Assembly: GCF_007748075.1 (NCBI RefSeq)
Contig: NZ_CP036280.1
Span: 3,300,001 to 3,332,000 of the forward strand
Reading direction: 5' to 3'
Source of the DNA: Mucisphaera calidilacus
GTDB taxonomy: Bacteria; Planctomycetota; Phycisphaerae; Phycisphaerales; Phycisphaeraceae
DNA: 32,000 bases
In this document: positions 1-32,000 of the stretch, piece after piece
Position numbering within the stretch: the first letter of the stretch is position 1
How the letters are laid out: every line of letters begins with the position of its first letter
Program-made: the position numbers and the translations under genes
Notes under the pieces: generated by a model
Databases searched by the model: none
What the model was told of the DNA's origin: nothing
Seen by the model: only the letters and a program-made list of their open reading frames with translations

Positions 1-532
1 GATCGAATGTGCCGCTGGGATCCACGATGCTTGGGTTGCGGAACGAATACCCATCGGTGGTTTCCCACACCTTGCCTGTTCCATCGACGCCGAGTTCACC
101 AAAGACATCCACGATGCTGGCGTCCGACCCGTCGCCGGTGGCCGGGCCGTCGAACAGGGCGATCACGTCGTCGCCGTTGATGAAGGCACCGAGTGCGAAG
201 TTGTCGGGATCAAAGCCATAAGTGTCAAAGAAGGTGCCCGAGCCCGCGCTGTCACCCGACTCGTAGGAGATCACATAGGAGTCACCCGCTGCAAGGCTCC
301 CCGACAGGACCGTCGAGGCTCCGCCGCCAAGGTTGGTGCTGCCGTTATTGAAGTTGCCGATCGAGAAGTTGGACAGGTCGATCGTGTCACCCGAGGTGTT
401 GGTCAGCTCGACGAACTTGGGCAGGCCGCCCGGGAGCGTCGCGTCAACGACTTCAGAGATGATCAGCCCGCCGGCAAACGCACCGGAGGTCAGACCGAGG
501 GCTGCGACGGCTGCGAGGCTCTGCTTGAACAT
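1..532 (-). CDS. Secreted protein, N-terminal fragment only (gene runs off the left window edge); signal peptide plus lamin-tail-domain (LTD)-like segment
   Basis: Own translation of the minus strand from ATG at 532..530: MFKQSLAAVAALGLTSGAFAGGLIISEVVDATLPGGLPKFVELTNTSGDTIDLSNFSIGNFNNGSTNLGG... The frame stays open to base 1, so it is absent from the ORF track (no stop in window). AGGAG lies 9 nt upstream of the ATG. Hydrophobic signal peptide ending AFA. The ISEV..G...KFVEL.N...DLS pattern resembles LTD N-termini (recognised from memory). Confidence 0.6.
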   Translation of the reverse strand, partial: MFKQSLAAVAALGLTSGAFAGGLIISEVVDATLPGGLPKFVELTNTSGDTIDLSNFSIGNFNNGSTNLGGGASTVLSGSLAAGDSYVISYESGDSAGSGTFFDTYGFDPDNFALGAFINGDDVIALFDGPATGDGSDASIVDVFGELGVDGTGKVWETTDGYSFRNPSIVDPSGTFD

Positions 533-698
533 GTTTCTTCTCTCCTGAGTGTGAACGTGTAGATGAGCGCTGTTTACGCGGACACCATACATGCCTCGCC
601 AGTTCGTTCGATGAGCGTGAGGTTAGATCTGCGTTAGGGAAGCGACACACACGTCAATCTGGCCTGACCGGGCAGAACAGGCAAAGGAGCGCCGGCGC

Positions 699-727
699 AA
701 AAAAAGCCCCGGATCGCTCCGGGGCTG
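699..727 (-). terminator. Rho-independent terminator downstream of the PEP-CTERM gene 754..1659
   Basis: On the minus strand: AGCCCCGGA-GCGA-TCCGGGGCT (9-bp GC-rich stem) followed by TTTTTTT. Located 27 nt past the stop codon. Confidence 0.65.
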
Positions 728-753
728 TTCAGGATTCAATGAAACGGGCGTGC

Positions 754-1659
754 TCAGCGGCCGCGACGGGTCGCGACGGCCAGCAGGCCGATCATGCCGG
801 CACCGAACGCCGCGGGCGTCGGGACAACAGCAGGTGCTGCCGAGACAGACAGGTTATCGAAGTAGAGCCCGCCATCGTCGAGTGCCGCGACACCGCCGGT
901 GTTGCTGCTGAAGTCCACGGGATTGACCACGCGGAAGATGACACTATCGATCGCAACGGGGCTGTTGTAGCCGCTGTACGTCTCCCAGGTGGTGGTCGAC
1001 GTGACCGAACCGTTGAGATCGATGCTGACGAGGTCGTTGGCCAGGCCATCGATGAAGGTCATATCAACCTCAACCGAGTGCCACGCGTCACGAGCCAGTC
1101 CGGTCGCGAGCTGAATGAAGTTGAACGAGCCGTTATCGACCTCCCACCAGCCCACAGAAAGACCGTCAGTGCCATCATCGGTAAAGCGAAGGATGCCCTG
1201 GCGGCTGGCTGTGCCTGCCTGGAAAGGCGTCACGTCGATCGAAAGCCCCTCCTGAACGGTGTCAAGGACCGAGCGGAAATCGAAACTGAAGCTGAAGGTG
1301 CCAGGCGTGCCAATCGTCCCGGTCTCGCCGACCGCGTCAACGGTGGGGGTCGAGGCGTGGGTGGTGTCGTAGTTGCCCGAAACCTTGGCGTTCGAGAGCC
1401 GGTAGGCCTTGCCGGACGACGTGCCGGTGTCCGCGATCTCGCCGTCGTACTGCGAACCGGGGACGCCGTTGTCAGCCAGACCCGATGAACCGTTGCCGCG
1501 CCAGTTGTTGCTGCCAGCAGCAGGGTCGGTGATCAGCGGGTTGGAACCCGTCGTGTCGCTGCCGAGCGAAAAGTTCTCGAAATCAGTGGTGTAGGAGGAC
1601 GCCGCCAACGTCGGGGCCGCCATGCAGGCGACAGCAGCCAATGTGCTAATACTTCTCAT
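754..1659 (-). CDS. PEP-CTERM sorting-domain secreted protein
   Basis: ORF track 754..1746. I prefer the internal ATG at 1659 (MRSISTLAAVACMAAPTLAASS, a signal peptide) preceded by GAGAGGAACAGAAG. The C-terminus VPTPAAFGAGMIGLLAVATRRGR has the P-x-P motif, a hydrophobic helix and an Arg cluster, which is the PEP-CTERM architecture. The body is Thr/Ser/Gly/Asp-rich and beta-rich. Confidence 0.8.
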   Translation of the reverse strand: MRSISTLAAVACMAAPTLAASSYTTDFENFSLGSDTTGSNPLITDPAAGSNNWRGNGSSGLADNGVPGSQYDGEIADTGTSSGKAYRLSNAKVSGNYDTTHASTPTVDAVGETGTIGTPGTFSFSFDFRSVLDTVQEGLSIDVTPFQAGTASRQGILRFTDDGTDGLSVGWWEVDNGSFNFIQLATGLARDAWHSVEVDMTFIDGLANDLVSIDLNGSVTSTTTWETYSGYNSPVAIDSVIFRVVNPVDFSSNTGGVAALDDGGLYFDNLSVSAAPAVVPTPAAFGAGMIGLLAVATRRGR

Positions 1660-1805
1660 CTTCTGTTCCTCTCGTAGTGATGTAAGCGTTCCAGCAAGTG
1701 GACTCATGAAACGAGTCGCCCCACCAGAAACATAACCCATACTCACATATGAATCAAGGATTTTTTTGCGATTCAGTATCGACGCGTATCCCTAATATTA
1801 GGGGG

Positions 1806-2813
1806 TCAGGCGTTCTCTGGCTGCGTCGGGTCAGGGCGGAACAGGCGCGTCTCGAGCGCCCAGATCTTCTCGGTAAAGTCCCCGCCGAGTGCCGCTGGCT
1901 TGTTCAGGTCGTCGCGTTTGGCCGAGGTGATCGCCAGATTCAGCTTCGCGTCGGCATTGTCAAACAGCGAGATCGCGATCGCCTCGGGCGTCGCCGGGAT
2001 CTTCAGCGCCCCATACTCCGGCTGACCGTGGTGCGACAGGATGATGTGCTCGAAGACCGCCAGCAGCCGCTGGGGAATGGTGACCCCGATCTCCGGGTCC
2101 TGGCAGGCGCGGGCCTTGTCGTTGAGCCAGACCACACCCCGCGCAATATGCCCGACGAGCTGGCCGTCCTCGGAGTAACTGAAACCGCTGTCCCACTGCA
2201 GCTCCGAGCACTTGCCCAGGTCGTGGATGAACAGCCCGAAGATCACCACGTCCCGATTCAGCTCGGGGTAGTTCGGCAGGGCCGCGTCGGCGAGCTTCAT
2301 GACCGAGAGCGTGTGCTCCAGCAGGCCGCCGAGATAGGCGTGGTGGAGCGTCGTCGCCGCGGGGGCGTTGCAGAACCGGTCCATCAGGTCGCCGTCCTCG
2401 AGGTAGCGGTCACGCAGCGCCCCGATGTTCGGATCCGTGATCGTCCCCAGCAGCCGGACGACCTCCGCGAACATCTCGTCGATGTCACGCGTCGTCGAGG
2501 GCAACAGCTCGCGCAGCTCGCTCGACGTCGGCTCGTGCGCTCGGATCCGCTGGATGATGATCTGCATCTCGCCCTGGTAAGGCTGGGTCTGCCCTTCGAG
2601 GTAAACAAACCCGTCCGTTGGCAGCTGCGCAAAAAGCTCGTCGGTCGCGTTCCACATCCGCCCGGGCGTCCGCCCCGAACGGTCGGCGATCAGGCACTTG
2701 ATGAAGGGCTTGCCGTTCTTGGTCTGCCCGAGTTGGCAGTTCTGGATCGCGTAGACGCCCTCGATCAGCTCGGCGGGGCGAAGGTCGTTGATGAGGACAC
2801 GTGTTGCGGACAA
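1806..2813 (-). CDS. YhaM-like 3'-5' exoribonuclease (OB-fold plus HD-domain phosphohydrolase)
   Basis: N-terminal OB-fold pattern (GVYAIQNCQLGQTKNGKPFIKCLIADRSGRTPGRMWNA) and an HD domain (HHAYLGGLLEHTLSV...FGLFIHDLGK...GHI...LSHHG). TTG start at 2813 with GAAAGGG 6 nt upstream. Confidence 0.75.
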   Translation of the reverse strand: MSATRVLINDLRPAELIEGVYAIQNCQLGQTKNGKPFIKCLIADRSGRTPGRMWNATDELFAQLPTDGFVYLEGQTQPYQGEMQIIIQRIRAHEPTSSELRELLPSTTRDIDEMFAEVVRLLGTITDPNIGALRDRYLEDGDLMDRFCNAPAATTLHHAYLGGLLEHTLSVMKLADAALPNYPELNRDVVIFGLFIHDLGKCSELQWDSGFSYSEDGQLVGHIARGVVWLNDKARACQDPEIGVTIPQRLLAVFEHIILSHHGQPEYGALKIPATPEAIAISLFDNADAKLNLAITSAKRDDLNKPAALGGDFTEKIWALETRLFRPDPTQPENA

Positions 2814-2909
2814 GGCGAACCCTTTCGTCGGTGTTCTGGATCACGCATCCTAGCGGCAACCACGCCGAGCCAACAGCATTCGGGTGACACATGCCTGTCA
2901 CGCGGCCAC

Positions 2910-2940
2910 AAAAAAACCCCGGCATCCGGATGCCGGGGCT
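2910..2940 (-). terminator. Rho-independent terminator downstream of the DUF1559 gene
   Basis: Minus strand: CCCCGGCAT-CCGG-ATGCCGGGG (9-bp stem) followed by TTTTTTT, about 27 nt after the stop at 2967. Confidence 0.65.
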
Positions 2941-2966
2941 CATGGATTCATCTCGGTGCCTCGCGA

Positions 2967-3797
2967 TCAGCCGCTGTCCGCGTCGCTCTGATCAAAGGTC
3001 GGGAAGTCGAAATCGGGGTTGGCGTCGTCACGCCAGTAGCCCATCTCCTCGTAGCGGAAGGTGAGTTTCCGGGGGTCATAGGACGAGAAGCCGGCGACGT
3101 GGCCGTCAGCGAACAGGACGTTCAGTGACCCCTGGTGGTGCGGCTTCCAGAACGCCCCGGGGTTGCGGATGTTGTCCGGGACGATGGGCGAGTTGCTCCA
3201 GACCAGACACTCCTGCGTGTAGTCGTCCTTGTCCGCGTCCACTTCATCGAACCGGCGGTTCAGGTCGCCCCCCATGACAAAGGCAGACGTCTGATGAATT
3301 CGCCTGCGGTCTGTCGGCTCCCAGCGGAACTGAGCAAACTCCGCCGGACGGTTCTTGATCTTGTCGATGTACGCAGCGTTGCCCGAGAGGAAGTAGTGGT
3401 ACCCCGAGATGTCCTCGCCGTTGCTGTTGGTGGTGTCGATCTCGATGGGATAGCTGGGGCAGCCCGCGTACCAGTACTCGTCGTCCGAGATGTAGGTCGA
3501 GAGCTGCTGCATCCAGGCGTACATCCCCGAGCCCCCGGAGGTATTCGTGTCGATGCCGTCGCGCTTGTCCCAGGGGATAAACCCGCCCGCGATCGGGTAC
3601 CGCTCCTTGTTGTCGTTGGCGTAGATCTCCAACGCGATCCCCACCTGCCGGATGTTGCTCGAACACTGCATCGACCGGGCCGTGTTCCGCGCCGCGCCCA
3701 GCGCCGGCAGCAGGATGCCGATGAGCAGGGCGATGATGGAGATGACCACGAGCAGTTCGATCAGCGTAAAGCCGTATGTCCCCTTGATGCGTTGCAT
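2967..3797 (-). CDS. Prepilin-type N-terminal cleavage/methylation domain protein, DUF1559 / H-X9-DG family
   Basis: Preferred start is ATG 3797 ([33 protein letters not shown], a class III signal peptide / pseudopilin N-terminus). C-terminal [14 protein letters not shown] matches the H-X9-DG signature. The track ORF extends 13 codons further upstream to 3836. Confidence 0.85.
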
Positions 3798-3924
3798 AGT
3801 GCCTCGTCCCTCATGTTGTCGTGGCGGCCAGGCCATTCGTTACGGATGAACACCAGACCGTCGTTCCTCTCCCCATAATATCTCACCCAAACCGGCCCCG
3901 GCATGAAAAATCCGTGAAGCTCAG

Positions 3925-5427
3925 TCAATCAGTCAGTGGCTCGGTCAGACTCCGGCGGAGAATCTTCCCCGTCGGGTTGCGGGGCAACTCGTGCAGACGA
4001 TGAATCTCCCGCGGCACCTTGAAGGGCGCCATCCGCTGACGGCAGTGGTTGCGCAACGCCGCCTCGTCGAACTCTGCACCCTCCTCCATCTCCACGAAGG
4101 CGATCGGCACCTCGCCTCGCTTCGGGTCCTTACGCCCGATAATCGCCGATGCTCGGACCGACGGGTGATCGTTGAGCGCCTCCTCGATCTCACGCGGGAA
4201 GACGTTCTCGCCGGCGATGATCAGCATCTCCTTCTTCCGCCCGGTGATGTAGAGATAACCCTCCTCGTCCGTCTGCCCGATGTCCCCCGTGCGGAAAGCC
4301 CTTAGGGGTTGTCCGTCGGGCGTCTGGATCGTCGTGATCACCTCCTCCGTCAGCTCCGGCAGGTTGTGATACCCCGCCATCACGTTCGGCCCCGCGATCA
4401 GAATCTCCCCGTCCTGCCCGGGCGGCAGGATGTTGCTCTCCTCGTCCACGATGATGTTGCGCACCGACGGCAACGGCAGCCCGACCGACCCGAGTTTGTT
4501 CCGGCCCGGCAGCGAGCAGTTCGTGACCGGAGCGGTCTCGGTCAGGCCATACCCCTCGCACATGGTGATGTTCAAGCGATCCGTCACCGACTCCGCCAGG
4601 TCCCGCGACAGAGGCTCGCCCCCCGATACCGCGAACTTCAGCGACGCGTAGTGCTCGGCAGGCACCTCCTTGAGGCTCAGCAGAGCACCGAACATCGACG
4701 GAACCGCCACGAACACCGACGCCTGATGCTCGTGGATCAGCTCGCACACCTTCTTCGGGTTGAACCGCGCCGTGTAGACCACCTTCACCCCACGCGTCAG
4801 CGGCCAGAGCGTCAACGCCGTCACACCAAACGAGTGGAACTGAGGCAGCACGCCCAGGAACACCTTGCCGTAATCGATATCCCGCGCGAACTCGATGATG
4901 TCGAAGACGTTGGCGGACAGGTTGCCGTGCGTCAGCCGAACCCCCTTCGGCTTGCCCGACGTTCCCGAGGTGTAGAGCAGCAACGCGTCCTCGCCCGTCT
5001 TCGGCAGAGACGGCCAGCGCAGCTCCGGTATCTTGCGCAGGTTCAGCTGTTCGAGGAGCACCGGGCGTGTCGTGTCGGGGAGGTTCTCAAGACCGCCGAT
5101 GAAATCGATCATCTTGTCGATCGTGATGACCGCGTCGATCCCCGAGTCTTTCGCGACGTGGTGCAGGTCATCCCGTGACAGCAGGTAATTCAGCGGCACG
5201 GGCGTCCGCCCCGCGAGCCAGCAGCCCAGCAGCGCCGCGGGAAAGGCGCCCGACGTCGGCAGCATGATCCCCACCCGCTGCCGATCGGTCTGCCTGCGGA
5301 TCACGTCGGCCAGCGCCAGCGCCGCAAAGCCGAGCTTGCCATAGGTCCACGTGCCACGATCATCCACGATCGCGGTTCGCGTCGGGAAACGCACACAGTT
5401 CAGGAGTATGGGCCAGAGTGGTGTCAC
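3925..5427 (-). CDS. AMP-dependent synthetase/ligase (acyl-CoA or acyl-ACP synthetase, long-chain type)
   Basis: AMP-binding signature LLYTSGTSGKPKGV, plus GYGLTETAP, FRTGDIG and GRKKEMLIIAGENVFPREIE. GTG start at 5427 with GGGAAGGA 6 nt upstream. Confidence 0.85.
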   Translation of the reverse strand: MTPLWPILLNCVRFPTRTAIVDDRGTWTYGKLGFAALALADVIRRQTDRQRVGIMLPTSGAFPAALLGCWLAGRTPVPLNYLLSRDDLHHVAKDSGIDAVITIDKMIDFIGGLENLPDTTRPVLLEQLNLRKIPELRWPSLPKTGEDALLLYTSGTSGKPKGVRLTHGNLSANVFDIIEFARDIDYGKVFLGVLPQFHSFGVTALTLWPLTRGVKVVYTARFNPKKVCELIHEHQASVFVAVPSMFGALLSLKEVPAEHYASLKFAVSGGEPLSRDLAESVTDRLNITMCEGYGLTETAPVTNCSLPGRNKLGSVGLPLPSVRNIIVDEESNILPPGQDGEILIAGPNVMAGYHNLPELTEEVITTIQTPDGQPLRAFRTGDIGQTDEEGYLYITGRKKEMLIIAGENVFPREIEEALNDHPSVRASAIIGRKDPKRGEVPIAFVEMEEGAEFDEAALRNHCRQRMAPFKVPREIHRLHELPRNPTGKILRRSLTEPLTD

Positions 5428-5548
5428 GCGTTGTCCTTCCCGTCCCGGCAGCCTGCCTAGAGATTACACGCCCCGGGCCTCGCGGGCAGGGGGGTTGGGG
5501 GGATGGTCGTGCTCGCTCGCCGGTGCTTGCGCACGCTCTCGCAGCGGC

Positions 5549-7918
5549 TTACTGGAAGGGCAGCGAGATATCGAAGCTGATCAGCTGCGTCTCGTCGTCC
5601 TTCTGCTTGAGCAGCGGGAAGCCAAAGTCCAACGCAAACGGAGCCGCGCCCAGGAACGGCGCTTTGATCCGGAAACCAAAACCAACCGAGGCACGCCAGT
5701 CACTCAGCCCGGGGTCATCGAGGACGGTGCCCTGATCGATGAACACCACGCCGCGCAGGAAGTCGTCGAGCAGCGGACGCTCGTACTGCATCCCGAACAG
5801 CAGCCTGAAGTCGCCGCCGACGAACTGGTCGGTCCGAACCTCATCGTTGGGCGGCGGATTCCCGGTGCTCCGATACCCGCGCGGCCCCACGCCCCGGTAG
5901 TTGAAGCCGCGGAAGGTCCGGTGACCACCCGCGTAGAAACGCTCGAAAGTGGGTGCCTCGTCGTCCGGGAAAATGCCCGAGGTCTGGAAGCGGACGGAGA
6001 AGGTCGACGCCCGCCCGCGGTAGTCAAAGTCAACGGGCCAGAACTTGCGGAAGTCGAAATCCAGCCGCGTGAAGGTGAAGTCGCCACCCAGCGCGCCCGC
6101 CTGCTCCACCGAGAACTGCGTGTTGCTGCCGGTCGTCGGCGTGATCGGGTGGTCCGCGGTGTTGCGACGCAGCACCAGACTCACCCCCGTCACCGTGTTG
6201 TTGCCCGCGACTTCAACCACGTCGTCCGGAGCCGTGTTCTCGATATCTGATATCTCGATCGCCTCGATGCGCGTGCGCACGCTCGCCGACCAGATATCGC
6301 CGAAGCGCTTGCCGACGCCGAAGCTCAGCGTCCCGCGGGTCTCGTCGTAATCGGTCCGCGAGAAATCACGCAGCGCCGCGGTGGTGTTGAAGAAAAAGTC
6401 CGAATCAAACAGTGCCGGCTCGCCGAACGACACCGCGTACTCGCTCTGCTCCGTGCCCGGCTGAAGCGAGAGCCTGAAGTTCTGCCCCGCCCCACGGAAC
6501 GCCTCGGCACGGATCAGCTCACCAAAGCTCTCAGGCGTGTCGAACGCGTCGAAGTTCCGCTGCGTCACCGTCACGCCACCCGAGAGCCCCGAGTCCGAAC
6601 TCAAGCCCACGCCAAAGAGAACAAACCCCGTGTTCTGTTCCTTGACGTCGATCACCACGTCACGCGTGTCCGGGTCCGGCCCCTCGATGATCGTCACCTG
6701 AGGCTGGGCAAACAGCCCCGACTGCTGCAGCCGCTTCTGCGTCAGTTCACGCCCGTTGCCGTCGAACCGCCGGCCCGGGTTCATGCCCCGCACCTCGCGC
6801 AGCACAACCTTCGTTCGAGTCAGGTCGTTGCCCTTGACCGTCACCTTGCCGACGTCAACAGGCGTGGACTCGTTGACGGTCAGCAGCACGTCCACCACCG
6901 CGTTCGCCGGCTGGTAGAGCGGCTCCACATTCACCGCCGTGTCAAGATGCCCGAGCGTCCCGTACAGGCCGTTGATCGCGTCGATGGACGCACGCGCCCG
7001 CTGCTGGCTGAAGTAGTCGCCGGGCAACAGCCGCAGGTGCCGCCTCAGCTGCTCCTCGGGAAAGAGCGTCGCGCCCTCGATCCGGATATTCCCCACGCGG
7101 TACTGCGGGCCTTCATCGACGATGAACGTCACGATCGCGTCCTTCTGATCGTCGGAGAGGCTCAGCCGCCAGTCGACACGCGTGTCGAGATAGCCCCGAT
7201 CGCGGTAGTACTGCCGGATCGCCGCCGCATCCAGGTCGAGCTGATCGCGGTTGAGCCGGCCGTTGCGGAAGATCATCAACGCCGTGTCGGTCTGGATCTC
7301 AGGCCGAAGCTGCTTGGGCTCGAACGCGCGGTTGCCGTCGAAACGGATGTCGCGCACCTTGATCCGCGGGCCCTCCCGCACGCGGAACACGAGCAGCCCC
7401 TCGTTGCTCAGCAGCCCCTCATTGATCGACACGTCCGCGGTGAAGAACCCCTTCTCGCGATAAAGGCCCAGCACCGCCTGCCGGCCCTGCTCGATCAGGA
7501 AGGAGTCGATCGGGTCGCCCGCACGCAGCTGAATGGCCGCGAGCAGGTCCTCGTCGTTGATCGCCTTGTTCCCCACCACCGCCACGTCCAGCAGGGCATC
7601 CAGCTCGTCCACCGCGAACGTGACGATCGCCGACCCGTCCTCCGCCGGCTGCCAGCGGACGCGGACCGTTCCGAAACGCCCCAGGTGCGTGATCCGGGCG
7701 ATGTCCGATTCGATCGTGTCCGGGTTGTACGCCCCGCCCACCCGCGAACGGATCTGGTTGCGGACCAGACTCTCCGAAACCTGCTCCAGCCCCTCCACAC
7801 GGATCTCCGACACCAGACGACCCGCCGGGTTGGGACCGACGGTCTGAGCCACGAGCGAGGAGGCCAGCAGGAGGCTTCCGACCAGGCAGGAGAGTTTTTG
7901 GTGCGGTTTTCGCCGCAA
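5549..7918 (-). CDS. bamA: Outer membrane protein assembly factor BamA (POTRA repeats plus Omp85 beta-barrel)
   Basis: Repeated POTRA-like segments (IRVEGLEQVSESLVRNQI..., VAVVGNKAINDEDL..., IRFDGNRAFEPKQL..., IRIEGATLFPEEQL..., VTVKGNDLTRTKVV...). C-terminal barrel ends in FDISLPFQ with a terminal aromatic residue. I place the start at TTG 7918 (RRKPHQKLSCLVGSLLLASSLVAQ signal peptide, GGAG 8 nt upstream). The 79 upstream codons of the track ORF look non-protein-like. The start is uncertain. Confidence 0.85.
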   Translation of the reverse strand: MRRKPHQKLSCLVGSLLLASSLVAQTVGPNPAGRLVSEIRVEGLEQVSESLVRNQIRSRVGGAYNPDTIESDIARITHLGRFGTVRVRWQPAEDGSAIVTFAVDELDALLDVAVVGNKAINDEDLLAAIQLRAGDPIDSFLIEQGRQAVLGLYREKGFFTADVSINEGLLSNEGLLVFRVREGPRIKVRDIRFDGNRAFEPKQLRPEIQTDTALMIFRNGRLNRDQLDLDAAAIRQYYRDRGYLDTRVDWRLSLSDDQKDAIVTFIVDEGPQYRVGNIRIEGATLFPEEQLRRHLRLLPGDYFSQQRARASIDAINGLYGTLGHLDTAVNVEPLYQPANAVVDVLLTVNESTPVDVGKVTVKGNDLTRTKVVLREVRGMNPGRRFDGNGRELTQKRLQQSGLFAQPQVTIIEGPDPDTRDVVIDVKEQNTGFVLFGVGLSSDSGLSGGVTVTQRNFDAFDTPESFGELIRAEAFRGAGQNFRLSLQPGTEQSEYAVSFGEPALFDSDFFFNTTAALRDFSRTDYDETRGTLSFGVGKRFGDIWSASVRTRIEAIEISDIENTAPDDVVEVAGNNTVTGVSLVLRRNTADHPITPTTGSNTQFSVEQAGALGGDFTFTRLDFDFRKFWPVDFDYRGRASTFSVRFQTSGIFPDDEAPTFERFYAGGHRTFRGFNYRGVGPRGYRSTGNPPPNDEVRTDQFVGGDFRLLFGMQYERPLLDDFLRGVVFIDQGTVLDDPGLSDWRASVGFGFRIKAPFLGAAPFALDFGFPLLKQKDDETQLISFDISLPFQ

Positions 7919-8187
7919 GCGCGAGACTCCAGGGGTCCCAGCGGCTCTCCGAGGCCTATGCTCAGAGATCGCGGGGGGGGTTCGGGTGCAGGGCAGTGTA
8001 ATGAAGTCACGGCGTGCTGCCGATGACACCCCTGCACAGCGAACACCGCTTGTCGGGAACACTTGCGGGTGCGGGTGGGGCCTCCTAGACTTTGCTAAGG
8101 GATGTTCCGTGTTCCTGATGCCGGTGGCGTGACCCGCCGTGACTGAGCGGCGCAACCCGTATGAGTTAGCCTATTCAAGGAGTCGCC

Positions 8188-9321
8188 ATGACCATGGCCA
8201 CGGAGGACGCCACGGTGGTTGAGTCCCGCCCGAGTGATGCGCTCTCTGCCGAAGAGCTGTTGGACATGCTCTGGATGCTGCGCCTGATCCGCCGCTTCGA
8301 AGAGCGGACCATGCAGAGCTATATGCAACAGAAGATCGGCGGTTTCTGCCACATCTACATCGGCCAGGAAGCCGTCGCGACCGGTATCTGCGCCGCCATC
8401 CGACACGAAGACCCCATCGTCGGACCCTACCGCGACCACGGCCACGCGCTGGCCAAGGGCATGGACCCCAACTACTGCATGGCCGAGATGTTCGGCAAGA
8501 TCACCGGCTGTGCCAAGGGCAAGGGCGGGTCGATGCACATGTTCGACCGGCCCAATCACATGTATGGCGGCCACGCGATCGTCGGCGGTCAGTGCCCGCT
8601 CGGAGCCGGACTCGGCTTCGCCCTCCAGTACGAAGAGAAAGACGGCCTCGCCGTCTGCTTCCTCGGCGACGGTGCCCTCAACCAGGGCGCGTTCATGGAA
8701 GCCATGAACCTCGCTTCCATCTGGAACCTCCCCGTCATGTTCGTGCTGGAGAACAACCAGTACTCCATGGGCACCCACATCGCACGAGGCACCTCCATGG
8801 CCGAGGACCTCGCCGCCAAGGCCGAGGCCTTCGGCATGCGCTACGCCGAGTGCGACGGGCACGACGTGCTCGACGTCTACGACGTCTTCGCTCGCGAAGC
8901 AGCCAGGACACGCGGCGCCAAGAACCCCCAGTGGGAACGCGGCGCCATCCCGACCTACAGCCGAGAAGGACGCGACCCCGGCCCGGTCTTTGTCAACGCC
9001 AAGACCTACCGCTACCAGGGCCACTCGATGTCCGACCCGCAGAAATACCGCAGCAAGGACGAGGTCGCCGAGGTCCAGCAACGCGACTGCATCGAGTCGC
9101 TCGAACGCCACCTGCTCGACCGCGGCATGGCCGATCAGGCCAGGTTCGACGAGATCGACGCACGGGCCAAACAGGTCGCCACCGACTCGGTGAAGTTCGC
9201 CGAGGCGTCCGAACCCCTCTCCGCCGACGAGCTGTACACCGACGTTTACGTCAACACCTTCGGGCCCTATCGCCGTGGCGAAACGGTACAGATCCTCCGC
9301 GACGCGGAGAACAAGGACTGA
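8188..9321 (+). CDS. pdhA: Pyruvate (2-oxoacid) dehydrogenase E1 component, alpha subunit (TPP-dependent)
   Basis: GFCHIYIGQEAVATG, YRDHGHAL, GKGGSMH, the TPP-binding motif GDGALNQGAFMEAMNLASIWNLPVMFVLENNQYSMGT, and YRYQGHSMSDP. AAGGAG lies 5 nt upstream of the ATG. Confidence 0.9.
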   Translation: MTMATEDATVVESRPSDALSAEELLDMLWMLRLIRRFEERTMQSYMQQKIGGFCHIYIGQEAVATGICAAIRHEDPIVGPYRDHGHALAKGMDPNYCMAEMFGKITGCAKGKGGSMHMFDRPNHMYGGHAIVGGQCPLGAGLGFALQYEEKDGLAVCFLGDGALNQGAFMEAMNLASIWNLPVMFVLENNQYSMGTHIARGTSMAEDLAAKAEAFGMRYAECDGHDVLDVYDVFAREAARTRGAKNPQWERGAIPTYSREGRDPGPVFVNAKTYRYQGHSMSDPQKYRSKDEVAEVQQRDCIESLERHLLDRGMADQARFDEIDARAKQVATDSVKFAEASEPLSADELYTDVYVNTFGPYRRGETVQILRDAENKD

Positions 9322-9379
9322 CGCCGTGGCAAACGCCCGCGGCCCAGTGATCAACCCTATCCACGTTTATGCAGGAATT

Positions 9380-9814
9380 ATGGTGATGCGTCTTTCGGTT
9401 CTGCTGGTCGGTCTGCTCTGCTGCGTCGCCGGGTGTCAATACACGGATGACGTCGCGATCGAAGGCAACGCCTTCTACCTCTACGGCGAGATGCGCCCGG
9501 GCACACGCTCGAGCATCGAGTCGATCATCGACGAGCGTGGCGGAACCATCACCGCCACCCTCACCGACGAAACCGCCATGGTCATCCAGGGCGAAGCGCC
9601 CCCCAGCGTCGAGCCGCTCGACCGCACCGAGGGAGGCGACGAGACCCTCACGCAGTGGGCGATTGATTCGACCTCCGCCCAGCACTACGACCACCTCACC
9701 ACACGCGTCGAGCGCATGGGCGTGACCGTCAAGTCACCCCGAACCTTCCTCCACCTCGCCACCCGCGAGGAAGTGAACTGGACCAAGGTGTTCACGCTCG
9801 GCATCGCCGACTAA
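9380..9814 (+). CDS. Small lipoprotein of unknown function embedded between pdhA and pdhB
   Basis: MVMRLSVLLVGLLCCVAGCQYTDD is a signal peptide with lipobox VAGC. The start is 9380 or 9386; the track ORF start at 9275 overlaps the pdhA 3' end and is unlikely. The mature part has a BRCT-like pattern (see findings). Confidence 0.6.
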   Translation: MVMRLSVLLVGLLCCVAGCQYTDDVAIEGNAFYLYGEMRPGTRSSIESIIDERGGTITATLTDETAMVIQGEAPPSVEPLDRTEGGDETLTQWAIDSTSAQHYDHLTTRVERMGVTVKSPRTFLHLATREEVNWTKVFTLGIAD

Positions 9815-9856
9815 GCCCTTCCAGGCCGACCCCCCGGCCGACCAGGAGATTGATGC

Positions 9857-10900
9857 ATGGTCGCAAGTGACCGCAAGCTGCAGTACCGAGAAGCCCTGCG
9901 TGAGGCCATGCAGGAAGAGATGCGACGCGACGAACGCGTCTTCCTCATGGGCGAAGAAGTCGCCGAGTACCACGGTGCCTATAAAGTCAGTCAGGGCATG
10001 GTCGAGGAATTCGGCCCGCGACGCATCGTTGACTCACCCATCTCCGAGACCGGCTTCGCCGGCCTCGGCGTCGGCGCCGCGATGTACGGCCTGCGACCCA
10101 TCATCGAGTTCATGAGCTGGTCCTTCTGCCTCGTCGCCGCCGACCAGATCATCAACAACGCCCCCAAGATGCTCTACATGTCCGGCGGACAGTTCGGCTG
10201 TCCTGCCGTGTTCCGAGGCAACAACGGCGCGGGCGGCCAGCTCGGCTCGACCCACTCGTGGTCCGTTGAATCCCTCTTCTCACACGTTCCCGGGCTCAAA
10301 CTCGCCGTCCCCTCCACCCCGCGCGACGCCAAGGGCCTGCTCAAGGCCGGCATCCGCGACGAGGACCCCTTCTTCAACCTCGAGTCCGAACGCATGCTCG
10401 GCATGGGCGCGCGAGGCGACAAGGACTTCTCACGCTACCTCAAGGGCGGCAAGTGGGCGCCACCCGAAGACGATGACGACTTCGTCATCGAGCTCGGCGT
10501 CGCCGACGTCAAGAAATCGGGCAGCGACTGCACCGTCGTCTCCGCGGGACGCCCGGTCCACTTCGCGCTCGAAGCCGCCGAGGCCCTCGAAAAAGAAGGC
10601 ATCGACGTCGAGGTCGTGGACGTGCGCACCTACCGGCCCCTCGACATCGAAACGATTGCTTCCTCGGTCAGGAAGACCAACTACGCCGTGGTCGTCGACC
10701 AGAGCTGGCCGTTCGCCTCGGTCGGCGCCGAGGTCGCGGCACAGATCTACGAACGCTGCTTCGACGACCTCGACAACCAGGTCATCCGCGTCCACAACGA
10801 CGACGTCCCAGCGCCCTACAACCGCGAGATGGAGCAGGCCTGCCTGCCGAACACGAAGAAGATCATCGAAGCCGTCAAGGCCGTGACGTACAACGCCTGA
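9857..10900 (+). CDS. pdhB: Pyruvate (2-oxoacid) dehydrogenase E1 component, beta subunit
   Basis: Transketolase-like pyrimidine-binding and C-terminal domains: REALREAMQEEMRRDERVFLMGEEVAEYHGAYKVSQG, DSPISETGFAGLGVGAAMYGLRPIIEFM, HSWSVESLFSHVPGLKLAVPSTPRDAKGLL. AGGAG lies 8 nt upstream. Confidence 0.9.
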   Translation: MVASDRKLQYREALREAMQEEMRRDERVFLMGEEVAEYHGAYKVSQGMVEEFGPRRIVDSPISETGFAGLGVGAAMYGLRPIIEFMSWSFCLVAADQIINNAPKMLYMSGGQFGCPAVFRGNNGAGGQLGSTHSWSVESLFSHVPGLKLAVPSTPRDAKGLLKAGIRDEDPFFNLESERMLGMGARGDKDFSRYLKGGKWAPPEDDDDFVIELGVADVKKSGSDCTVVSAGRPVHFALEAAEALEKEGIDVEVVDVRTYRPLDIETIASSVRKTNYAVVVDQSWPFASVGAEVAAQIYERCFDDLDNQVIRVHNDDVPAPYNREMEQACLPNTKKIIEAVKAVTYNA

Positions 10901-11000
10901 GCAGCGGGCTTCGTCATCCGAATCGATCTCGGGGGGAAGATGGGCCAGCGGACACCCGCTAGAATGCCCTCTCACCTGGTTACCTGAGGAGACCGCTTCC

Positions 11001-12323
11001 ATGCCGATCACGATAGAGATGCCACGACTCTCCGACACCATGGAAGAGGGAACCCTCCTCAAGTGGAACGTCGGCGTCGGCGACAAGGTCTCCGCGGGCG
11101 ACCACCTCGCGGACGTCGAGACCGACAAGGCCACCATGGAACTCCAGGCCTTCGAGGACGGCACCGTCGCCAGGATCCAGATCAACGAGGGCGACACCGT
11201 TCCGATCGGCGAGGTCATCATGGTCCTCGCCGGCGATGGCGAGTCGGTTGAAGACGCCGCCGCCGCCGAGGCTCCCTCGAGTGGTGATGCCGAAGGACCG
11301 CAAGCCGATGCGGACGACACATCATCCGATGACGCGGCCGCCGACGAGCCCGCGAAGTCTGCAGAGAGCGCTTCGGCCCCCAAGCCGTCCGGCGGCAAGA
11401 TCAAGGTCAGCCCGCTCGCCCGCAAACTCGCCGAGGAGAAAGGCGTCGACCTCGCCAGCATTCAGGGCACCGGTCCCGACGGACGCATCATCAAGCGTGA
11501 CATCCTCAAGGCCGCAGAGGGCGGCTCCCAGCAGTCAGGCTCCGCTCCGGCCAGCGAGGGCGTCATCAGCACCGAACCCATCGGAGCCGGCACCGCCGCG
11601 CCCGCCACCGCAGCCACGTCACTCGAGGCCAAGACCATCAAGCTCTCGGGCATGCGCAAGACCATCGCCCGCCGACTCGTCGAGAGCAAGACGACCGTCC
11701 CCCACTTCTCCGTCTCGGCCGCCGTCTCCATGGACGCGCTGCTCGAACTCCGCTCGACGCTCAACCAGCAGCTTGATGCCCAGAACGTCAAGCTCTCGGT
11801 GAACGACTTCATCCTCCGTGCCGTCGCGCTCGCCGCGGTTCAGCACCCCGTGGTCAACAGCTCCTGGGGCGGTGATTCGATCCAGCAGCACGGCACCGTG
11901 AACATCGGCATCGCCGTCGCCCTGCCCGAAGAGCGTGGCGGCGGACTCGTTGTGCCCGTCATCAACGACGTCCAGAACAAGGGTCTTCGCCAGATCTCGG
12001 CCGAGACCAAGGCGCTGGCCAAGAAGGCCCGCGAAACCGGCCTATCGCCCGAGGAGATGTCCGGCTCCACCATCGCGGTCTCCAACATCGGCATGTATGG
12101 CTCCGAGATGGTCGTGCCGATCATCAACCCGCCGAATGCCGTCATCATGGGCATCGGCGCAGCGCTGCAGCAGGCCGTGGTCAAGGATGGGCAGATCGTC
12201 CCAGGCTACGTCATGCGGGTCACGCTCTCGGGCGACCACCGCGTCGTCGACGGCGCGACCGCTGCCGAGTACCTCCAGACGCTCACCAGCATGCTCGAAC
12301 AACCCGCCGGCCTGCTGGTCTGA
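11001..12323 (+). CDS. pdhC: Dihydrolipoamide acetyltransferase (E2 component)
   Basis: N-terminal lipoyl domain (DVETDKATMELQAFEDG) followed by an Ala/Pro/Ser-rich linker. Then the peripheral subunit-binding domain (VSPLARKLAEEKGVDLASIQGTGPDGRIIKRDI) and a catalytic domain with DHRVVDG. GAGGAG lies upstream. Confidence 0.9.
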   Translation: MPITIEMPRLSDTMEEGTLLKWNVGVGDKVSAGDHLADVETDKATMELQAFEDGTVARIQINEGDTVPIGEVIMVLAGDGESVEDAAAAEAPSSGDAEGPQADADDTSSDDAAADEPAKSAESASAPKPSGGKIKVSPLARKLAEEKGVDLASIQGTGPDGRIIKRDILKAAEGGSQQSGSAPASEGVISTEPIGAGTAAPATAATSLEAKTIKLSGMRKTIARRLVESKTTVPHFSVSAAVSMDALLELRSTLNQQLDAQNVKLSVNDFILRAVALAAVQHPVVNSSWGGDSIQQHGTVNIGIAVALPEERGGGLVVPVINDVQNKGLRQISAETKALAKKARETGLSPEEMSGSTIAVSNIGMYGSEMVVPIINPPNAVIMGIGAALQQAVVKDGQIVPGYVMRVTLSGDHRVVDGATAAEYLQTLTSMLEQPAGLLV

Positions 12324-12346
12324 ACACCGCGATCTCACCTGGCGCA

Positions 12347-12381
12347 CAAAAAACCCGTCGGCAAACGCCGACGGGTTTCTT
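12347..12381. terminator. Bidirectional rho-independent terminator between convergent pdhC and the PEP-CTERM gene
   Basis: Perfect 10-bp stem ACCCGTCGGC-AAAC-GCCGACGGGT. It is flanked by AAAAAA on the 5' side (a U-tract for the minus strand) and TTCTTAT on the 3' side. Confidence 0.7.
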
Positions 12382-12401
12382 ATGGTTGTCATCTCTGTCG
12401 A

Positions 12402-13217
12402 TCAGCGGGCGCGACGCGTCGCGAGTGCCATCAGACCGAGGATGCCCGCACCGAAGGCAGCAGGCGTCGGAATGATGTTTGGCTCGAAATCATACGAGGC
12501 GCTGTAGCCGTCATGCCGAATGCTGACGTCGTCGAAGTAGGTCAGCATGCCCTGGTTGTAGGTTCCCACGCCGATGGAGACCTGAAGCAGTTCCGCGGAG
12601 AGCGCGTCGGTGTTCGCGGCGTTCAGCCACTGGTTCAGGGTCCAGAGCGGCGGGCCACCTCCACCGTTAGGCGTGCCGAAGCCGCCGGTGCCCCAGAACA
12701 GTCCGTTGTCAGCATCGATGTTGACCGTCTGCCAGTCGCCCGTCGGCACCGCGAGGCTTGCGCCGGGGTTACTCGGCTGGTTCCAGGTCGGTTCGTAGAT
12801 CAGCGTGATGAAACCATCGGGATCCTGCGTGGGCGTGGGGTTGAAGATGGTCAGCTTGAGTGACGGCGCCGCGAAAGCATTGCCGCCGCCCACCGCCTCC
12901 TTGTAGTAGCTGTAACTGAACGACAGCGTGCTGGTGATGTCCCCCATCGCGCCGTAGCTGTCCGCCACACCCACCTCGGCCTTGTCATCGTTGCTGAAGC
13001 CGGTCGTCAGCTTCGCGGCACCGATCGGCAGCGGCTGATTGGCTTCCAGATTCCCACCCGCGCCGGTCAGGTCCTCGATGCTCGCGACACCGCCGGCACG
13101 CACGTCATTCTCGTACCAGACACCCGGGCTCGGCGTGGAAGCAAACTCGTTAACCTCGATGCCGTACGCGGCTGTCGTGCACGCCACCATCAAAACCGCA
13201 GCAGTCGTTACTCTCAT
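12402..13217 (-). CDS. PEP-CTERM sorting-domain secreted protein (paralogous tail to 754..1659)
   Basis: Preferred ATG is 13217 (MRVTTAAVLMVACTTAAYG signal peptide, GAGAGGAAAGAG upstream). The C-terminus IPTPAAFGAGILGLMALATRRAR is near-identical in pattern to the tail of the 754..1659 protein. Confidence 0.8.
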   Translation of the reverse strand: MRVTTAAVLMVACTTAAYGIEVNEFASTPSPGVWYENDVRAGGVASIEDLTGAGGNLEANQPLPIGAAKLTTGFSNDDKAEVGVADSYGAMGDITSTLSFSYSYYKEAVGGGNAFAAPSLKLTIFNPTPTQDPDGFITLIYEPTWNQPSNPGASLAVPTGDWQTVNIDADNGLFWGTGGFGTPNGGGGPPLWTLNQWLNAANTDALSAELLQVSIGVGTYNQGMLTYFDDVSIRHDGYSASYDFEPNIIPTPAAFGAGILGLMALATRRAR

Positions 13218-13393
13218 GACTCTTTCCTCTCGCGTTGAATGTTGCTGATTCAGGTCTTCCCAACCTGTCATTCAAACGAGTGCACGGGCACGCGTCAACG
13301 ATAAAGTGCACTGATGCGCAAATAAACCGAGTTGGGCGCTAATAACGGCGCAGTCTCCAGCTCTCTGCCGCAGCCTGCTGACGCGGAAAGCGC

Positions 13394-14299
13394 TCAACTC
13401 TTTCTGTCCTGGGACGCCCGGCTCAGGTACTCGATCTTCGCCGACAGCGTCTTGTGATAGTTCAGCGGCACACGCATGGCACCCAGCTTCGCGCCGTGCT
13501 CTTTGCCATGGAAGTCTGATCCACCCGTCATCAGCAACCCCAGCCTTCTTGCATGGTGTGCCAGACCCTGACGCGTCCCCGCCTTCTGATCCGGGTGGAT
13601 GACCTCCACCCCCTGAAGACCCAACTCCCTCAGCCGGATCAACGCCCTGCCCAGAAGGTCACGGTCACGAGTCAGCTGTATCGGATGGGCCAGCACCGCG
13701 ACGCCGCCCGCGGCGCGGATCGTCTCGATCGCCCGCCCCGCCGACAACGCGTCCTTGCGCACGTAAGCCGGCGCACCTTCGCCGATGTAGCGACGAAACG
13801 CCTCGTGATGCGACCGCACATACCCCCTCTCCTGCAGCACCGCCGCGATGTGCGGCCGGCCGACGACGTTCGAACCGGTCGCGCTCGCCGAGGCCACCAC
13901 CTGCTCGTACGAGATCTTCACCCCCAGCGAATTGAGCCGGTCCACGATCTCCGGGTTCCGCTCGTTGCGGGCGTTGGCCAGCTCGTCGCACACCGCCTGA
14001 AGCGACGTGTCCGCCTCGTCGATGCCATATCCCAGAACGTGCAGCGTCCCCCAGTGGGCGTGCTCGTGGCGTTCGAGGATCGAGAACGGGTTCGCCGACA
14101 GCTCGATGCCCGGCAGAAACCCGATGCCAAGCCGCTCCGCGGCCGCGCGGGCGTCGGCGACACCCGCCGTGGTGTCGTGGTCCGTTAACGCGAACGCGCC
14201 CAGTCCCGCGGTCTGGGCAATCGAGGCAAGCTCGGACGGCGGGGTCAGACCGTCTGAAGCGGTCGAGTGGGCGTGCAGGTCACAGGTCTCGGTCGGCAT
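13394..14299 (-). CDS. PHP-domain phosphoesterase (TrpH/YciV-like)
   Basis: N-terminal CDLHAHSTASDG...ALTDHDTTAG metal-binding motifs, with later His motifs (LAHP, GGSDFHG). Start is ATG 14299 or the adjacent GTG 14302. Confidence 0.8.
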   Translation of the reverse strand: MPTETCDLHAHSTASDGLTPPSELASIAQTAGLGAFALTDHDTTAGVADARAAAERLGIGFLPGIELSANPFSILERHEHAHWGTLHVLGYGIDEADTSLQAVCDELANARNERNPEIVDRLNSLGVKISYEQVVASASATGSNVVGRPHIAAVLQERGYVRSHHEAFRRYIGEGAPAYVRKDALSAGRAIETIRAAGGVAVLAHPIQLTRDRDLLGRALIRLRELGLQGVEVIHPDQKAGTRQGLAHHARRLGLLMTGGSDFHGKEHGAKLGAMRVPLNYHKTLSAKIEYLSRASQDRKS

Positions 14300-14466
14300 C
14301 ACACCATGTTAGGTCAAGGATCAGGCGTGGAACGATGGAATCACGAGCCTTCCCCGCCGGTTGTTTCAGAGAAGGGTGAAGCAAGGCACGCTTCTGCCCC
14401 GATACTTTCTTTCATGGGCCGGCGTCCCCAACGCCAACTCGGTTCGAGAACAGGAGTCCCCTGAAT

Positions 14467-14994
14467 ATGTGCCCCTACCTCACGGAACCGGTCGACCACC
14501 TGCTGCGACCGTTATTCGAGAAACGCACCATCAACGAAACCATGCCAGGCCTCGTTACGCAGGGGCCGGGCGACCCCGAACTCGTCAACCTCGTCCGCGA
14601 CTACGTCCGGCAGGAACCCATCGCCAGCAAGCCCGAACTCGTCGCGGCCCTCTGGCTCTACGTCGACGAACTCGACGAGAGCCACAAGGTCAGCCAGGGG
14701 ATCGAGACCCCCACCGGCAGCTACTGGCACGCCATCATGCACCGCCGCGAGGGTGATTTCGACAACGCCAGGCACTGGTACCGCCGCGTCGGCATCCACC
14801 CCGCCCAGAGCCGCATCACCTCCGCGGGTGGCGGCGCCGGCTCCGGGACCGCCATCGGGCCCTTCGATCCCATCGACTTCGTCGACCGCGTGGAACGTGC
14901 CGTCCGCCGAGGCGACACCGATCTGCCCGAACTCGTCGCGATTCAACGCCGCGAGTGGCGTACGCTCTTTGAGTGGTGCCTGGAACACCTCTAA
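14467..14994 (+). CDS. Conserved hypothetical protein
   Basis: 175-codon ORF with protein-like composition and a distinctive block ESHKVSQG...GSYWHAIMHRREGDFDNARHWYRRVGIHP. I recognise no assignable family. The start is uncertain (an alternative Met lies at codon 26). Confidence 0.5.
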   Translation: MCPYLTEPVDHLLRPLFEKRTINETMPGLVTQGPGDPELVNLVRDYVRQEPIASKPELVAALWLYVDELDESHKVSQGIETPTGSYWHAIMHRREGDFDNARHWYRRVGIHPAQSRITSAGGGAGSGTAIGPFDPIDFVDRVERAVRRGDTDLPELVAIQRREWRTLFEWCLEHL

Positions 14995-15380
14995 CCCGAT
15001 CCCAGACCGCTCCCGTCTTCTTCTTCGATGGTGACTGCGGATTCTGCCAGCGATCCGTCCTCATGCTCATCCGCATGGACCCGGCCCGTGTGCTGCGCTT
15101 CGCGCCCCTCGCCGGCGAAACCGCCCGAACCCTCAACATCCCCGATGAACCGGGTGGCGGCACCGCCGTCTACCGCGACGCGCAGGGCACCGTCTGGCGC
15201 CTCAGCGACGCACCCCTCCGCGCACTCCGCGACACCGCCAGCCTCTGGAGCTGGACCGCGTGGCTCGGCTGGTGGGTGCCCCGACCCGTCCGCGACGCCG
15301 TCTACCGCTGGATTGCCAAACGCCGTCGGGGCCTGGTCACCACCTGCGTGCCCCTGCCCGAGGGACGGGTGCTCGCCTGA
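14973..15380 (+). CDS. Thiol-disulfide oxidoreductase DCC family protein (DUF393)
   Basis: PVFFFDGDCGFCQRSV carries the DGxCxxC signature near the N-terminus. GTG start (14973 or 14976) overlaps the upstream gene by about 20 nt. Confidence 0.75.
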   Translation: MVPGTPLTRSQTAPVFFFDGDCGFCQRSVLMLIRMDPARVLRFAPLAGETARTLNIPDEPGGGTAVYRDAQGTVWRLSDAPLRALRDTASLWSWTAWLGWWVPRPVRDAVYRWIAKRRRGLVTTCVPLPEGRVLA

Positions 15381-15383
15381 GAC

Positions 15384-16235
15384 TCACGCCGAGGGCTCGT
15401 GCGTGATGAAGTGCTGCGTCACCACAATGATGTCGTACATCGCGTGCGTCCCCGCCACGATCCCGAAGCCACGGAGCACGAAGACGCCCGAGAAGTAGAG
15501 ACCCGCAAACATGTAGAAGCCAAACCGGTACCAGTCGTGCGCGGTCCAGTCGAGCGGGTTCATCACGTCGAAGTGATAGACCGCGAACAACACCGCCGAG
15601 AGGATGACCGCCGACAGCGAACTCGCCGGCTCCGGCAACGCGAGCAGATCAGACAGAACCATGTGGATCAGCGAGATCGCGATCAGCCGAAACAGCAGCT
15701 CCTCGTAGATCCCCGCACCGATCGAAAACACCACGCCCTCCGGCCAGCTCGAAATACTCGCCAACGCGTCCGAGTTCGGCGACGCGGCGAGCATCGCCAA
15801 CTGCTCGGCGTCGGGCGGGTTGATCGGCTGCCGGAAGATCGTCGCCATCAGGATGATCAGCGGGATCGCCAGAAAAACCGACTCCACCCACATCAGACCC
15901 AGGGTCTTCGGCGCGGTCTTCCAGGGATCACGCCGGACCACGTGCCACACCAGCAACACCACCGTCACCAGGATGCCCGGCAGGTAATAGCCCGACACGC
16001 CCAGAACGTGGAAGAAGTCCGACATCAGCCGCTCCGCAAAAATCGGCGGCAGCCGCGTCCCGTGCGCCGGCGCAAGCCACCACGCGCCGAGCTCGTAAAT
16101 CACCAGCAGAGGCAGCAGAAAGAGCAGCGACTGCAGGGGCCAGCGGGTCTGCTCCCAGTAGGTCGGGTTGGCGCTCGGCTTCGGGATGTCCCGGTTGGCT
16201 CTGGCCATGGCGTGATCAGAATTCGAGGACCGCAT
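15384..16235 (-). CDS. CPBP family intramembrane glutamic endopeptidase (CAAX protease-like)
   Basis: Multi-pass membrane protein with motif 1 YEELLFR (EExxxR), motif 2 FAVYH (FxxxH) and motif 3 HAMYD (HxxxD). ATG 16235 overlaps the apt stop by 20 nt. The alternative ATG at 16208 would leave a 7-nt gap. Confidence 0.8.
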   Translation of the reverse strand: MRSSNSDHAMARANRDIPKPSANPTYWEQTRWPLQSLLFLLPLLVIYELGAWWLAPAHGTRLPPIFAERLMSDFFHVLGVSGYYLPGILVTVVLLVWHVVRRDPWKTAPKTLGLMWVESVFLAIPLIILMATIFRQPINPPDAEQLAMLAASPNSDALASISSWPEGVVFSIGAGIYEELLFRLIAISLIHMVLSDLLALPEPASSLSAVILSAVLFAVYHFDVMNPLDWTAHDWYRFGFYMFAGLYFSGVFVLRGFGIVAGTHAMYDIIVVTQHFITHEPSA

Positions 16236-16734
16236 GAATGTCGATCGGCCCGCCGATGTGCTCGCGACCCTTGAGCGCCAGCAACTCGATCAGCACCGTG
16301 ATCCCCACGATCTCTGCCCCGATGCCCGACACCAGATCGCAGCACGCCTTCATCGTGCCCCCCGTCGCCAGAAGATCATCCACCATCAGGATCTTCTCGC
16401 CCGGGTGCACCGCGTCGGCGTGGATCTCGAGGGTGTCCGAGCCGTACTCGAGGTCGTACGAAATCGCCTTCGTCTCCGCCGGCAGCTTGCCCGGCTTGCG
16501 GATCGGCACGAAACCCGCAGAAAGAGCCTGAGCGATCGCCGTCCCGAAGATAAACCCGCGTGACTCGGCCCCGCACACCTTCTGGATGCCCTGGCCGCGG
16601 TAAGGCGAGGCCATCATCTCGACCGCCAGAGCCAGACCGGCGGGGCTGCCCAGCAGCGGCGTGATGTCTTTGAACAGAATGCCCGGCTTCGGGAAGTCGG
16701 GGATGTCACGGATCAGGTCGGTGAGCTGGAGCAT
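16216..16734 (-). CDS. apt: Adenine phosphoribosyltransferase
   Basis: The last 172 codons of track ORF 16216..17874 read MLQLTDLIRDIPDFPKPGILFKDITPLL...GAESRGFIFG...ILMVDDLLATGGTMKA (PRPP-binding motif). The rest of that ORF is antisense to murA and was discarded. Confidence 0.9.
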   Translation of the reverse strand: MLQLTDLIRDIPDFPKPGILFKDITPLLGSPAGLALAVEMMASPYRGQGIQKVCGAESRGFIFGTAIAQALSAGFVPIRKPGKLPAETKAISYDLEYGSDTLEIHADAVHPGEKILMVDDLLATGGTMKACCDLVSGIGAEIVGITVLIELLALKGREHIGGPIDIHAVLEF

Positions 16735-16827
16735 GGCGTTCTCGGGCTGGGGTTTCGGCGGACACGCCAATGGTAGAAGATTTGGCACAGGTTGATGAGC
16801 CGGTGGTGATGTGGGACTTTGCCGACT

Positions 16828-18141
16828 ATGGATGCATTTGTCATTGAAGGCGGCCGACCCCTCCGCGGATCGGTCCGGGTCAACGGTTCCAAGAACGCCT
16901 CGCTGCCCCTCATGGCCGCGGCACTCCTCACCGACGAACCCGTCACCCTCCACGACGTGCCCCGGCTCTCGGACATCGGGAACATGGTCCGACTGCTCGA
17001 GGCTCTCGGCTGCACGGTCGAACGACCCGAAAACGCAGGCCGACTCAGCCTCCACGTCACCGACGACACACGCGTCGAGGCCCACTACGACATCGTCCGA
17101 ACCATGCGCGCCGGGATCTGCGTCCTCGGACCCCTCCTCGCCCGACGCGGACGGGCACGCGTCTCCATGCCAGGCGGATGCGCTATCGGCGACCGACCCG
17201 TCGACCTCCACCTCCGCGGGCTCAGGGCGCTCGGCGCCGAAATCCACCTCGAAGGCGGCTACATCGTCGCCACCTCCCCCGCCAACGGGACCGAACGCCT
17301 CCGCGGACGGAGCGTCTTCCTCGGCGGGCCCAACGGCTCCACCGTCCTCGGCACCGCCAACGTCATGTCCGCCGCGGCCCTCGCCGAGGGTGTCACCGTC
17401 ATCGAGTCCGCAGCATGCGAGCCCGAGGTCGAAGACCTCGCCGGCATGCTCAACGGCATGGGCGCGAAGATCACCGGCGCCGGCACGCCACGCATCACCA
17501 TCGAGGGCGTCGAGCGGCTCAGCAGCGTCGATCACACCGTCATGCCCGACCGCATCGAGGCCGGAACCTACGTCATCGCCTCCGCCATCACCAACGGCGA
17601 CATCGAGCTTGAGAACTACCCCGGCCAGACGCTCCTCGCCCTGCACGACCGACTCGAACAGGTCGGCGTCGAGGTCACCCCCGACGAAGCAGGCGACGGC
17701 TGGCGGCAGAGGGTCCGCATCAGCACCCGCCGACGACTCGAGCCGGTCCACGTCGTCACCCAGCCCCACCCCGGATTCCCGACCGACCTCCAGGCTCAGC
17801 TGATGGCCCTGCTCTGCCTCGCCGACGGCAACTCGATGGTGACCGAGAAGATCTTCCCCGACCGATTCCTCCACGTCGCAGAACTCCTCCGCATGGGCGC
17901 GAACCTGACCCGAACCGGGCCGAGTGTTCTCGTCTCCGGCGTCGGCGAACTCGTCGGCGCGCCGGTGATGGCGTCCGACCTCCGCGCCTCAGCCGGTCTG
18001 GTGCTTGCCGGCCTGGCGGCACGCGGGACGACCATCATCCGGCGGGTCTACCACCTCGACCGCGGCTACGAACGCATGGAACGGACACTCCAGGAACTCG
18101 GCGCGACCATCGAACGCGTCGATCAGGAAACCCTCGCGTGA
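16828..18141 (+). CDS. murA: UDP-N-acetylglucosamine 1-carboxyvinyltransferase
   Basis: MDAFVIEGGRPLRGSVRVNGSKNASLPLMAAALLTDEPVTLHDVPRLSDI is collinear with the MurA N-terminus. Also contains CAIGDRPVDLHL (active-site Cys loop) and a C-terminal HLDRGYERMERTL. ATG 16828 is preferred over the track TTG at 16819. Confidence 0.9.
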   Translation: MDAFVIEGGRPLRGSVRVNGSKNASLPLMAAALLTDEPVTLHDVPRLSDIGNMVRLLEALGCTVERPENAGRLSLHVTDDTRVEAHYDIVRTMRAGICVLGPLLARRGRARVSMPGGCAIGDRPVDLHLRGLRALGAEIHLEGGYIVATSPANGTERLRGRSVFLGGPNGSTVLGTANVMSAAALAEGVTVIESAACEPEVEDLAGMLNGMGAKITGAGTPRITIEGVERLSSVDHTVMPDRIEAGTYVIASAITNGDIELENYPGQTLLALHDRLEQVGVEVTPDEAGDGWRQRVRISTRRRLEPVHVVTQPHPGFPTDLQAQLMALLCLADGNSMVTEKIFPDRFLHVAELLRMGANLTRTGPSVLVSGVGELVGAPVMASDLRASAGLVLAGLAARGTTIIRRVYHLDRGYERMERTLQELGATIERVDQETLA

Positions 18142-18311
18142 GCGACGACAGCCTGGACAACTGGGTCGCGGTGCTCCGATGCCCCGTCACCGGCGAGAGG
18201 CTCCGACGCGAGGGCGAGGCTCTGGTCAGTGAGCAATCCGGCCTGCGCTACCCCATCGAGGACGGCCTCCCAATGCTGCTGTCCGAGCACGCCGTCATCA
18301 ATCCAGAGTGA
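18138..18311 (+). CDS. Trm112/YcaR-like small protein (UPF0434 family)
   Basis: Not in the ORF track (57 aa, below its apparent 60-aa floor). Own translation from GTG 18138: VSDDSLDNWVAVLRCPVTGERLRREGEALVSEQSGLRYPIEDGLPMLLSEHAVINPE*. The L.CP....L ... YPI.DG.P.LL pattern is typical of Trm112-like proteins. The GTG overlaps the murA TGA (GTGA). Confidence 0.6.
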   Translation: MSDDSLDNWVAVLRCPVTGERLRREGEALVSEQSGLRYPIEDGLPMLLSEHAVINPE

Positions 18312-18347
18312 ACTATGTTTTTGTCCTGAATGGGTTAAGATCGGTGT

Positions 18348-19217
18348 ATGCCCTCCGAGACCCCATCACTGGACCGAGCTCACAGCAGCCACCCCCGGCA
18401 CTGGCGGCAGTTCCGCGTCGTCTATCCCGTCATGAGCCGCCGCTCGGGCGGGCTGTCGGTCGGCATCAACCTCAGCCCCGACGGCCTGTGCAACTTCGAC
18501 TGCACCTACTGCCAGGTCGATCGCTCGAAGCTCGCCGAGAACGCCCCGGTTGACCTTGACGAACTGCACGGCGAGCTGTCGGTGATGCTCGGCCTGATCC
18601 GCTCGGGCGATTTCTGGACCGACCCTGACTTCGAGGGACTGCCCGAGGACCGGCGGGTGCTCCGCGACCTCTCGTTCTCAGGCAACGGCGAGCCGACCGC
18701 TTCGCCGCTCTTCCCCGCCGCCGTCGATATGGTCCTCGGCCTGCGCGACGCGTCGGGCCTGGACGGCGTGAAAGTCGTCGTGATCACCAACGGGACGCTG
18801 CTGCACCGCGAGCCGGTGAAGAAGGCGATCGGTCGGCTGGGCGACCGCGGCGAGGTATGGGCCAAACTCGACGCGGGGACACAGGCTTACTACGAGAAGA
18901 TTGATCGCTCGGCGGTGCCGCTGGAGCGTTCGGTCGGCAACATGGTGCAGGCGTCGCAGGTCCATCCCCTGACGATCCAGACGATGCTGCTGCGGGACTC
19001 GAGCGGGCCGATGCCCGACACGGAGTTCATGGCCTACATCGCGCGGCTGCGGACGATACTGGACCGGGGCGGCGTGATCACGGGCGTGCAGCTCTACACG
19101 GTCGCGCGTGAGCCCCAGGAATCGGATGTTGAGCCGTTGACGGAGGAAGAGCTGGAGCAGCGTGCGGCCCAGTTGCGCGACGCATTGCCCGAGCTGGATG
19201 TTCGGATTTACCCGTGA
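18348..19217 (+). CDS. Radical SAM domain protein (subfamily not assignable by eye)
   Basis: GINLSPDGLCNFDCTYCQV contains the CX3CX2C cluster motif. LSFSGNGEPT is the GGE-like SAM-binding motif, followed by VVVITNGTLL and VWAKLDAG strands typical of the partial TIM barrel. Confidence 0.8.
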   Translation: MPSETPSLDRAHSSHPRHWRQFRVVYPVMSRRSGGLSVGINLSPDGLCNFDCTYCQVDRSKLAENAPVDLDELHGELSVMLGLIRSGDFWTDPDFEGLPEDRRVLRDLSFSGNGEPTASPLFPAAVDMVLGLRDASGLDGVKVVVITNGTLLHREPVKKAIGRLGDRGEVWAKLDAGTQAYYEKIDRSAVPLERSVGNMVQASQVHPLTIQTMLLRDSSGPMPDTEFMAYIARLRTILDRGGVITGVQLYTVAREPQESDVEPLTEEELEQRAAQLRDALPELDVRIYP

Positions 19218-19478
19218 CGGGGGTGGCGATGTCGCGCACAACGTGACAACTTTACAGATTTTTGCGCTTTTTCGGGTTCAGTAAACACTGCTAACCGGCT
19301 GTTAAACGCTGTTAACGGTCGGGAATGGGTCGGTTTTGGCCGAAAACGGGCTGTTTTCGCGCACAATCTGACACGCGCGACCCCTTGAAAGGTCGCCTTT
19401 GTGCGCGCCGGCCCTTCAGGCGGGATTGGGGGTGCAATCGCGTACTGCTTTGTGGTTTTTGTCTGTCGGGTGTAAGGG
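19218..19478. other. AT-richer intergenic spacer with repeated motifs; candidate oriC-associated or regulatory region
   Basis: A 17-mer TCGCGCACAA-NN-TGACA occurs twice (19232-19248, 19357-19373). Its 9-mer core CGCGCACAA occurs a third time inverted (19399-19407). There is a tandem GCTGTTAA(A)CG (19298-19317) plus GCTGTTTTCG (19350-19359), and a hairpin GCGACC-N8-GGTCGC (19377-19396). The spacer lies next to the + strand GC-skew sign change. Confidence 0.35.
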
Positions 19479-20045
19479 TTGGCGGTCGGGCGGTACCCAG
19501 ACATGTGGGAAGGTGACGTGTTGCCTGAGCGTGAAGAACAATCCGTCTTTCTTGAGTGGCTCGATTCGCACAGCGGGTCGGTGCTCAAGGTCGCTCGGGC
19601 CTACACGCTGACACACGAGGAGTGTCAGGACCTGGCGCAGGAGATCCTGATGCAGGCTTGGAGGTCTCTGCCGGGTTTCGAGGGTCGGGCGCGCCCGTCC
19701 ACGTGGTTCTACCGGGTGGCGCTGCAGACAGCGATGAACTGGAAGCGGAATGACCAGAAACGGCGTCGGTGGCAGAAGCCGCTGCTGGAGCTGGAGGCGG
19801 TCGGGCCGGAGGGGTTGAATGGCGAGGTGCGTGCCGAGCATCGGGAGACGGTGGAGCGGCTGTACGCGGCGATTCACCGGCTGCCCAAGGCGGATACGGC
19901 GCTGGTGCTGCTTTATCTGGAGGCTTTGAGCTACCGGGAGATGGCGGAGGTTCTGGGGCTGTCGGAGAGTCACGTGGGCGTGAAGCTGAACCGTGCGAAG
20001 AAGGCGTTGCGTGTGTTGATGGAAGGGGATGGCGATGAAGCCTGA
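19479..20045 (+). CDS. ECF-type RNA polymerase sigma factor (sigma-70 family, group 4)
   Basis: Region 2 (DLAQEILMQAWRSLPGFEGRARPSTWFYRVALQTAMNWKR) and region 4 HTH (LPKADTALVLLYLEALSYREMAEVLGLSESHVGVKLNRAKKAL). The start is uncertain (ATG 19479, ATG 19503 or GTG 19518). Confidence 0.85.
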   Translation: MAVGRYPDMWEGDVLPEREEQSVFLEWLDSHSGSVLKVARAYTLTHEECQDLAQEILMQAWRSLPGFEGRARPSTWFYRVALQTAMNWKRNDQKRRRWQKPLLELEAVGPEGLNGEVRAEHRETVERLYAAIHRLPKADTALVLLYLEALSYREMAEVLGLSESHVGVKLNRAKKALRVLMEGDGDEA

Positions 20046-21165
20046 TCCGTTGCAGGAGGCTTGGGGTGCGCAGGGCGGGGGCGTGCGCGTGACCAAAGAG
20101 GGTGCTCTGCTGCTGCGTGAGGTTCAGCGGAACCAGCGCTATCTCGATCAACTCGTGCGCCTGCGCGACTACCGCGAGGTGGGTGTGGCGCTGATGCTGA
20201 TCGTGGCGTGGTTCGCGATGTCGCTGCTGGTGCCCGAGATGCTGTGGACGTGGTACCTGAGCGTGCCCATGTTCATCTGGATCACGGTCTTCATGCTGGT
20301 GTTCCGTCATCGGTATGGGTTGTTGCGTAGCCGCGCGGATGACGCGCTGGTTGAGCAGGCTCGTGAGAGCCTGCGTCAGGTGGAGGACCAGATCTGGCTG
20401 CTGCGAAACGTGATGTGGTGGTACATCCTGCCGTTGACGGTCCCGGGGGCGATCTGGGCCGTGCACCTGGGCGTGGCGACGTCGGATTCGGGTGTGTGGG
20501 AGTCGGCGGTGCTGACGCTGATGCTGCTGGGGCTGTTTGTCTTCGTGGTTTGGATGACGTATCGCGTGAATCGTGTTGCGGTGCGGGATGAGCTGGAGCC
20601 GCGTCGCGATGAGTTACTTGAGCTGCTGCGTGGACTGGATGTGGAAGCCGATGAGGAGAACGCGATGACGGGTCGCCAGCGTTTCGGTTTTGGCGGGTAT
20701 CTGGGCATGCTGCTGGTGGTTTGTGTGATCTCGGCGGTTGTGCTCCCGACGGGTCTGGCCGCGACGGAGTGGGTTCGGGGTGTGGTGACAACGCCTCCCG
20801 TTGAGGGTGTGGATTTCCCGCGTCTGTCGCCTTTCGAGGCGGTCGACTGGGGTGACGGTGATTCATCGGTGCCGAGGGTCAAGGTCGACGGGGTGTGGTA
20901 TTTCCTGGGATCGATCGACGCGGTGCCCATTGATGATCTGGTTGAGTTCAGCAAGGCGACGTACGGCGAGCGCTGGCAGAAGCGTATTGATGAAGACCTC
21001 GTGGAGGTGATGACGCTGATGGGGCATGCGCCGGGCGAGACGGTGCGGCTGCGGATGGTCACCGTCGAGACCACCGAGTTCGCGTTCCTGAAAGATGTGG
21101 CGATGACCGAGGCGAACCGCAGGGCGGTTCGCGAGGCACGGCGTGGGGGTGAAGTTTCGCCTTGA
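20035..21165 (+). CDS. Multi-pass membrane protein co-transcribed with the ECF sigma factor; putative non-canonical anti-sigma or sensor partner
   Basis: The ATG at 20035 overlaps the sigma-factor stop codon (ATGAAGCCTGA) and GGAAGGGG lies 6 nt upstream. About 5 hydrophobic helices (VALMLIVAWFAMSLLV, WYLSVPMFIWITVFMLVF, WWYILPLTVPGAIWAVHLGV, AVLTLMLLGLFVFVVWMTY, YLGMLLVVCVISAVVLP) precede a ~130-aa soluble C-terminal domain. The functional call rests on gene context only. Confidence 0.5.
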   Translation: MKPDPLQEAWGAQGGGVRVTKEGALLLREVQRNQRYLDQLVRLRDYREVGVALMLIVAWFAMSLLVPEMLWTWYLSVPMFIWITVFMLVFRHRYGLLRSRADDALVEQARESLRQVEDQIWLLRNVMWWYILPLTVPGAIWAVHLGVATSDSGVWESAVLTLMLLGLFVFVVWMTYRVNRVAVRDELEPRRDELLELLRGLDVEADEENAMTGRQRFGFGGYLGMLLVVCVISAVVLPTGLAATEWVRGVVTTPPVEGVDFPRLSPFEAVDWGDGDSSVPRVKVDGVWYFLGSIDAVPIDDLVEFSKATYGERWQKRIDEDLVEVMTLMGHAPGETVRLRMVTVETTEFAFLKDVAMTEANRRAVREARRGGEVSP

Positions 21166-22233
21166 TCAGCCGAGTTGTTTGAAGCCTTGTTCGAGCATCT
21201 CGGCGGTCATGTCCCAGCCGATGCACTCGTCGGTGACGGAGACGCCTCGTTTGAGCTGGGTGAGGTCGCCGGGGATGTCCTGCCGGCCGGGTTCGAGGTT
21301 GGACTCGATCATGACGCCTGTGATGGGGCAGTCGTTCTGCCGGCGTTGCTGGAGGATGGAGTTCCAGACGACCTGCTGCTGCTCGTGCTTCTTGCCTGAG
21401 TTGGCGTGTGAGCAGTCGACCATGATGCCGGCGGGGAGGCCAGCGGCTTTGAGTTTCTGGGAGGCTTCGGCGACGTTCTCGGGGTCGTAGTTAGTTTTGC
21501 CGGAGCCGCCTCGGAGGATGACGTGGCCCCAGCGGTTGCCGGTGGTGGCGACGACGCAGCAGCGTCCGTCCTCGTCGACGCCTAGGAAGTGGTGGGGTGC
21601 CTTGGCGGACTTCATGGCGTCGATGGCGACCTGGAGGTTGCCGTCGGTGGCGTTTTTGTAGCCGACGGGCATGGAGAGGCCGGAGGCCATCTGCCGGTGT
21701 GTCTGCGACTCGGTGGTGCGTGCGCCGATGGCGGCCCAGGAGACCATGTCGTCGAGGTACTGGGGTGTGAAGGGGTCTAGGAACTCGGTGGCGGTGGGGA
21801 GTCCCATGGCGGTGATGTCGAGGAGGAGTTTGCGTGCGATGCGCAGGCCCTCGGACATCTGGAAGCTGCCGTCGAGGAGGGGGTCGTTGATGAGCCCTTT
21901 CCAGCCGACGGTGGTTCGCGGTTTTTCGAAGTAGGTCCGCATGACGATGACCATGCGGTCGGTGTAGGCGGCTCGGCAGGCGAGGAGTCGTTCGGCGTAT
22001 TCGAGGGCGGCGTCGGGGTCGTGGATGGAGCAGGGCCCGATGACGACGAGGAGCCTGGGGTCTTCGCCTGAGAGGATGGCCTTGATGGTGTTGCGTGACT
22101 GGATGACGGTTCGTCGGCTGGCGTCGGAGAGGGGGAGTGCCTGCTCGAGGTCGCGTGGCGCGGTGAGGGGCGTGATGGACTGGACGTGGACGTTCTGGGT
22201 GGGCGTCAGGTCGACGTTCTGGGGGGTGGTCAC
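21166..22233 (-). CDS. aroG: 3-deoxy-7-phosphoheptulonate (DAHP) synthase, class I
   Basis: [51 protein letters not shown] and DCSHANS are class I-alpha DAHP synthase motifs. GTG start at 22233 with GGAG 7 nt upstream. The isozyme type (F/G/H) cannot be determined. Confidence 0.9.
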
Positions 22234-22331
22234 CGCGTGGCTCCGGTCGTGGGGGGCTGGGTCCGATCGGTGGGATCGGACGGACTAGTGTATCGACCGG
22301 ATCGAGGTTCACATGTTGTTAGCGTGCGGGG

Positions 22332-23546
22332 TTATTCGGGTCTTCGGATGACGTATCCGACGCCGCCTCGTCCGATCCATGCCCGTGCGAGTTCGTGGTT
22401 TCGGTAGATGACGCCGTTGCCGCGGTCGCGTGAGGCGGAGTCGTTGACGATGGCGTCGCCCTCGGGGGTGAGCCCGCGGATGGTGATGAGGTGTCCGTCG
22501 GTGGAGCGCATGACGTTGGAGGGGAATTCGTCGCGTCGGAATCGGATGGAGCAGATGATGGGCTGGCCTTGTGCGATATAGGCCTGGACCTGTCTCCAGT
22601 CGCGGACGCGGACGAGTTCGCCTTCGAGTCCGTGGTGTGAGGCATAGGCGACGGCGCGGTGCCAGTTGCCGAAGATCCGGTTTTCGCGGTCGAAGATGGC
22701 GAAGGCGTTGGTGCGTGTGGGCATGTCGACGCCGAAGTAGGCCATGACCATGGAGGTGGAGGTGGGTGAGCAGATGCGTCCGCGGATGGACTGGTGTTCG
22801 ATGCCCTGGGGTCGGAAGGGGACGGGCAGGTCACGGGCCCAGCCGGCGGGTGGTTCGGGGCTTGTCGTGACGAGGTCGGGGTCGACGCCGTCTTCGATCC
22901 GTCCGGAGTAGACGGTGACGAGTTTGCGGAGCGTGGGCTTGTCGTCGGTTTCGAGGGAGAAGGATTCGAGTCGAGCCTGGAGCTGGTAGGTGTCGGCGGG
23001 CTGGTTGAGGACGAGGTAGTCGATCTCGATTTTGCCGCGGGCGAATTGTGTGGTGACGGGTCGGGAGGGGTCGCGGTCGCCCCAGCTGCCGAGGTAGAGC
23101 CATGGCGACCATTCGCCGGTGGCGATGTCGCGGGCTCGGACGAAGAAGGAGGCGGCGGTGTGTTCGGGCGTGTGGAGGTTCCAGGAGGGCAGGATTTCGG
23201 AGACGGGGAACTCGGTGCGGATTTCGGGTGAGGTCCAGGTGCCGACGCGAGGGTAGCGTTGGCTGTTGTTGGGGAGGGTGATCTCGCCGGTGGGGAGGGT
23301 GATGATGCCTGAGGAGGTGCCTTCGGCCCAGTCGGAGGGGTCCTGATAGCGGACGGTGCGGTCGGCGAAGCGGTAGGGGTTATTGAGCCAGCGTTCGCTG
23401 GGGAAGTCCTCGATGCCTGTGTTGGGCTCGGTGGTCTGAGGCGTGGGTTCGGGCTGTTGTTCTTCTGTGCTGGTGAGGATGGCGCAGCCGGTCAGTGAGG
23501 CGAGGGCGAGGGTCAGGAACAGGATCGCTGGGAGGCGATGCTTCAT
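22332..23546 (-). CDS. Lipoprotein with C-terminal peptidase C39-like (papain-fold cysteine peptidase-like) domain
   Basis: MKHRLPAILFLTLALASLTGC is a signal peptide with lipobox LTGC. The C-terminal half has RGRICSPTSTSMVMAYFG (candidate catalytic Cys context) and DGHLITIRG (candidate His), as in Peptidase_C39_2-type domains. The N-terminal ~230 aa are unassigned. Confidence 0.6.
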   Translation of the reverse strand: MKHRLPAILFLTLALASLTGCAILTSTEEQQPEPTPQTTEPNTGIEDFPSERWLNNPYRFADRTVRYQDPSDWAEGTSSGIITLPTGEITLPNNSQRYPRVGTWTSPEIRTEFPVSEILPSWNLHTPEHTAASFFVRARDIATGEWSPWLYLGSWGDRDPSRPVTTQFARGKIEIDYLVLNQPADTYQLQARLESFSLETDDKPTLRKLVTVYSGRIEDGVDPDLVTTSPEPPAGWARDLPVPFRPQGIEHQSIRGRICSPTSTSMVMAYFGVDMPTRTNAFAIFDRENRIFGNWHRAVAYASHHGLEGELVRVRDWRQVQAYIAQGQPIICSIRFRRDEFPSNVMRSTDGHLITIRGLTPEGDAIVNDSASRDRGNGVIYRNHELARAWIGRGGVGYVIRRPE

Positions 23547-23575
23547 GGTTTTCTCCGTGTGTGGTCGGGACGGTT

Positions 23576-24394
23576 TTAGAAGTCCCAGATCTGGTTCCAG
23601 GCGGTCATCCAGTCGTCGGCTTTGCTCTGGACCTTGAGGGGTTCGACGAGTGTGACGCCATGGCGGCCGAGGAACCGTCTTGCGGTGTCGACGGTTGAGA
23701 GTTCGACGGTGATGGTGCAGGGCGATGCGGGCACCCAGGGCTGGACGCGTTGTTTGTCGAGGTTTTCAAGGGCTCGTCGTGCGCCGGCCTGAATGAGGTC
23801 GCGGGCGACCTTGGGGGGTTTGTGTCGAGCGGAGAACCGTGAGAGTCCGGTTTTGACGGCGACGGCTTCGAGCCCTTCGCCGAGGAGTTCGGTTCCCTCG
23901 CGGCAGGTGACGTCGTCGCCGGTGATGAGGGCGACGGGCACGCCGTGGTGTCCGCAGAGGGCGGTGTTGATGCCGAACTCGCCGACGGAGGTGTCGTTGA
24001 AGATGAGGTTGTCCCAGGTGGTGGTGGAGATGGTGTGGCACATGACGCCCAGGGGCGTTCCGGCCTTGGCGTGCATGCCGACCATGAGTGCGGCGTCGCA
24101 GCCTGTTTCGAACATGTGGGTGTAGCGTCCCCAGGGGTGGTGGGCGACGTATTCGCAGCGTGGGTCGAGTCGTTCGGCGAGGAGGGAGTTGAAGGAGCAG
24201 TCGTCGCCGGCGCCGTGGCAGTCGACGACGTGGATCTCGGTGGCGCCGGCCTCGGCGGCTCCGCGGACGGCGGCGTTGATCTCCTCGGTGTAGAGGAGGC
24301 GGCCTTCTTCGTAGCGTTGCCCGTCGCGGTCGACCATATCCCAGGTACAGATCCCTGAGACGCCTTCCATATCGCTCATGATGAGGACGCGCAT
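23576..24394 (-). CDS. Peptidase M55 family, D-aminopeptidase DppA-like
   Basis: MRVLIMSDMEGVSGI is the characteristic M55 N-terminus, with later HVVDCHG and MVGMHA. ATG 24394 (AGGGAAG upstream) is preferred over the track start at 24433. Confidence 0.8.
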   Translation of the reverse strand: MRVLIMSDMEGVSGICTWDMVDRDGQRYEEGRLLYTEEINAAVRGAAEAGATEIHVVDCHGAGDDCSFNSLLAERLDPRCEYVAHHPWGRYTHMFETGCDAALMVGMHAKAGTPLGVMCHTISTTTWDNLIFNDTSVGEFGINTALCGHHGVPVALITGDDVTCREGTELLGEGLEAVAVKTGLSRFSARHKPPKVARDLIQAGARRALENLDKQRVQPWVPASPCTITVELSTVDTARRFLGRHGVTLVEPLKVQSKADDWMTAWNQIWDF

Positions 24395-24690
24395 GTGTTG
24401 TCTTCCCTGTGCCACCGGGTTTGCAGGCTGCAATGGTGAGCATCATACCCTGAGGGCGGTTGGGTGTGGATGGTCTGGCGTGTGTTTGCGACTCGTGTTC
24501 GTGGCGTGTGGTTGTAGCGATCAGGCTGTTTTCGGCTGTTTTTTTCGGACTCTGGGCGGTTAAGTGAAGGGTGTGTGTGGTCGATGCGTATCCATGTGGC
24601 CATGGTCCGGAAACGGATTCGGGCGGGGCCAGGCGTCGGCGGGCGTTGTGTGCGTCAGCCGTGGGACGAGTTCACCGTTAGGGGACAGCG

Positions 24691-25131
24691 ATGTTGCGTG
24701 ACTGGATTGGGTGTCGTTGGTTGGTTGCGACGGCGGGGGTGGGCATGACGTTGACCCTGGGCGGCTGCATGATGGGTGACAAGCTGCATCTCGATCTGGA
24801 GGCGCCGCGTGGTTCGACGGTGACGTACCGGGGCGACACGGACCCGATGCCGGCGTCGCTGGCGGTGCCGCGGCCGGGGAAGGTGGGCGCGAAGGCGTAC
24901 CGCAAGGAGCTTGAGTTCGAGTTCATCCTCGGCGGCGAGCCGATCGAGGCGGAGGGTGTGCTCGAGACGTACGGGTACGAGGAGCACGATGTTGACCGGC
25001 TGTCGAAGAACTTTCTGAAGATTCAGCCGTCGCACATCCGCGACATCGAGCGTGGGTCGGCGATTGTGCTCAACGGCACGTCGGCGAGCGGACAGCACAT
25101 TTACCAGTTGACGGTCGGCCAGAGCCGCTGA
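24691..25131 (+). CDS. Putative lipoprotein, unknown function
   Basis: N-terminus ...VATAGVGMTLTLGGCMMGD has a lipobox-like LGGC. Protein-like composition. Lies 28 nt upstream of the next lipoprotein gene on the same strand. Confidence 0.5.
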   Translation: MLRDWIGCRWLVATAGVGMTLTLGGCMMGDKLHLDLEAPRGSTVTYRGDTDPMPASLAVPRPGKVGAKAYRKELEFEFILGGEPIEAEGVLETYGYEEHDVDRLSKNFLKIQPSHIRDIERGSAIVLNGTSASGQHIYQLTVGQSR

Positions 25132-25159
25132 GGCGGCGTTGATCTGACGGGAGAAAGCG

Positions 25160-26008
25160 ATGAAGCGAGTGATGCTTGGTGCGTGGATGTCGTGTGCGCT
25201 GGGCGTGATGAGCCTGGGCGGCTGCGCGGTGTTCGGGGGTGGTGCTGCCGAGCCGGAGGTCTCGCGGTCGCACCTGCCGGTGATCGGGTTGTCGACGGCG
25301 GCGGTGTTTGTGGAGTATGGCAGCGACTGGACGGACCACCGCTGGCAGAGCGGGATTGATCAGGCGATCTGGAAGCTGGTCCAGCCGGTTGGCCGGGTGG
25401 ATGACGCGGTGGCGGAGCCGGGCGGCACAGCGTTTCGGGCGCGTGCCCGGTCAAAGGATGAGGGTTTTGCTGCCGGGCACAACGCGGGCGTGATTGCCGG
25501 AGCGACCTCGGCGCGGGTGCCCTCGTCGGGTTACGCGTTGGCGGATCGCTCGTCGACAATGAGTTATGCCGATACAACGCGGAGCCGTGTGTCGGGCGAG
25601 GTGATCGGTCACGTGACGACGTCGTATGCGGCGCGTCAGCGGACGGGCACGCGTGTTTATGCTCAGTACAGCGAGTCGAGTGCGGTGTCTTCGGGTCGCG
25701 AGCAGCGATCGGTTCGTCCGGTGCTGGAGGTGTCGGTCGAGGCGTTGCCCGAGTACGTGATCCCGGGTGATCTGGCTGAGCTCGAGGTGACGGTGCGCAA
25801 TCTCTCGGAGGTTCTGGCGACGGGTGCCGCGTTGCACCTGCAGCTGCCGGCGGGTGCGCGGGTGCGTGACATCGACGGCGCGAAGCTGGTCAACGAGGAT
25901 GCCGAGGGCGTGTTGTTGTCGGTGGGCAAGGTGAAGCCGGAGGCGGCGCTGCGTGTGGCTTTGAGCGTGGAGGTCGGCTTGCCGATTTCGGTGGCGATGG
26001 CGGATTGA
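25160..26008 (+). CDS. Putative lipoprotein with C-terminal DUF11/CARDB-like beta-sandwich segment
   Basis: MKRVMLGAWMSCALGVMSLGGCAVFGG has lipobox LGGC, with GGGAGAAAG upstream. The C-terminal LEVSVEALPEYVIPGDLAELEVTVRNLSEVLATGAALHLQLPAGARV resembles DUF11-type repeat domains (by eye). Confidence 0.55.
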   Translation: MKRVMLGAWMSCALGVMSLGGCAVFGGGAAEPEVSRSHLPVIGLSTAAVFVEYGSDWTDHRWQSGIDQAIWKLVQPVGRVDDAVAEPGGTAFRARARSKDEGFAAGHNAGVIAGATSARVPSSGYALADRSSTMSYADTTRSRVSGEVIGHVTTSYAARQRTGTRVYAQYSESSAVSSGREQRSVRPVLEVSVEALPEYVIPGDLAELEVTVRNLSEVLATGAALHLQLPAGARVRDIDGAKLVNEDAEGVLLSVGKVKPEAALRVALSVEVGLPISVAMAD

Positions 26009-26950
26009 TCAGTCGGCGGTCATGACGCGCAGGGTTTGAGCTTCGACGGTTTCGTCGCGGTCGACGTTGAGGACGGCGCCGTTGGGTGCCTTGATGCTGA
26101 GGCTGTAGGCCTGCTGCTGGGCGGTGTGTCGTGCCGTGACCTCGTTGCGGTCGAGGTCGATGAAGATCTCGGAGTTGTAGCTGGTCTTGCCGGGTTTGAA
26201 GGTGGGTTTGGGGGCGTTGGGCGGGATGTTGCCGTAGTCGGGTGGCAGGAGGACGGGACTGGCTTCGGCGGAGATGACGGCGACGGGAACGTCCTCGATG
26301 GTGGTGACGTCGCTGAGCGTGTAGGTGACGGGGATCTCGATCTGGTTGTCTTCGAAGGCGTAGCCGAGGAGATCCTGTTTCCAGGTGCTGTTGATCTTGA
26401 GGGATTCTGGGAGCTCGCCGGGCTGGGTCATGCCGGCGATGTTGTAGAGGGCTTCTTTTTCGGCGCGTTCGGCCCCGACCATATCGACGCGGAGTTTGAG
26501 CTTGTCGGTGCCGGCGACCTTGGCGATGGTGCCGTCGGGCTTGATGGTGTAGACGAGGGGGTTGTCGACGACTTCCTTGAGGAGTTTGTGGAACTCGGCG
26601 TGTTCGCCGGGGCCTTTGCGTGTGTCGACCTTGAGGGTCTGGCTCTGTCCGTTGGCGCTGTTGGTGAGGCTGACCTCGAGCCACTTGACGGCAATCTCGC
26701 AGGTCGCTTCGCCTGAGGGCTTGACCTTGTCGACGGTCCAGGCGATCTCGGCGTTGAGTTCGGCGGTTTCGGACTGTTTGGACTCGCGGCCGTTGGGGAA
26801 CCTGACGTGGGTGTTGGTGGTGTAGCGGGTCCACTCTTCGTAGAGGCGTGTCTGTCCCTCGGCGAACTTGGGTCGCAGGTCGACGGCGTCCTGCGCGGCG
26901 GCGGGGGCGATGGCGAGGAGGCAGAGGATTGTGGCGAGGAGGTATTTCAT
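26009..26950 (-). CDS. Secreted protein, unknown function
   Basis: MKYLLATILCLLAIAPAAAQDA is a cleavable signal peptide. The 313-aa product has balanced, beta-rich composition and I recognise no motif. It lies 27 nt downstream of the 26978..27562 gene on the same strand. Confidence 0.55.
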   Translation of the reverse strand: MKYLLATILCLLAIAPAAAQDAVDLRPKFAEGQTRLYEEWTRYTTNTHVRFPNGRESKQSETAELNAEIAWTVDKVKPSGEATCEIAVKWLEVSLTNSANGQSQTLKVDTRKGPGEHAEFHKLLKEVVDNPLVYTIKPDGTIAKVAGTDKLKLRVDMVGAERAEKEALYNIAGMTQPGELPESLKINSTWKQDLLGYAFEDNQIEIPVTYTLSDVTTIEDVPVAVISAEASPVLLPPDYGNIPPNAPKPTFKPGKTSYNSEIFIDLDRNEVTARHTAQQQAYSLSIKAPNGAVLNVDRDETVEAQTLRVMTAD

Positions 26951-26977
26951 GCGTGGATGGTATCCGAGTGGGGTGAT

Positions 26978-27562
26978 TCAGATGGAGCCGGGGCCGGGCG
27001 TGCCGTCGGCGGAGCCGGTCCAGTGCATCTCGATGGCTTTCCAGCCGTCGGGTGTTCTGTGCCAGTGGATGTCCCAGTAGGTTCGTGCGGGTGTCGGCAT
27101 GGTTTCGACGTAGGTGCGGATTTCGGCCTGGGTGGTGGCGGTGTCGGGTGAGGGGAAGGTGGTGGTCTGGGACCAGACGCGGTGGCGGCGGATGCCATAC
27201 TTGTCGGTGATGGACTGCGCCCAGTCGTCGAGTTCGGGTCGCTGGTAGATCACAGTCGGGCCCGGGGCGAGGATCGTGAGGTTGTCGTCGGCGGCGTGGT
27301 TGAATTCGGGGTTGTCGGTATCGGTGGCGAGTTGGAGGAGTTGGTCGAGTCGTGCGTTGACGTGTTCGTGGTCGGTGGTGATGGCGAAGGAGAGGATGAG
27401 CGCGATGAAGGCGATGTCGAGGCAGCCCATGGCGAGGATGATGCCGGCGCGGGTCCGCTGGAGGGCGCGTGCGATCAGGAAGGCGATGGCGGCGAGGGCG
27501 ACGGAGGCGACGACGACCGGCCAGGGTTCTTCGAGGAAGAGGACGCGTAGGGTGTCGATCAT
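26978..27562 (-). CDS. Membrane-anchored protein with NTF2/SnoaL-like C-terminal domain (tentative)
   Basis: Two N-terminal hydrophobic helices (WPVVVASVALAAIAFLIA, GIILAMGCLDIAFIALILSFAI). The C-terminal TYWDIHWHRTPDGWKAIEMHW resembles the terminal strands of NTF2-like folds. GAGAGGAA lies upstream of ATG 27562. Confidence 0.5.
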   Translation of the reverse strand: MIDTLRVLFLEEPWPVVVASVALAAIAFLIARALQRTRAGIILAMGCLDIAFIALILSFAITTDHEHVNARLDQLLQLATDTDNPEFNHAADDNLTILAPGPTVIYQRPELDDWAQSITDKYGIRRHRVWSQTTTFPSPDTATTQAEIRTYVETMPTPARTYWDIHWHRTPDGWKAIEMHWTGSADGTPGPGSI

Positions 27563-27663
27563 GGGTGGTTCCTCTCTGCCTGAACAGGGTACCTGTGGGG
27601 CGGGTGCGGGGTTCGTGGAAGTTGGCGACGGGCGGGGGTTTGGTCCGATATCCCGGTTACGCC

Positions 27664-29577
27664 ATGGCTGAATCGGACACGATCTTCAAGCGGAATCTGT
27701 CTGCGCTGAGACTGCGCAACAGCACCTTTGCGGACCGCCTTGAGACTACAGAACCCGTTGAATTGAATTGGGTTACGTCGAAGAAGGGCCCGTTGTCGGC
27801 ACAGCTGGGGGATGGGTCGGGATCGGCGAGTTGGCTGGCGAGTCGATTCGATCCCGGAGCCGAAGCGAAGCGGCTGGTGGAGAAGGTGGATCGGGACAAG
27901 GCGGGGTGTGTGGTGGTGATGGGTTTCGGTCTGGGGCATCACGTCTCGTCGCTGGTTGAGCAGCTGGGTCCGCGGACGGTGCTGGTGGTTTTCGAGCCGG
28001 ACGTGGGGTTGCTGCGTGCGGTGTTTGAGCGTGTGGATCACTCGGCGACGCTGGCGAACGGGATGGTCTTCATCTTTGACCGTGAGGATGACCGGGCGGG
28101 GCTGACGAGTCGTCTGGAGCGGTTGGGGGGCGTGATGACGCAGGGGACGCAGATCGTGGTGCACCCGGCGTCGCGGTCGCGTCACAAGGACGCGTTCGGG
28201 GCGTTCTCGAAGACGTTTGCGGAGGCGTTGGCCTATTTCCGAACGACGGTGGCGACGGCGCTGGTGAACTCGGCGCGGACGTGCCGGAACCTGGTGAACA
28301 ATCTGGGGCACTACGTGGCGGGTGCGACGGTGGCGGAGTTGCAGGGTGTGGCGAAGGGCTATGCGGCGGTGTGTGTGGCGGCGGGGCCGAGCCTGGTTCG
28401 GAACGTGGACCTGCTGCGTGACCCGGCGGTGCGTTCGAAGCTGGTGATCGTGACGGCTCAGACGGCGTTGCGGCCGTTGCTGGACCGGGGGATCCGTCCT
28501 GACTTCGTGACGGCGTTGGACTATTCGCCGATCTGCACGCGTTTTTATGAGGATCTGCCGGATCTGCCGGACGTGACACTGGTGGTTGAGCCGAAGGCGC
28601 ACCCGCGGATTCTTGAGGTCTATCCGGGTCCGGTGCGTGTGCTCAGCTCGGACTTCAACGACGTGCTCATTGGTGATCTGAAGCGTGAGATCCCGCCGAT
28701 CCGTTCGGGGACGACGGTGGCGCACCTGTCGTTCTACCTGGCGCAGTACCTGGGGTGTGACCCGATTCTGCTGCTGGGGCAGGACCTCGGTTTTTCGGAC
28801 GGCCTGTACTACGCGCCGGGCACGGCGGTGCACAAGGTGTGGTCGTCGGAGCTGTCGCAGTTCAATTCGGTTGAGATGATGGAGTGGCAGCGGATTGTTC
28901 GGATGCGTGGGCATCTCACGCGGACCGAGGACATCCACGGCCGTCCGATGTTCACGGACGAGCAGATGGTGACGTACCTGCGTCAGTTCGAGCGTGATTT
29001 CGCGGATGCCGAGCAGCGTGTGATCGACACGACGGAGGGCGGCCAGGCCAAGGCGAACACGGAGCGGATGGCGCTCGCGGAGGCGGTGGGTCAGATCGAG
29101 ACGGGTGCGGTGCCGGAGCTGCCCCGGGCGTCGCGTGAGCTGGACCCGGAGCGGTTGTCGAAGGTTCGGGGGTTGTTGGAGCAGCGGCTCCGCGACCTGA
29201 CCGAGTTGCGGAAGGTGTCGCACAACACGATCGCGTTGCTGGAGCAGATGCAGGGCTGTCTGGACAATCAGCCGAGGCTGCTGAAGATTTTCGAGAAGCT
29301 TCAGAAGAACGACCGGCGGGTGCACGGCCCGCTTTACGAGACTTTCAGCGCGGTGAACGCGATGAACACGATCGGCGTGTTTCATCGCCAGGCTGCGGAC
29401 CGGCGGATCAGCCAGATCACGGATGATCGTCAGGCGCGGCAGGCGGGTCAGCTCAAGCGTGACGTTGAGAACATCGAGTGGATGCTGCAGGCGTGCGACG
29501 AGGCGGAGTCGATTTTTTCCGAAGCGTTGGAGCGCGTGACGTGTCTGCGTCCGGCGTTGCCGGCGGCAGCGGCGTAG
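27664..29577 (+). CDS. Motility-associated-factor (Maf) family glycosyltransferase, DUF115 / MptE-like domain
   Basis: Preferred ATG is 27664 (MAESDTIFKRNLSALRLRNSTFADRLE, the typical Maf N-terminus). Also GFGLGHHV, LVVFEPD, and the DUF115 core VCVAAGPSL...VIVTAQTALRPLLDRGIRPDFVTALDYSP...GTTVAHLSFYLAQYLGCDPILLLGQDLGF. The upstream 65 codons of the track ORF are Arg-rich junk that overlaps the divergent gene. Confidence 0.8.
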   Translation: MAESDTIFKRNLSALRLRNSTFADRLETTEPVELNWVTSKKGPLSAQLGDGSGSASWLASRFDPGAEAKRLVEKVDRDKAGCVVVMGFGLGHHVSSLVEQLGPRTVLVVFEPDVGLLRAVFERVDHSATLANGMVFIFDREDDRAGLTSRLERLGGVMTQGTQIVVHPASRSRHKDAFGAFSKTFAEALAYFRTTVATALVNSARTCRNLVNNLGHYVAGATVAELQGVAKGYAAVCVAAGPSLVRNVDLLRDPAVRSKLVIVTAQTALRPLLDRGIRPDFVTALDYSPICTRFYEDLPDLPDVTLVVEPKAHPRILEVYPGPVRVLSSDFNDVLIGDLKREIPPIRSGTTVAHLSFYLAQYLGCDPILLLGQDLGFSDGLYYAPGTAVHKVWSSELSQFNSVEMMEWQRIVRMRGHLTRTEDIHGRPMFTDEQMVTYLRQFERDFADAEQRVIDTTEGGQAKANTERMALAEAVGQIETGAVPELPRASRELDPERLSKVRGLLEQRLRDLTELRKVSHNTIALLEQMQGCLDNQPRLLKIFEKLQKNDRRVHGPLYETFSAVNAMNTIGVFHRQAADRRISQITDDRQARQAGQLKRDVENIEWMLQACDEAESIFSEALERVTCLRPALPAAAA

Positions 29578-29587
29578 GAGCGGGCTG

Positions 29588-31258
29588 GTGACACGAGTGT
29601 TCGCTTTGATCCCGACGGATCTGGAGGAGGGGCGGCTGGGTCATGGTCGGTCGCTCGGGGATGACCTTGGCGGGGTATCGGTGCTGGAGCAGACGGTGCG
29701 TCGCGCGCTGCGGACCGAGGGTGTTGAGGGCGTGGTGCTGGTTCATCCCGAGGGTCAGGAGCCGTTGGGGGTGTTGTCGGGCGAGGCGGCGGGGCGTGTG
29801 ACGACGTTTGCAGACGCGGACGGGCTGCGTGACGATCAGACGGCGCGGCTGGTTTCGGCGCGGAAGTGGGCGTTGGGTGCGTGGCGGGGAGGTTTGGGTT
29901 TTGCGACGGCGTTCGACGAGTTGCTGCCACCCGGGGCGTTGCTGCGTGCGGCGGAGTCGGTGGGTGCCGACTCGGCGTTGCTGGTGCGTGGCGACTGGCC
30001 GTTGTTTGATGTGGGTTATGCCGAGGCGTTGATCCGGTCGCACGTGGCGAGCCCGGAGCACCTGAAGGTGACGCTGACGCAGGCGCCACCCGGTCTGGGG
30101 CCGCTGGTGCTGTCGCGTCGCGTGCTGGGTGACATGGCGGAGCACGCGGGCTGGTTCGGCAAGATCCTGGGTTACAACACGTTTGCGCCGTCGATCGACC
30201 CGATCGGTCGCGAGGTGACACACCCGATCGCGTCGTCGGTTCGCGACTGTGCGCGGCGGTTTGTTTATGACACGCCCGAGTCGATCGGGCGTCTTCGTGG
30301 CGTGGCGGAGCGACTGGGAGGCGGCCTGGCGACGGCCGATGCACAGGCGGTGACGGACGCCTGCCGAGCGCTTGAGTCGGGTGACGGCGGTTTCTGGTTC
30401 TCGCGTTTGCCGCAGCAGGTGACGGTTGAGTTGACGCCTCGGCGTCCGGTGTCGGGCCCGATCACGCCTCAGGCGTATGTGGATTTTGATCGTCCGGACA
30501 TGGACGTTGATCTGGCCGAGCGTGTGGTGGGCGAATTGGGTGCGGCGGAACGCGGTGACGTGGCGTTGATGCTGGGGGGTCTGGGTGATGCGCTGCTTCA
30601 TCCGGAATGGGAGCGTGTGGTGCGTGCGGCGGACGAGGCGGGTGTGTTCGGGATCGGCGTGGAGACGGATCTGGCGGGTTCGTGGGAGGAGGTCGCGCCG
30701 CTGCTGGATCTGCCGATTGACCTGGTGGTGGTGCGTTTCAACGCGGATTGTTCGGAGACGTACGAGAGGGTGATGGGTGGTGATTTCACGCGGGTGGCGA
30801 CGAATCTCAAGCGGCTGTTCGAGGAGCGTGGGGCGCGTCGTGCGGCGGACGGTCGGGGGTCGCAGGTGCCGTGGATCGTGCCGCGTCTGGTGAAGACGGC
30901 GGAGACGCTCCGCGACATGGAGAGTTTCTTCGAGCGCTGGTTGCGTGCGTCGGGTTACGCGATTCTGTCGCCTTCGTGTTCGGGTTGCGGCCTGATGCCC
31001 GAGTTGTCGCCCGTGCCGATGGAGCCGCCACGGCGTGTGGCCTGTCAGCAGCTGGGTCGTCGGATGTCGGTGTTGTCGGACGGGCGTGTGGCGTTGTGTG
31101 ATCAGGACTGGCTGGGGCGGGCTTCGCTGGGCGATGCTCGTGCGGATTCGCTGGCGTCGATCTGGGCGCGATGCGCGGAGCCTTTTGCGGCGCACGCGTC
31201 GGGTCGTTACCAGGAGCTGACGATCTGCGGTTCGTGTCGGGAGTGGCACCGGCCATGA
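29588..31258 (+). CDS. Fusion protein: degenerate cytidylyltransferase-like N-domain plus radical-SAM-like barrel lacking the CX3CX2C triad plus SPASM/twitch-like Cys-rich C-terminus
   Basis: GTG start 11 nt after the maf stop. The N-terminus VFALIPTDLEEGRLGHGRSLGDDLGGVSVLEQTV...VEGVVLV parallels the neighbouring CMP-sugar synthetase (VLALILARAGSKGLPGKNELDVAGRPMLAWTV...VERVVLT), but the RxGSKGxxxKN motif is replaced. Residues 277-340 (QVTVELTPRRPVSGPITPQ...LMLGGLGDALLHPEW) look like a radical SAM beta1/GGE region without cysteines. C486-x12-G-x4-C504 matches the first SPASM element, and there are also CSGC (464-467) and CGSC (547-550). Confidence 0.65.
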   Translation: MTRVFALIPTDLEEGRLGHGRSLGDDLGGVSVLEQTVRRALRTEGVEGVVLVHPEGQEPLGVLSGEAAGRVTTFADADGLRDDQTARLVSARKWALGAWRGGLGFATAFDELLPPGALLRAAESVGADSALLVRGDWPLFDVGYAEALIRSHVASPEHLKVTLTQAPPGLGPLVLSRRVLGDMAEHAGWFGKILGYNTFAPSIDPIGREVTHPIASSVRDCARRFVYDTPESIGRLRGVAERLGGGLATADAQAVTDACRALESGDGGFWFSRLPQQVTVELTPRRPVSGPITPQAYVDFDRPDMDVDLAERVVGELGAAERGDVALMLGGLGDALLHPEWERVVRAADEAGVFGIGVETDLAGSWEEVAPLLDLPIDLVVVRFNADCSETYERVMGGDFTRVATNLKRLFEERGARRAADGRGSQVPWIVPRLVKTAETLRDMESFFERWLRASGYAILSPSCSGCGLMPELSPVPMEPPRRVACQQLGRRMSVLSDGRVALCDQDWLGRASLGDARADSLASIWARCAEPFAAHASGRYQELTICGSCREWHRP

Positions 31259-31980
31259 GCGTGAAGGGTGATACGAGCGGCGGTGTGCTGGCGTTGATCC
31301 TGGCGCGTGCGGGGAGCAAGGGTCTGCCGGGCAAGAACGAGCTGGATGTCGCGGGTCGGCCGATGCTGGCGTGGACGGTGGACTGTGCGCGCGAGGCGGC
31401 CTGTGTGGAGCGCGTGGTGTTGACGACGGATGGCGAGCGGCTGGCCGAGATGGGTCGTTCGCTGGGCGTGGAGGTGGTGGAGCGGCCCGGGGCTCTGGCG
31501 GATGACACGGCGACCGTGGACGCGGCGGCGCGGCACGCGGTGACGGTGTTGGAGGCGGGCGGGGCGTCTTATTCGGAGGTGGTGTTGTTGTACGGCAACG
31601 TGCCGGTCCGGCCGAGCGGTCTGGTGGATCGTGCGGTGTCGATGCTGCGCGAGACGGGCTGCGATTCGGTGCAGTCGGTGTGCGGCGTGGGCAAGGCACA
31701 CCCGTACTGGATGAAGACCCTGGATGAGACGGGGCGTATGTCGGCGTACGAGGCGAATCAGGTCTACCGGCGTCAGGACCTGCCTCCGGTTTACCTGCTG
31801 GATGGTGGGTTGATCGCGGTGCGTCGTGCTTCGCTGTTTGTGGAGTGTGCGGGTGAGCCGCACGCGTTTCTCGGCGAGGATCGTCGTGCGGTGGTGACGG
31901 AGCCGGGTGAGGTGATTGATATTGATACCGCGGCGGATCTTGCGGTTGCGGAGGCGGTGTTGCTTTCAAGGGGCGACTGA
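31255..31980 (+). CDS. CMP-nonulosonic acid synthetase (N-acylneuraminate cytidylyltransferase family; NeuA/LegF/PseF-like)
   Basis: LALILARAGSKGLPGKNELDVAGRPMLAWTV contains the RxGSKGxPxKN motif of the CTP_transf_3 family, and later RRQDLPPVYLLDGGLIAVR. The ATG at 31255 overlaps the upstream stop (ATGA). The track start at 31171 is less likely. The sugar specificity cannot be determined. Confidence 0.85.
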   Translation: MSVKGDTSGGVLALILARAGSKGLPGKNELDVAGRPMLAWTVDCAREAACVERVVLTTDGERLAEMGRSLGVEVVERPGALADDTATVDAAARHAVTVLEAGGASYSEVVLLYGNVPVRPSGLVDRAVSMLRETGCDSVQSVCGVGKAHPYWMKTLDETGRMSAYEANQVYRRQDLPPVYLLDGGLIAVRRASLFVECAGEPHAFLGEDRRAVVTEPGEVIDIDTAADLAVAEAVLLSRGD

Positions 31981-32000
31981 TGGCGGGTCAGGAACCGAGA

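Follow-up and report, generated by a model that had tools for sequence, protein, structure and literature searches.

Is the abrupt change of strand composition near 18.8 kb a working origin of replication, or does it mark a border between DNA segments with different histories? We addressed this question in a window of 32,000 nucleotides that lies about 95% along the Mucisphaera calidilacus Pan265 record CP036280, roughly 160 kb before the record end. Here, an oriC candidate had been proposed where the plus-strand skew changes sign, at about 18.7-19.3 kb. The nine counts of G and C in 60-nt lines on which this proposal rested were all reproduced exactly, and the sign change is real. The plus-strand GC skew is -0.085 over positions 3,901-18,790 (G 4441, C 5269) and +0.272 over positions 18,791-32,000 (G 5437, C 3112). 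The AT skew flips where the GC skew flips, from +0.070 to -0.208. The contrast between the left and right blocks gives a chi-square of 583 for G/C (p ~1e-128) and of 191 for A/T, and within the window the cumulative minima fall at 18,722 for G-C and at 18,547 for keto skew.

The sign of the skew does not follow gene orientation, as had been claimed. In the left block, genes on the plus strand have a mean GC skew of -0.109 and those on the minus strand of -0.066, while the respective means in the right block are +0.260 and +0.289; the two strands thus agree in sign within each block. The genes named in the original prediction were also found, namely those for BamA, pyruvate dehydrogenase (PDH) E1/E2, an AMP-binding acyl-CoA synthetase and MurA on the left, and aroG, peptidase and maf genes on the right, where the products include DAHP synthase, C39 and M55 peptidases, an MptE/Maf-like protein and a SPASM radical-SAM protein. 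Since GC and AT skew change jointly and their sign is indifferent to the direction of transcription, the flip is supported as a replication-type strand asymmetry. Its negative-to-positive polarity in GC and keto skew, unexplained by gene orientation, is origin-like in that it matches what is expected where forks diverge.

Third codon positions located the flip more closely (Table 1). The best step, with support over about 18,780-18,810, falls within ordinary coding DNA, inside the open reading frame (ORF) of a radical-SAM protein (rSAM), where the third-position G:C counts are 47:87 in the 5' half and 78:41 in the 3' half. A logistic fit to the change has a width of only 242 nt. The non-coding spacer that follows this gene had been proposed as the nearest non-coding DNA, but the step lies about 430 nt away from it inside a conserved ORF, and a step forced into the spacer (19,220-19,480) is 28 lnL units worse than one at 18,790. 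No RNA genes, tRNAs, promoter-like or terminator-like sites were found at the switch.

Table 1. Features of the window that bear on the strand-bias switch (positions are those of the window).
Feature	Position	Strand	Remarks
Two secreted-protein genes, one LTD-like, one PEP-CTERM (QDU72884.1)	2..1659	-	Not syntenic with relatives
Left border of block K	1560..1805		Second third-position step, G fraction 0.69 to 0.475
Block K	1806..18790		Weakly reversed + strand bias (C>G, A>T)
BamA, PDH, orf289 segment	5549..13271		Inserted between the acyl-CoA synthetase and PHP genes
Radical-SAM gene QDU72901.1	18348..19217	+	Contains the switch; intact, full length
Strand-bias change point	18780..18812		Third-position G/(G+C) ~0.34 to ~0.71, single best step 18,790
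Block C	18791..32000		Strong, uniform + strand bias (G>C, T>A)
Spacer upstream of ECF sigma gene	19218..19478		261 bp

The two arms of the switch differ greatly. C had been said to exceed G over the whole left side; this holds for about 3.9-18.8 kb but not for 1-3.9 kb, where the plus-strand skew is ~0 to +0.04. Comparable, far-reaching arms, as expected of an oriC, are not seen (-0.085 versus +0.272), and the negative arm stops at ~1.7 kb. Overall its amplitude is about a third of that of the positive arm, and half to three quarters at third codon positions. At its left end, step models outperform a linear trend and give a second border with positive-to-negative polarity. This border is the PEP-CTERM/HD junction, where synteny with the relatives breaks, and it overlaps the lowest-GC 60-mer of the whole window (1723-1782). 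In the two secreted-protein genes beyond it, the third-position skew is positive again (+0.41 and +0.33). The two steps, at 18,790 and ~1.6-1.8 kb, therefore delimit a bounded segment of the kind expected from rearrangement, which we call block K, and the strongly biased DNA to its right we call block C.

Block K contains the genes for HD, DUF1559, acyl-CoA synthetase, [BamA, PDH E1a, orf179, E1b, E2, orf289], PHP, orf175, DCC1, Rce1, PRT, MurA, Trm112 and the 5' half of rSAM, where the brackets enclose the insert listed in Table 1. Their third-position skew on the plus strand ranges from +0.17 to -0.50, which places them ~0.4-0.9 of the way from the state of the right arm to its mirror image. 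Block C comprises the 3' half of rSAM, the spacer, ECF sigma, orf378, DAHP synthase, C39 and M55, on to MptE/Maf-like and SPASM, with third-position skews of +0.32 to +0.53 for plus-strand genes and +0.58 to +0.70 for minus-strand genes. A replication terminus at 18.8 kb would have the opposite polarity, and a search of the window for a XerCD dif site found none. A gradual positive-to-negative change in Poriferisphaera corsica prompted the idea that the left part of the window is a diffuse terminus. This found no support, as steps fit better and no dif-like site was found in the window, where the best match covered 17 of 28 positions.

Few hallmarks of an origin accompany the switch. A check for DnaA boxes there gave none within two mismatches of TTATCCACA between 18,000 and 19,700, a consensus from which the planctomycete box may diverge. 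Only two sites within one mismatch of TTATCCACA occur in the 32 kb, which equals the chance expectation. The variant boxes TTGTCCACA, TGATCCACA and TTTTCCACA were absent near the switch, and no DnaA-box cluster was found anywhere in the window. As predicted, dnaA, dnaN and parAB are missing from the 32 kb: tblastn with E. coli DnaA did not find dnaA, and dnaN, parAB, gidAB and rpmH-rnpA are not among the genes of the window. Neither a barrier motif nor an initiator gene nor an iteron array was found in it. Between 18.0 and 19.7 kb there is no strongly AT-rich stretch; the lowest 60-nt GC contents near the switch are 0.40 (19,246-19,305) and 0.42 (18,295-18,354) against a background of 0.64, a modest and unrepeated drop. 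The genome paper and related papers make no mention of skew or origin. According to its published pipeline, the laboratory that produced this record starts its records at dnaA; if this GenBank record does so, dnaA lies ~160 kb downstream.

The gene that holds the step is itself well conserved. The order murA, Trm112-like ORF, radical-SAM gene is the same in the window and in the relatives, and both halves of the radical-SAM gene are orthologous to theirs. The halves differ in identity to the orthologue at locus L004 (81% for the C-terminal and 69% for the N-terminal half), and no radical-SAM homologue above 75% identity was found in the collections searched. In the orthologues the third-position bias is uniform along the gene, with G:C at ~1:6 in L004 and ~8:1 in L002. 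No simple model accounts for a border of strand bias within the ORF at 18,790.

The adjoining spacer is partly specific to M. calidilacus. About 220 bp of it (19,218-19,440) has no counterpart in the relatives, in which a DUF1569 gene occupies that place, while its last 40-70 bp resembles the DNA upstream of sigma in L004. The sequence CGCGCACAA occurs in three exact copies, the only ones in the window, at 19,233 (+), 19,358 (+) and 19,399 (-), all within the portion that the relatives lack. The spacer was also considered as a translocated copy of an origin-like spacer of the relatives, and this was rejected for want of any similarity.

We then compared the locus with its relatives. The original prediction had named absence of the switch from close relatives as evidence against an origin, and four relatives from three lineages (loci L001-L004 and L024) indeed lack the switch at the syntenic place. 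One lineage, with L002, L003 and L024, is collinear across the junction and has a uniform skew of +0.3 to +0.45 on either side. Two complete genomes, ZRK34 and a 3.9-Mb metagenome-assembled genome, showed no synteny with the window. Block K is collinear with both of its neighbours as in L002 and L024, and its internal arrangement is as in L001. The insert between the acyl-CoA synthetase and PHP genes is absent from L001, L002 and L024, where BamA lies ~9-10 kb beyond the HD gene.

The same neighbourhood is rearranged in several genomes. In L004 the PHP to rSAM segment is inverted, with a breakpoint just past rSAM, and in L001 the gene order also breaks just past rSAM. Compared with the window, the M55-C39-AroG block of L001 is physically inverted, and its skew is near -0.1. 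P. corsica, L004 and L001 have the rSAM and AroG genes on one strand, whereas the window and the L002 group have them on opposite strands; this variation indicates that the relative orientation of the two sides has changed repeatedly. Nearest the right border, the scar in gene order consists of the loss of DUF1569 and the gain of ~220 bp of new DNA in the adjacent spacer. Judging from these comparisons, both junctions of block K are rearrangement hot spots in the clade.

Weak reversed blocks are also found in relatives that share the extreme skew. In L024 and L002, a 2.2-kb FAA-AccD-98aa block with sharp intergenic borders has third-position skews between -0.24 and -0.43, while its surroundings are at +0.7 to +0.87, and in L024 it ends at the 98aa/HD junction. 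In the same neighbourhood of P. corsica, a weak positive block abuts a strongly negative region. Origin-type borders of such blocks number ~3 in the 125-150 kb sampled in the relatives. One of them, a negative-to-positive change at position 714 of L002, was considered as the origin of the relatives; the idea was dropped because the longer locus L024 shows it to be the border of the 2.2-kb reversed block inside positive skew. Import of block K from a distant lineage was likewise rejected, as per-gene distances group K and C genes alike. As a gauge of the direction of relaxation, we compared codon positions 1 and 2 with position 3. This first suggested that K is moving toward negative skew, but we judged the gauge unreliable because the truly inverted block of L001 moved equally at positions 1, 2 and 3, and because baseline amino-acid composition varies by lineage.

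As a candidate oriC, the site thus keeps its type of asymmetry and its polarity, but falls short in the amplitude and length of its arms, in DnaA boxes and in conservation among relatives; its AT-richness is modest. We consider it more probable than not, at roughly 55%, that the switch is a junction between segments with different histories of replication direction and not a demonstrable oriC. The switch would then be where a discrete 17-kb block, K, ends on the right; the composition of this block is the reverse of that of both flanks at roughly half the amplitude. In this clade the leading strand becomes extremely G- and T-rich, so that strand bias serves as a slowly relaxing record of replication direction. 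In the M. calidilacus lineage, either block K or its flanks may have changed orientation with respect to the moving forks, and present-day forks would pass through the junction rather than start there. Rearrangement or recombination would be the cause. The left border is an ordinary synteny breakpoint. For the right border, we invoke homologous exchange in place of an illegitimate break because it sits inside an intact, conserved ORF; candidate events are an inversion through a repeated copy of the 3' part of rSAM and a homology-anchored replacement of K.

Several observations support a block border. Block K has two step borders and reduced amplitude, and both of its flanks are G-rich on the plus strand. 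The relatives have weak reversed blocks and lack the switch, no origin hallmarks were found in the window, both junctions are hot spots of rearrangement, and BamA-PDH has moved into K. Other observations count against it. A simple inversion cannot put a border 430 nt inside the intact rSAM ORF, and the repeat or donor required instead is hypothetical, with no second rSAM copy and no inverted repeat >41 nt found in the window. Since K is collinear with its neighbours as in L002 and L024, a history of rearrangement only needs an inversion followed by re-inversion, or an independent convergence on the same order. The K and C genes show no clearly different per-gene ancestry, which counts against import from a distant lineage. 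The left flank is not a clean context either, with a skew that is positive but weaker than that of block C (+0.33 and +0.41 versus ~+0.6).

A further point against a block border comes from the place of the window in the record. With skew strongly positive ~95% along a record whose first gene is probably dnaA, the origin is probably upstream of dnaA anyway, and the step at 18,790 is the nearest candidate position for it. It is possible, though the odds are against it, that this step is a working site of initiation that the M. calidilacus lineage gained between two ancestrally adjacent genes, without canonical DnaA boxes and ~160 kb from dnaA, either as the recently relocated principal origin or as a secondary, quasi-unidirectional one with a nearby fork barrier. 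The former, a present chromosomal origin acquired or relocated after the split from the nearest sequenced relatives, with forks diverging at ~18.8 kb, seems unlikely to us. Under it, block C would always have been replicated rightward, and K, formerly replicated rightward, would now be replicated leftward with its bias part-way to the new equilibrium. Its polarity is right, GC and AT skew flip jointly whatever the gene strand, and block C has a strong, uniform skew whose polarity relative to its own genes is as in all relatives. A step within an ORF, in a region collinear with an outgroup, argues for a change of direction in place and not for a simple inversion. The lineage-specific 220 bp, with three exact CGCGCACAA copies unique in the 32 kb and an AT-richer stretch, might be part of a non-canonical origin. 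The probable dnaA start, ~160 kb downstream, would be on the leading strand, the locus being on the side where dnaA is co-directional with the fork. Yet no DnaA box within two mismatches occurs in 18,000-19,700 and no cluster in the window, AT-richness is mild, the step is 430-690 nt from the spacer with a spacer step rejected by 28 lnL units, and the left arm is weak and over after 17 kb, with positive skew beyond. The switch occurs in none of the relatives examined, and no mechanism is known by which an origin is placed between ancestrally adjacent genes with only ~220 bp of added DNA. Origin-type borders are also frequent in the relatives (~3 in 125-150 kb), so that the prior for a given border to be the single origin is low. 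The other form is highly improbable. It would have initiation at ~18.8 kb with the leftward fork halted after ~17 kb by a barrier at ~1.7 kb, or firing in only part of the cycles, so that a secondary or quasi-unidirectional origin leaves nearly the whole chromosome replicated rightward. This would explain a bounded leftward block with step-like borders and positive skew to either side of it; leftward replication for part of the time would suit the intermediate amplitude of K, and origin-type and terminus-type transitions both occur in this syntenic neighbourhood across genomes. No bacterial chromosome of this kind is known, the window yielded none of the elements sought (barrier motif, initiator gene, iteron array), and the 2.2-kb block of L024 shows that small bounded blocks arise without such an architecture.

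The roles of the two blocks may also be exchanged, with K native and C (at least 13 kb) recently inverted while carrying the full-strength bias of its former orientation. We find this quite doubtful. The window would lie in a replichore in which the plus strand is lagging, upstream of an origin near dnaA, as in P. corsica, and the left flank would be another displaced piece. The comparison with P. corsica, which comes from the same sequencing study, speaks for it: there the syntenic genes are located 91.7% along the record, with rSAM and AroG both on the plus strand and strongly negative skew. M. calidilacus rSAM shares this orientation, skew sign and similar record position, AroG in the window has the opposite orientation to that in P. 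corsica, L004 and L001, and a fresh inversion is expected at full amplitude. Against this, no part of the 32-kb window has the strongly negative context expected, K is weak where full negative amplitude is expected, two separate positive blocks around K are required and the in-ORF border remains a problem. The argument further depends on the record starting at dnaA, as inferred from the laboratory's published pipeline.

Comparison with known systems bears on the junction and on the origin alike. The switch resembles an oriC at a cumulative GC-skew minimum (Ori-Finder/DoriC type) in its negative-to-positive G-C and keto change beside a non-coding spacer and in its independence of transcription direction. 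Origins unlinked to dnaA exist, E. coli oriC being ~42 kb from dnaA. Unlike such origins, the window lacks a DnaA-box cluster, a marked AT-rich unwinding element and the usual neighbour genes; its arms are very unequal, with a negative arm of only 17 kb, and the switch is inside coding sequence and missing from collinear relatives. Local skew inversions caused by rearrangement, in which inverted or translocated DNA retains the bias of its earlier orientation until this relaxes, are similar in that block K is discrete and has step borders, reduced amplitude and one border on a synteny breakpoint. They fit a heavily rearranged neighbourhood with clear cases in FAA-AccD-98aa (L024/L002) and M55-C39-AroG (L001). 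They differ in that block K is not inverted relative to its closest collinear relatives and that its right border is in an intact ORF, a position that calls for homologous exchange or for a cause acting in place, with no flanking repeats now. In Hin/Gin/Cin-type and shufflon switches, and in homology-facilitated illegitimate recombination during DNA uptake, a recombination junction can come to lie within a reading frame while the gene stays intact. The latter process would also match one homologous end (rSAM, right) and one illegitimate end (the synteny break, left). The resemblance is one of mechanism only, since block K spans 17 kb with the essential BamA, PDH and MurA, and no recombinase gene, second rSAM segment or donor lineage was found.

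What the switch means depends on the explanation. If it is only a block border, it is an ordinary outcome of genome rearrangement, made unusually visible by the extreme strand bias of the clade. If it is an origin, it would document origin relocation without local rearrangement. Such an origin would also be devoid of recognisable DnaA boxes, and it would come from a phylum in which the control of replication has received little study; if initiation does occur there, block K, with its bias relaxed part-way, would provide a molecular clock for the relocation. The strand bias of this clade is among the strongest that we have encountered in bacterial sequence, with GC skews of 0.3-0.5 and third-position G:C up to 8:1. 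Its genomes could serve as a natural system for dating inversions and for measuring the rate at which strand bias relaxes, as bias of this strength resolves borders to a few tens of bases.

The + strand GC skew of the window changes from C>G to G>C at about 18.8 kb, and the nine 60-nt G/C counts behind the original prediction of an origin were exact on recount. GC skew was -0.085 and AT skew +0.070 at 3,901-18,790, versus +0.272 and -0.208 at 18,791-32,000 (both + strand; chi-square between left and right blocks 583 for G/C and 191 for A/T). The sign had been claimed not to depend on gene orientation, and genes on both strands indeed had the same sign. The coding-strand effect was small (about 0.09-0.15 more C at third positions) and left the picture unchanged. 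Third-position skew was +0.32 to +0.70 in the right block and mostly -0.04 to -0.50 in the left block, where orf289 had +0.10. Strand bias is extreme throughout 18,791-32,000 and across the whole loci L002, L003, L004, L009, L015, L024 and L026 of relatives. GC skew in this Phycisphaeraceae group is 0.3-0.5 over tens of kb, T>A goes with G>C, and third-position G:C extremes are about 8:1 (L002) and 1:6 (L004) in the radical-SAM gene (rSAM). In other family members from the same query, skew was weak and departed from zero by no more than about 0.1.

We located the switch by a step fit to third positions of the genes at 16.8-21.2 kb, all of which are on the + strand. The best single step was at 18,790, inside rSAM (18,348-19,217, +), with the G fraction rising from 0.28 to 0.71. 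The 261-bp spacer between rSAM and the ECF sigma gene (19,218-19,478) had been named, along with a 36-bp one, as the nearest non-coding DNA; forcing the step into it cost 28 lnL units. The width from a logistic fit was only 242 nt, and a small shoulder in third-position skew begins at about 17.74 kb. Third-position G:C in rSAM was 47:87 in the C-rich 5' half and 78:41 in the G-rich 3' half; in the orthologues it was uniform along the gene. The most similar rSAM is that of L004 (75% identity). Relatedness of the protein also breaks at the skew step (window 18,348-19,217 versus L004 10,001-10,870): the N-terminal half shares 69% identity with L004 and 67-68% with L001/L002, the C-terminal half 81% with L004 and only 60-64% with L001/L002.

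Left of the switch, a step fit to the minus-strand genes from 2 to 8,155 placed the best step at about 1.6 kb, the PEP-CTERM/HD junction, where the G fraction drops from 0.69 to 0.475; a linear trend fitted worse. This step adjoins the window's lowest-GC 60-mer, and a smaller skew step lies near 3.6 kb. Beyond the border, the two secreted-protein genes have + strand third-position skews of +0.41 and +0.33. Given the left step and the positive skew beyond it, the 17 kb from the HD gene to mid-rSAM (block K) is a discrete, bounded unit. On a per-gene scale running from the right block (block C) to the mirror image of that block, it falls at 0.4-0.9. It contains a 7.7-kb BamA-PDH insertion, which relatives lack at that place; in L001, L002 and L024 the flanking acyl-CoA synthetase gene directly neighbours the PHP gene. 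BamA stands apart from skp/lpxD/lpxC in the window, while in L024 these genes come after BamA.

Skew at the syntenic locus of the relatives examined shows that the switch is not conserved among them. L002 and L003, which belong to a MAG lineage of the Phycisphaeraceae, match the window's gene order collinearly from the HD gene through the SPASM gene, with skew of +0.3 to +0.45 on either side of rSAM. In L004, the stretch from PHP to rSAM sits in inverted orientation, with the acyl-CoA synthetase gene on one side and the sigma gene on the other, and a uniform skew of about -0.35 prevails. L001/L023, from a 3.25-Mb Mucisphaera sp. contig, have positive skew over the 21 kb leading to rSAM; the next 7 kb or so are close to +0.05, and the M55-C39-AroG block that follows is inverted, with skew around -0.1. 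Within the PHP-to-rSAM block of this contig, L001 5,000-7,000 has a GC of 0.52-0.56 versus 0.64 elsewhere, encodes a NodZ-like fucosyltransferase and a 152-aa ORF, and is probably a recent insertion.

An apparent - to + switch at L002 position 714 is only the edge of a weak reversed block, as its close relative L024 shows; this block (FAA-AccD-98aa) measures 2.2 kb and has sharp borders in intergenic DNA. A second, more gradual - to + transition crosses OmpH-LpxD in L024 and is the closest parallel to the in-ORF step of the window. Along the co-directional bamA-skp-lpxD-lpxC genes (L024 1-4,500), the third-position G fraction is 0.24 in BamA, 0.38 in OmpH/Skp, about 0.55 in LpxD and 0.85 in LpxC; this conserved operon leaves no room for a spacer. 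In Poriferisphaera corsica, from the same sequencing study, the syntenic genes are found 91.7% along the record, and rSAM and AroG share a strand. There, skew on the + strand is weakly positive in one block (third positions +0.15 to +0.47) and then becomes strongly negative (-0.6 to -0.87). The transition is smooth and centred on the acyl-CoA synthetase gene (L026; CP036425, 3,930,515-3,951,426). The window switch, some 95% of the way through its own record, belongs to this syntenic neighbourhood as well. The P. corsica transition marks either the edge of a block or a terminus situated unusually near the start of the record. The clade has many weak reversed blocks, with about three origin-type borders in the 125-150 kb sampled, and the relative orientation of the junction's two sides has changed several times.

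Searches around the switch covered several origin features. The DnaA-box sequence TTATCCACA had no site with up to two mismatches in 18,000-19,700, and its sites with up to one mismatch occurred at the chance rate across the window. No variant DnaA boxes were found near the switch, and no RNA genes, tRNAs, promoter-like or terminator-like sites at it; the minimum 60-nt GC nearby was 0.40. As read from the sequence alone, tblastn found no dnaA in the window, nor did it in any fetched locus. The rSAM protein is 100% identical to a M. calidilacus protein of a 3,486,541-bp record, that of strain Pan265 (GenBank CP036280; 2,913 genes, plasmid-free; PMC8882080). The ORF at 24,691-25,131 is 'hypothetical protein Pan265_27830', and since GenBank protein numbers increase with window coordinates, the window + strand is the record + strand. 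The window lies about 95% along the record, which continues for roughly another 160 kb. A pipeline published by the same laboratory puts dnaA first among the genes (PMC5177795).

We suggest, with a probability of roughly 0.55, that the switch is a non-initiating junction of segments with different replication-direction histories. Such a junction would account for block K being bounded and lower in amplitude, for its left border falling where synteny breaks, for the scars of rearrangement at the two junctions and for the likeness to relatives' reversed blocks. The prior also favours a block: reversed blocks turn up often, and there is only one origin. A border within an ORF would require some form of homologous exchange, for which we found no repeat in the window and no donor. 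That block C rather than K is the turned side seems a distinctly improbable variant.

A present-day principal origin at the switch is unlikely, though it would explain the polarity, the step within an intact ORF and the collinearity with L002. It leaves unexplained why the left arm is weak and short with positive skew beyond, and how an origin emerged between two ancestrally adjacent genes; the switch also has no origin hallmark and lies 430 nt off the only spacer. Strong + skew at 95% of the record would favour readings on the origin side if the record starts at dnaA, which would put the origin at least ~160 kb upstream of dnaA. An exotic initiation architecture is very improbable.

The spacer itself contains all three exact copies of the 9-mer CGCGCACAA found in the 32 kb. 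The trio spans 175 bp upstream of the ECF sigma/putative anti-sigma pair, and two of the three copies lie inside a 17-nt direct repeat, TCGCGCACAAnnTGACA, 125 bp apart. Relatives have nothing that corresponds to about 220 bp of spacer around the copies; resemblance to the L004 region upstream of sigma is confined to the last 40-70 bp. The triplet could serve to bind a regulator or belong to some unusual element.

Features of the window
Feature	Position	Strand	Content or remark
Two secreted-protein genes	1-1,750	-	Not syntenic with any relative
Insertion	5,549-13,271		BamA, PDH E1a/E1b/E2, two unknown-function ORFs, between acyl-CoA synthetase and PHP genes
CGCGCACAA copy	19,233-19,241	+	Exact match
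CGCGCACAA copy	19,358-19,366	+	Exact match
CGCGCACAA copy	19,399-19,407	-	Exact match
Pfam-supported genes, left part			HD-domain protein, DUF1559 protein, acyl-CoA synthetase, BamA, PDH E1a/E1b/E2, PHP protein
Pfam-supported genes, middle			DCC1, Rce1, phosphoribosyltransferase, MurA, Trm112-like ORF, radical-SAM protein
Pfam-supported genes, right part			ECF sigma factor, DAHP synthase, C39 and M55 peptidases, MptE/Maf-like protein, SPASM radical-SAM protein

Pfam confirmed the gene calls made from the sequence alone. The Trm112-like ORF preceding rSAM (18,138-18,311, 57 codons) overlaps the murA stop codon by 4 nt (GTGA), and the murA-trm112-rSAM order is common to L001-L004 and L024. What had been called the 'maf locus' (27,469-31,258) encodes an MptE-like/Maf N-terminal domain protein of 702 aa and, after it, a SPASM-domain radical-SAM protein of 556 aa, a pair kept in L002 and L003.

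Follow-up and report, generated by a model that had tools for sequence, protein, structure and literature searches.

We analysed a 32,000-nucleotide stretch of the Mucisphaera calidilacus genome, hereafter the window, in which positions 27664-32000 hold four same-strand genes that abut or overlap one another. The reading we favour, at a probability of roughly 0.6, is that these genes form a cytoplasmic operon for nonulosonate O-glycosylation of protein, with flagellin as the most likely acceptor and with a three-domain protein acting as a non-radical, obligate partner of the Maf-type glycosyltransferase. That the locus is a nonulosonate protein-glycosylation module of some kind is very probable. 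Maf enzymes are the main bacterial route by which sialic-acid-like sugars are placed onto flagellin. The locus and its roughly 80 relatives would add to this route an accessory protein other than the known factor GlfM, which is strictly inherited together with Maf and in some cases joined to it in one chain.

Organization and conservation of the locus

The open reading frames were read from the sequence. An earlier, sequence-only reading of the same DNA had claimed their positions and a tight coupling between them, and both were borne out directly by the ATGA and TGATG overlaps (Table 1). It had also placed the three-domain gene 11 nt downstream of the Maf gene; the GTG does begin 11 nt past the last base of the stop codon, but the intergenic gap itself is 10 nt (29578-29587). 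An AGGAG at 29576-29580 overlaps the Maf stop codon and lies 7 nt 5' of this GTG. The divergent intergenic region presumably holds promoters; a consensus scan of 27563-27663 found no sigma-70-like site.

Table 1. Features of the Maf locus and of the three-domain protein (genes in window coordinates, domains in residues)
Feature	Position	Strand	Remarks
Divergent 313-aa secreted DUF6263 protein	26009..26950	-	signal peptide MKYLLATILCLLAIAPAAAQ
Divergent 194-aa protein	26978..27562	-	two N-terminal hydrophobic helices, weak SnoaL/DUF4440-like domain
Divergent intergenic region, 101 bp	27563..27663	.	separates the Maf operon from the two genes on the minus strand
Maf glycosyltransferase gene	27664..29577	+	ATG start, TAG stop
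Three-domain protein gene	29588..31258	+	GTG start
Cytidylyltransferase-like domain	about aa 1-265		AlphaFold2 and Foldseek against the PDB
Radical-SAM-like partial barrel without CxxxCxxC	about aa 270-465		AlphaFold2 and Foldseek against the PDB
Twitch/SPASM Fe-S domain, BtrN-like	about aa 466-556		AlphaFold2 and Foldseek against the PDB
Cytidylyltransferase gene	31255..31980	+	ATGA overlap with the three-domain gene at 31255-31258
Fourth ORF, first 7 codons	31980..32000	+	TGATG at 31978-31982, MAGQEPR; cut by the window edge

Maf lies directly 5' of the three-domain gene in 79 of 81 non-duplicate loci from Phycisphaerae/Planctomycetota. The arrangement goes far beyond what chance would give, as about 80 independent loci repeat this gene order. 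Every one of the 80 related genome loci among the matches listed belongs to Phycisphaerae/Planctomycetota, the closest being a Phycisphaeraceae MAG and a Mucisphaera sp., in agreement with the planctomycete origin first guessed from the bare sequence. The pairing of the two genes persists while all other flanking genes vary between loci, and in four remote members (L084, L086, L089 and L090) the genes overlap by 4 nt. The operon is conserved among Phycisphaerae (Planctomycetota).

The Maf transferase and its sugar donor

The first gene encodes a protein of 637 aa without a signal peptide, of the Maf type (DUF115/MptE-like). The sequence-only reading had made this identity depend on placement in PF01973, and the claim stands: the protein matched PF01973 over residues 209-379 at 117.9 bits (cut-off 34.6), and it matched PF20157 (Maf_flag10_N) at 27.2 bits (cut-off 23.5), the latter over profile positions 109-156 of 228 only. 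In a phmmer alignment with the Magnetospirillum magneticum Maf structure 5mu5 (22 bits, E 5.6e-4), D286, D374 and S348 corresponded to the catalytic E324, D415 and the conserved Ser, whose roles in that enzyme have been reported (bioRxiv 10.1101/2020.06.03.131540). Judged by these alignments, the product is a Maf-type nonulosonic-acid protein glycosyltransferase that keeps the catalytic Asp/Asp/Ser. On NCBIfam NF050051 (PseD, flagellin modification protein) it scored 66 bits where the cut-off is 670, and by its profile scores it is a member of the Maf family, not a PseD orthologue.

With the Maf flagellin transferases of M. magneticum (5mu5), Campylobacter, Aeromonas, Shewanella (Maf-1/Maf-2), G. 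kaustophilus and C. botulinum, the window Maf shares the central MptE-like/DUF115 domain and part of the Maf N-domain, the catalytic acidic pair with Ser, and linkage to a CMP-nonulosonate synthetase. However, it does not lie beside flagellin, and Mafs of its kind are paired with the three-domain protein of about 550 aa (the same 79 of 81 loci) or, in other relatives, fused to it.

The supply of CMP-nonulosonate is linked to Maf by the synthetase in the same operon and by NeuC, and sometimes NeuB, encoded 3' in relatives. The 241-aa product of the third gene is a CMP-nonulosonate synthetase, that is, a cytidylyltransferase of the NeuA/LegF/PseF type, as had been proposed; it matched PF02348 (CTP_transf_3) at 66.8 bits, and its best solved relatives were the CMP-Neu5Ac synthetases 1eyr from Neisseria (E 8e-23, full-length) and 6ifd. 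Its likeness to NeuA/LegF/PseF covers the fold family, the Arg/Lys P-loop (LARAGSKGLPGKN) and full-length alignment to the Neisseria and Vibrio CMP-Neu5Ac synthetases. It differs from them in falling below the PseF equivalog cut-off (104.2 against 205.7 bits on TIGR03584) and in being fused to NeuB in some relatives. The predicted identity holds at the family level, and the substrate is not assignable from sequence.

The fourth gene, of which seven codons lie in the window, is probably a hydrolysing UDP-GlcNAc 2-epimerase of the NeuC/LegG type, as its synteny suggests. The fourth-gene position in the syntenic loci L001 and L003/L004 is occupied by a NeuC-type Epimerase_2, the L001 and L004 enzymes passing the NeuC_NnaA equivalog TIGR03568 at 299.6 and 308.1 bits (cut-off 235.9), and a same-strand Epimerase_2 gene follows in 60 of 81 loci. 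The expectation that sugar biosynthesis genes continue beyond the window was therefore right for one more gene, but in the two closest relatives the NeuC-type gene is followed by unrelated genes. No neuB gene was found in the window; because the operon ends after NeuC in these two relatives, a neuB/legI synthase would have to be encoded elsewhere in this genome. Some related loci carry a synthetase::NeuB fusion followed by NeuC, and the one such fusion scanned (L075) matched PF03102 at 214 bits and scored better as NeuB_NnaB than as PseI. These relatives make a Neu/Leg-type sugar more likely than a Pse-type one, and the G. kaustophilus Maf offers a precedent for a NeuA/B/C-type donor pathway.

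In the proposed pathway, NeuC at the window edge would make a 2-acetamido hexose from a UDP-sugar, and a NeuB-type synthase encoded elsewhere would condense this hexose with PEP. The 31255-31980 enzyme would then activate the condensation product as a CMP-sugar, from which Maf would move the sugar onto flagellin Ser/Thr before export.

The three-domain protein and its relation to Maf

The product of the second gene (556 aa) was left unexplained by the sequence-only reading and is the most interesting part of the locus. The three-part fusion noticed there is real: an AlphaFold2 model (pLDDT 91.8), compared with the PDB by Foldseek, comprises the three domains listed in Table 1. The model matched 6oew (TM 0.76) and BtrN (TM 0.73), and also DesII, SuiB and BlsE; for the radical SAM barrel fold, the Foldseek probability was 1.0 to DesII, SuiB, BtrN, BlsE, SkfB and MoaA. 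No match to PF04055 was obtained at E up to 0.01.

The CxxxCxxC motif was not found in the window protein, in which ELTPRRPVSG / ELTPRRPVSGPITPQ occupies the site; the 72 homologues aligned lack it too, as do 148 of the best 150 family representatives. A remnant of a GGE-like motif is present as GGLGDALLHP. With the SAM-cleaving cluster lost, SAM cleavage is not expected, and the protein would consequently perform no radical chemistry. In the C-terminal domain, Pfam SPASM (PF13186) matched at 32 bits (cut-off 21.5), and C486, C504, C547 and C550 are 94-100% conserved in close homologues. Their spacing (18/43/3) and HMM alignment match the BtrN Twitch domain, which suggests that they are the ligands of one predicted auxiliary [4Fe-4S] cluster; a second SPASM cluster would not be possible because the protein ends after the CxxC. 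The N-domain lacks the Arg/Lys P-loop of CMP-sugar synthetases, and R92, W99, R100, G101, D110, E111, D204, R224 and D228 are conserved at 92-100% in fused and stand-alone members. The predicted family-wide conserved core is this nucleotide-sugar-binding-type N-domain together with the barrel. Compared with BtrN, DesII and BlsE, the protein has a similar partial TIM barrel, a similar C-terminal Fe-S domain fold and near-identical four-Cys spacing, but it has no CxxxCxxC and carries the extra N-terminal cytidylyltransferase-like domain, and all Fe-S ligands are gone from its fused relatives.

The best-scoring curated family was TIGR04321 (spiro-SPASM), at 107.7 bits against a cut-off of 250, with residues 124-554 aligned to positions 86-506 of the 510-position model. 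The architecture is thus shared over nearly the full length, whereas the host is a planctomycete, the family is named for spirochaetes and the score is below the cut-off. Relatives with an intact CxxxCxxC reach 199-209 bits, and some Planctomycetota homologues carry the JGI label spiro-SPASM. These scores place the protein as a distant relative, below cut-off, of the uncharacterised TIGR04321; no literature on that family was found in the library searched. All relatives of the three-domain protein among the matches listed are from Planctomycetota.

In 25 of the best 150 representatives at 50% identity, Maf and the three-domain protein are fused into a single chain of about 1200 aa (at least 1100 aa), as Pfam, source names and BLASTP agree. 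For instance, the fusion P0166 shares 46% identity with the window Maf over residues 7-625 and 32% identity with the window partner over residues 657-1187. The fusions fall in 25 separate 50%-identity clusters, several of which have multiple full-length members from different assemblies. Among these best 150 representatives, the Twitch Cys were kept in 4% of the fusions versus 82-87% of the stand-alone members. Some family members keep an intact CxxxCxxC, one of them in a flagellin glycosylation island. The family alignment thus points to a graded loss of cofactor sites, from an intact radical SAM enzyme to loss of the radical cluster in most members and then of the auxiliary cluster as well in the fused ones; because of this gradation, the family would illustrate clearly how an enzyme becomes a pseudoenzyme subunit. 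The stand-alone members keep the complete four-Cys site and may retain a redox or catalytic function.

The protein may instead tailor the sugar or the CMP-sugar, by redox chemistry or isomerisation at the Twitch [4Fe-4S] cluster or by a second nucleotidyl transfer in the N-domain, with Maf transferring the modified nonulosonate. The barrel and Twitch domain are structurally closest to the sugar-modifying radical SAM enzymes BtrN, DesII and BlsE, the agreement with the BtrN Twitch domain in Cys spacing and HMM alignment fits such a role, and members with an intact CxxxCxxC, including the one in a flagellin glycosylation island, do exist. In loci L050 and L051 the three-domain gene is tied to a cytidylyltransferase without Maf; these two loci are no less compatible with a sugar-nucleotide function than with one as a Maf adaptor. 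The flagellin of T. denticola carries an unusually acylated nonulosonate, indicating that tailoring of this sort occurs (PMC13439194). However, the SAM-cleaving cluster is missing from the window protein and from nearly all members in Planctomycetota, and the N-domain lacks the P-loop. In the fused forms the Twitch Cys are gone as well while the rest of the protein is kept, so Fe-S-dependent catalysis cannot be the shared function, and recurrent fusion to a transferase would be expected of a subunit more than of an enzyme acting earlier in the pathway. We consider tailoring unlikely.

It is far less probable still that the adjacency is merely inherited local synteny in one bacterial family and the middle protein a decayed radical SAM relic with no glycosylation role. 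Loss of the radical SAM motif and the origin of all 80 genome loci in one phylum would fit a relic. We strongly disfavour it: the three-domain protein keeps its full length, shows 40-70% identity between loci, has 42 invariant residues and gives a confident model, the pairing with Maf outlasts changes in the other flanks and extends to remote members, and the fusions occur in 25 separate clusters at 50% identity.

As a non-radical Maf subunit, to which we give about even odds, the three-domain protein would descend from a cytidylyltransferase-radical SAM-Twitch enzyme that lost its SAM-cleaving cluster, and would now serve as the obligate partner subunit of this Maf clade. Its most likely task, we infer, is to bind Maf and to select or present either the CMP-sugar donor or the acceptor, in a role comparable to that of GlfM for Maf-2 or of the TPR domain in Maf-1. 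Maf-2 needs GlfM, a cis-encoded factor and small predicted four-helix bundle (Unay, Kint and Viollier, bioRxiv 10.1101/2023.12.03.569772). The likeness to GlfM-Maf-2 and the Maf-1 TPR is one of concept, namely a Maf dependent for its function or specificity on a cis-encoded or fused accessory module, with separate and fused forms that interconvert. The partner here has no sequence relation to GlfM, being cytidylyltransferase-like, radical-SAM-like and Twitch, and its interaction with Maf is a predicted one. The window Maf has no neighbouring gene for a small four-helix bundle like GlfM. A separate helical protein of 200 aa (DUF8042/TP0873_N) is encoded ahead of Maf in L084 and L086 and may be a GlfM-like element there. 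No mention of the three-domain partner was found in the Maf literature searched.

More tentatively, the three-domain protein may define a third, undescribed Maf architecture beside Maf-1/TPR and Maf-2/GlfM: a pseudo-radical-SAM subunit with a cytidylyltransferase-like domain, obligatory for Maf, that presents the donor or the acceptor. It would have joined Maf in at least two fusion events, the second known from a single sequence, and would be shared by Planctomycetota and the spirochaete spiro-SPASM family. If true, the orphan spiro-SPASM family would gain a first function, and there could be an explanation for Mafs that resist reconstitution alone. The locus names the gene to co-express when these Mafs are reconstituted for glyco-engineering.

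Candidate acceptors

As the sequence-only reading had stated, no flagellin or other flagellar gene is present anywhere in the window, and none was found within 10 kb of the module in 81 Phycisphaeraceae-type loci. That reading had left the acceptor between flagellin and another surface protein, and the neighbours on the other side of Maf, which it described as uncharacterised envelope proteins, proved to be conserved neighbours of the module themselves. The secreted protein matched PF19777 (DUF6263) at 28.8 bits, and its single-sequence AlphaFold2 model was unusable (pLDDT 35.6). By tblastn, the DUF6263 gene is present in 49 of 81 Maf loci and adjacent and divergent in 40, while other window neighbours recur in just 1-2. 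The 194-aa protein had weak Pfam matches only, DUF4440 being weak in L001 too, and its ORF cluster (c5) adjoins Maf in 40 loci. Against the proposal as a whole, this conserved secreted protein and the membrane protein beside the module could be the acceptor or a partner.

The module might accordingly glycosylate a non-flagellar envelope protein, such as the DUF6263 protein, its membrane partner or another surface protein, and both the recurrence of these two genes and the lack of flagellar genes near the module in the window and in Phycisphaeraceae loci speak for it. We regard it as quite improbable: the DUF6263 case rests on gene proximity, the acceptors reported in the cited Maf studies are all flagellin, the Maf of G. 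kaustophilus, for example, being a flagellin sialyltransferase (bioRxiv 10.1101/2020.06.03.131540), the same core module lies inside a flagellin-FlaG-FliD-FliS cluster in L084, and carriers of the module can be flagellated.

The L084/L085 lineage, a Phycisphaerae-class relative, has the order flagellin, flagellin, FlaG, FliD, FliS, small protein, Maf and a three-domain protein with intact CxxxCxxC. There follow genes for CTP_transf_3, NeuB, Epimerase_2, methyltransferase, acetyltransferase, dehydratase and aminotransferase, giving a full legionaminic-type pathway. The nearest named relatives of its flagellin are Phycisphaerae flagellins. Direct flagellin adjacency was seen in this one lineage, and the flagellin clusters of two other Phycisphaerae had no Maf nearby. 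Poriferisphaera sp. WC338, which carries the module (L034), is a cultured bacterium with a single polar flagellum (PMC13526803). The L084/L085 cluster and the flagellated WC338 tilt the choice of acceptor, which we consider likely to be flagellin, and the locus predicts sialylated or legionaminylated flagella in Phycisphaerae.

Module genes and family assignments

Re-reading of the sequence returned exactly the coordinates that the sequence-only reading had proposed for the four ORFs (listed in the table), and all three complete frames were backed by codon-position GC. In Pfam, the Maf gene product matched PF01973 with 117.9 bits (cut-off 34.6) and PF20157 Maf_flag10_N with 27.2 bits (cut-off 23.5), and the HMM searches therefore placed it in the family to which it had been assigned. 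It aligned to 5mu5, the Maf of M. magneticum and the sole solved Maf structure; its residues D286, D374, and S348 corresponded to E324, D415, and the conserved Ser of that enzyme, respectively, which are essential according to mutagenesis (bioRxiv 10.1101/2020.06.03.131540). On the PseD model, it reached 66 bits against a cut-off of 670. Judging from these profiles, the window protein is a Maf-family enzyme and no orthologue of the Campylobacter-type protein.

The proposed CMP-nonulosonate synthetase was borne out as well: it matched PF02348 (66.8 bits), carried the LARAGSKGLPGKN P-loop, and aligned end to end with the CMP-Neu5Ac synthetases of Neisseria (E 8e-23) and Vibrio (E 1.3e-22). Its score on the PseF model was 104 bits, below the cut-off of 205.7. 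These family assignments and the conserved gene order support the overall interpretation as a Maf-type nonulosonic-acid glycosylation module. A promoter and terminator scan revealed nothing above background, and no match to Rfam families or tRNAs was found in the window.

Coordinates of the features in the window and in homologous loci (L numbers)
Location	Feature	Coordinates	Strand	Remarks
Window	Small radical-SAM-like ORF	18348-19217		PF04055 26 bits, below cut-off 29.5; separate from and unrelated to the module
Window	ECF sigma-70 gene (regions 2 and 4)	19479-20045		Overlaps the 378-aa ORF by 17 nt
Window	378-aa ORF	20029-21165		No Pfam match
Window	ORF with lipobox-like N-terminus (LTLGGC)	24691-25131	+	No family match
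Window	ORF with lipobox-like N-terminus (SLGGC)	25160-26008	+	No family match
Window	Secreted DUF6263 protein, 313 aa	26009-26950	-	Divergent from Maf
Window	Two-helix membrane protein, 194 aa	26978-27562	-	Weak SnoaL/DUF4440-like domain; divergent from Maf
Window	Maf gene	27664-29577	+	ATG start, TAG stop
Window	Three-domain gene	29588-31258	+	GTG start; AGGAG overlapping the Maf stop codon, 7 nt before GTG
Window	CMP-sugar synthetase (cytidylyltransferase) gene	31255-31980	+	Start inside ATGA at 31255-31258
Window	Cut fourth ORF	from 31980	+	Start inside TGATG; 7 codons up to the window edge
L020, L023, L024, L066, L073, L075, L077	NeuA::NeuB fusion	about 11.7-13.8 kb in each locus		Found by ORF clustering
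L031, L046	NeuA::NeuB fusion	about 11.7-13.8 kb in each locus		Found by motif
L050	640-aa protein	164-2059		In place of Maf
L051	640-aa protein	7972-9894		In place of Maf
L084	~200-aa helical protein	7340-7948		Immediately upstream of Maf
L085	~200-aa helical protein	4371-4979		Immediately upstream of Maf
L086	~200-aa helical protein	7413-8045		Immediately upstream of Maf
L086	BNR/sialidase-like protein	12539-13843		PF15892, PF13088

The three-domain protein and its linkage to Maf

The novelty of the module lies in its middle protein. Pfam detected only the C-terminal SPASM domain in it. An AlphaFold2 model built on 72 homologues was confident (pLDDT 91.8, pTM 0.91), and Foldseek against the PDB revealed two parts, a cytidylyltransferase fold and a radical-SAM barrel with a Twitch/SPASM domain; N-domain, barrel, and Twitch/SPASM thus make up the three-part fusion recognized earlier. 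The N-domain matched best the Leptospira cytidylyltransferase 6oew (target TM 0.76), followed by KdsB, IspD, and NeuA, and the barrel with Twitch/SPASM matched BtrN (target TM 0.73), DesII, SuiB, BlsE, and SkfB. Since profile comparison linked the N-domain to the neighbouring synthetase only marginally (E 0.0035, probability 9%), the fold assignment rests on structure, not sequence.

Where the radical SAM motif CxxxCxxC would be, the window protein has ELTPRRPVSG. Its only conserved cysteines, C486, C504, C547, and C550, aligned to the Twitch domain of BtrN, and because the chain stops right after the CxxC, there is room for one auxiliary cluster at most. Its best match among curated families was TIGR04321 "spiro-SPASM protein", on which it reached 107.7 bits (cut-off 250). 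Among the best 150 representatives, two members (P0200 and P0233) had the canonical CxxxCxxC, and both were also closest to TIGR04321 (199-209 bits).

Homologues of the partner were numerous and full-length, with 44-70% identity, and belonged to Phycisphaerae/Planctomycetota wherever the organism was named. A scan of species-representative genomes yielded 80 loci, all from Phycisphaerae/Planctomycetota; gene order was counted over the 81 non-duplicate loci then available. Maf was located directly upstream of the three-domain gene in 79 of the 81, and the cytidylyltransferase downstream in 72. Epimerase_2 was present in 61, downstream on the same strand in 60. In the two closest loci, from a Phycisphaeraceae MAG and a Mucisphaera sp., the order was Maf, three-domain gene, CTP_transf_3, Epimerase_2, and then unrelated genes. 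Four remote stand-alone members (L084, L086, L089, and L090) also had Maf directly upstream, with a 4-nt overlap. At one of these remote loci, L086, the BNR/sialidase-like gene was located between the Maf/three-domain pair and the CTP_transf_3 gene.

When 1.84 billion representatives were searched exhaustively by profile, 10,710 relatives of the partner emerged at E up to 0.001, with 642 below 1e-30. Among the best 150 of the 10,710, there were 25 proteins of at least 1100 aa carrying the three-domain region at the C-terminus. Pfam placed MptE-like at the N-terminus of the six full-length fusions and one partial fusion scanned, and the long proteins were named DUF115, MptE-like, or [quoted passage not shown] at their source. 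In one of them (P0166, 1209 aa), BLASTP showed residues 7-625 to be 46% identical to the window Maf and residues 657-1187 to be 32% identical to the window partner. By homology, these long proteins are Maf fusions. Several fusion clusters comprised five or six full-length sequences, drawn from different assemblies, which indicates that the fusions are no assembly artefacts. One fusion, P0156, kept the four cysteines and resembled the stand-alone Phycisphaeraceae type, and the others fell into groups with differing local motifs. This suggests more than one Maf::three-domain fusion event, the second being based on a single sequence from one MAG (P0156); one read-through of the short gap between both genes could have been its source.

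In stand-alone and fused forms alike, the N-domain residues R92, W99, R100, G101, D110, E111, G169, D204, R224, and D228 and the barrel residues E281, G331, G333, T360, and Y392 were conserved at 92-100%, whereas the Twitch cysteines were kept in 82-87% of the stand-alone proteins and in 4% of the fusions. The sequences can be arranged in a series that starts with a probably active radical SAM enzyme, continues with the window protein, in which the radical cluster is lost, and ends with the fusions, in which the auxiliary cluster would be lost as well. Given this loss of cofactor sites, Fe-S chemistry cannot be the basis of the function common to the family, and the N-domain of nucleotide-sugar type together with the barrel is its most likely seat.

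Alternatively, the three-domain protein could be a sugar-tailoring enzyme, which would agree with its kinship with BtrN, DesII, and BlsE, with its intact four-Cys site, and with two loci (L050 and L051) in which the three-domain gene accompanies the synthetase without Maf. This alternative is alive but weakened by the fusions, which have no cofactor sites. In our proposal, the protein would instead be a non-radical Maf-binding subunit that presents or selects the CMP-sugar, or helps to engage the acceptor. Such a role would be comparable to that of GlfM for Maf-2 or the TPR domain of Maf-1 (bioRxiv 10.1101/2023.12.03.569772).

Sugar type and acceptor

The epimerases of the two closest loci scored 299.6 and 308.1 bits, above the NeuC_NnaA equivalog cut-off of 235.9, and by synteny with these relatives we infer that the cut ORF is of NeuC type. 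The expectation that the biosynthesis genes continue beyond the window thus held for this one gene, but in the closest relatives unrelated genes come after it. The NeuB-type synthase gene of the window organism would therefore have to be encoded elsewhere in the genome. The synthetase was fused to a NeuB-type synthase in seven loci according to ORF clustering, and nine had the NeuB motif on the operon strand. The fusion was about 584 aa long, had a SAF domain, and was followed by NeuC. The sole member scanned with Pfam and NCBIfam, that of L075, matched PF03102 (213.6 bits) and the SAF domain, and scored 295 bits on NeuB_NnaB versus 209 bits on PseI. NeuC, NeuB, and NeuA together form the full route from UDP-GlcNAc to CMP-Neu5Ac, and we know of no Pse pathway that uses an Epimerase_2 enzyme. 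Considering the NeuC equivalog scores, the NeuB-type fusions, and an Epimerase_2 not known from Pse pathways, the sugar is more likely of Neu or Leg type than of Pse type.

The steps of the Neu and Leg pathways and of Maf enzymes are established. In the proposed mechanism, NeuC would convert the UDP-sugar into the 2-acetamido sugar, the NeuB-type synthase would make the nonulosonate, and the synthetase the CMP-nonulosonate; Maf would then act in the cytoplasm, moving the sugar onto Ser/Thr of flagellin that is still unfolded.

The gene for P0200 lies on a metagenome contig of 53 kb (L084; second copy L085), in the gene order flagellin, flagellin, FlaG, FliD, FliS, a 202-aa protein (DUF8042/TP0873_N), Maf, three-domain protein, CTP_transf_3, NeuB, Epimerase_2, methyltransferase, acetyltransferase, dehydratase, DegT aminotransferase, and nitroreductase. 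By gene content, it reads as a classic island for flagellin glycosylation that includes a pathway of legionaminic type, its core order being that of the window. Its Maf, partner, and synthetase were 32%, 32%, and 47% identical to the window proteins, respectively. The nearest named relatives of its flagellin came from Fontivita, Tepidisphaeraceae, and Phycisphaerae (50-53% identity), which places the L084 organism in the same class as the window organism.

The ~200-aa helical protein, which follows FliS in L084 and L085, may be a GlfM-like factor in those remote loci. Its DUF8042 assignment came from precomputed Pfam, and re-scanning with a local Pfam copy gave no such match. There was no DUF8042/TP0873_N counterpart in the window, and BLAST revealed no similarity between this protein (L084, L086) and the 194-aa neighbour in the window.

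The four-gene module also occurs in Poriferisphaera sp. WC338 (L034), a strain with a single polar flagellum and upregulated motility genes (PMC13526803), and P. heterotrophicis is also flagellated (PMC10945688). At L050 and L051, both Phycisphaeraceae MAGs, the position directly upstream of the three-domain gene is taken not by Maf but by a 640-aa protein combining a FlgI (flagellar P-ring) domain (PF02119, 70.7 bits) with HEAT repeats, a hint at a further flagellar connection. Flagellin motifs were absent from the window and, in all 81 close loci, from the 10 kb on either side of the module, and no Maf was found near the flagellin clusters of two other Phycisphaerae. The flagellin homologue search gave no match on any contig shared with a module-bearing complete genome. 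The remaining window products were BamA, pyruvate dehydrogenase E1/E2, EPSP and DAHP synthases, an ECF sigma factor, and peptidases, in line with the earlier remark that no flagellar gene is visible. The divergent DUF6263 pair could be a rival candidate, as acceptor or envelope partner: it stood next to the module in 40-49 of the 81 loci, compared with only one or two for the other window neighbours. From the DUF6263 sequence alone, AlphaFold2 gave no usable model (pLDDT 35.6). The Pse/Leg transferases of T. forsythia, considered as a Maf-like precedent for a glycan acceptor, were dropped because the paper gave no support. Of the possible acceptors, flagellin is favoured, though as yet unproven.

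That Maf enzymes glycosylate flagellin is well known, and use of Neu5Ac by a Maf has already been demonstrated. Among open-access papers and preprints, none combined "flagellin glycosylation", "radical SAM", and "Maf", and no relevant paper was found on TIGR04321/"spiro-SPASM", TP0873, or DUF8042. Radical SAM and SPASM are not mentioned in the GlfM paper (bioRxiv 10.1101/2023.12.03.569772). In this literature, we found no description of a Maf clade that is strictly paired with, and recurrently fused to, a cytidylyltransferase-like, pseudo-radical-SAM, Twitch protein, nor of the function thereby implied for the orphan spiro-SPASM-like family. As a lead, the sole pointer to a spirochaete link is the small gene upstream of Maf in L084, matching a Pfam family named after T. 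pallidum TP0873.

Surroundings of the module

The GC skew of the + strand was about -0.05 to -0.2 over positions 1-18500 of the window and +0.2 to +0.35 over 19300-32000, changing sign at about 18600-19300 independently of gene orientation. In the Mucisphaera locus L004 (1-21000), the operon lay in a skew of -0.15 to -0.35 on its coding strand. Both observations indicate a replication-strand skew of unusual strength in this lineage. A replication origin or an inversion breakpoint may lie inside the window, between the radical-SAM ORF and the ECF sigma gene; no dnaA was found in the window.

The 378-aa ORF is plausibly the anti-sigma factor of the ECF sigma gene. The two ORFs with lipobox-like N-termini were common only to the closest relative, L001, and a radical SAM gene was also present at the edge of this syntenic locus.

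Follow-up and report, generated by a model that had tools for sequence, protein, structure and literature searches.

A radical SAM-like protein lacking the cysteine triad, encoded beside maf in Phycisphaerae, as a candidate accessory subunit of the Maf glycosyltransferase

What role is left to a protein that folds like a radical SAM enzyme but has no cysteine triad to hold the SAM-cleaving [4Fe-4S] cluster? The question is raised by a gene in a 32,000-nucleotide stretch of the Mucisphaera calidilacus chromosome (the window), which at 29588..31258 on the + strand encodes a 556-aa radical SAM/twitch protein, here called X, with a cytidylyltransferase-like N-terminal domain. A preliminary description of the locus, made from the sequence alone, had taken X for a repurposed partner of the neighboring glycosyltransferase Maf. 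This proposal is backed by the protein folds, the motif loss, the conservation and synteny of the gene, and its natural fusions with maf, and we consider it reasonably probable that X is a pseudo-radical-SAM protein acting as a non-radical accessory subunit of Maf. Our searches of the literature on spiro-SPASM, SPASM and flagellin glycosylation, radical SAM and Maf, and flagellin glycosylation in Phycisphaerae found no published work on X, and the term "pseudo-SAM" returned unrelated papers only.

A conserved gene with a three-module product

X starts at a GTG codon 10 nt past the maf stop codon (TAG, 29575-29577), and its ribosome-binding site AGGAG (29576..29580, + strand), 7 nt before the GTG, overlaps that stop codon. 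At the other end, the stop codon of X and the start codon of the following gene share the sequence ATGA. The frame of 556 codons is intact and has coding-type GC3. X belongs to Phycisphaerae/Planctomycetota. We found 277 homologues, of which the best 120 are full length; relatives occur in 299 species genomes and form 633 representative clusters (50% identity) at an E value of ≤1e-30. Within the X clade, an alignment of 88 sequences sharing 45 to 70% identity contains 30 invariant columns. The gene is not decaying and is under strong purifying selection.

The whole-chain AF2 model of X is confident (pLDDT, 92.7; pTM, 0.92) and, together with Foldseek searches against the PDB, confirms the three-part fusion that had been proposed from the sequence. 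As modeled, X consists of a cytidylyltransferase-like N-domain, a radical-SAM-type barrel, and a C-terminal Fe-S-type domain.

The N-domain (residues 1 to 250; 29588..30337, + strand) finds cytidylyltransferases in the PDB, namely, 6oew (TM, 0.76 to 0.78), 1h6j, KdsB, and IspD. At the profile level, NTP_transf_3 (PF12804) matches below threshold (E = 0.017; 15.7 bits versus a cutoff of 27) and PF02348 does not match X in the Pfam search. The domain keeps a GDxPLxD-like motif (G135-D141) as well as the invariant residues R92, W99-R100-G101-G102, D110-E111, Q165, G169, Y196, D204, R219, R224, and D228, and E111, D141, R224, and D228 are conserved across all lineages compared. A strand-for-strand parallel between this domain and the adjacent cytidylyltransferase had been described. 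Indeed, hhalign returns the same register (ALIPTDLEEGRLG versus ALILARAGSKGLPGKN), albeit weakly (E = 0.0023; probability, 12.6%), and the fold is shared, but BLASTP between the two is not significant (E = 2.2), and the likeness is one of fold level only. Instead of the Arg/Lys signature loop of nucleotidyltransferases, X has TDLEEGRLG aligned by hhalign to ARAGSKGLPGKN, with D11 and L17 at the positions of the loop's Arg and Lys, which agrees with the earlier reading that the catalytic loop is replaced. That reading had counted both the loop and the triad as lost. Relatives that retain the triad are also without the loop, which indicates that its absence is ancestral to the whole family and did not arise along with triad loss.

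The C-terminal domain (residues 464 to 556; 30977..31255, + strand) is of the twitch type, a shortened SPASM domain in which a Cys-flanked beta-hairpin and a downstream CX2C hold one cluster (PMC9012708). Pfam SPASM matches residues 486 to 550 above its cutoff (E = 1.5e-7; 32 bits versus 21.5), and the best PDB sequence match of the domain is BtrN, which places C504, C547, and C550 on BtrN ligands at a nonsignificant E value of 0.038. The cysteine layout (CSGC at 464 to 467, C486-x12-G499-x4-C504, C529, and CGSC at 547 to 550) is as previously described. The putative [4Fe-4S] ligands are C486, C504, C547, and C550, in the pattern C486-x17-C504-x42-C547-x2-C550, and all four are conserved in 114 to 120 of 121 sequences (94 to 99%) of the unfused clade, which suggests that the putative cluster matters there. 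Of the other cysteines, C467 occurs in 84% of the clade, and C464 and C529 are not conserved. The full seven-Cys SPASM pattern (CX9-15GX4C, CX2CX5CX3C, C) is absent from X, which has CX12GX4C and a terminal CX2C only; the chain ends 6 residues past C550, before a full CX2CX5CX3C block, as had been noted. The claim of a SPASM-like auxiliary domain is thus upheld by the profile match but needs narrowing, as the cysteines of X fit a one-cluster BtrN-type twitch and not a two-cluster SPASM domain. By this pattern, a twitch cluster is probably present in X.

The vacant radical SAM cluster site

Residues 275 to 462 (30410..30973, + strand) are predicted to form a radical-SAM-type partial barrel that is without its cluster site. 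Foldseek matches the barrel with a probability of 1.00 to DesII, SuiB, BtrN, SkfB, EpeE, MoaA, and anSME, with DesII as the top PDB match, and the C-terminal part of X superposes on BtrN (4m7t) with a TM of 0.74 and an rmsd of 3.9. In the AF2 model the strands and helices of the barrel alternate, and the Foldseek matches assign X the partial (beta/alpha)6 barrel fold of the radical SAM superfamily. In addition, TIGR04317 matches residues 276 to 418 (E = 1e-6). The cysteines of X are found at positions 221, 259, 388, 464, 467, 486, 504, 529, 547, and 550; residues 260 to 387 contain none, CX3CX2C is absent, and PF04055 does not match even at E ≤ 1. A radical-SAM-like barrel without a triad, as originally proposed, is therefore what both the fold and the profile searches return.

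The loop that would have carried the triad (residues 281 to 295, ELTPRRPVSGPITPQ; 30428..30472, + strand) can be placed by BLASTP alignment to the triad-retaining relative P0199 (CKMQCSFC) and by hmmalign, according to which R286, G290, and T293 occupy the three cysteine positions. This replacing loop is itself conserved, with E281 and R286 invariant and G290 and P294 conserved at >90%. The loss extends to the GGE motif that binds the SAM amino group, which is degenerate in X (GGLGD, with Asp334 for Glu; 30575..30589, + strand). At position 334, all triad-retaining members (100%) have Glu, whereas Asp is found in 84% of triad-less members and in all members (100%) fused to Maf; triad loss thus goes together with the Glu-to-Asp change. 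With the triad replaced and the GGE glutamate lost, reductive SAM cleavage would no longer be possible, and X is most likely devoid of SAM-cleaving chemistry.

That the missing triad reflects a sequencing error or frameshift, or that X is a decaying pseudogene, can practically be dismissed. None of the 120 full-length homologues, which come from independent assemblies, contains CX3CX2C, and the conservation of the loop in its place likewise argues against an artefact. The hidden triad raised as a caveat in the preliminary description is thereby ruled out, while the intact, coding-type frame, the invariant columns, and the confident AF2 model speak against decay. The barrel also holds many polar residues that are invariant in the window clade (E281, R286, R302, D334, T360, D361, D378, R383, N385, D387, Y392, K436, and E445), which is also compatible with a pocket that still binds a ligand or catalyzes a reaction.

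Association with Maf and the probable role of X

Directly upstream of X and co-oriented with it lies maf, encoding a Maf/MptE-like flagellin nonulosonic-acid glycosyltransferase (27664..29577, + strand; PF01973, E = 6.7e-34; Maf_flag10_N, E = 4.4e-6), whose frame opens at 27469 and whose likely start is the ATG at 27664. Downstream, the gene whose start overlaps the X stop encodes a CMP-nonulosonate synthetase-like cytidylyltransferase (31255..31980, + strand; PF02348, E = 4.4e-18), with a below-cutoff match to TIGR03584 PseF (E = 1.1e-29). The order maf-X-cytidylyltransferase-neuC is conserved in the 80 Phycisphaerae loci: maf directly precedes X (-1) in 73 of 76 loci, a cytidylyltransferase gene follows it (+1) in 59, and neuC comes next (+2) in 49. 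By these counts, X orthologues do co-occur with maf and nonulosonate genes. The maf-X pairing is also seen in four other lineages, among them one with recent triad loss and a third triad-less clade, in which the pair has no cytidylyltransferase gene after it. In islands of triad-positive relatives, maf-X lies beside flagellin, FliD, and FliS. Neither the window nor any of the 80 Phycisphaerae loci has a flagellin gene within 10 kb of X, so that the acceptor protein is assumed here and not seen. NeuB is encoded within 10 kb of X in 10 of 81 loci. A role of X as a replacement for this nonulosonate synthase was considered and ruled out, because NeuB adjoins X in the island of P0199 as well as in the cassette of Maf-X fusions.

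Such end-to-end fusions occur naturally in many Planctomycetota, in the same order as the separate genes and within a cassette, [Maf-X]-cytidylyltransferase-NeuB-NeuC, that is alike to the unfused one; the window Maf aligns to residues 9 to 678 of one of them, P0157. A defined packing of Maf against X is suggested by the predicted fold of the fusion P0196, which reaches a pTM of 0.86 despite a disordered linker, and from this pTM value alone a Maf-X interface may be proposed. Of 27 representative fusions, 26 lack every one of the four twitch cysteines, which indicates that the conserved function needs neither cluster, although the Cys-free fusions could have diverged functionally. Barrel residues common to all groups, whether triad-less, fused, or other, are mostly G333, H338, T360, A386, and Y392.

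The loss of the triad can be followed within the family. The collinear, intermediate relatives P0199 (32% identity; E = 2e-75) and P0235 carry CX3CX2C in the loop of R286/G290/T293, whereas the triad-less P0298 is 56% identical to the triad-positive P0235 and P0296. From this nesting of P0298 among triad-positive sequences, the triad appears to have been lost independently at least twice. A neighbor-joining tree with parsimony counts was unstable (saturated distances, outgroup not monophyletic), and its counts are not used. Repeated loss is to be expected if the protein, once its chemistry is gone, is still retained for a non-radical role.

We therefore propose, as the reading that we favor, that the ancestor of X was a genuine radical SAM/twitch enzyme with an N-terminal cytidylyltransferase-like binding domain, already at work in the Maf-dependent glycosylation of flagellin with nonulosonic acid. 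The Phycisphaerae lineage would have replaced the SAM-cleaving [4Fe-4S] site (three Cys to R286/G290/T293) and exchanged the GGE Glu for Asp, with a second, non-radical role as Maf accessory subunit keeping X under purifying selection. The fusions and their modeled packing suggest that X binds Maf physically, probably at a fixed interface. Once docked, X may use the cytidylyltransferase-like domain and what was once its substrate pocket to bind the CMP-sugar donor or to present it, or it may stabilize Maf, while the four-Cys twitch cluster would most likely be structural. Precedent for an accessory role of this kind is given by GlfM, a cis-encoded Maf-2 specificity factor on which flagellin glycosylation depends and which binds Maf (Unay, Kint & Viollier, bioRxiv 10.1101/2023.12.03.569772).

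A possible, though less likely, explanation is that X is a non-radical enzyme of the pathway, encoded beside Maf for that reason alone, in which the barrel and the cytidylyltransferase-like domain together make an active site. Through acid-base or metal-dependent catalysis, this site would modify the nonulosonic acid, the CMP-activated sugar, or one of its precursors. Such an enzyme would account for the many invariant charged and polar residues that the window clade has in the barrel and the N-domain, and for the CMP-sugar synthetase gene that is consistently close by, including spirochaete loci with no recognizable Maf; the structural kin of X, moreover, include the sugar- and nucleotide-modifying BtrN, DesII, BlsE, AbmM, and viperin-like enzymes. 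However, few of the barrel invariants of the window clade recur in the other triad-less or fused clades, and the third triad-less clade has maf-X without any adjoining sugar-pathway gene. The missing nucleotidyltransferase Arg/Lys loop also counts against an enzyme, and the fusion to Maf with its predicted rigid packing points instead to a subunit relationship.

The two remaining explanations turn on the cysteines of the twitch domain. X might be a redox or oxygen sensor whose twitch [4Fe-4S] cluster reports the redox or iron state and switches Maf, an idea that shares the Maf partnership with our favored reading and that draws on the near-complete conservation of the four BtrN-like cysteines in the unfused clade and on the finding that assembly of the auxiliary cluster in BtrN does not depend on the radical SAM cluster (PMC9012708). 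We nevertheless hold it to be improbable: sensing cannot be the core function of a family in which 26 of 27 Maf fusions have lost all four cysteines, buried clusters with four Cys ligands, such as that of BtrN, typically serve structure or electron transfer, and X shows no evident regulatory domain or partner. The Fe-S sensing role suggested in the preliminary description is weakened accordingly, at least as a core function. More doubtful still, to the point that we give it very little credence, is a radical SAM enzyme with an unconventional cluster, ligated by C-terminal cysteines or by Maf. The intact, confidently predicted fold and the frequent extra C467 would allow for it, yet R, G, and T stand at the triad positions, the Arg (Arg286) being invariant; the GGE glutamate has gone together with the triad; the cysteines of the C-terminal domain fall on those of a fully ligated BtrN auxiliary cluster; and fused relatives have no Cys at the twitch sites.

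Going beyond the accessory role, one may speculate that Maf-type flagellin sialylation in Planctomycetota and the P0199 and P0235 lineages is a multi-subunit process with X as an obligatory member. Triad-retaining X would then be a hitherto undescribed radical SAM enzyme that, docked on Maf, edits the CMP-nonulosonate donor, X of Phycisphaerae would repeatedly have turned into a pseudoenzyme for docking and donor presentation only, and the twitch cluster would lend an oxygen or iron response. Taken as a whole, we regard this extended scheme as unlikely.

From triad-positive members, through recently triad-less ones and those whose GGE motif is degraded as well, to proteins fused to Maf and free of all cluster cysteines, the family holds every stage of the transition from radical SAM enzyme to pseudoenzyme, still living and in one genomic slot. 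It thus offers a tractable system for studying the re-use of scaffolds. In addition, X emerges as a widespread and hitherto unstudied candidate component of Maf-dependent flagellin glycosylation. The reconstitution of Maf has been limited by "missing components," of which GlfM is one, and X is a testable further candidate. Annotations such as "radical SAM/SPASM domain-containing protein" ought to be qualified for X, since they imply a chemistry that would be impossible for it.

Comparison with known systems

X is homologous to the uncharacterized NCBIfam subfamily spiro-SPASM (TIGR04321; E = 5.7e-31, residues 124 to 554 against model positions 86 to 506 of 510) and shares with it the three modules, a chain of ~500 to 550 aa, and a four-Cys C terminus (C-x17-C-x40-C-x2-C in P0304). 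The model also recognizes every one of the 88 clade members, at best with E = 1.2e-42. The resemblance to spiro-SPASM noted in the preliminary description is therefore one of true homology but not of membership, with X scoring 107.7 bits against a cutoff of 250, compared with 555 to 567 for true members; scored singly, X and 25 other relatives reach at most 209 bits. True members (P0303 to P0308) carry a CPHACSYC or CPQNCSYC triad and match PF04055, and X does neither. The notion that spiro-SPASM proteins are triad-less is consequently wrong, and they cannot serve as cluster-less models for X. Two spiro-SPASM loci were examined, one of which a nearby flaA marks as spirochaetal; in both, a CTP_transf_3 cytidylyltransferase is encoded two genes downstream and no recognizable Maf adjoins. 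An unannotated gene of ~320 to 325 aa lies between the spiro-SPASM gene and the cytidylyltransferase; this ~325-aa product was considered as a cryptic Maf and rejected, having no Pfam match.

The triad-retaining, Maf-linked relatives, which are metagenomic (P0199, P0283 to P0285, P0235, P0296, and P0297), resemble X in genomic slot (maf-X-cytidylyltransferase, here within flagellin glycosylation islands), length, and domain order, and have the N-domain motifs RKW..WRGG..DE in common with it. Unlike X, they keep CX3CX2C and GGEP and pass PF04055, and their islands are larger, with flagellin, FliD, FliS, and extra sugar-modifying genes. Together with true spiro-SPASM proteins, they are candidate catalysts of novel radical reactions on nonulosonic acids; one setting in which such a reaction may operate is the unusual flagellin glycan of Treponema denticola.

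Among characterized folds, the twitch radical SAM enzymes BtrN and DesII, which act on sugars and aminocyclitols, share the barrel, the twitch fold, and the auxiliary Cys spacing with X, but X differs in its missing radical SAM cluster site, its degenerate GGE motif, and its extra cytidylyltransferase-like N-domain. The CMP-nonulosonate and CMP-Kdo synthetases (PF02348; KdsB, NeuA, and PseF) have the fold and the GDxPLxD-like motif of the X N-domain, whereas X stays below the Pfam cutoffs and a genuine member of that family is encoded directly downstream. A similar outcome in another lineage may be represented by TIGR04347 ("pseudo-SAM/SPASM protein"), which we take to be a curated radical SAM/SPASM-like family without the radical SAM Cys motif; X does not match it, triad-positive relatives do so weakly, and its family listing shows neither a cytidylyltransferase-like domain nor a link to Maf. 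Finally, GlfM is likewise encoded next to maf, but as an 89-residue four-helix bundle (bioRxiv 10.1101/2023.12.03.569772) it differs from X in fold and size and has no homology to it.

Domain architecture of X

The ORF encoding X (29588..31258, + strand) begins with GTG and yields a 556-aa product. AGGAG is read 7 nt before its start codon, which follows the preceding gene's stop codon by 10 nt; at the 3' end, its own stop codon and the ATG of the following gene share the overlap ATGA. Cysteines occur at residues 221, 259, 388, 464, 467, 486, 504, 529, 547, and 550, positions that bear out the preliminary description of X as cysteine-free over residues 260 to 387 and as carrying CSGC, C486-x12-G-x4-C504, C529, and a terminal CGSC. 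SPASM is the sole Pfam family above its cutoff (residues 486 to 550; E = 1.5e-7; 32 bits versus 21.5); NTP_transf_3 matches below threshold (E = 0.017), and PF04055 gives no match even at E ≤ 1. The top NCBIfam match is TIGR04321, spiro-SPASM (E = 5.7e-31; residues 124 to 554), at only 107.7 bits against a cutoff of 250 bits.

X combines cytidylyltransferase-like and radical SAM/twitch folds. Foldseek searches of the PDB divide its AlphaFold2 model, built from an 88-sequence alignment (A1; mean pLDDT, 92.7; pTM, 0.92), into two parts: the N-terminal ~250 residues resemble cytidylyltransferases (Leptospira 6oew, TM 0.76 to 0.78; also KdsB and IspD), and the C-terminal ~290 residues resemble radical SAM enzymes, including BtrN (4m7t; TM 0.74, 3.9 Å), DesII, SuiB, BlsE, SkfB, EpeE, MoaA, and anSME. 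The proposed parallel between the N-terminal domain and the adjacent cytidylyltransferase holds at the level of fold but not of sequence (BLASTP E = 2.2; hhalign E = 0.0023, 12.6% probability). In the hhalign register, TDLEEGRLG of X faces the catalytic ARAGSKGLPGKN loop of its neighbor, whose key Arg and Lys face D11 and L17. Since triad-positive family members (those retaining CX3CX2C, the ligands of the SAM-cleaving cluster) also lack the nucleotidyltransferase loop, its absence is an ancestral trait of the family.

The C-terminal domain is of the twitch type and not a complete SPASM domain. Of the 121 sequences of the window's clade, 120 have each of C504, C547, and C550, 114 have C486, and 102 have C467; just 37 have C464, and no sequence has C529. 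The spacing C486-x17-C504-x42-C547-x2-C550 fits the single auxiliary cluster pattern of BtrN, and the BtrN twitch is the top match of an X profile search in PDB sequences, a weak match (E = 0.038) in which C504, C547, and C550 align on BtrN cysteines. The auxiliary cluster of BtrN has four Cys ligands and survives knockout of the radical SAM cluster (PMC9012708).

Descent and loss of the CX3CX2C triad

A word-indexed search with X retrieved 277 homologs, the best 120 of which are all full length, 44 to 70% identical, and from Phycisphaerae/Planctomycetota; CX3CX2C is present in none of these 120. Relatives occur in 299 genomes in a scan of GTDB species genomes, and a profile run exhaustively against 1.84 billion cluster representatives found 633 at E ≤ 1e-30. 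X is strongly conserved and under strong constraint, the 88-sequence alignment having 30 invariant columns, among them E281 and R286 of the would-be triad loop.

X descends from triad-bearing enzymes of the same genomic slot. A canonical CX3CX2C lies in the equivalent loop of the homologs P0199 (EIEVTNRCKMQCSFCPR) and P0235 (EIEITTQCPLHCVWCPR) and is also retained in P0283 to P0285, P0296, and P0297. P0199 aligns collinearly with X (32% identity, E = 2e-75), its C278, C282, and C285 facing R286, G290, and T293. Proteins above the TIGR04321 cutoff (P0303 to P0308; 555 to 567 bits) also carry the triad, together with the same four C-terminal cysteines, and spiro-SPASM proteins are therefore not cluster-less. 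They belong among the ordinary radical SAM/twitch proteins, whereas X, which shares these cysteines but not the triad, is a triad-less offshoot of the spiro-SPASM superfamily.

X has neither ligands for a radical SAM cluster nor the glutamate of the SAM-binding GGE motif. At position 334, 100% of triad-positive sequences have Glu, whereas 84% of unfused triad-less sequences and 100% of fusions have Asp; loss of the triad goes with loss of this glutamate. Triad loss occurred more than once: P0298 is triad-less (loop TTRSRLQAAWSPGR, versus TTQCPLHCVWCPRN in P0235 and P0296) yet 56% identical to these two triad-positive proteins, and it retains GGFGEP.

Genomic neighborhood and natural fusions

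X is coupled to Maf and is often fused with it. Gene calling and clustering covered the window and 80 related loci. A Maf/MptE-like gene occupies position -1 to X in 73 of 76 loci, a CTP_transf_3 cytidylyltransferase position +1 in 59, and a NeuC-type hydrolysing UDP-GlcNAc 2-epimerase (TIGR03568; 286.6 bits versus 235.9) position +2 in 49. As an independent check of 81 sequences, tblastn found Maf in 78, cytidylyltransferase in 73, NeuC in 61, and NeuB in 10; neuB is thus seldom within 10 kb of the cassette (10 of 81), though neuC and the cytidylyltransferase are usually there. Flagellin, FliD, and FliS were found near the cassette in none of the 81 (L001 to L080 and the window), and the rest of the nonulosonate pathway and the acceptor must be encoded elsewhere.

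The pairing of maf and X is kept in several further lineages. The island of triad-positive P0199 reads flagellin (two copies), FlaG, FliD, FliS, TP0873-like, Maf, X, cytidylyltransferase, NeuB, NeuC, methyltransferase, acyltransferase, dehydratase, and aminotransferase, and triad-positive P0296 has the same core beside FliD and FliS. The recently triad-less P0298 has a Maf gene directly before it and a cytidylyltransferase after it, and in a third triad-less clade (P0254, P0289) the stop and start codons of maf and X overlap, with no sugar-pathway gene downstream. True spiro-SPASM (spirochete) loci have no recognizable Maf; they read X, an unannotated ~320-aa gene (L087 2145-3122; a 319-aa counterpart at the P0304 locus; no Pfam match), cytidylyltransferase, a 600-aa methyltransferase, ATP-grasp ligase, and amidase, with flaA nearby in one (L087), and could be the flagellin-glycan tailoring cluster of spirochetes. 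In triad-retaining islands, a 202-aa TP0873_N/DUF8042 protein is encoded between fliS and maf (L081 7340-7948, L084 3751-4359), a location that would suit a GlfM-like Maf adaptor; neither the window nor the Phycisphaerae cassettes have this gene.

About one-fifth of the best 150 representatives are ~1,200-aa proteins from Phycisphaerales/Planctomycetota with an MptE-like/Maf N-terminal half (E ~ 1e-37) and an X-family C-terminal half. In P0157, residues 9 to 678 match the window Maf (42% identity, E = 3e-165) and residues 715 to 1224 match X (37% identity, E = 2e-95), and the protein is therefore an end-to-end fusion of both window genes in genomic order. In the cassette [Maf-X]-cytidylyltransferase-NeuB-NeuC, one fusion replaces the two separate genes. 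The twitch hairpin (ILSDGSVP...) is kept, and all four Cys ligands and the triad are lost, in 26 of 27 representative fusions. The fusion P0196 (1,197 aa), folded with 29 sequences, gave pLDDT 88.0 and pTM 0.86 with linker residues 639 to 654 below pLDDT 50; we read this pTM, high despite the linker, as a confident prediction that X packs against Maf in a fixed manner.

Within the window, the cytidylyltransferase (31255-31980, +) scores 103.6 bits with PseF (TIGR03584), short of the 205.7 cutoff, and also has weak matches to KdsB models; it would activate some nonulosonic or ulosonic acid. The window ends 20 nt past its stop codon, leaving neuC, the usual next gene, outside view. As listed mechanically, the maf ORF opens with GTG 27469 (+), a start that would make it overlap a divergent gene by ~94 nt; homologs and natural fusions align only from about residue 71 (TIFKRN..., just past ATG 27664, MAESD...), so the true start is probably 27664. 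That divergent gene encodes a 194-aa membrane protein of no family (26978-27562, -; conserved neighbor in 34 of 81 loci), and a secreted DUF6263 protein, also divergent from maf, is encoded at 26009-26950 (-; 50 of 81). In locus L086, the Maf-X fusion is likewise preceded by a similar gene of 198 aa without annotation. A DAHP-synthase-I-family gene lies ~5 kb upstream of maf (21166-22233, -), and a similar one ~0.7 kb downstream of X in locus L090 (6060-7133, -). Because the window also holds an EPSP synthase, these genes probably serve aromatic amino-acid metabolism, their nearness to X being coincidental; a sugar-acid aldolase is less likely. GC skew jumps at 18600-19300 from about -0.1 to between +0.25 and +0.32 and stays high to the window end regardless of gene strand. 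The genes there are the EPSP synthase, a radical-SAM-like 289-aa ORF with no bearing on X (18348-19217, +; sub-threshold Radical_SAM, 26 bits versus 29.5), and an ECF sigma factor; no dnaA was seen. Magnitudes this unequal would be unusual at a simple origin or terminus, and some related loci (L001, L033 from Poriferisphaera, L081), though not others, show skews just as strong, whether positive or negative.

Proposed role as a Maf accessory

From the folds, the motif loss, the descent, the conservation, and the coupling and fusion to Maf, we infer that X has given up radical chemistry and is retained as an accessory subunit serving Maf. X may dock on Maf, and its cytidylyltransferase-like domain, together with the former substrate pocket, may bind or present CMP-nonulosonate. 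Its twitch cluster would be mainly structural, being dispensable once Maf and X are covalently joined. A second, non-radical role predicts repeated triad loss with the protein retained.

In the main rival reading, X remains an enzyme that performs non-radical chemistry on a sugar or sugar nucleotide. The window's clade has many invariant polar residues in its barrel, which permits this; however, few of these residues are shared across clades, and one clade has maf-X with no pathway genes nearby. The idea that X is purely an Fe-S sensor is weakened by the Maf-X fusions that lack the cysteines. An unconventional radical SAM site and an artefactual absence of the triad are both effectively excluded.

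In the literature searched, we found no paper mentioning spiro-SPASM or tying a radical SAM-like protein to Maf. Database labels for relatives of X read "SPASM domain-containing" or "radical SAM/SPASM domain-containing," and triad-less look-alikes appear to be a recognized idea already, since NCBIfam names TIGR04347 "pseudo-SAM/SPASM protein." New here, within the spiro-SPASM superfamily, is a large pseudo-radical-SAM branch that is coupled to Maf and has natural fusions as well as living intermediates. A functional precedent for X as a Maf accessory is GlfM, a small four-helix protein encoded beside maf-2, which Maf-2 needs in order to bind and glycosylate flagellin (bioRxiv 10.1101/2023.12.03.569772), although its fold is unrelated to that of X.
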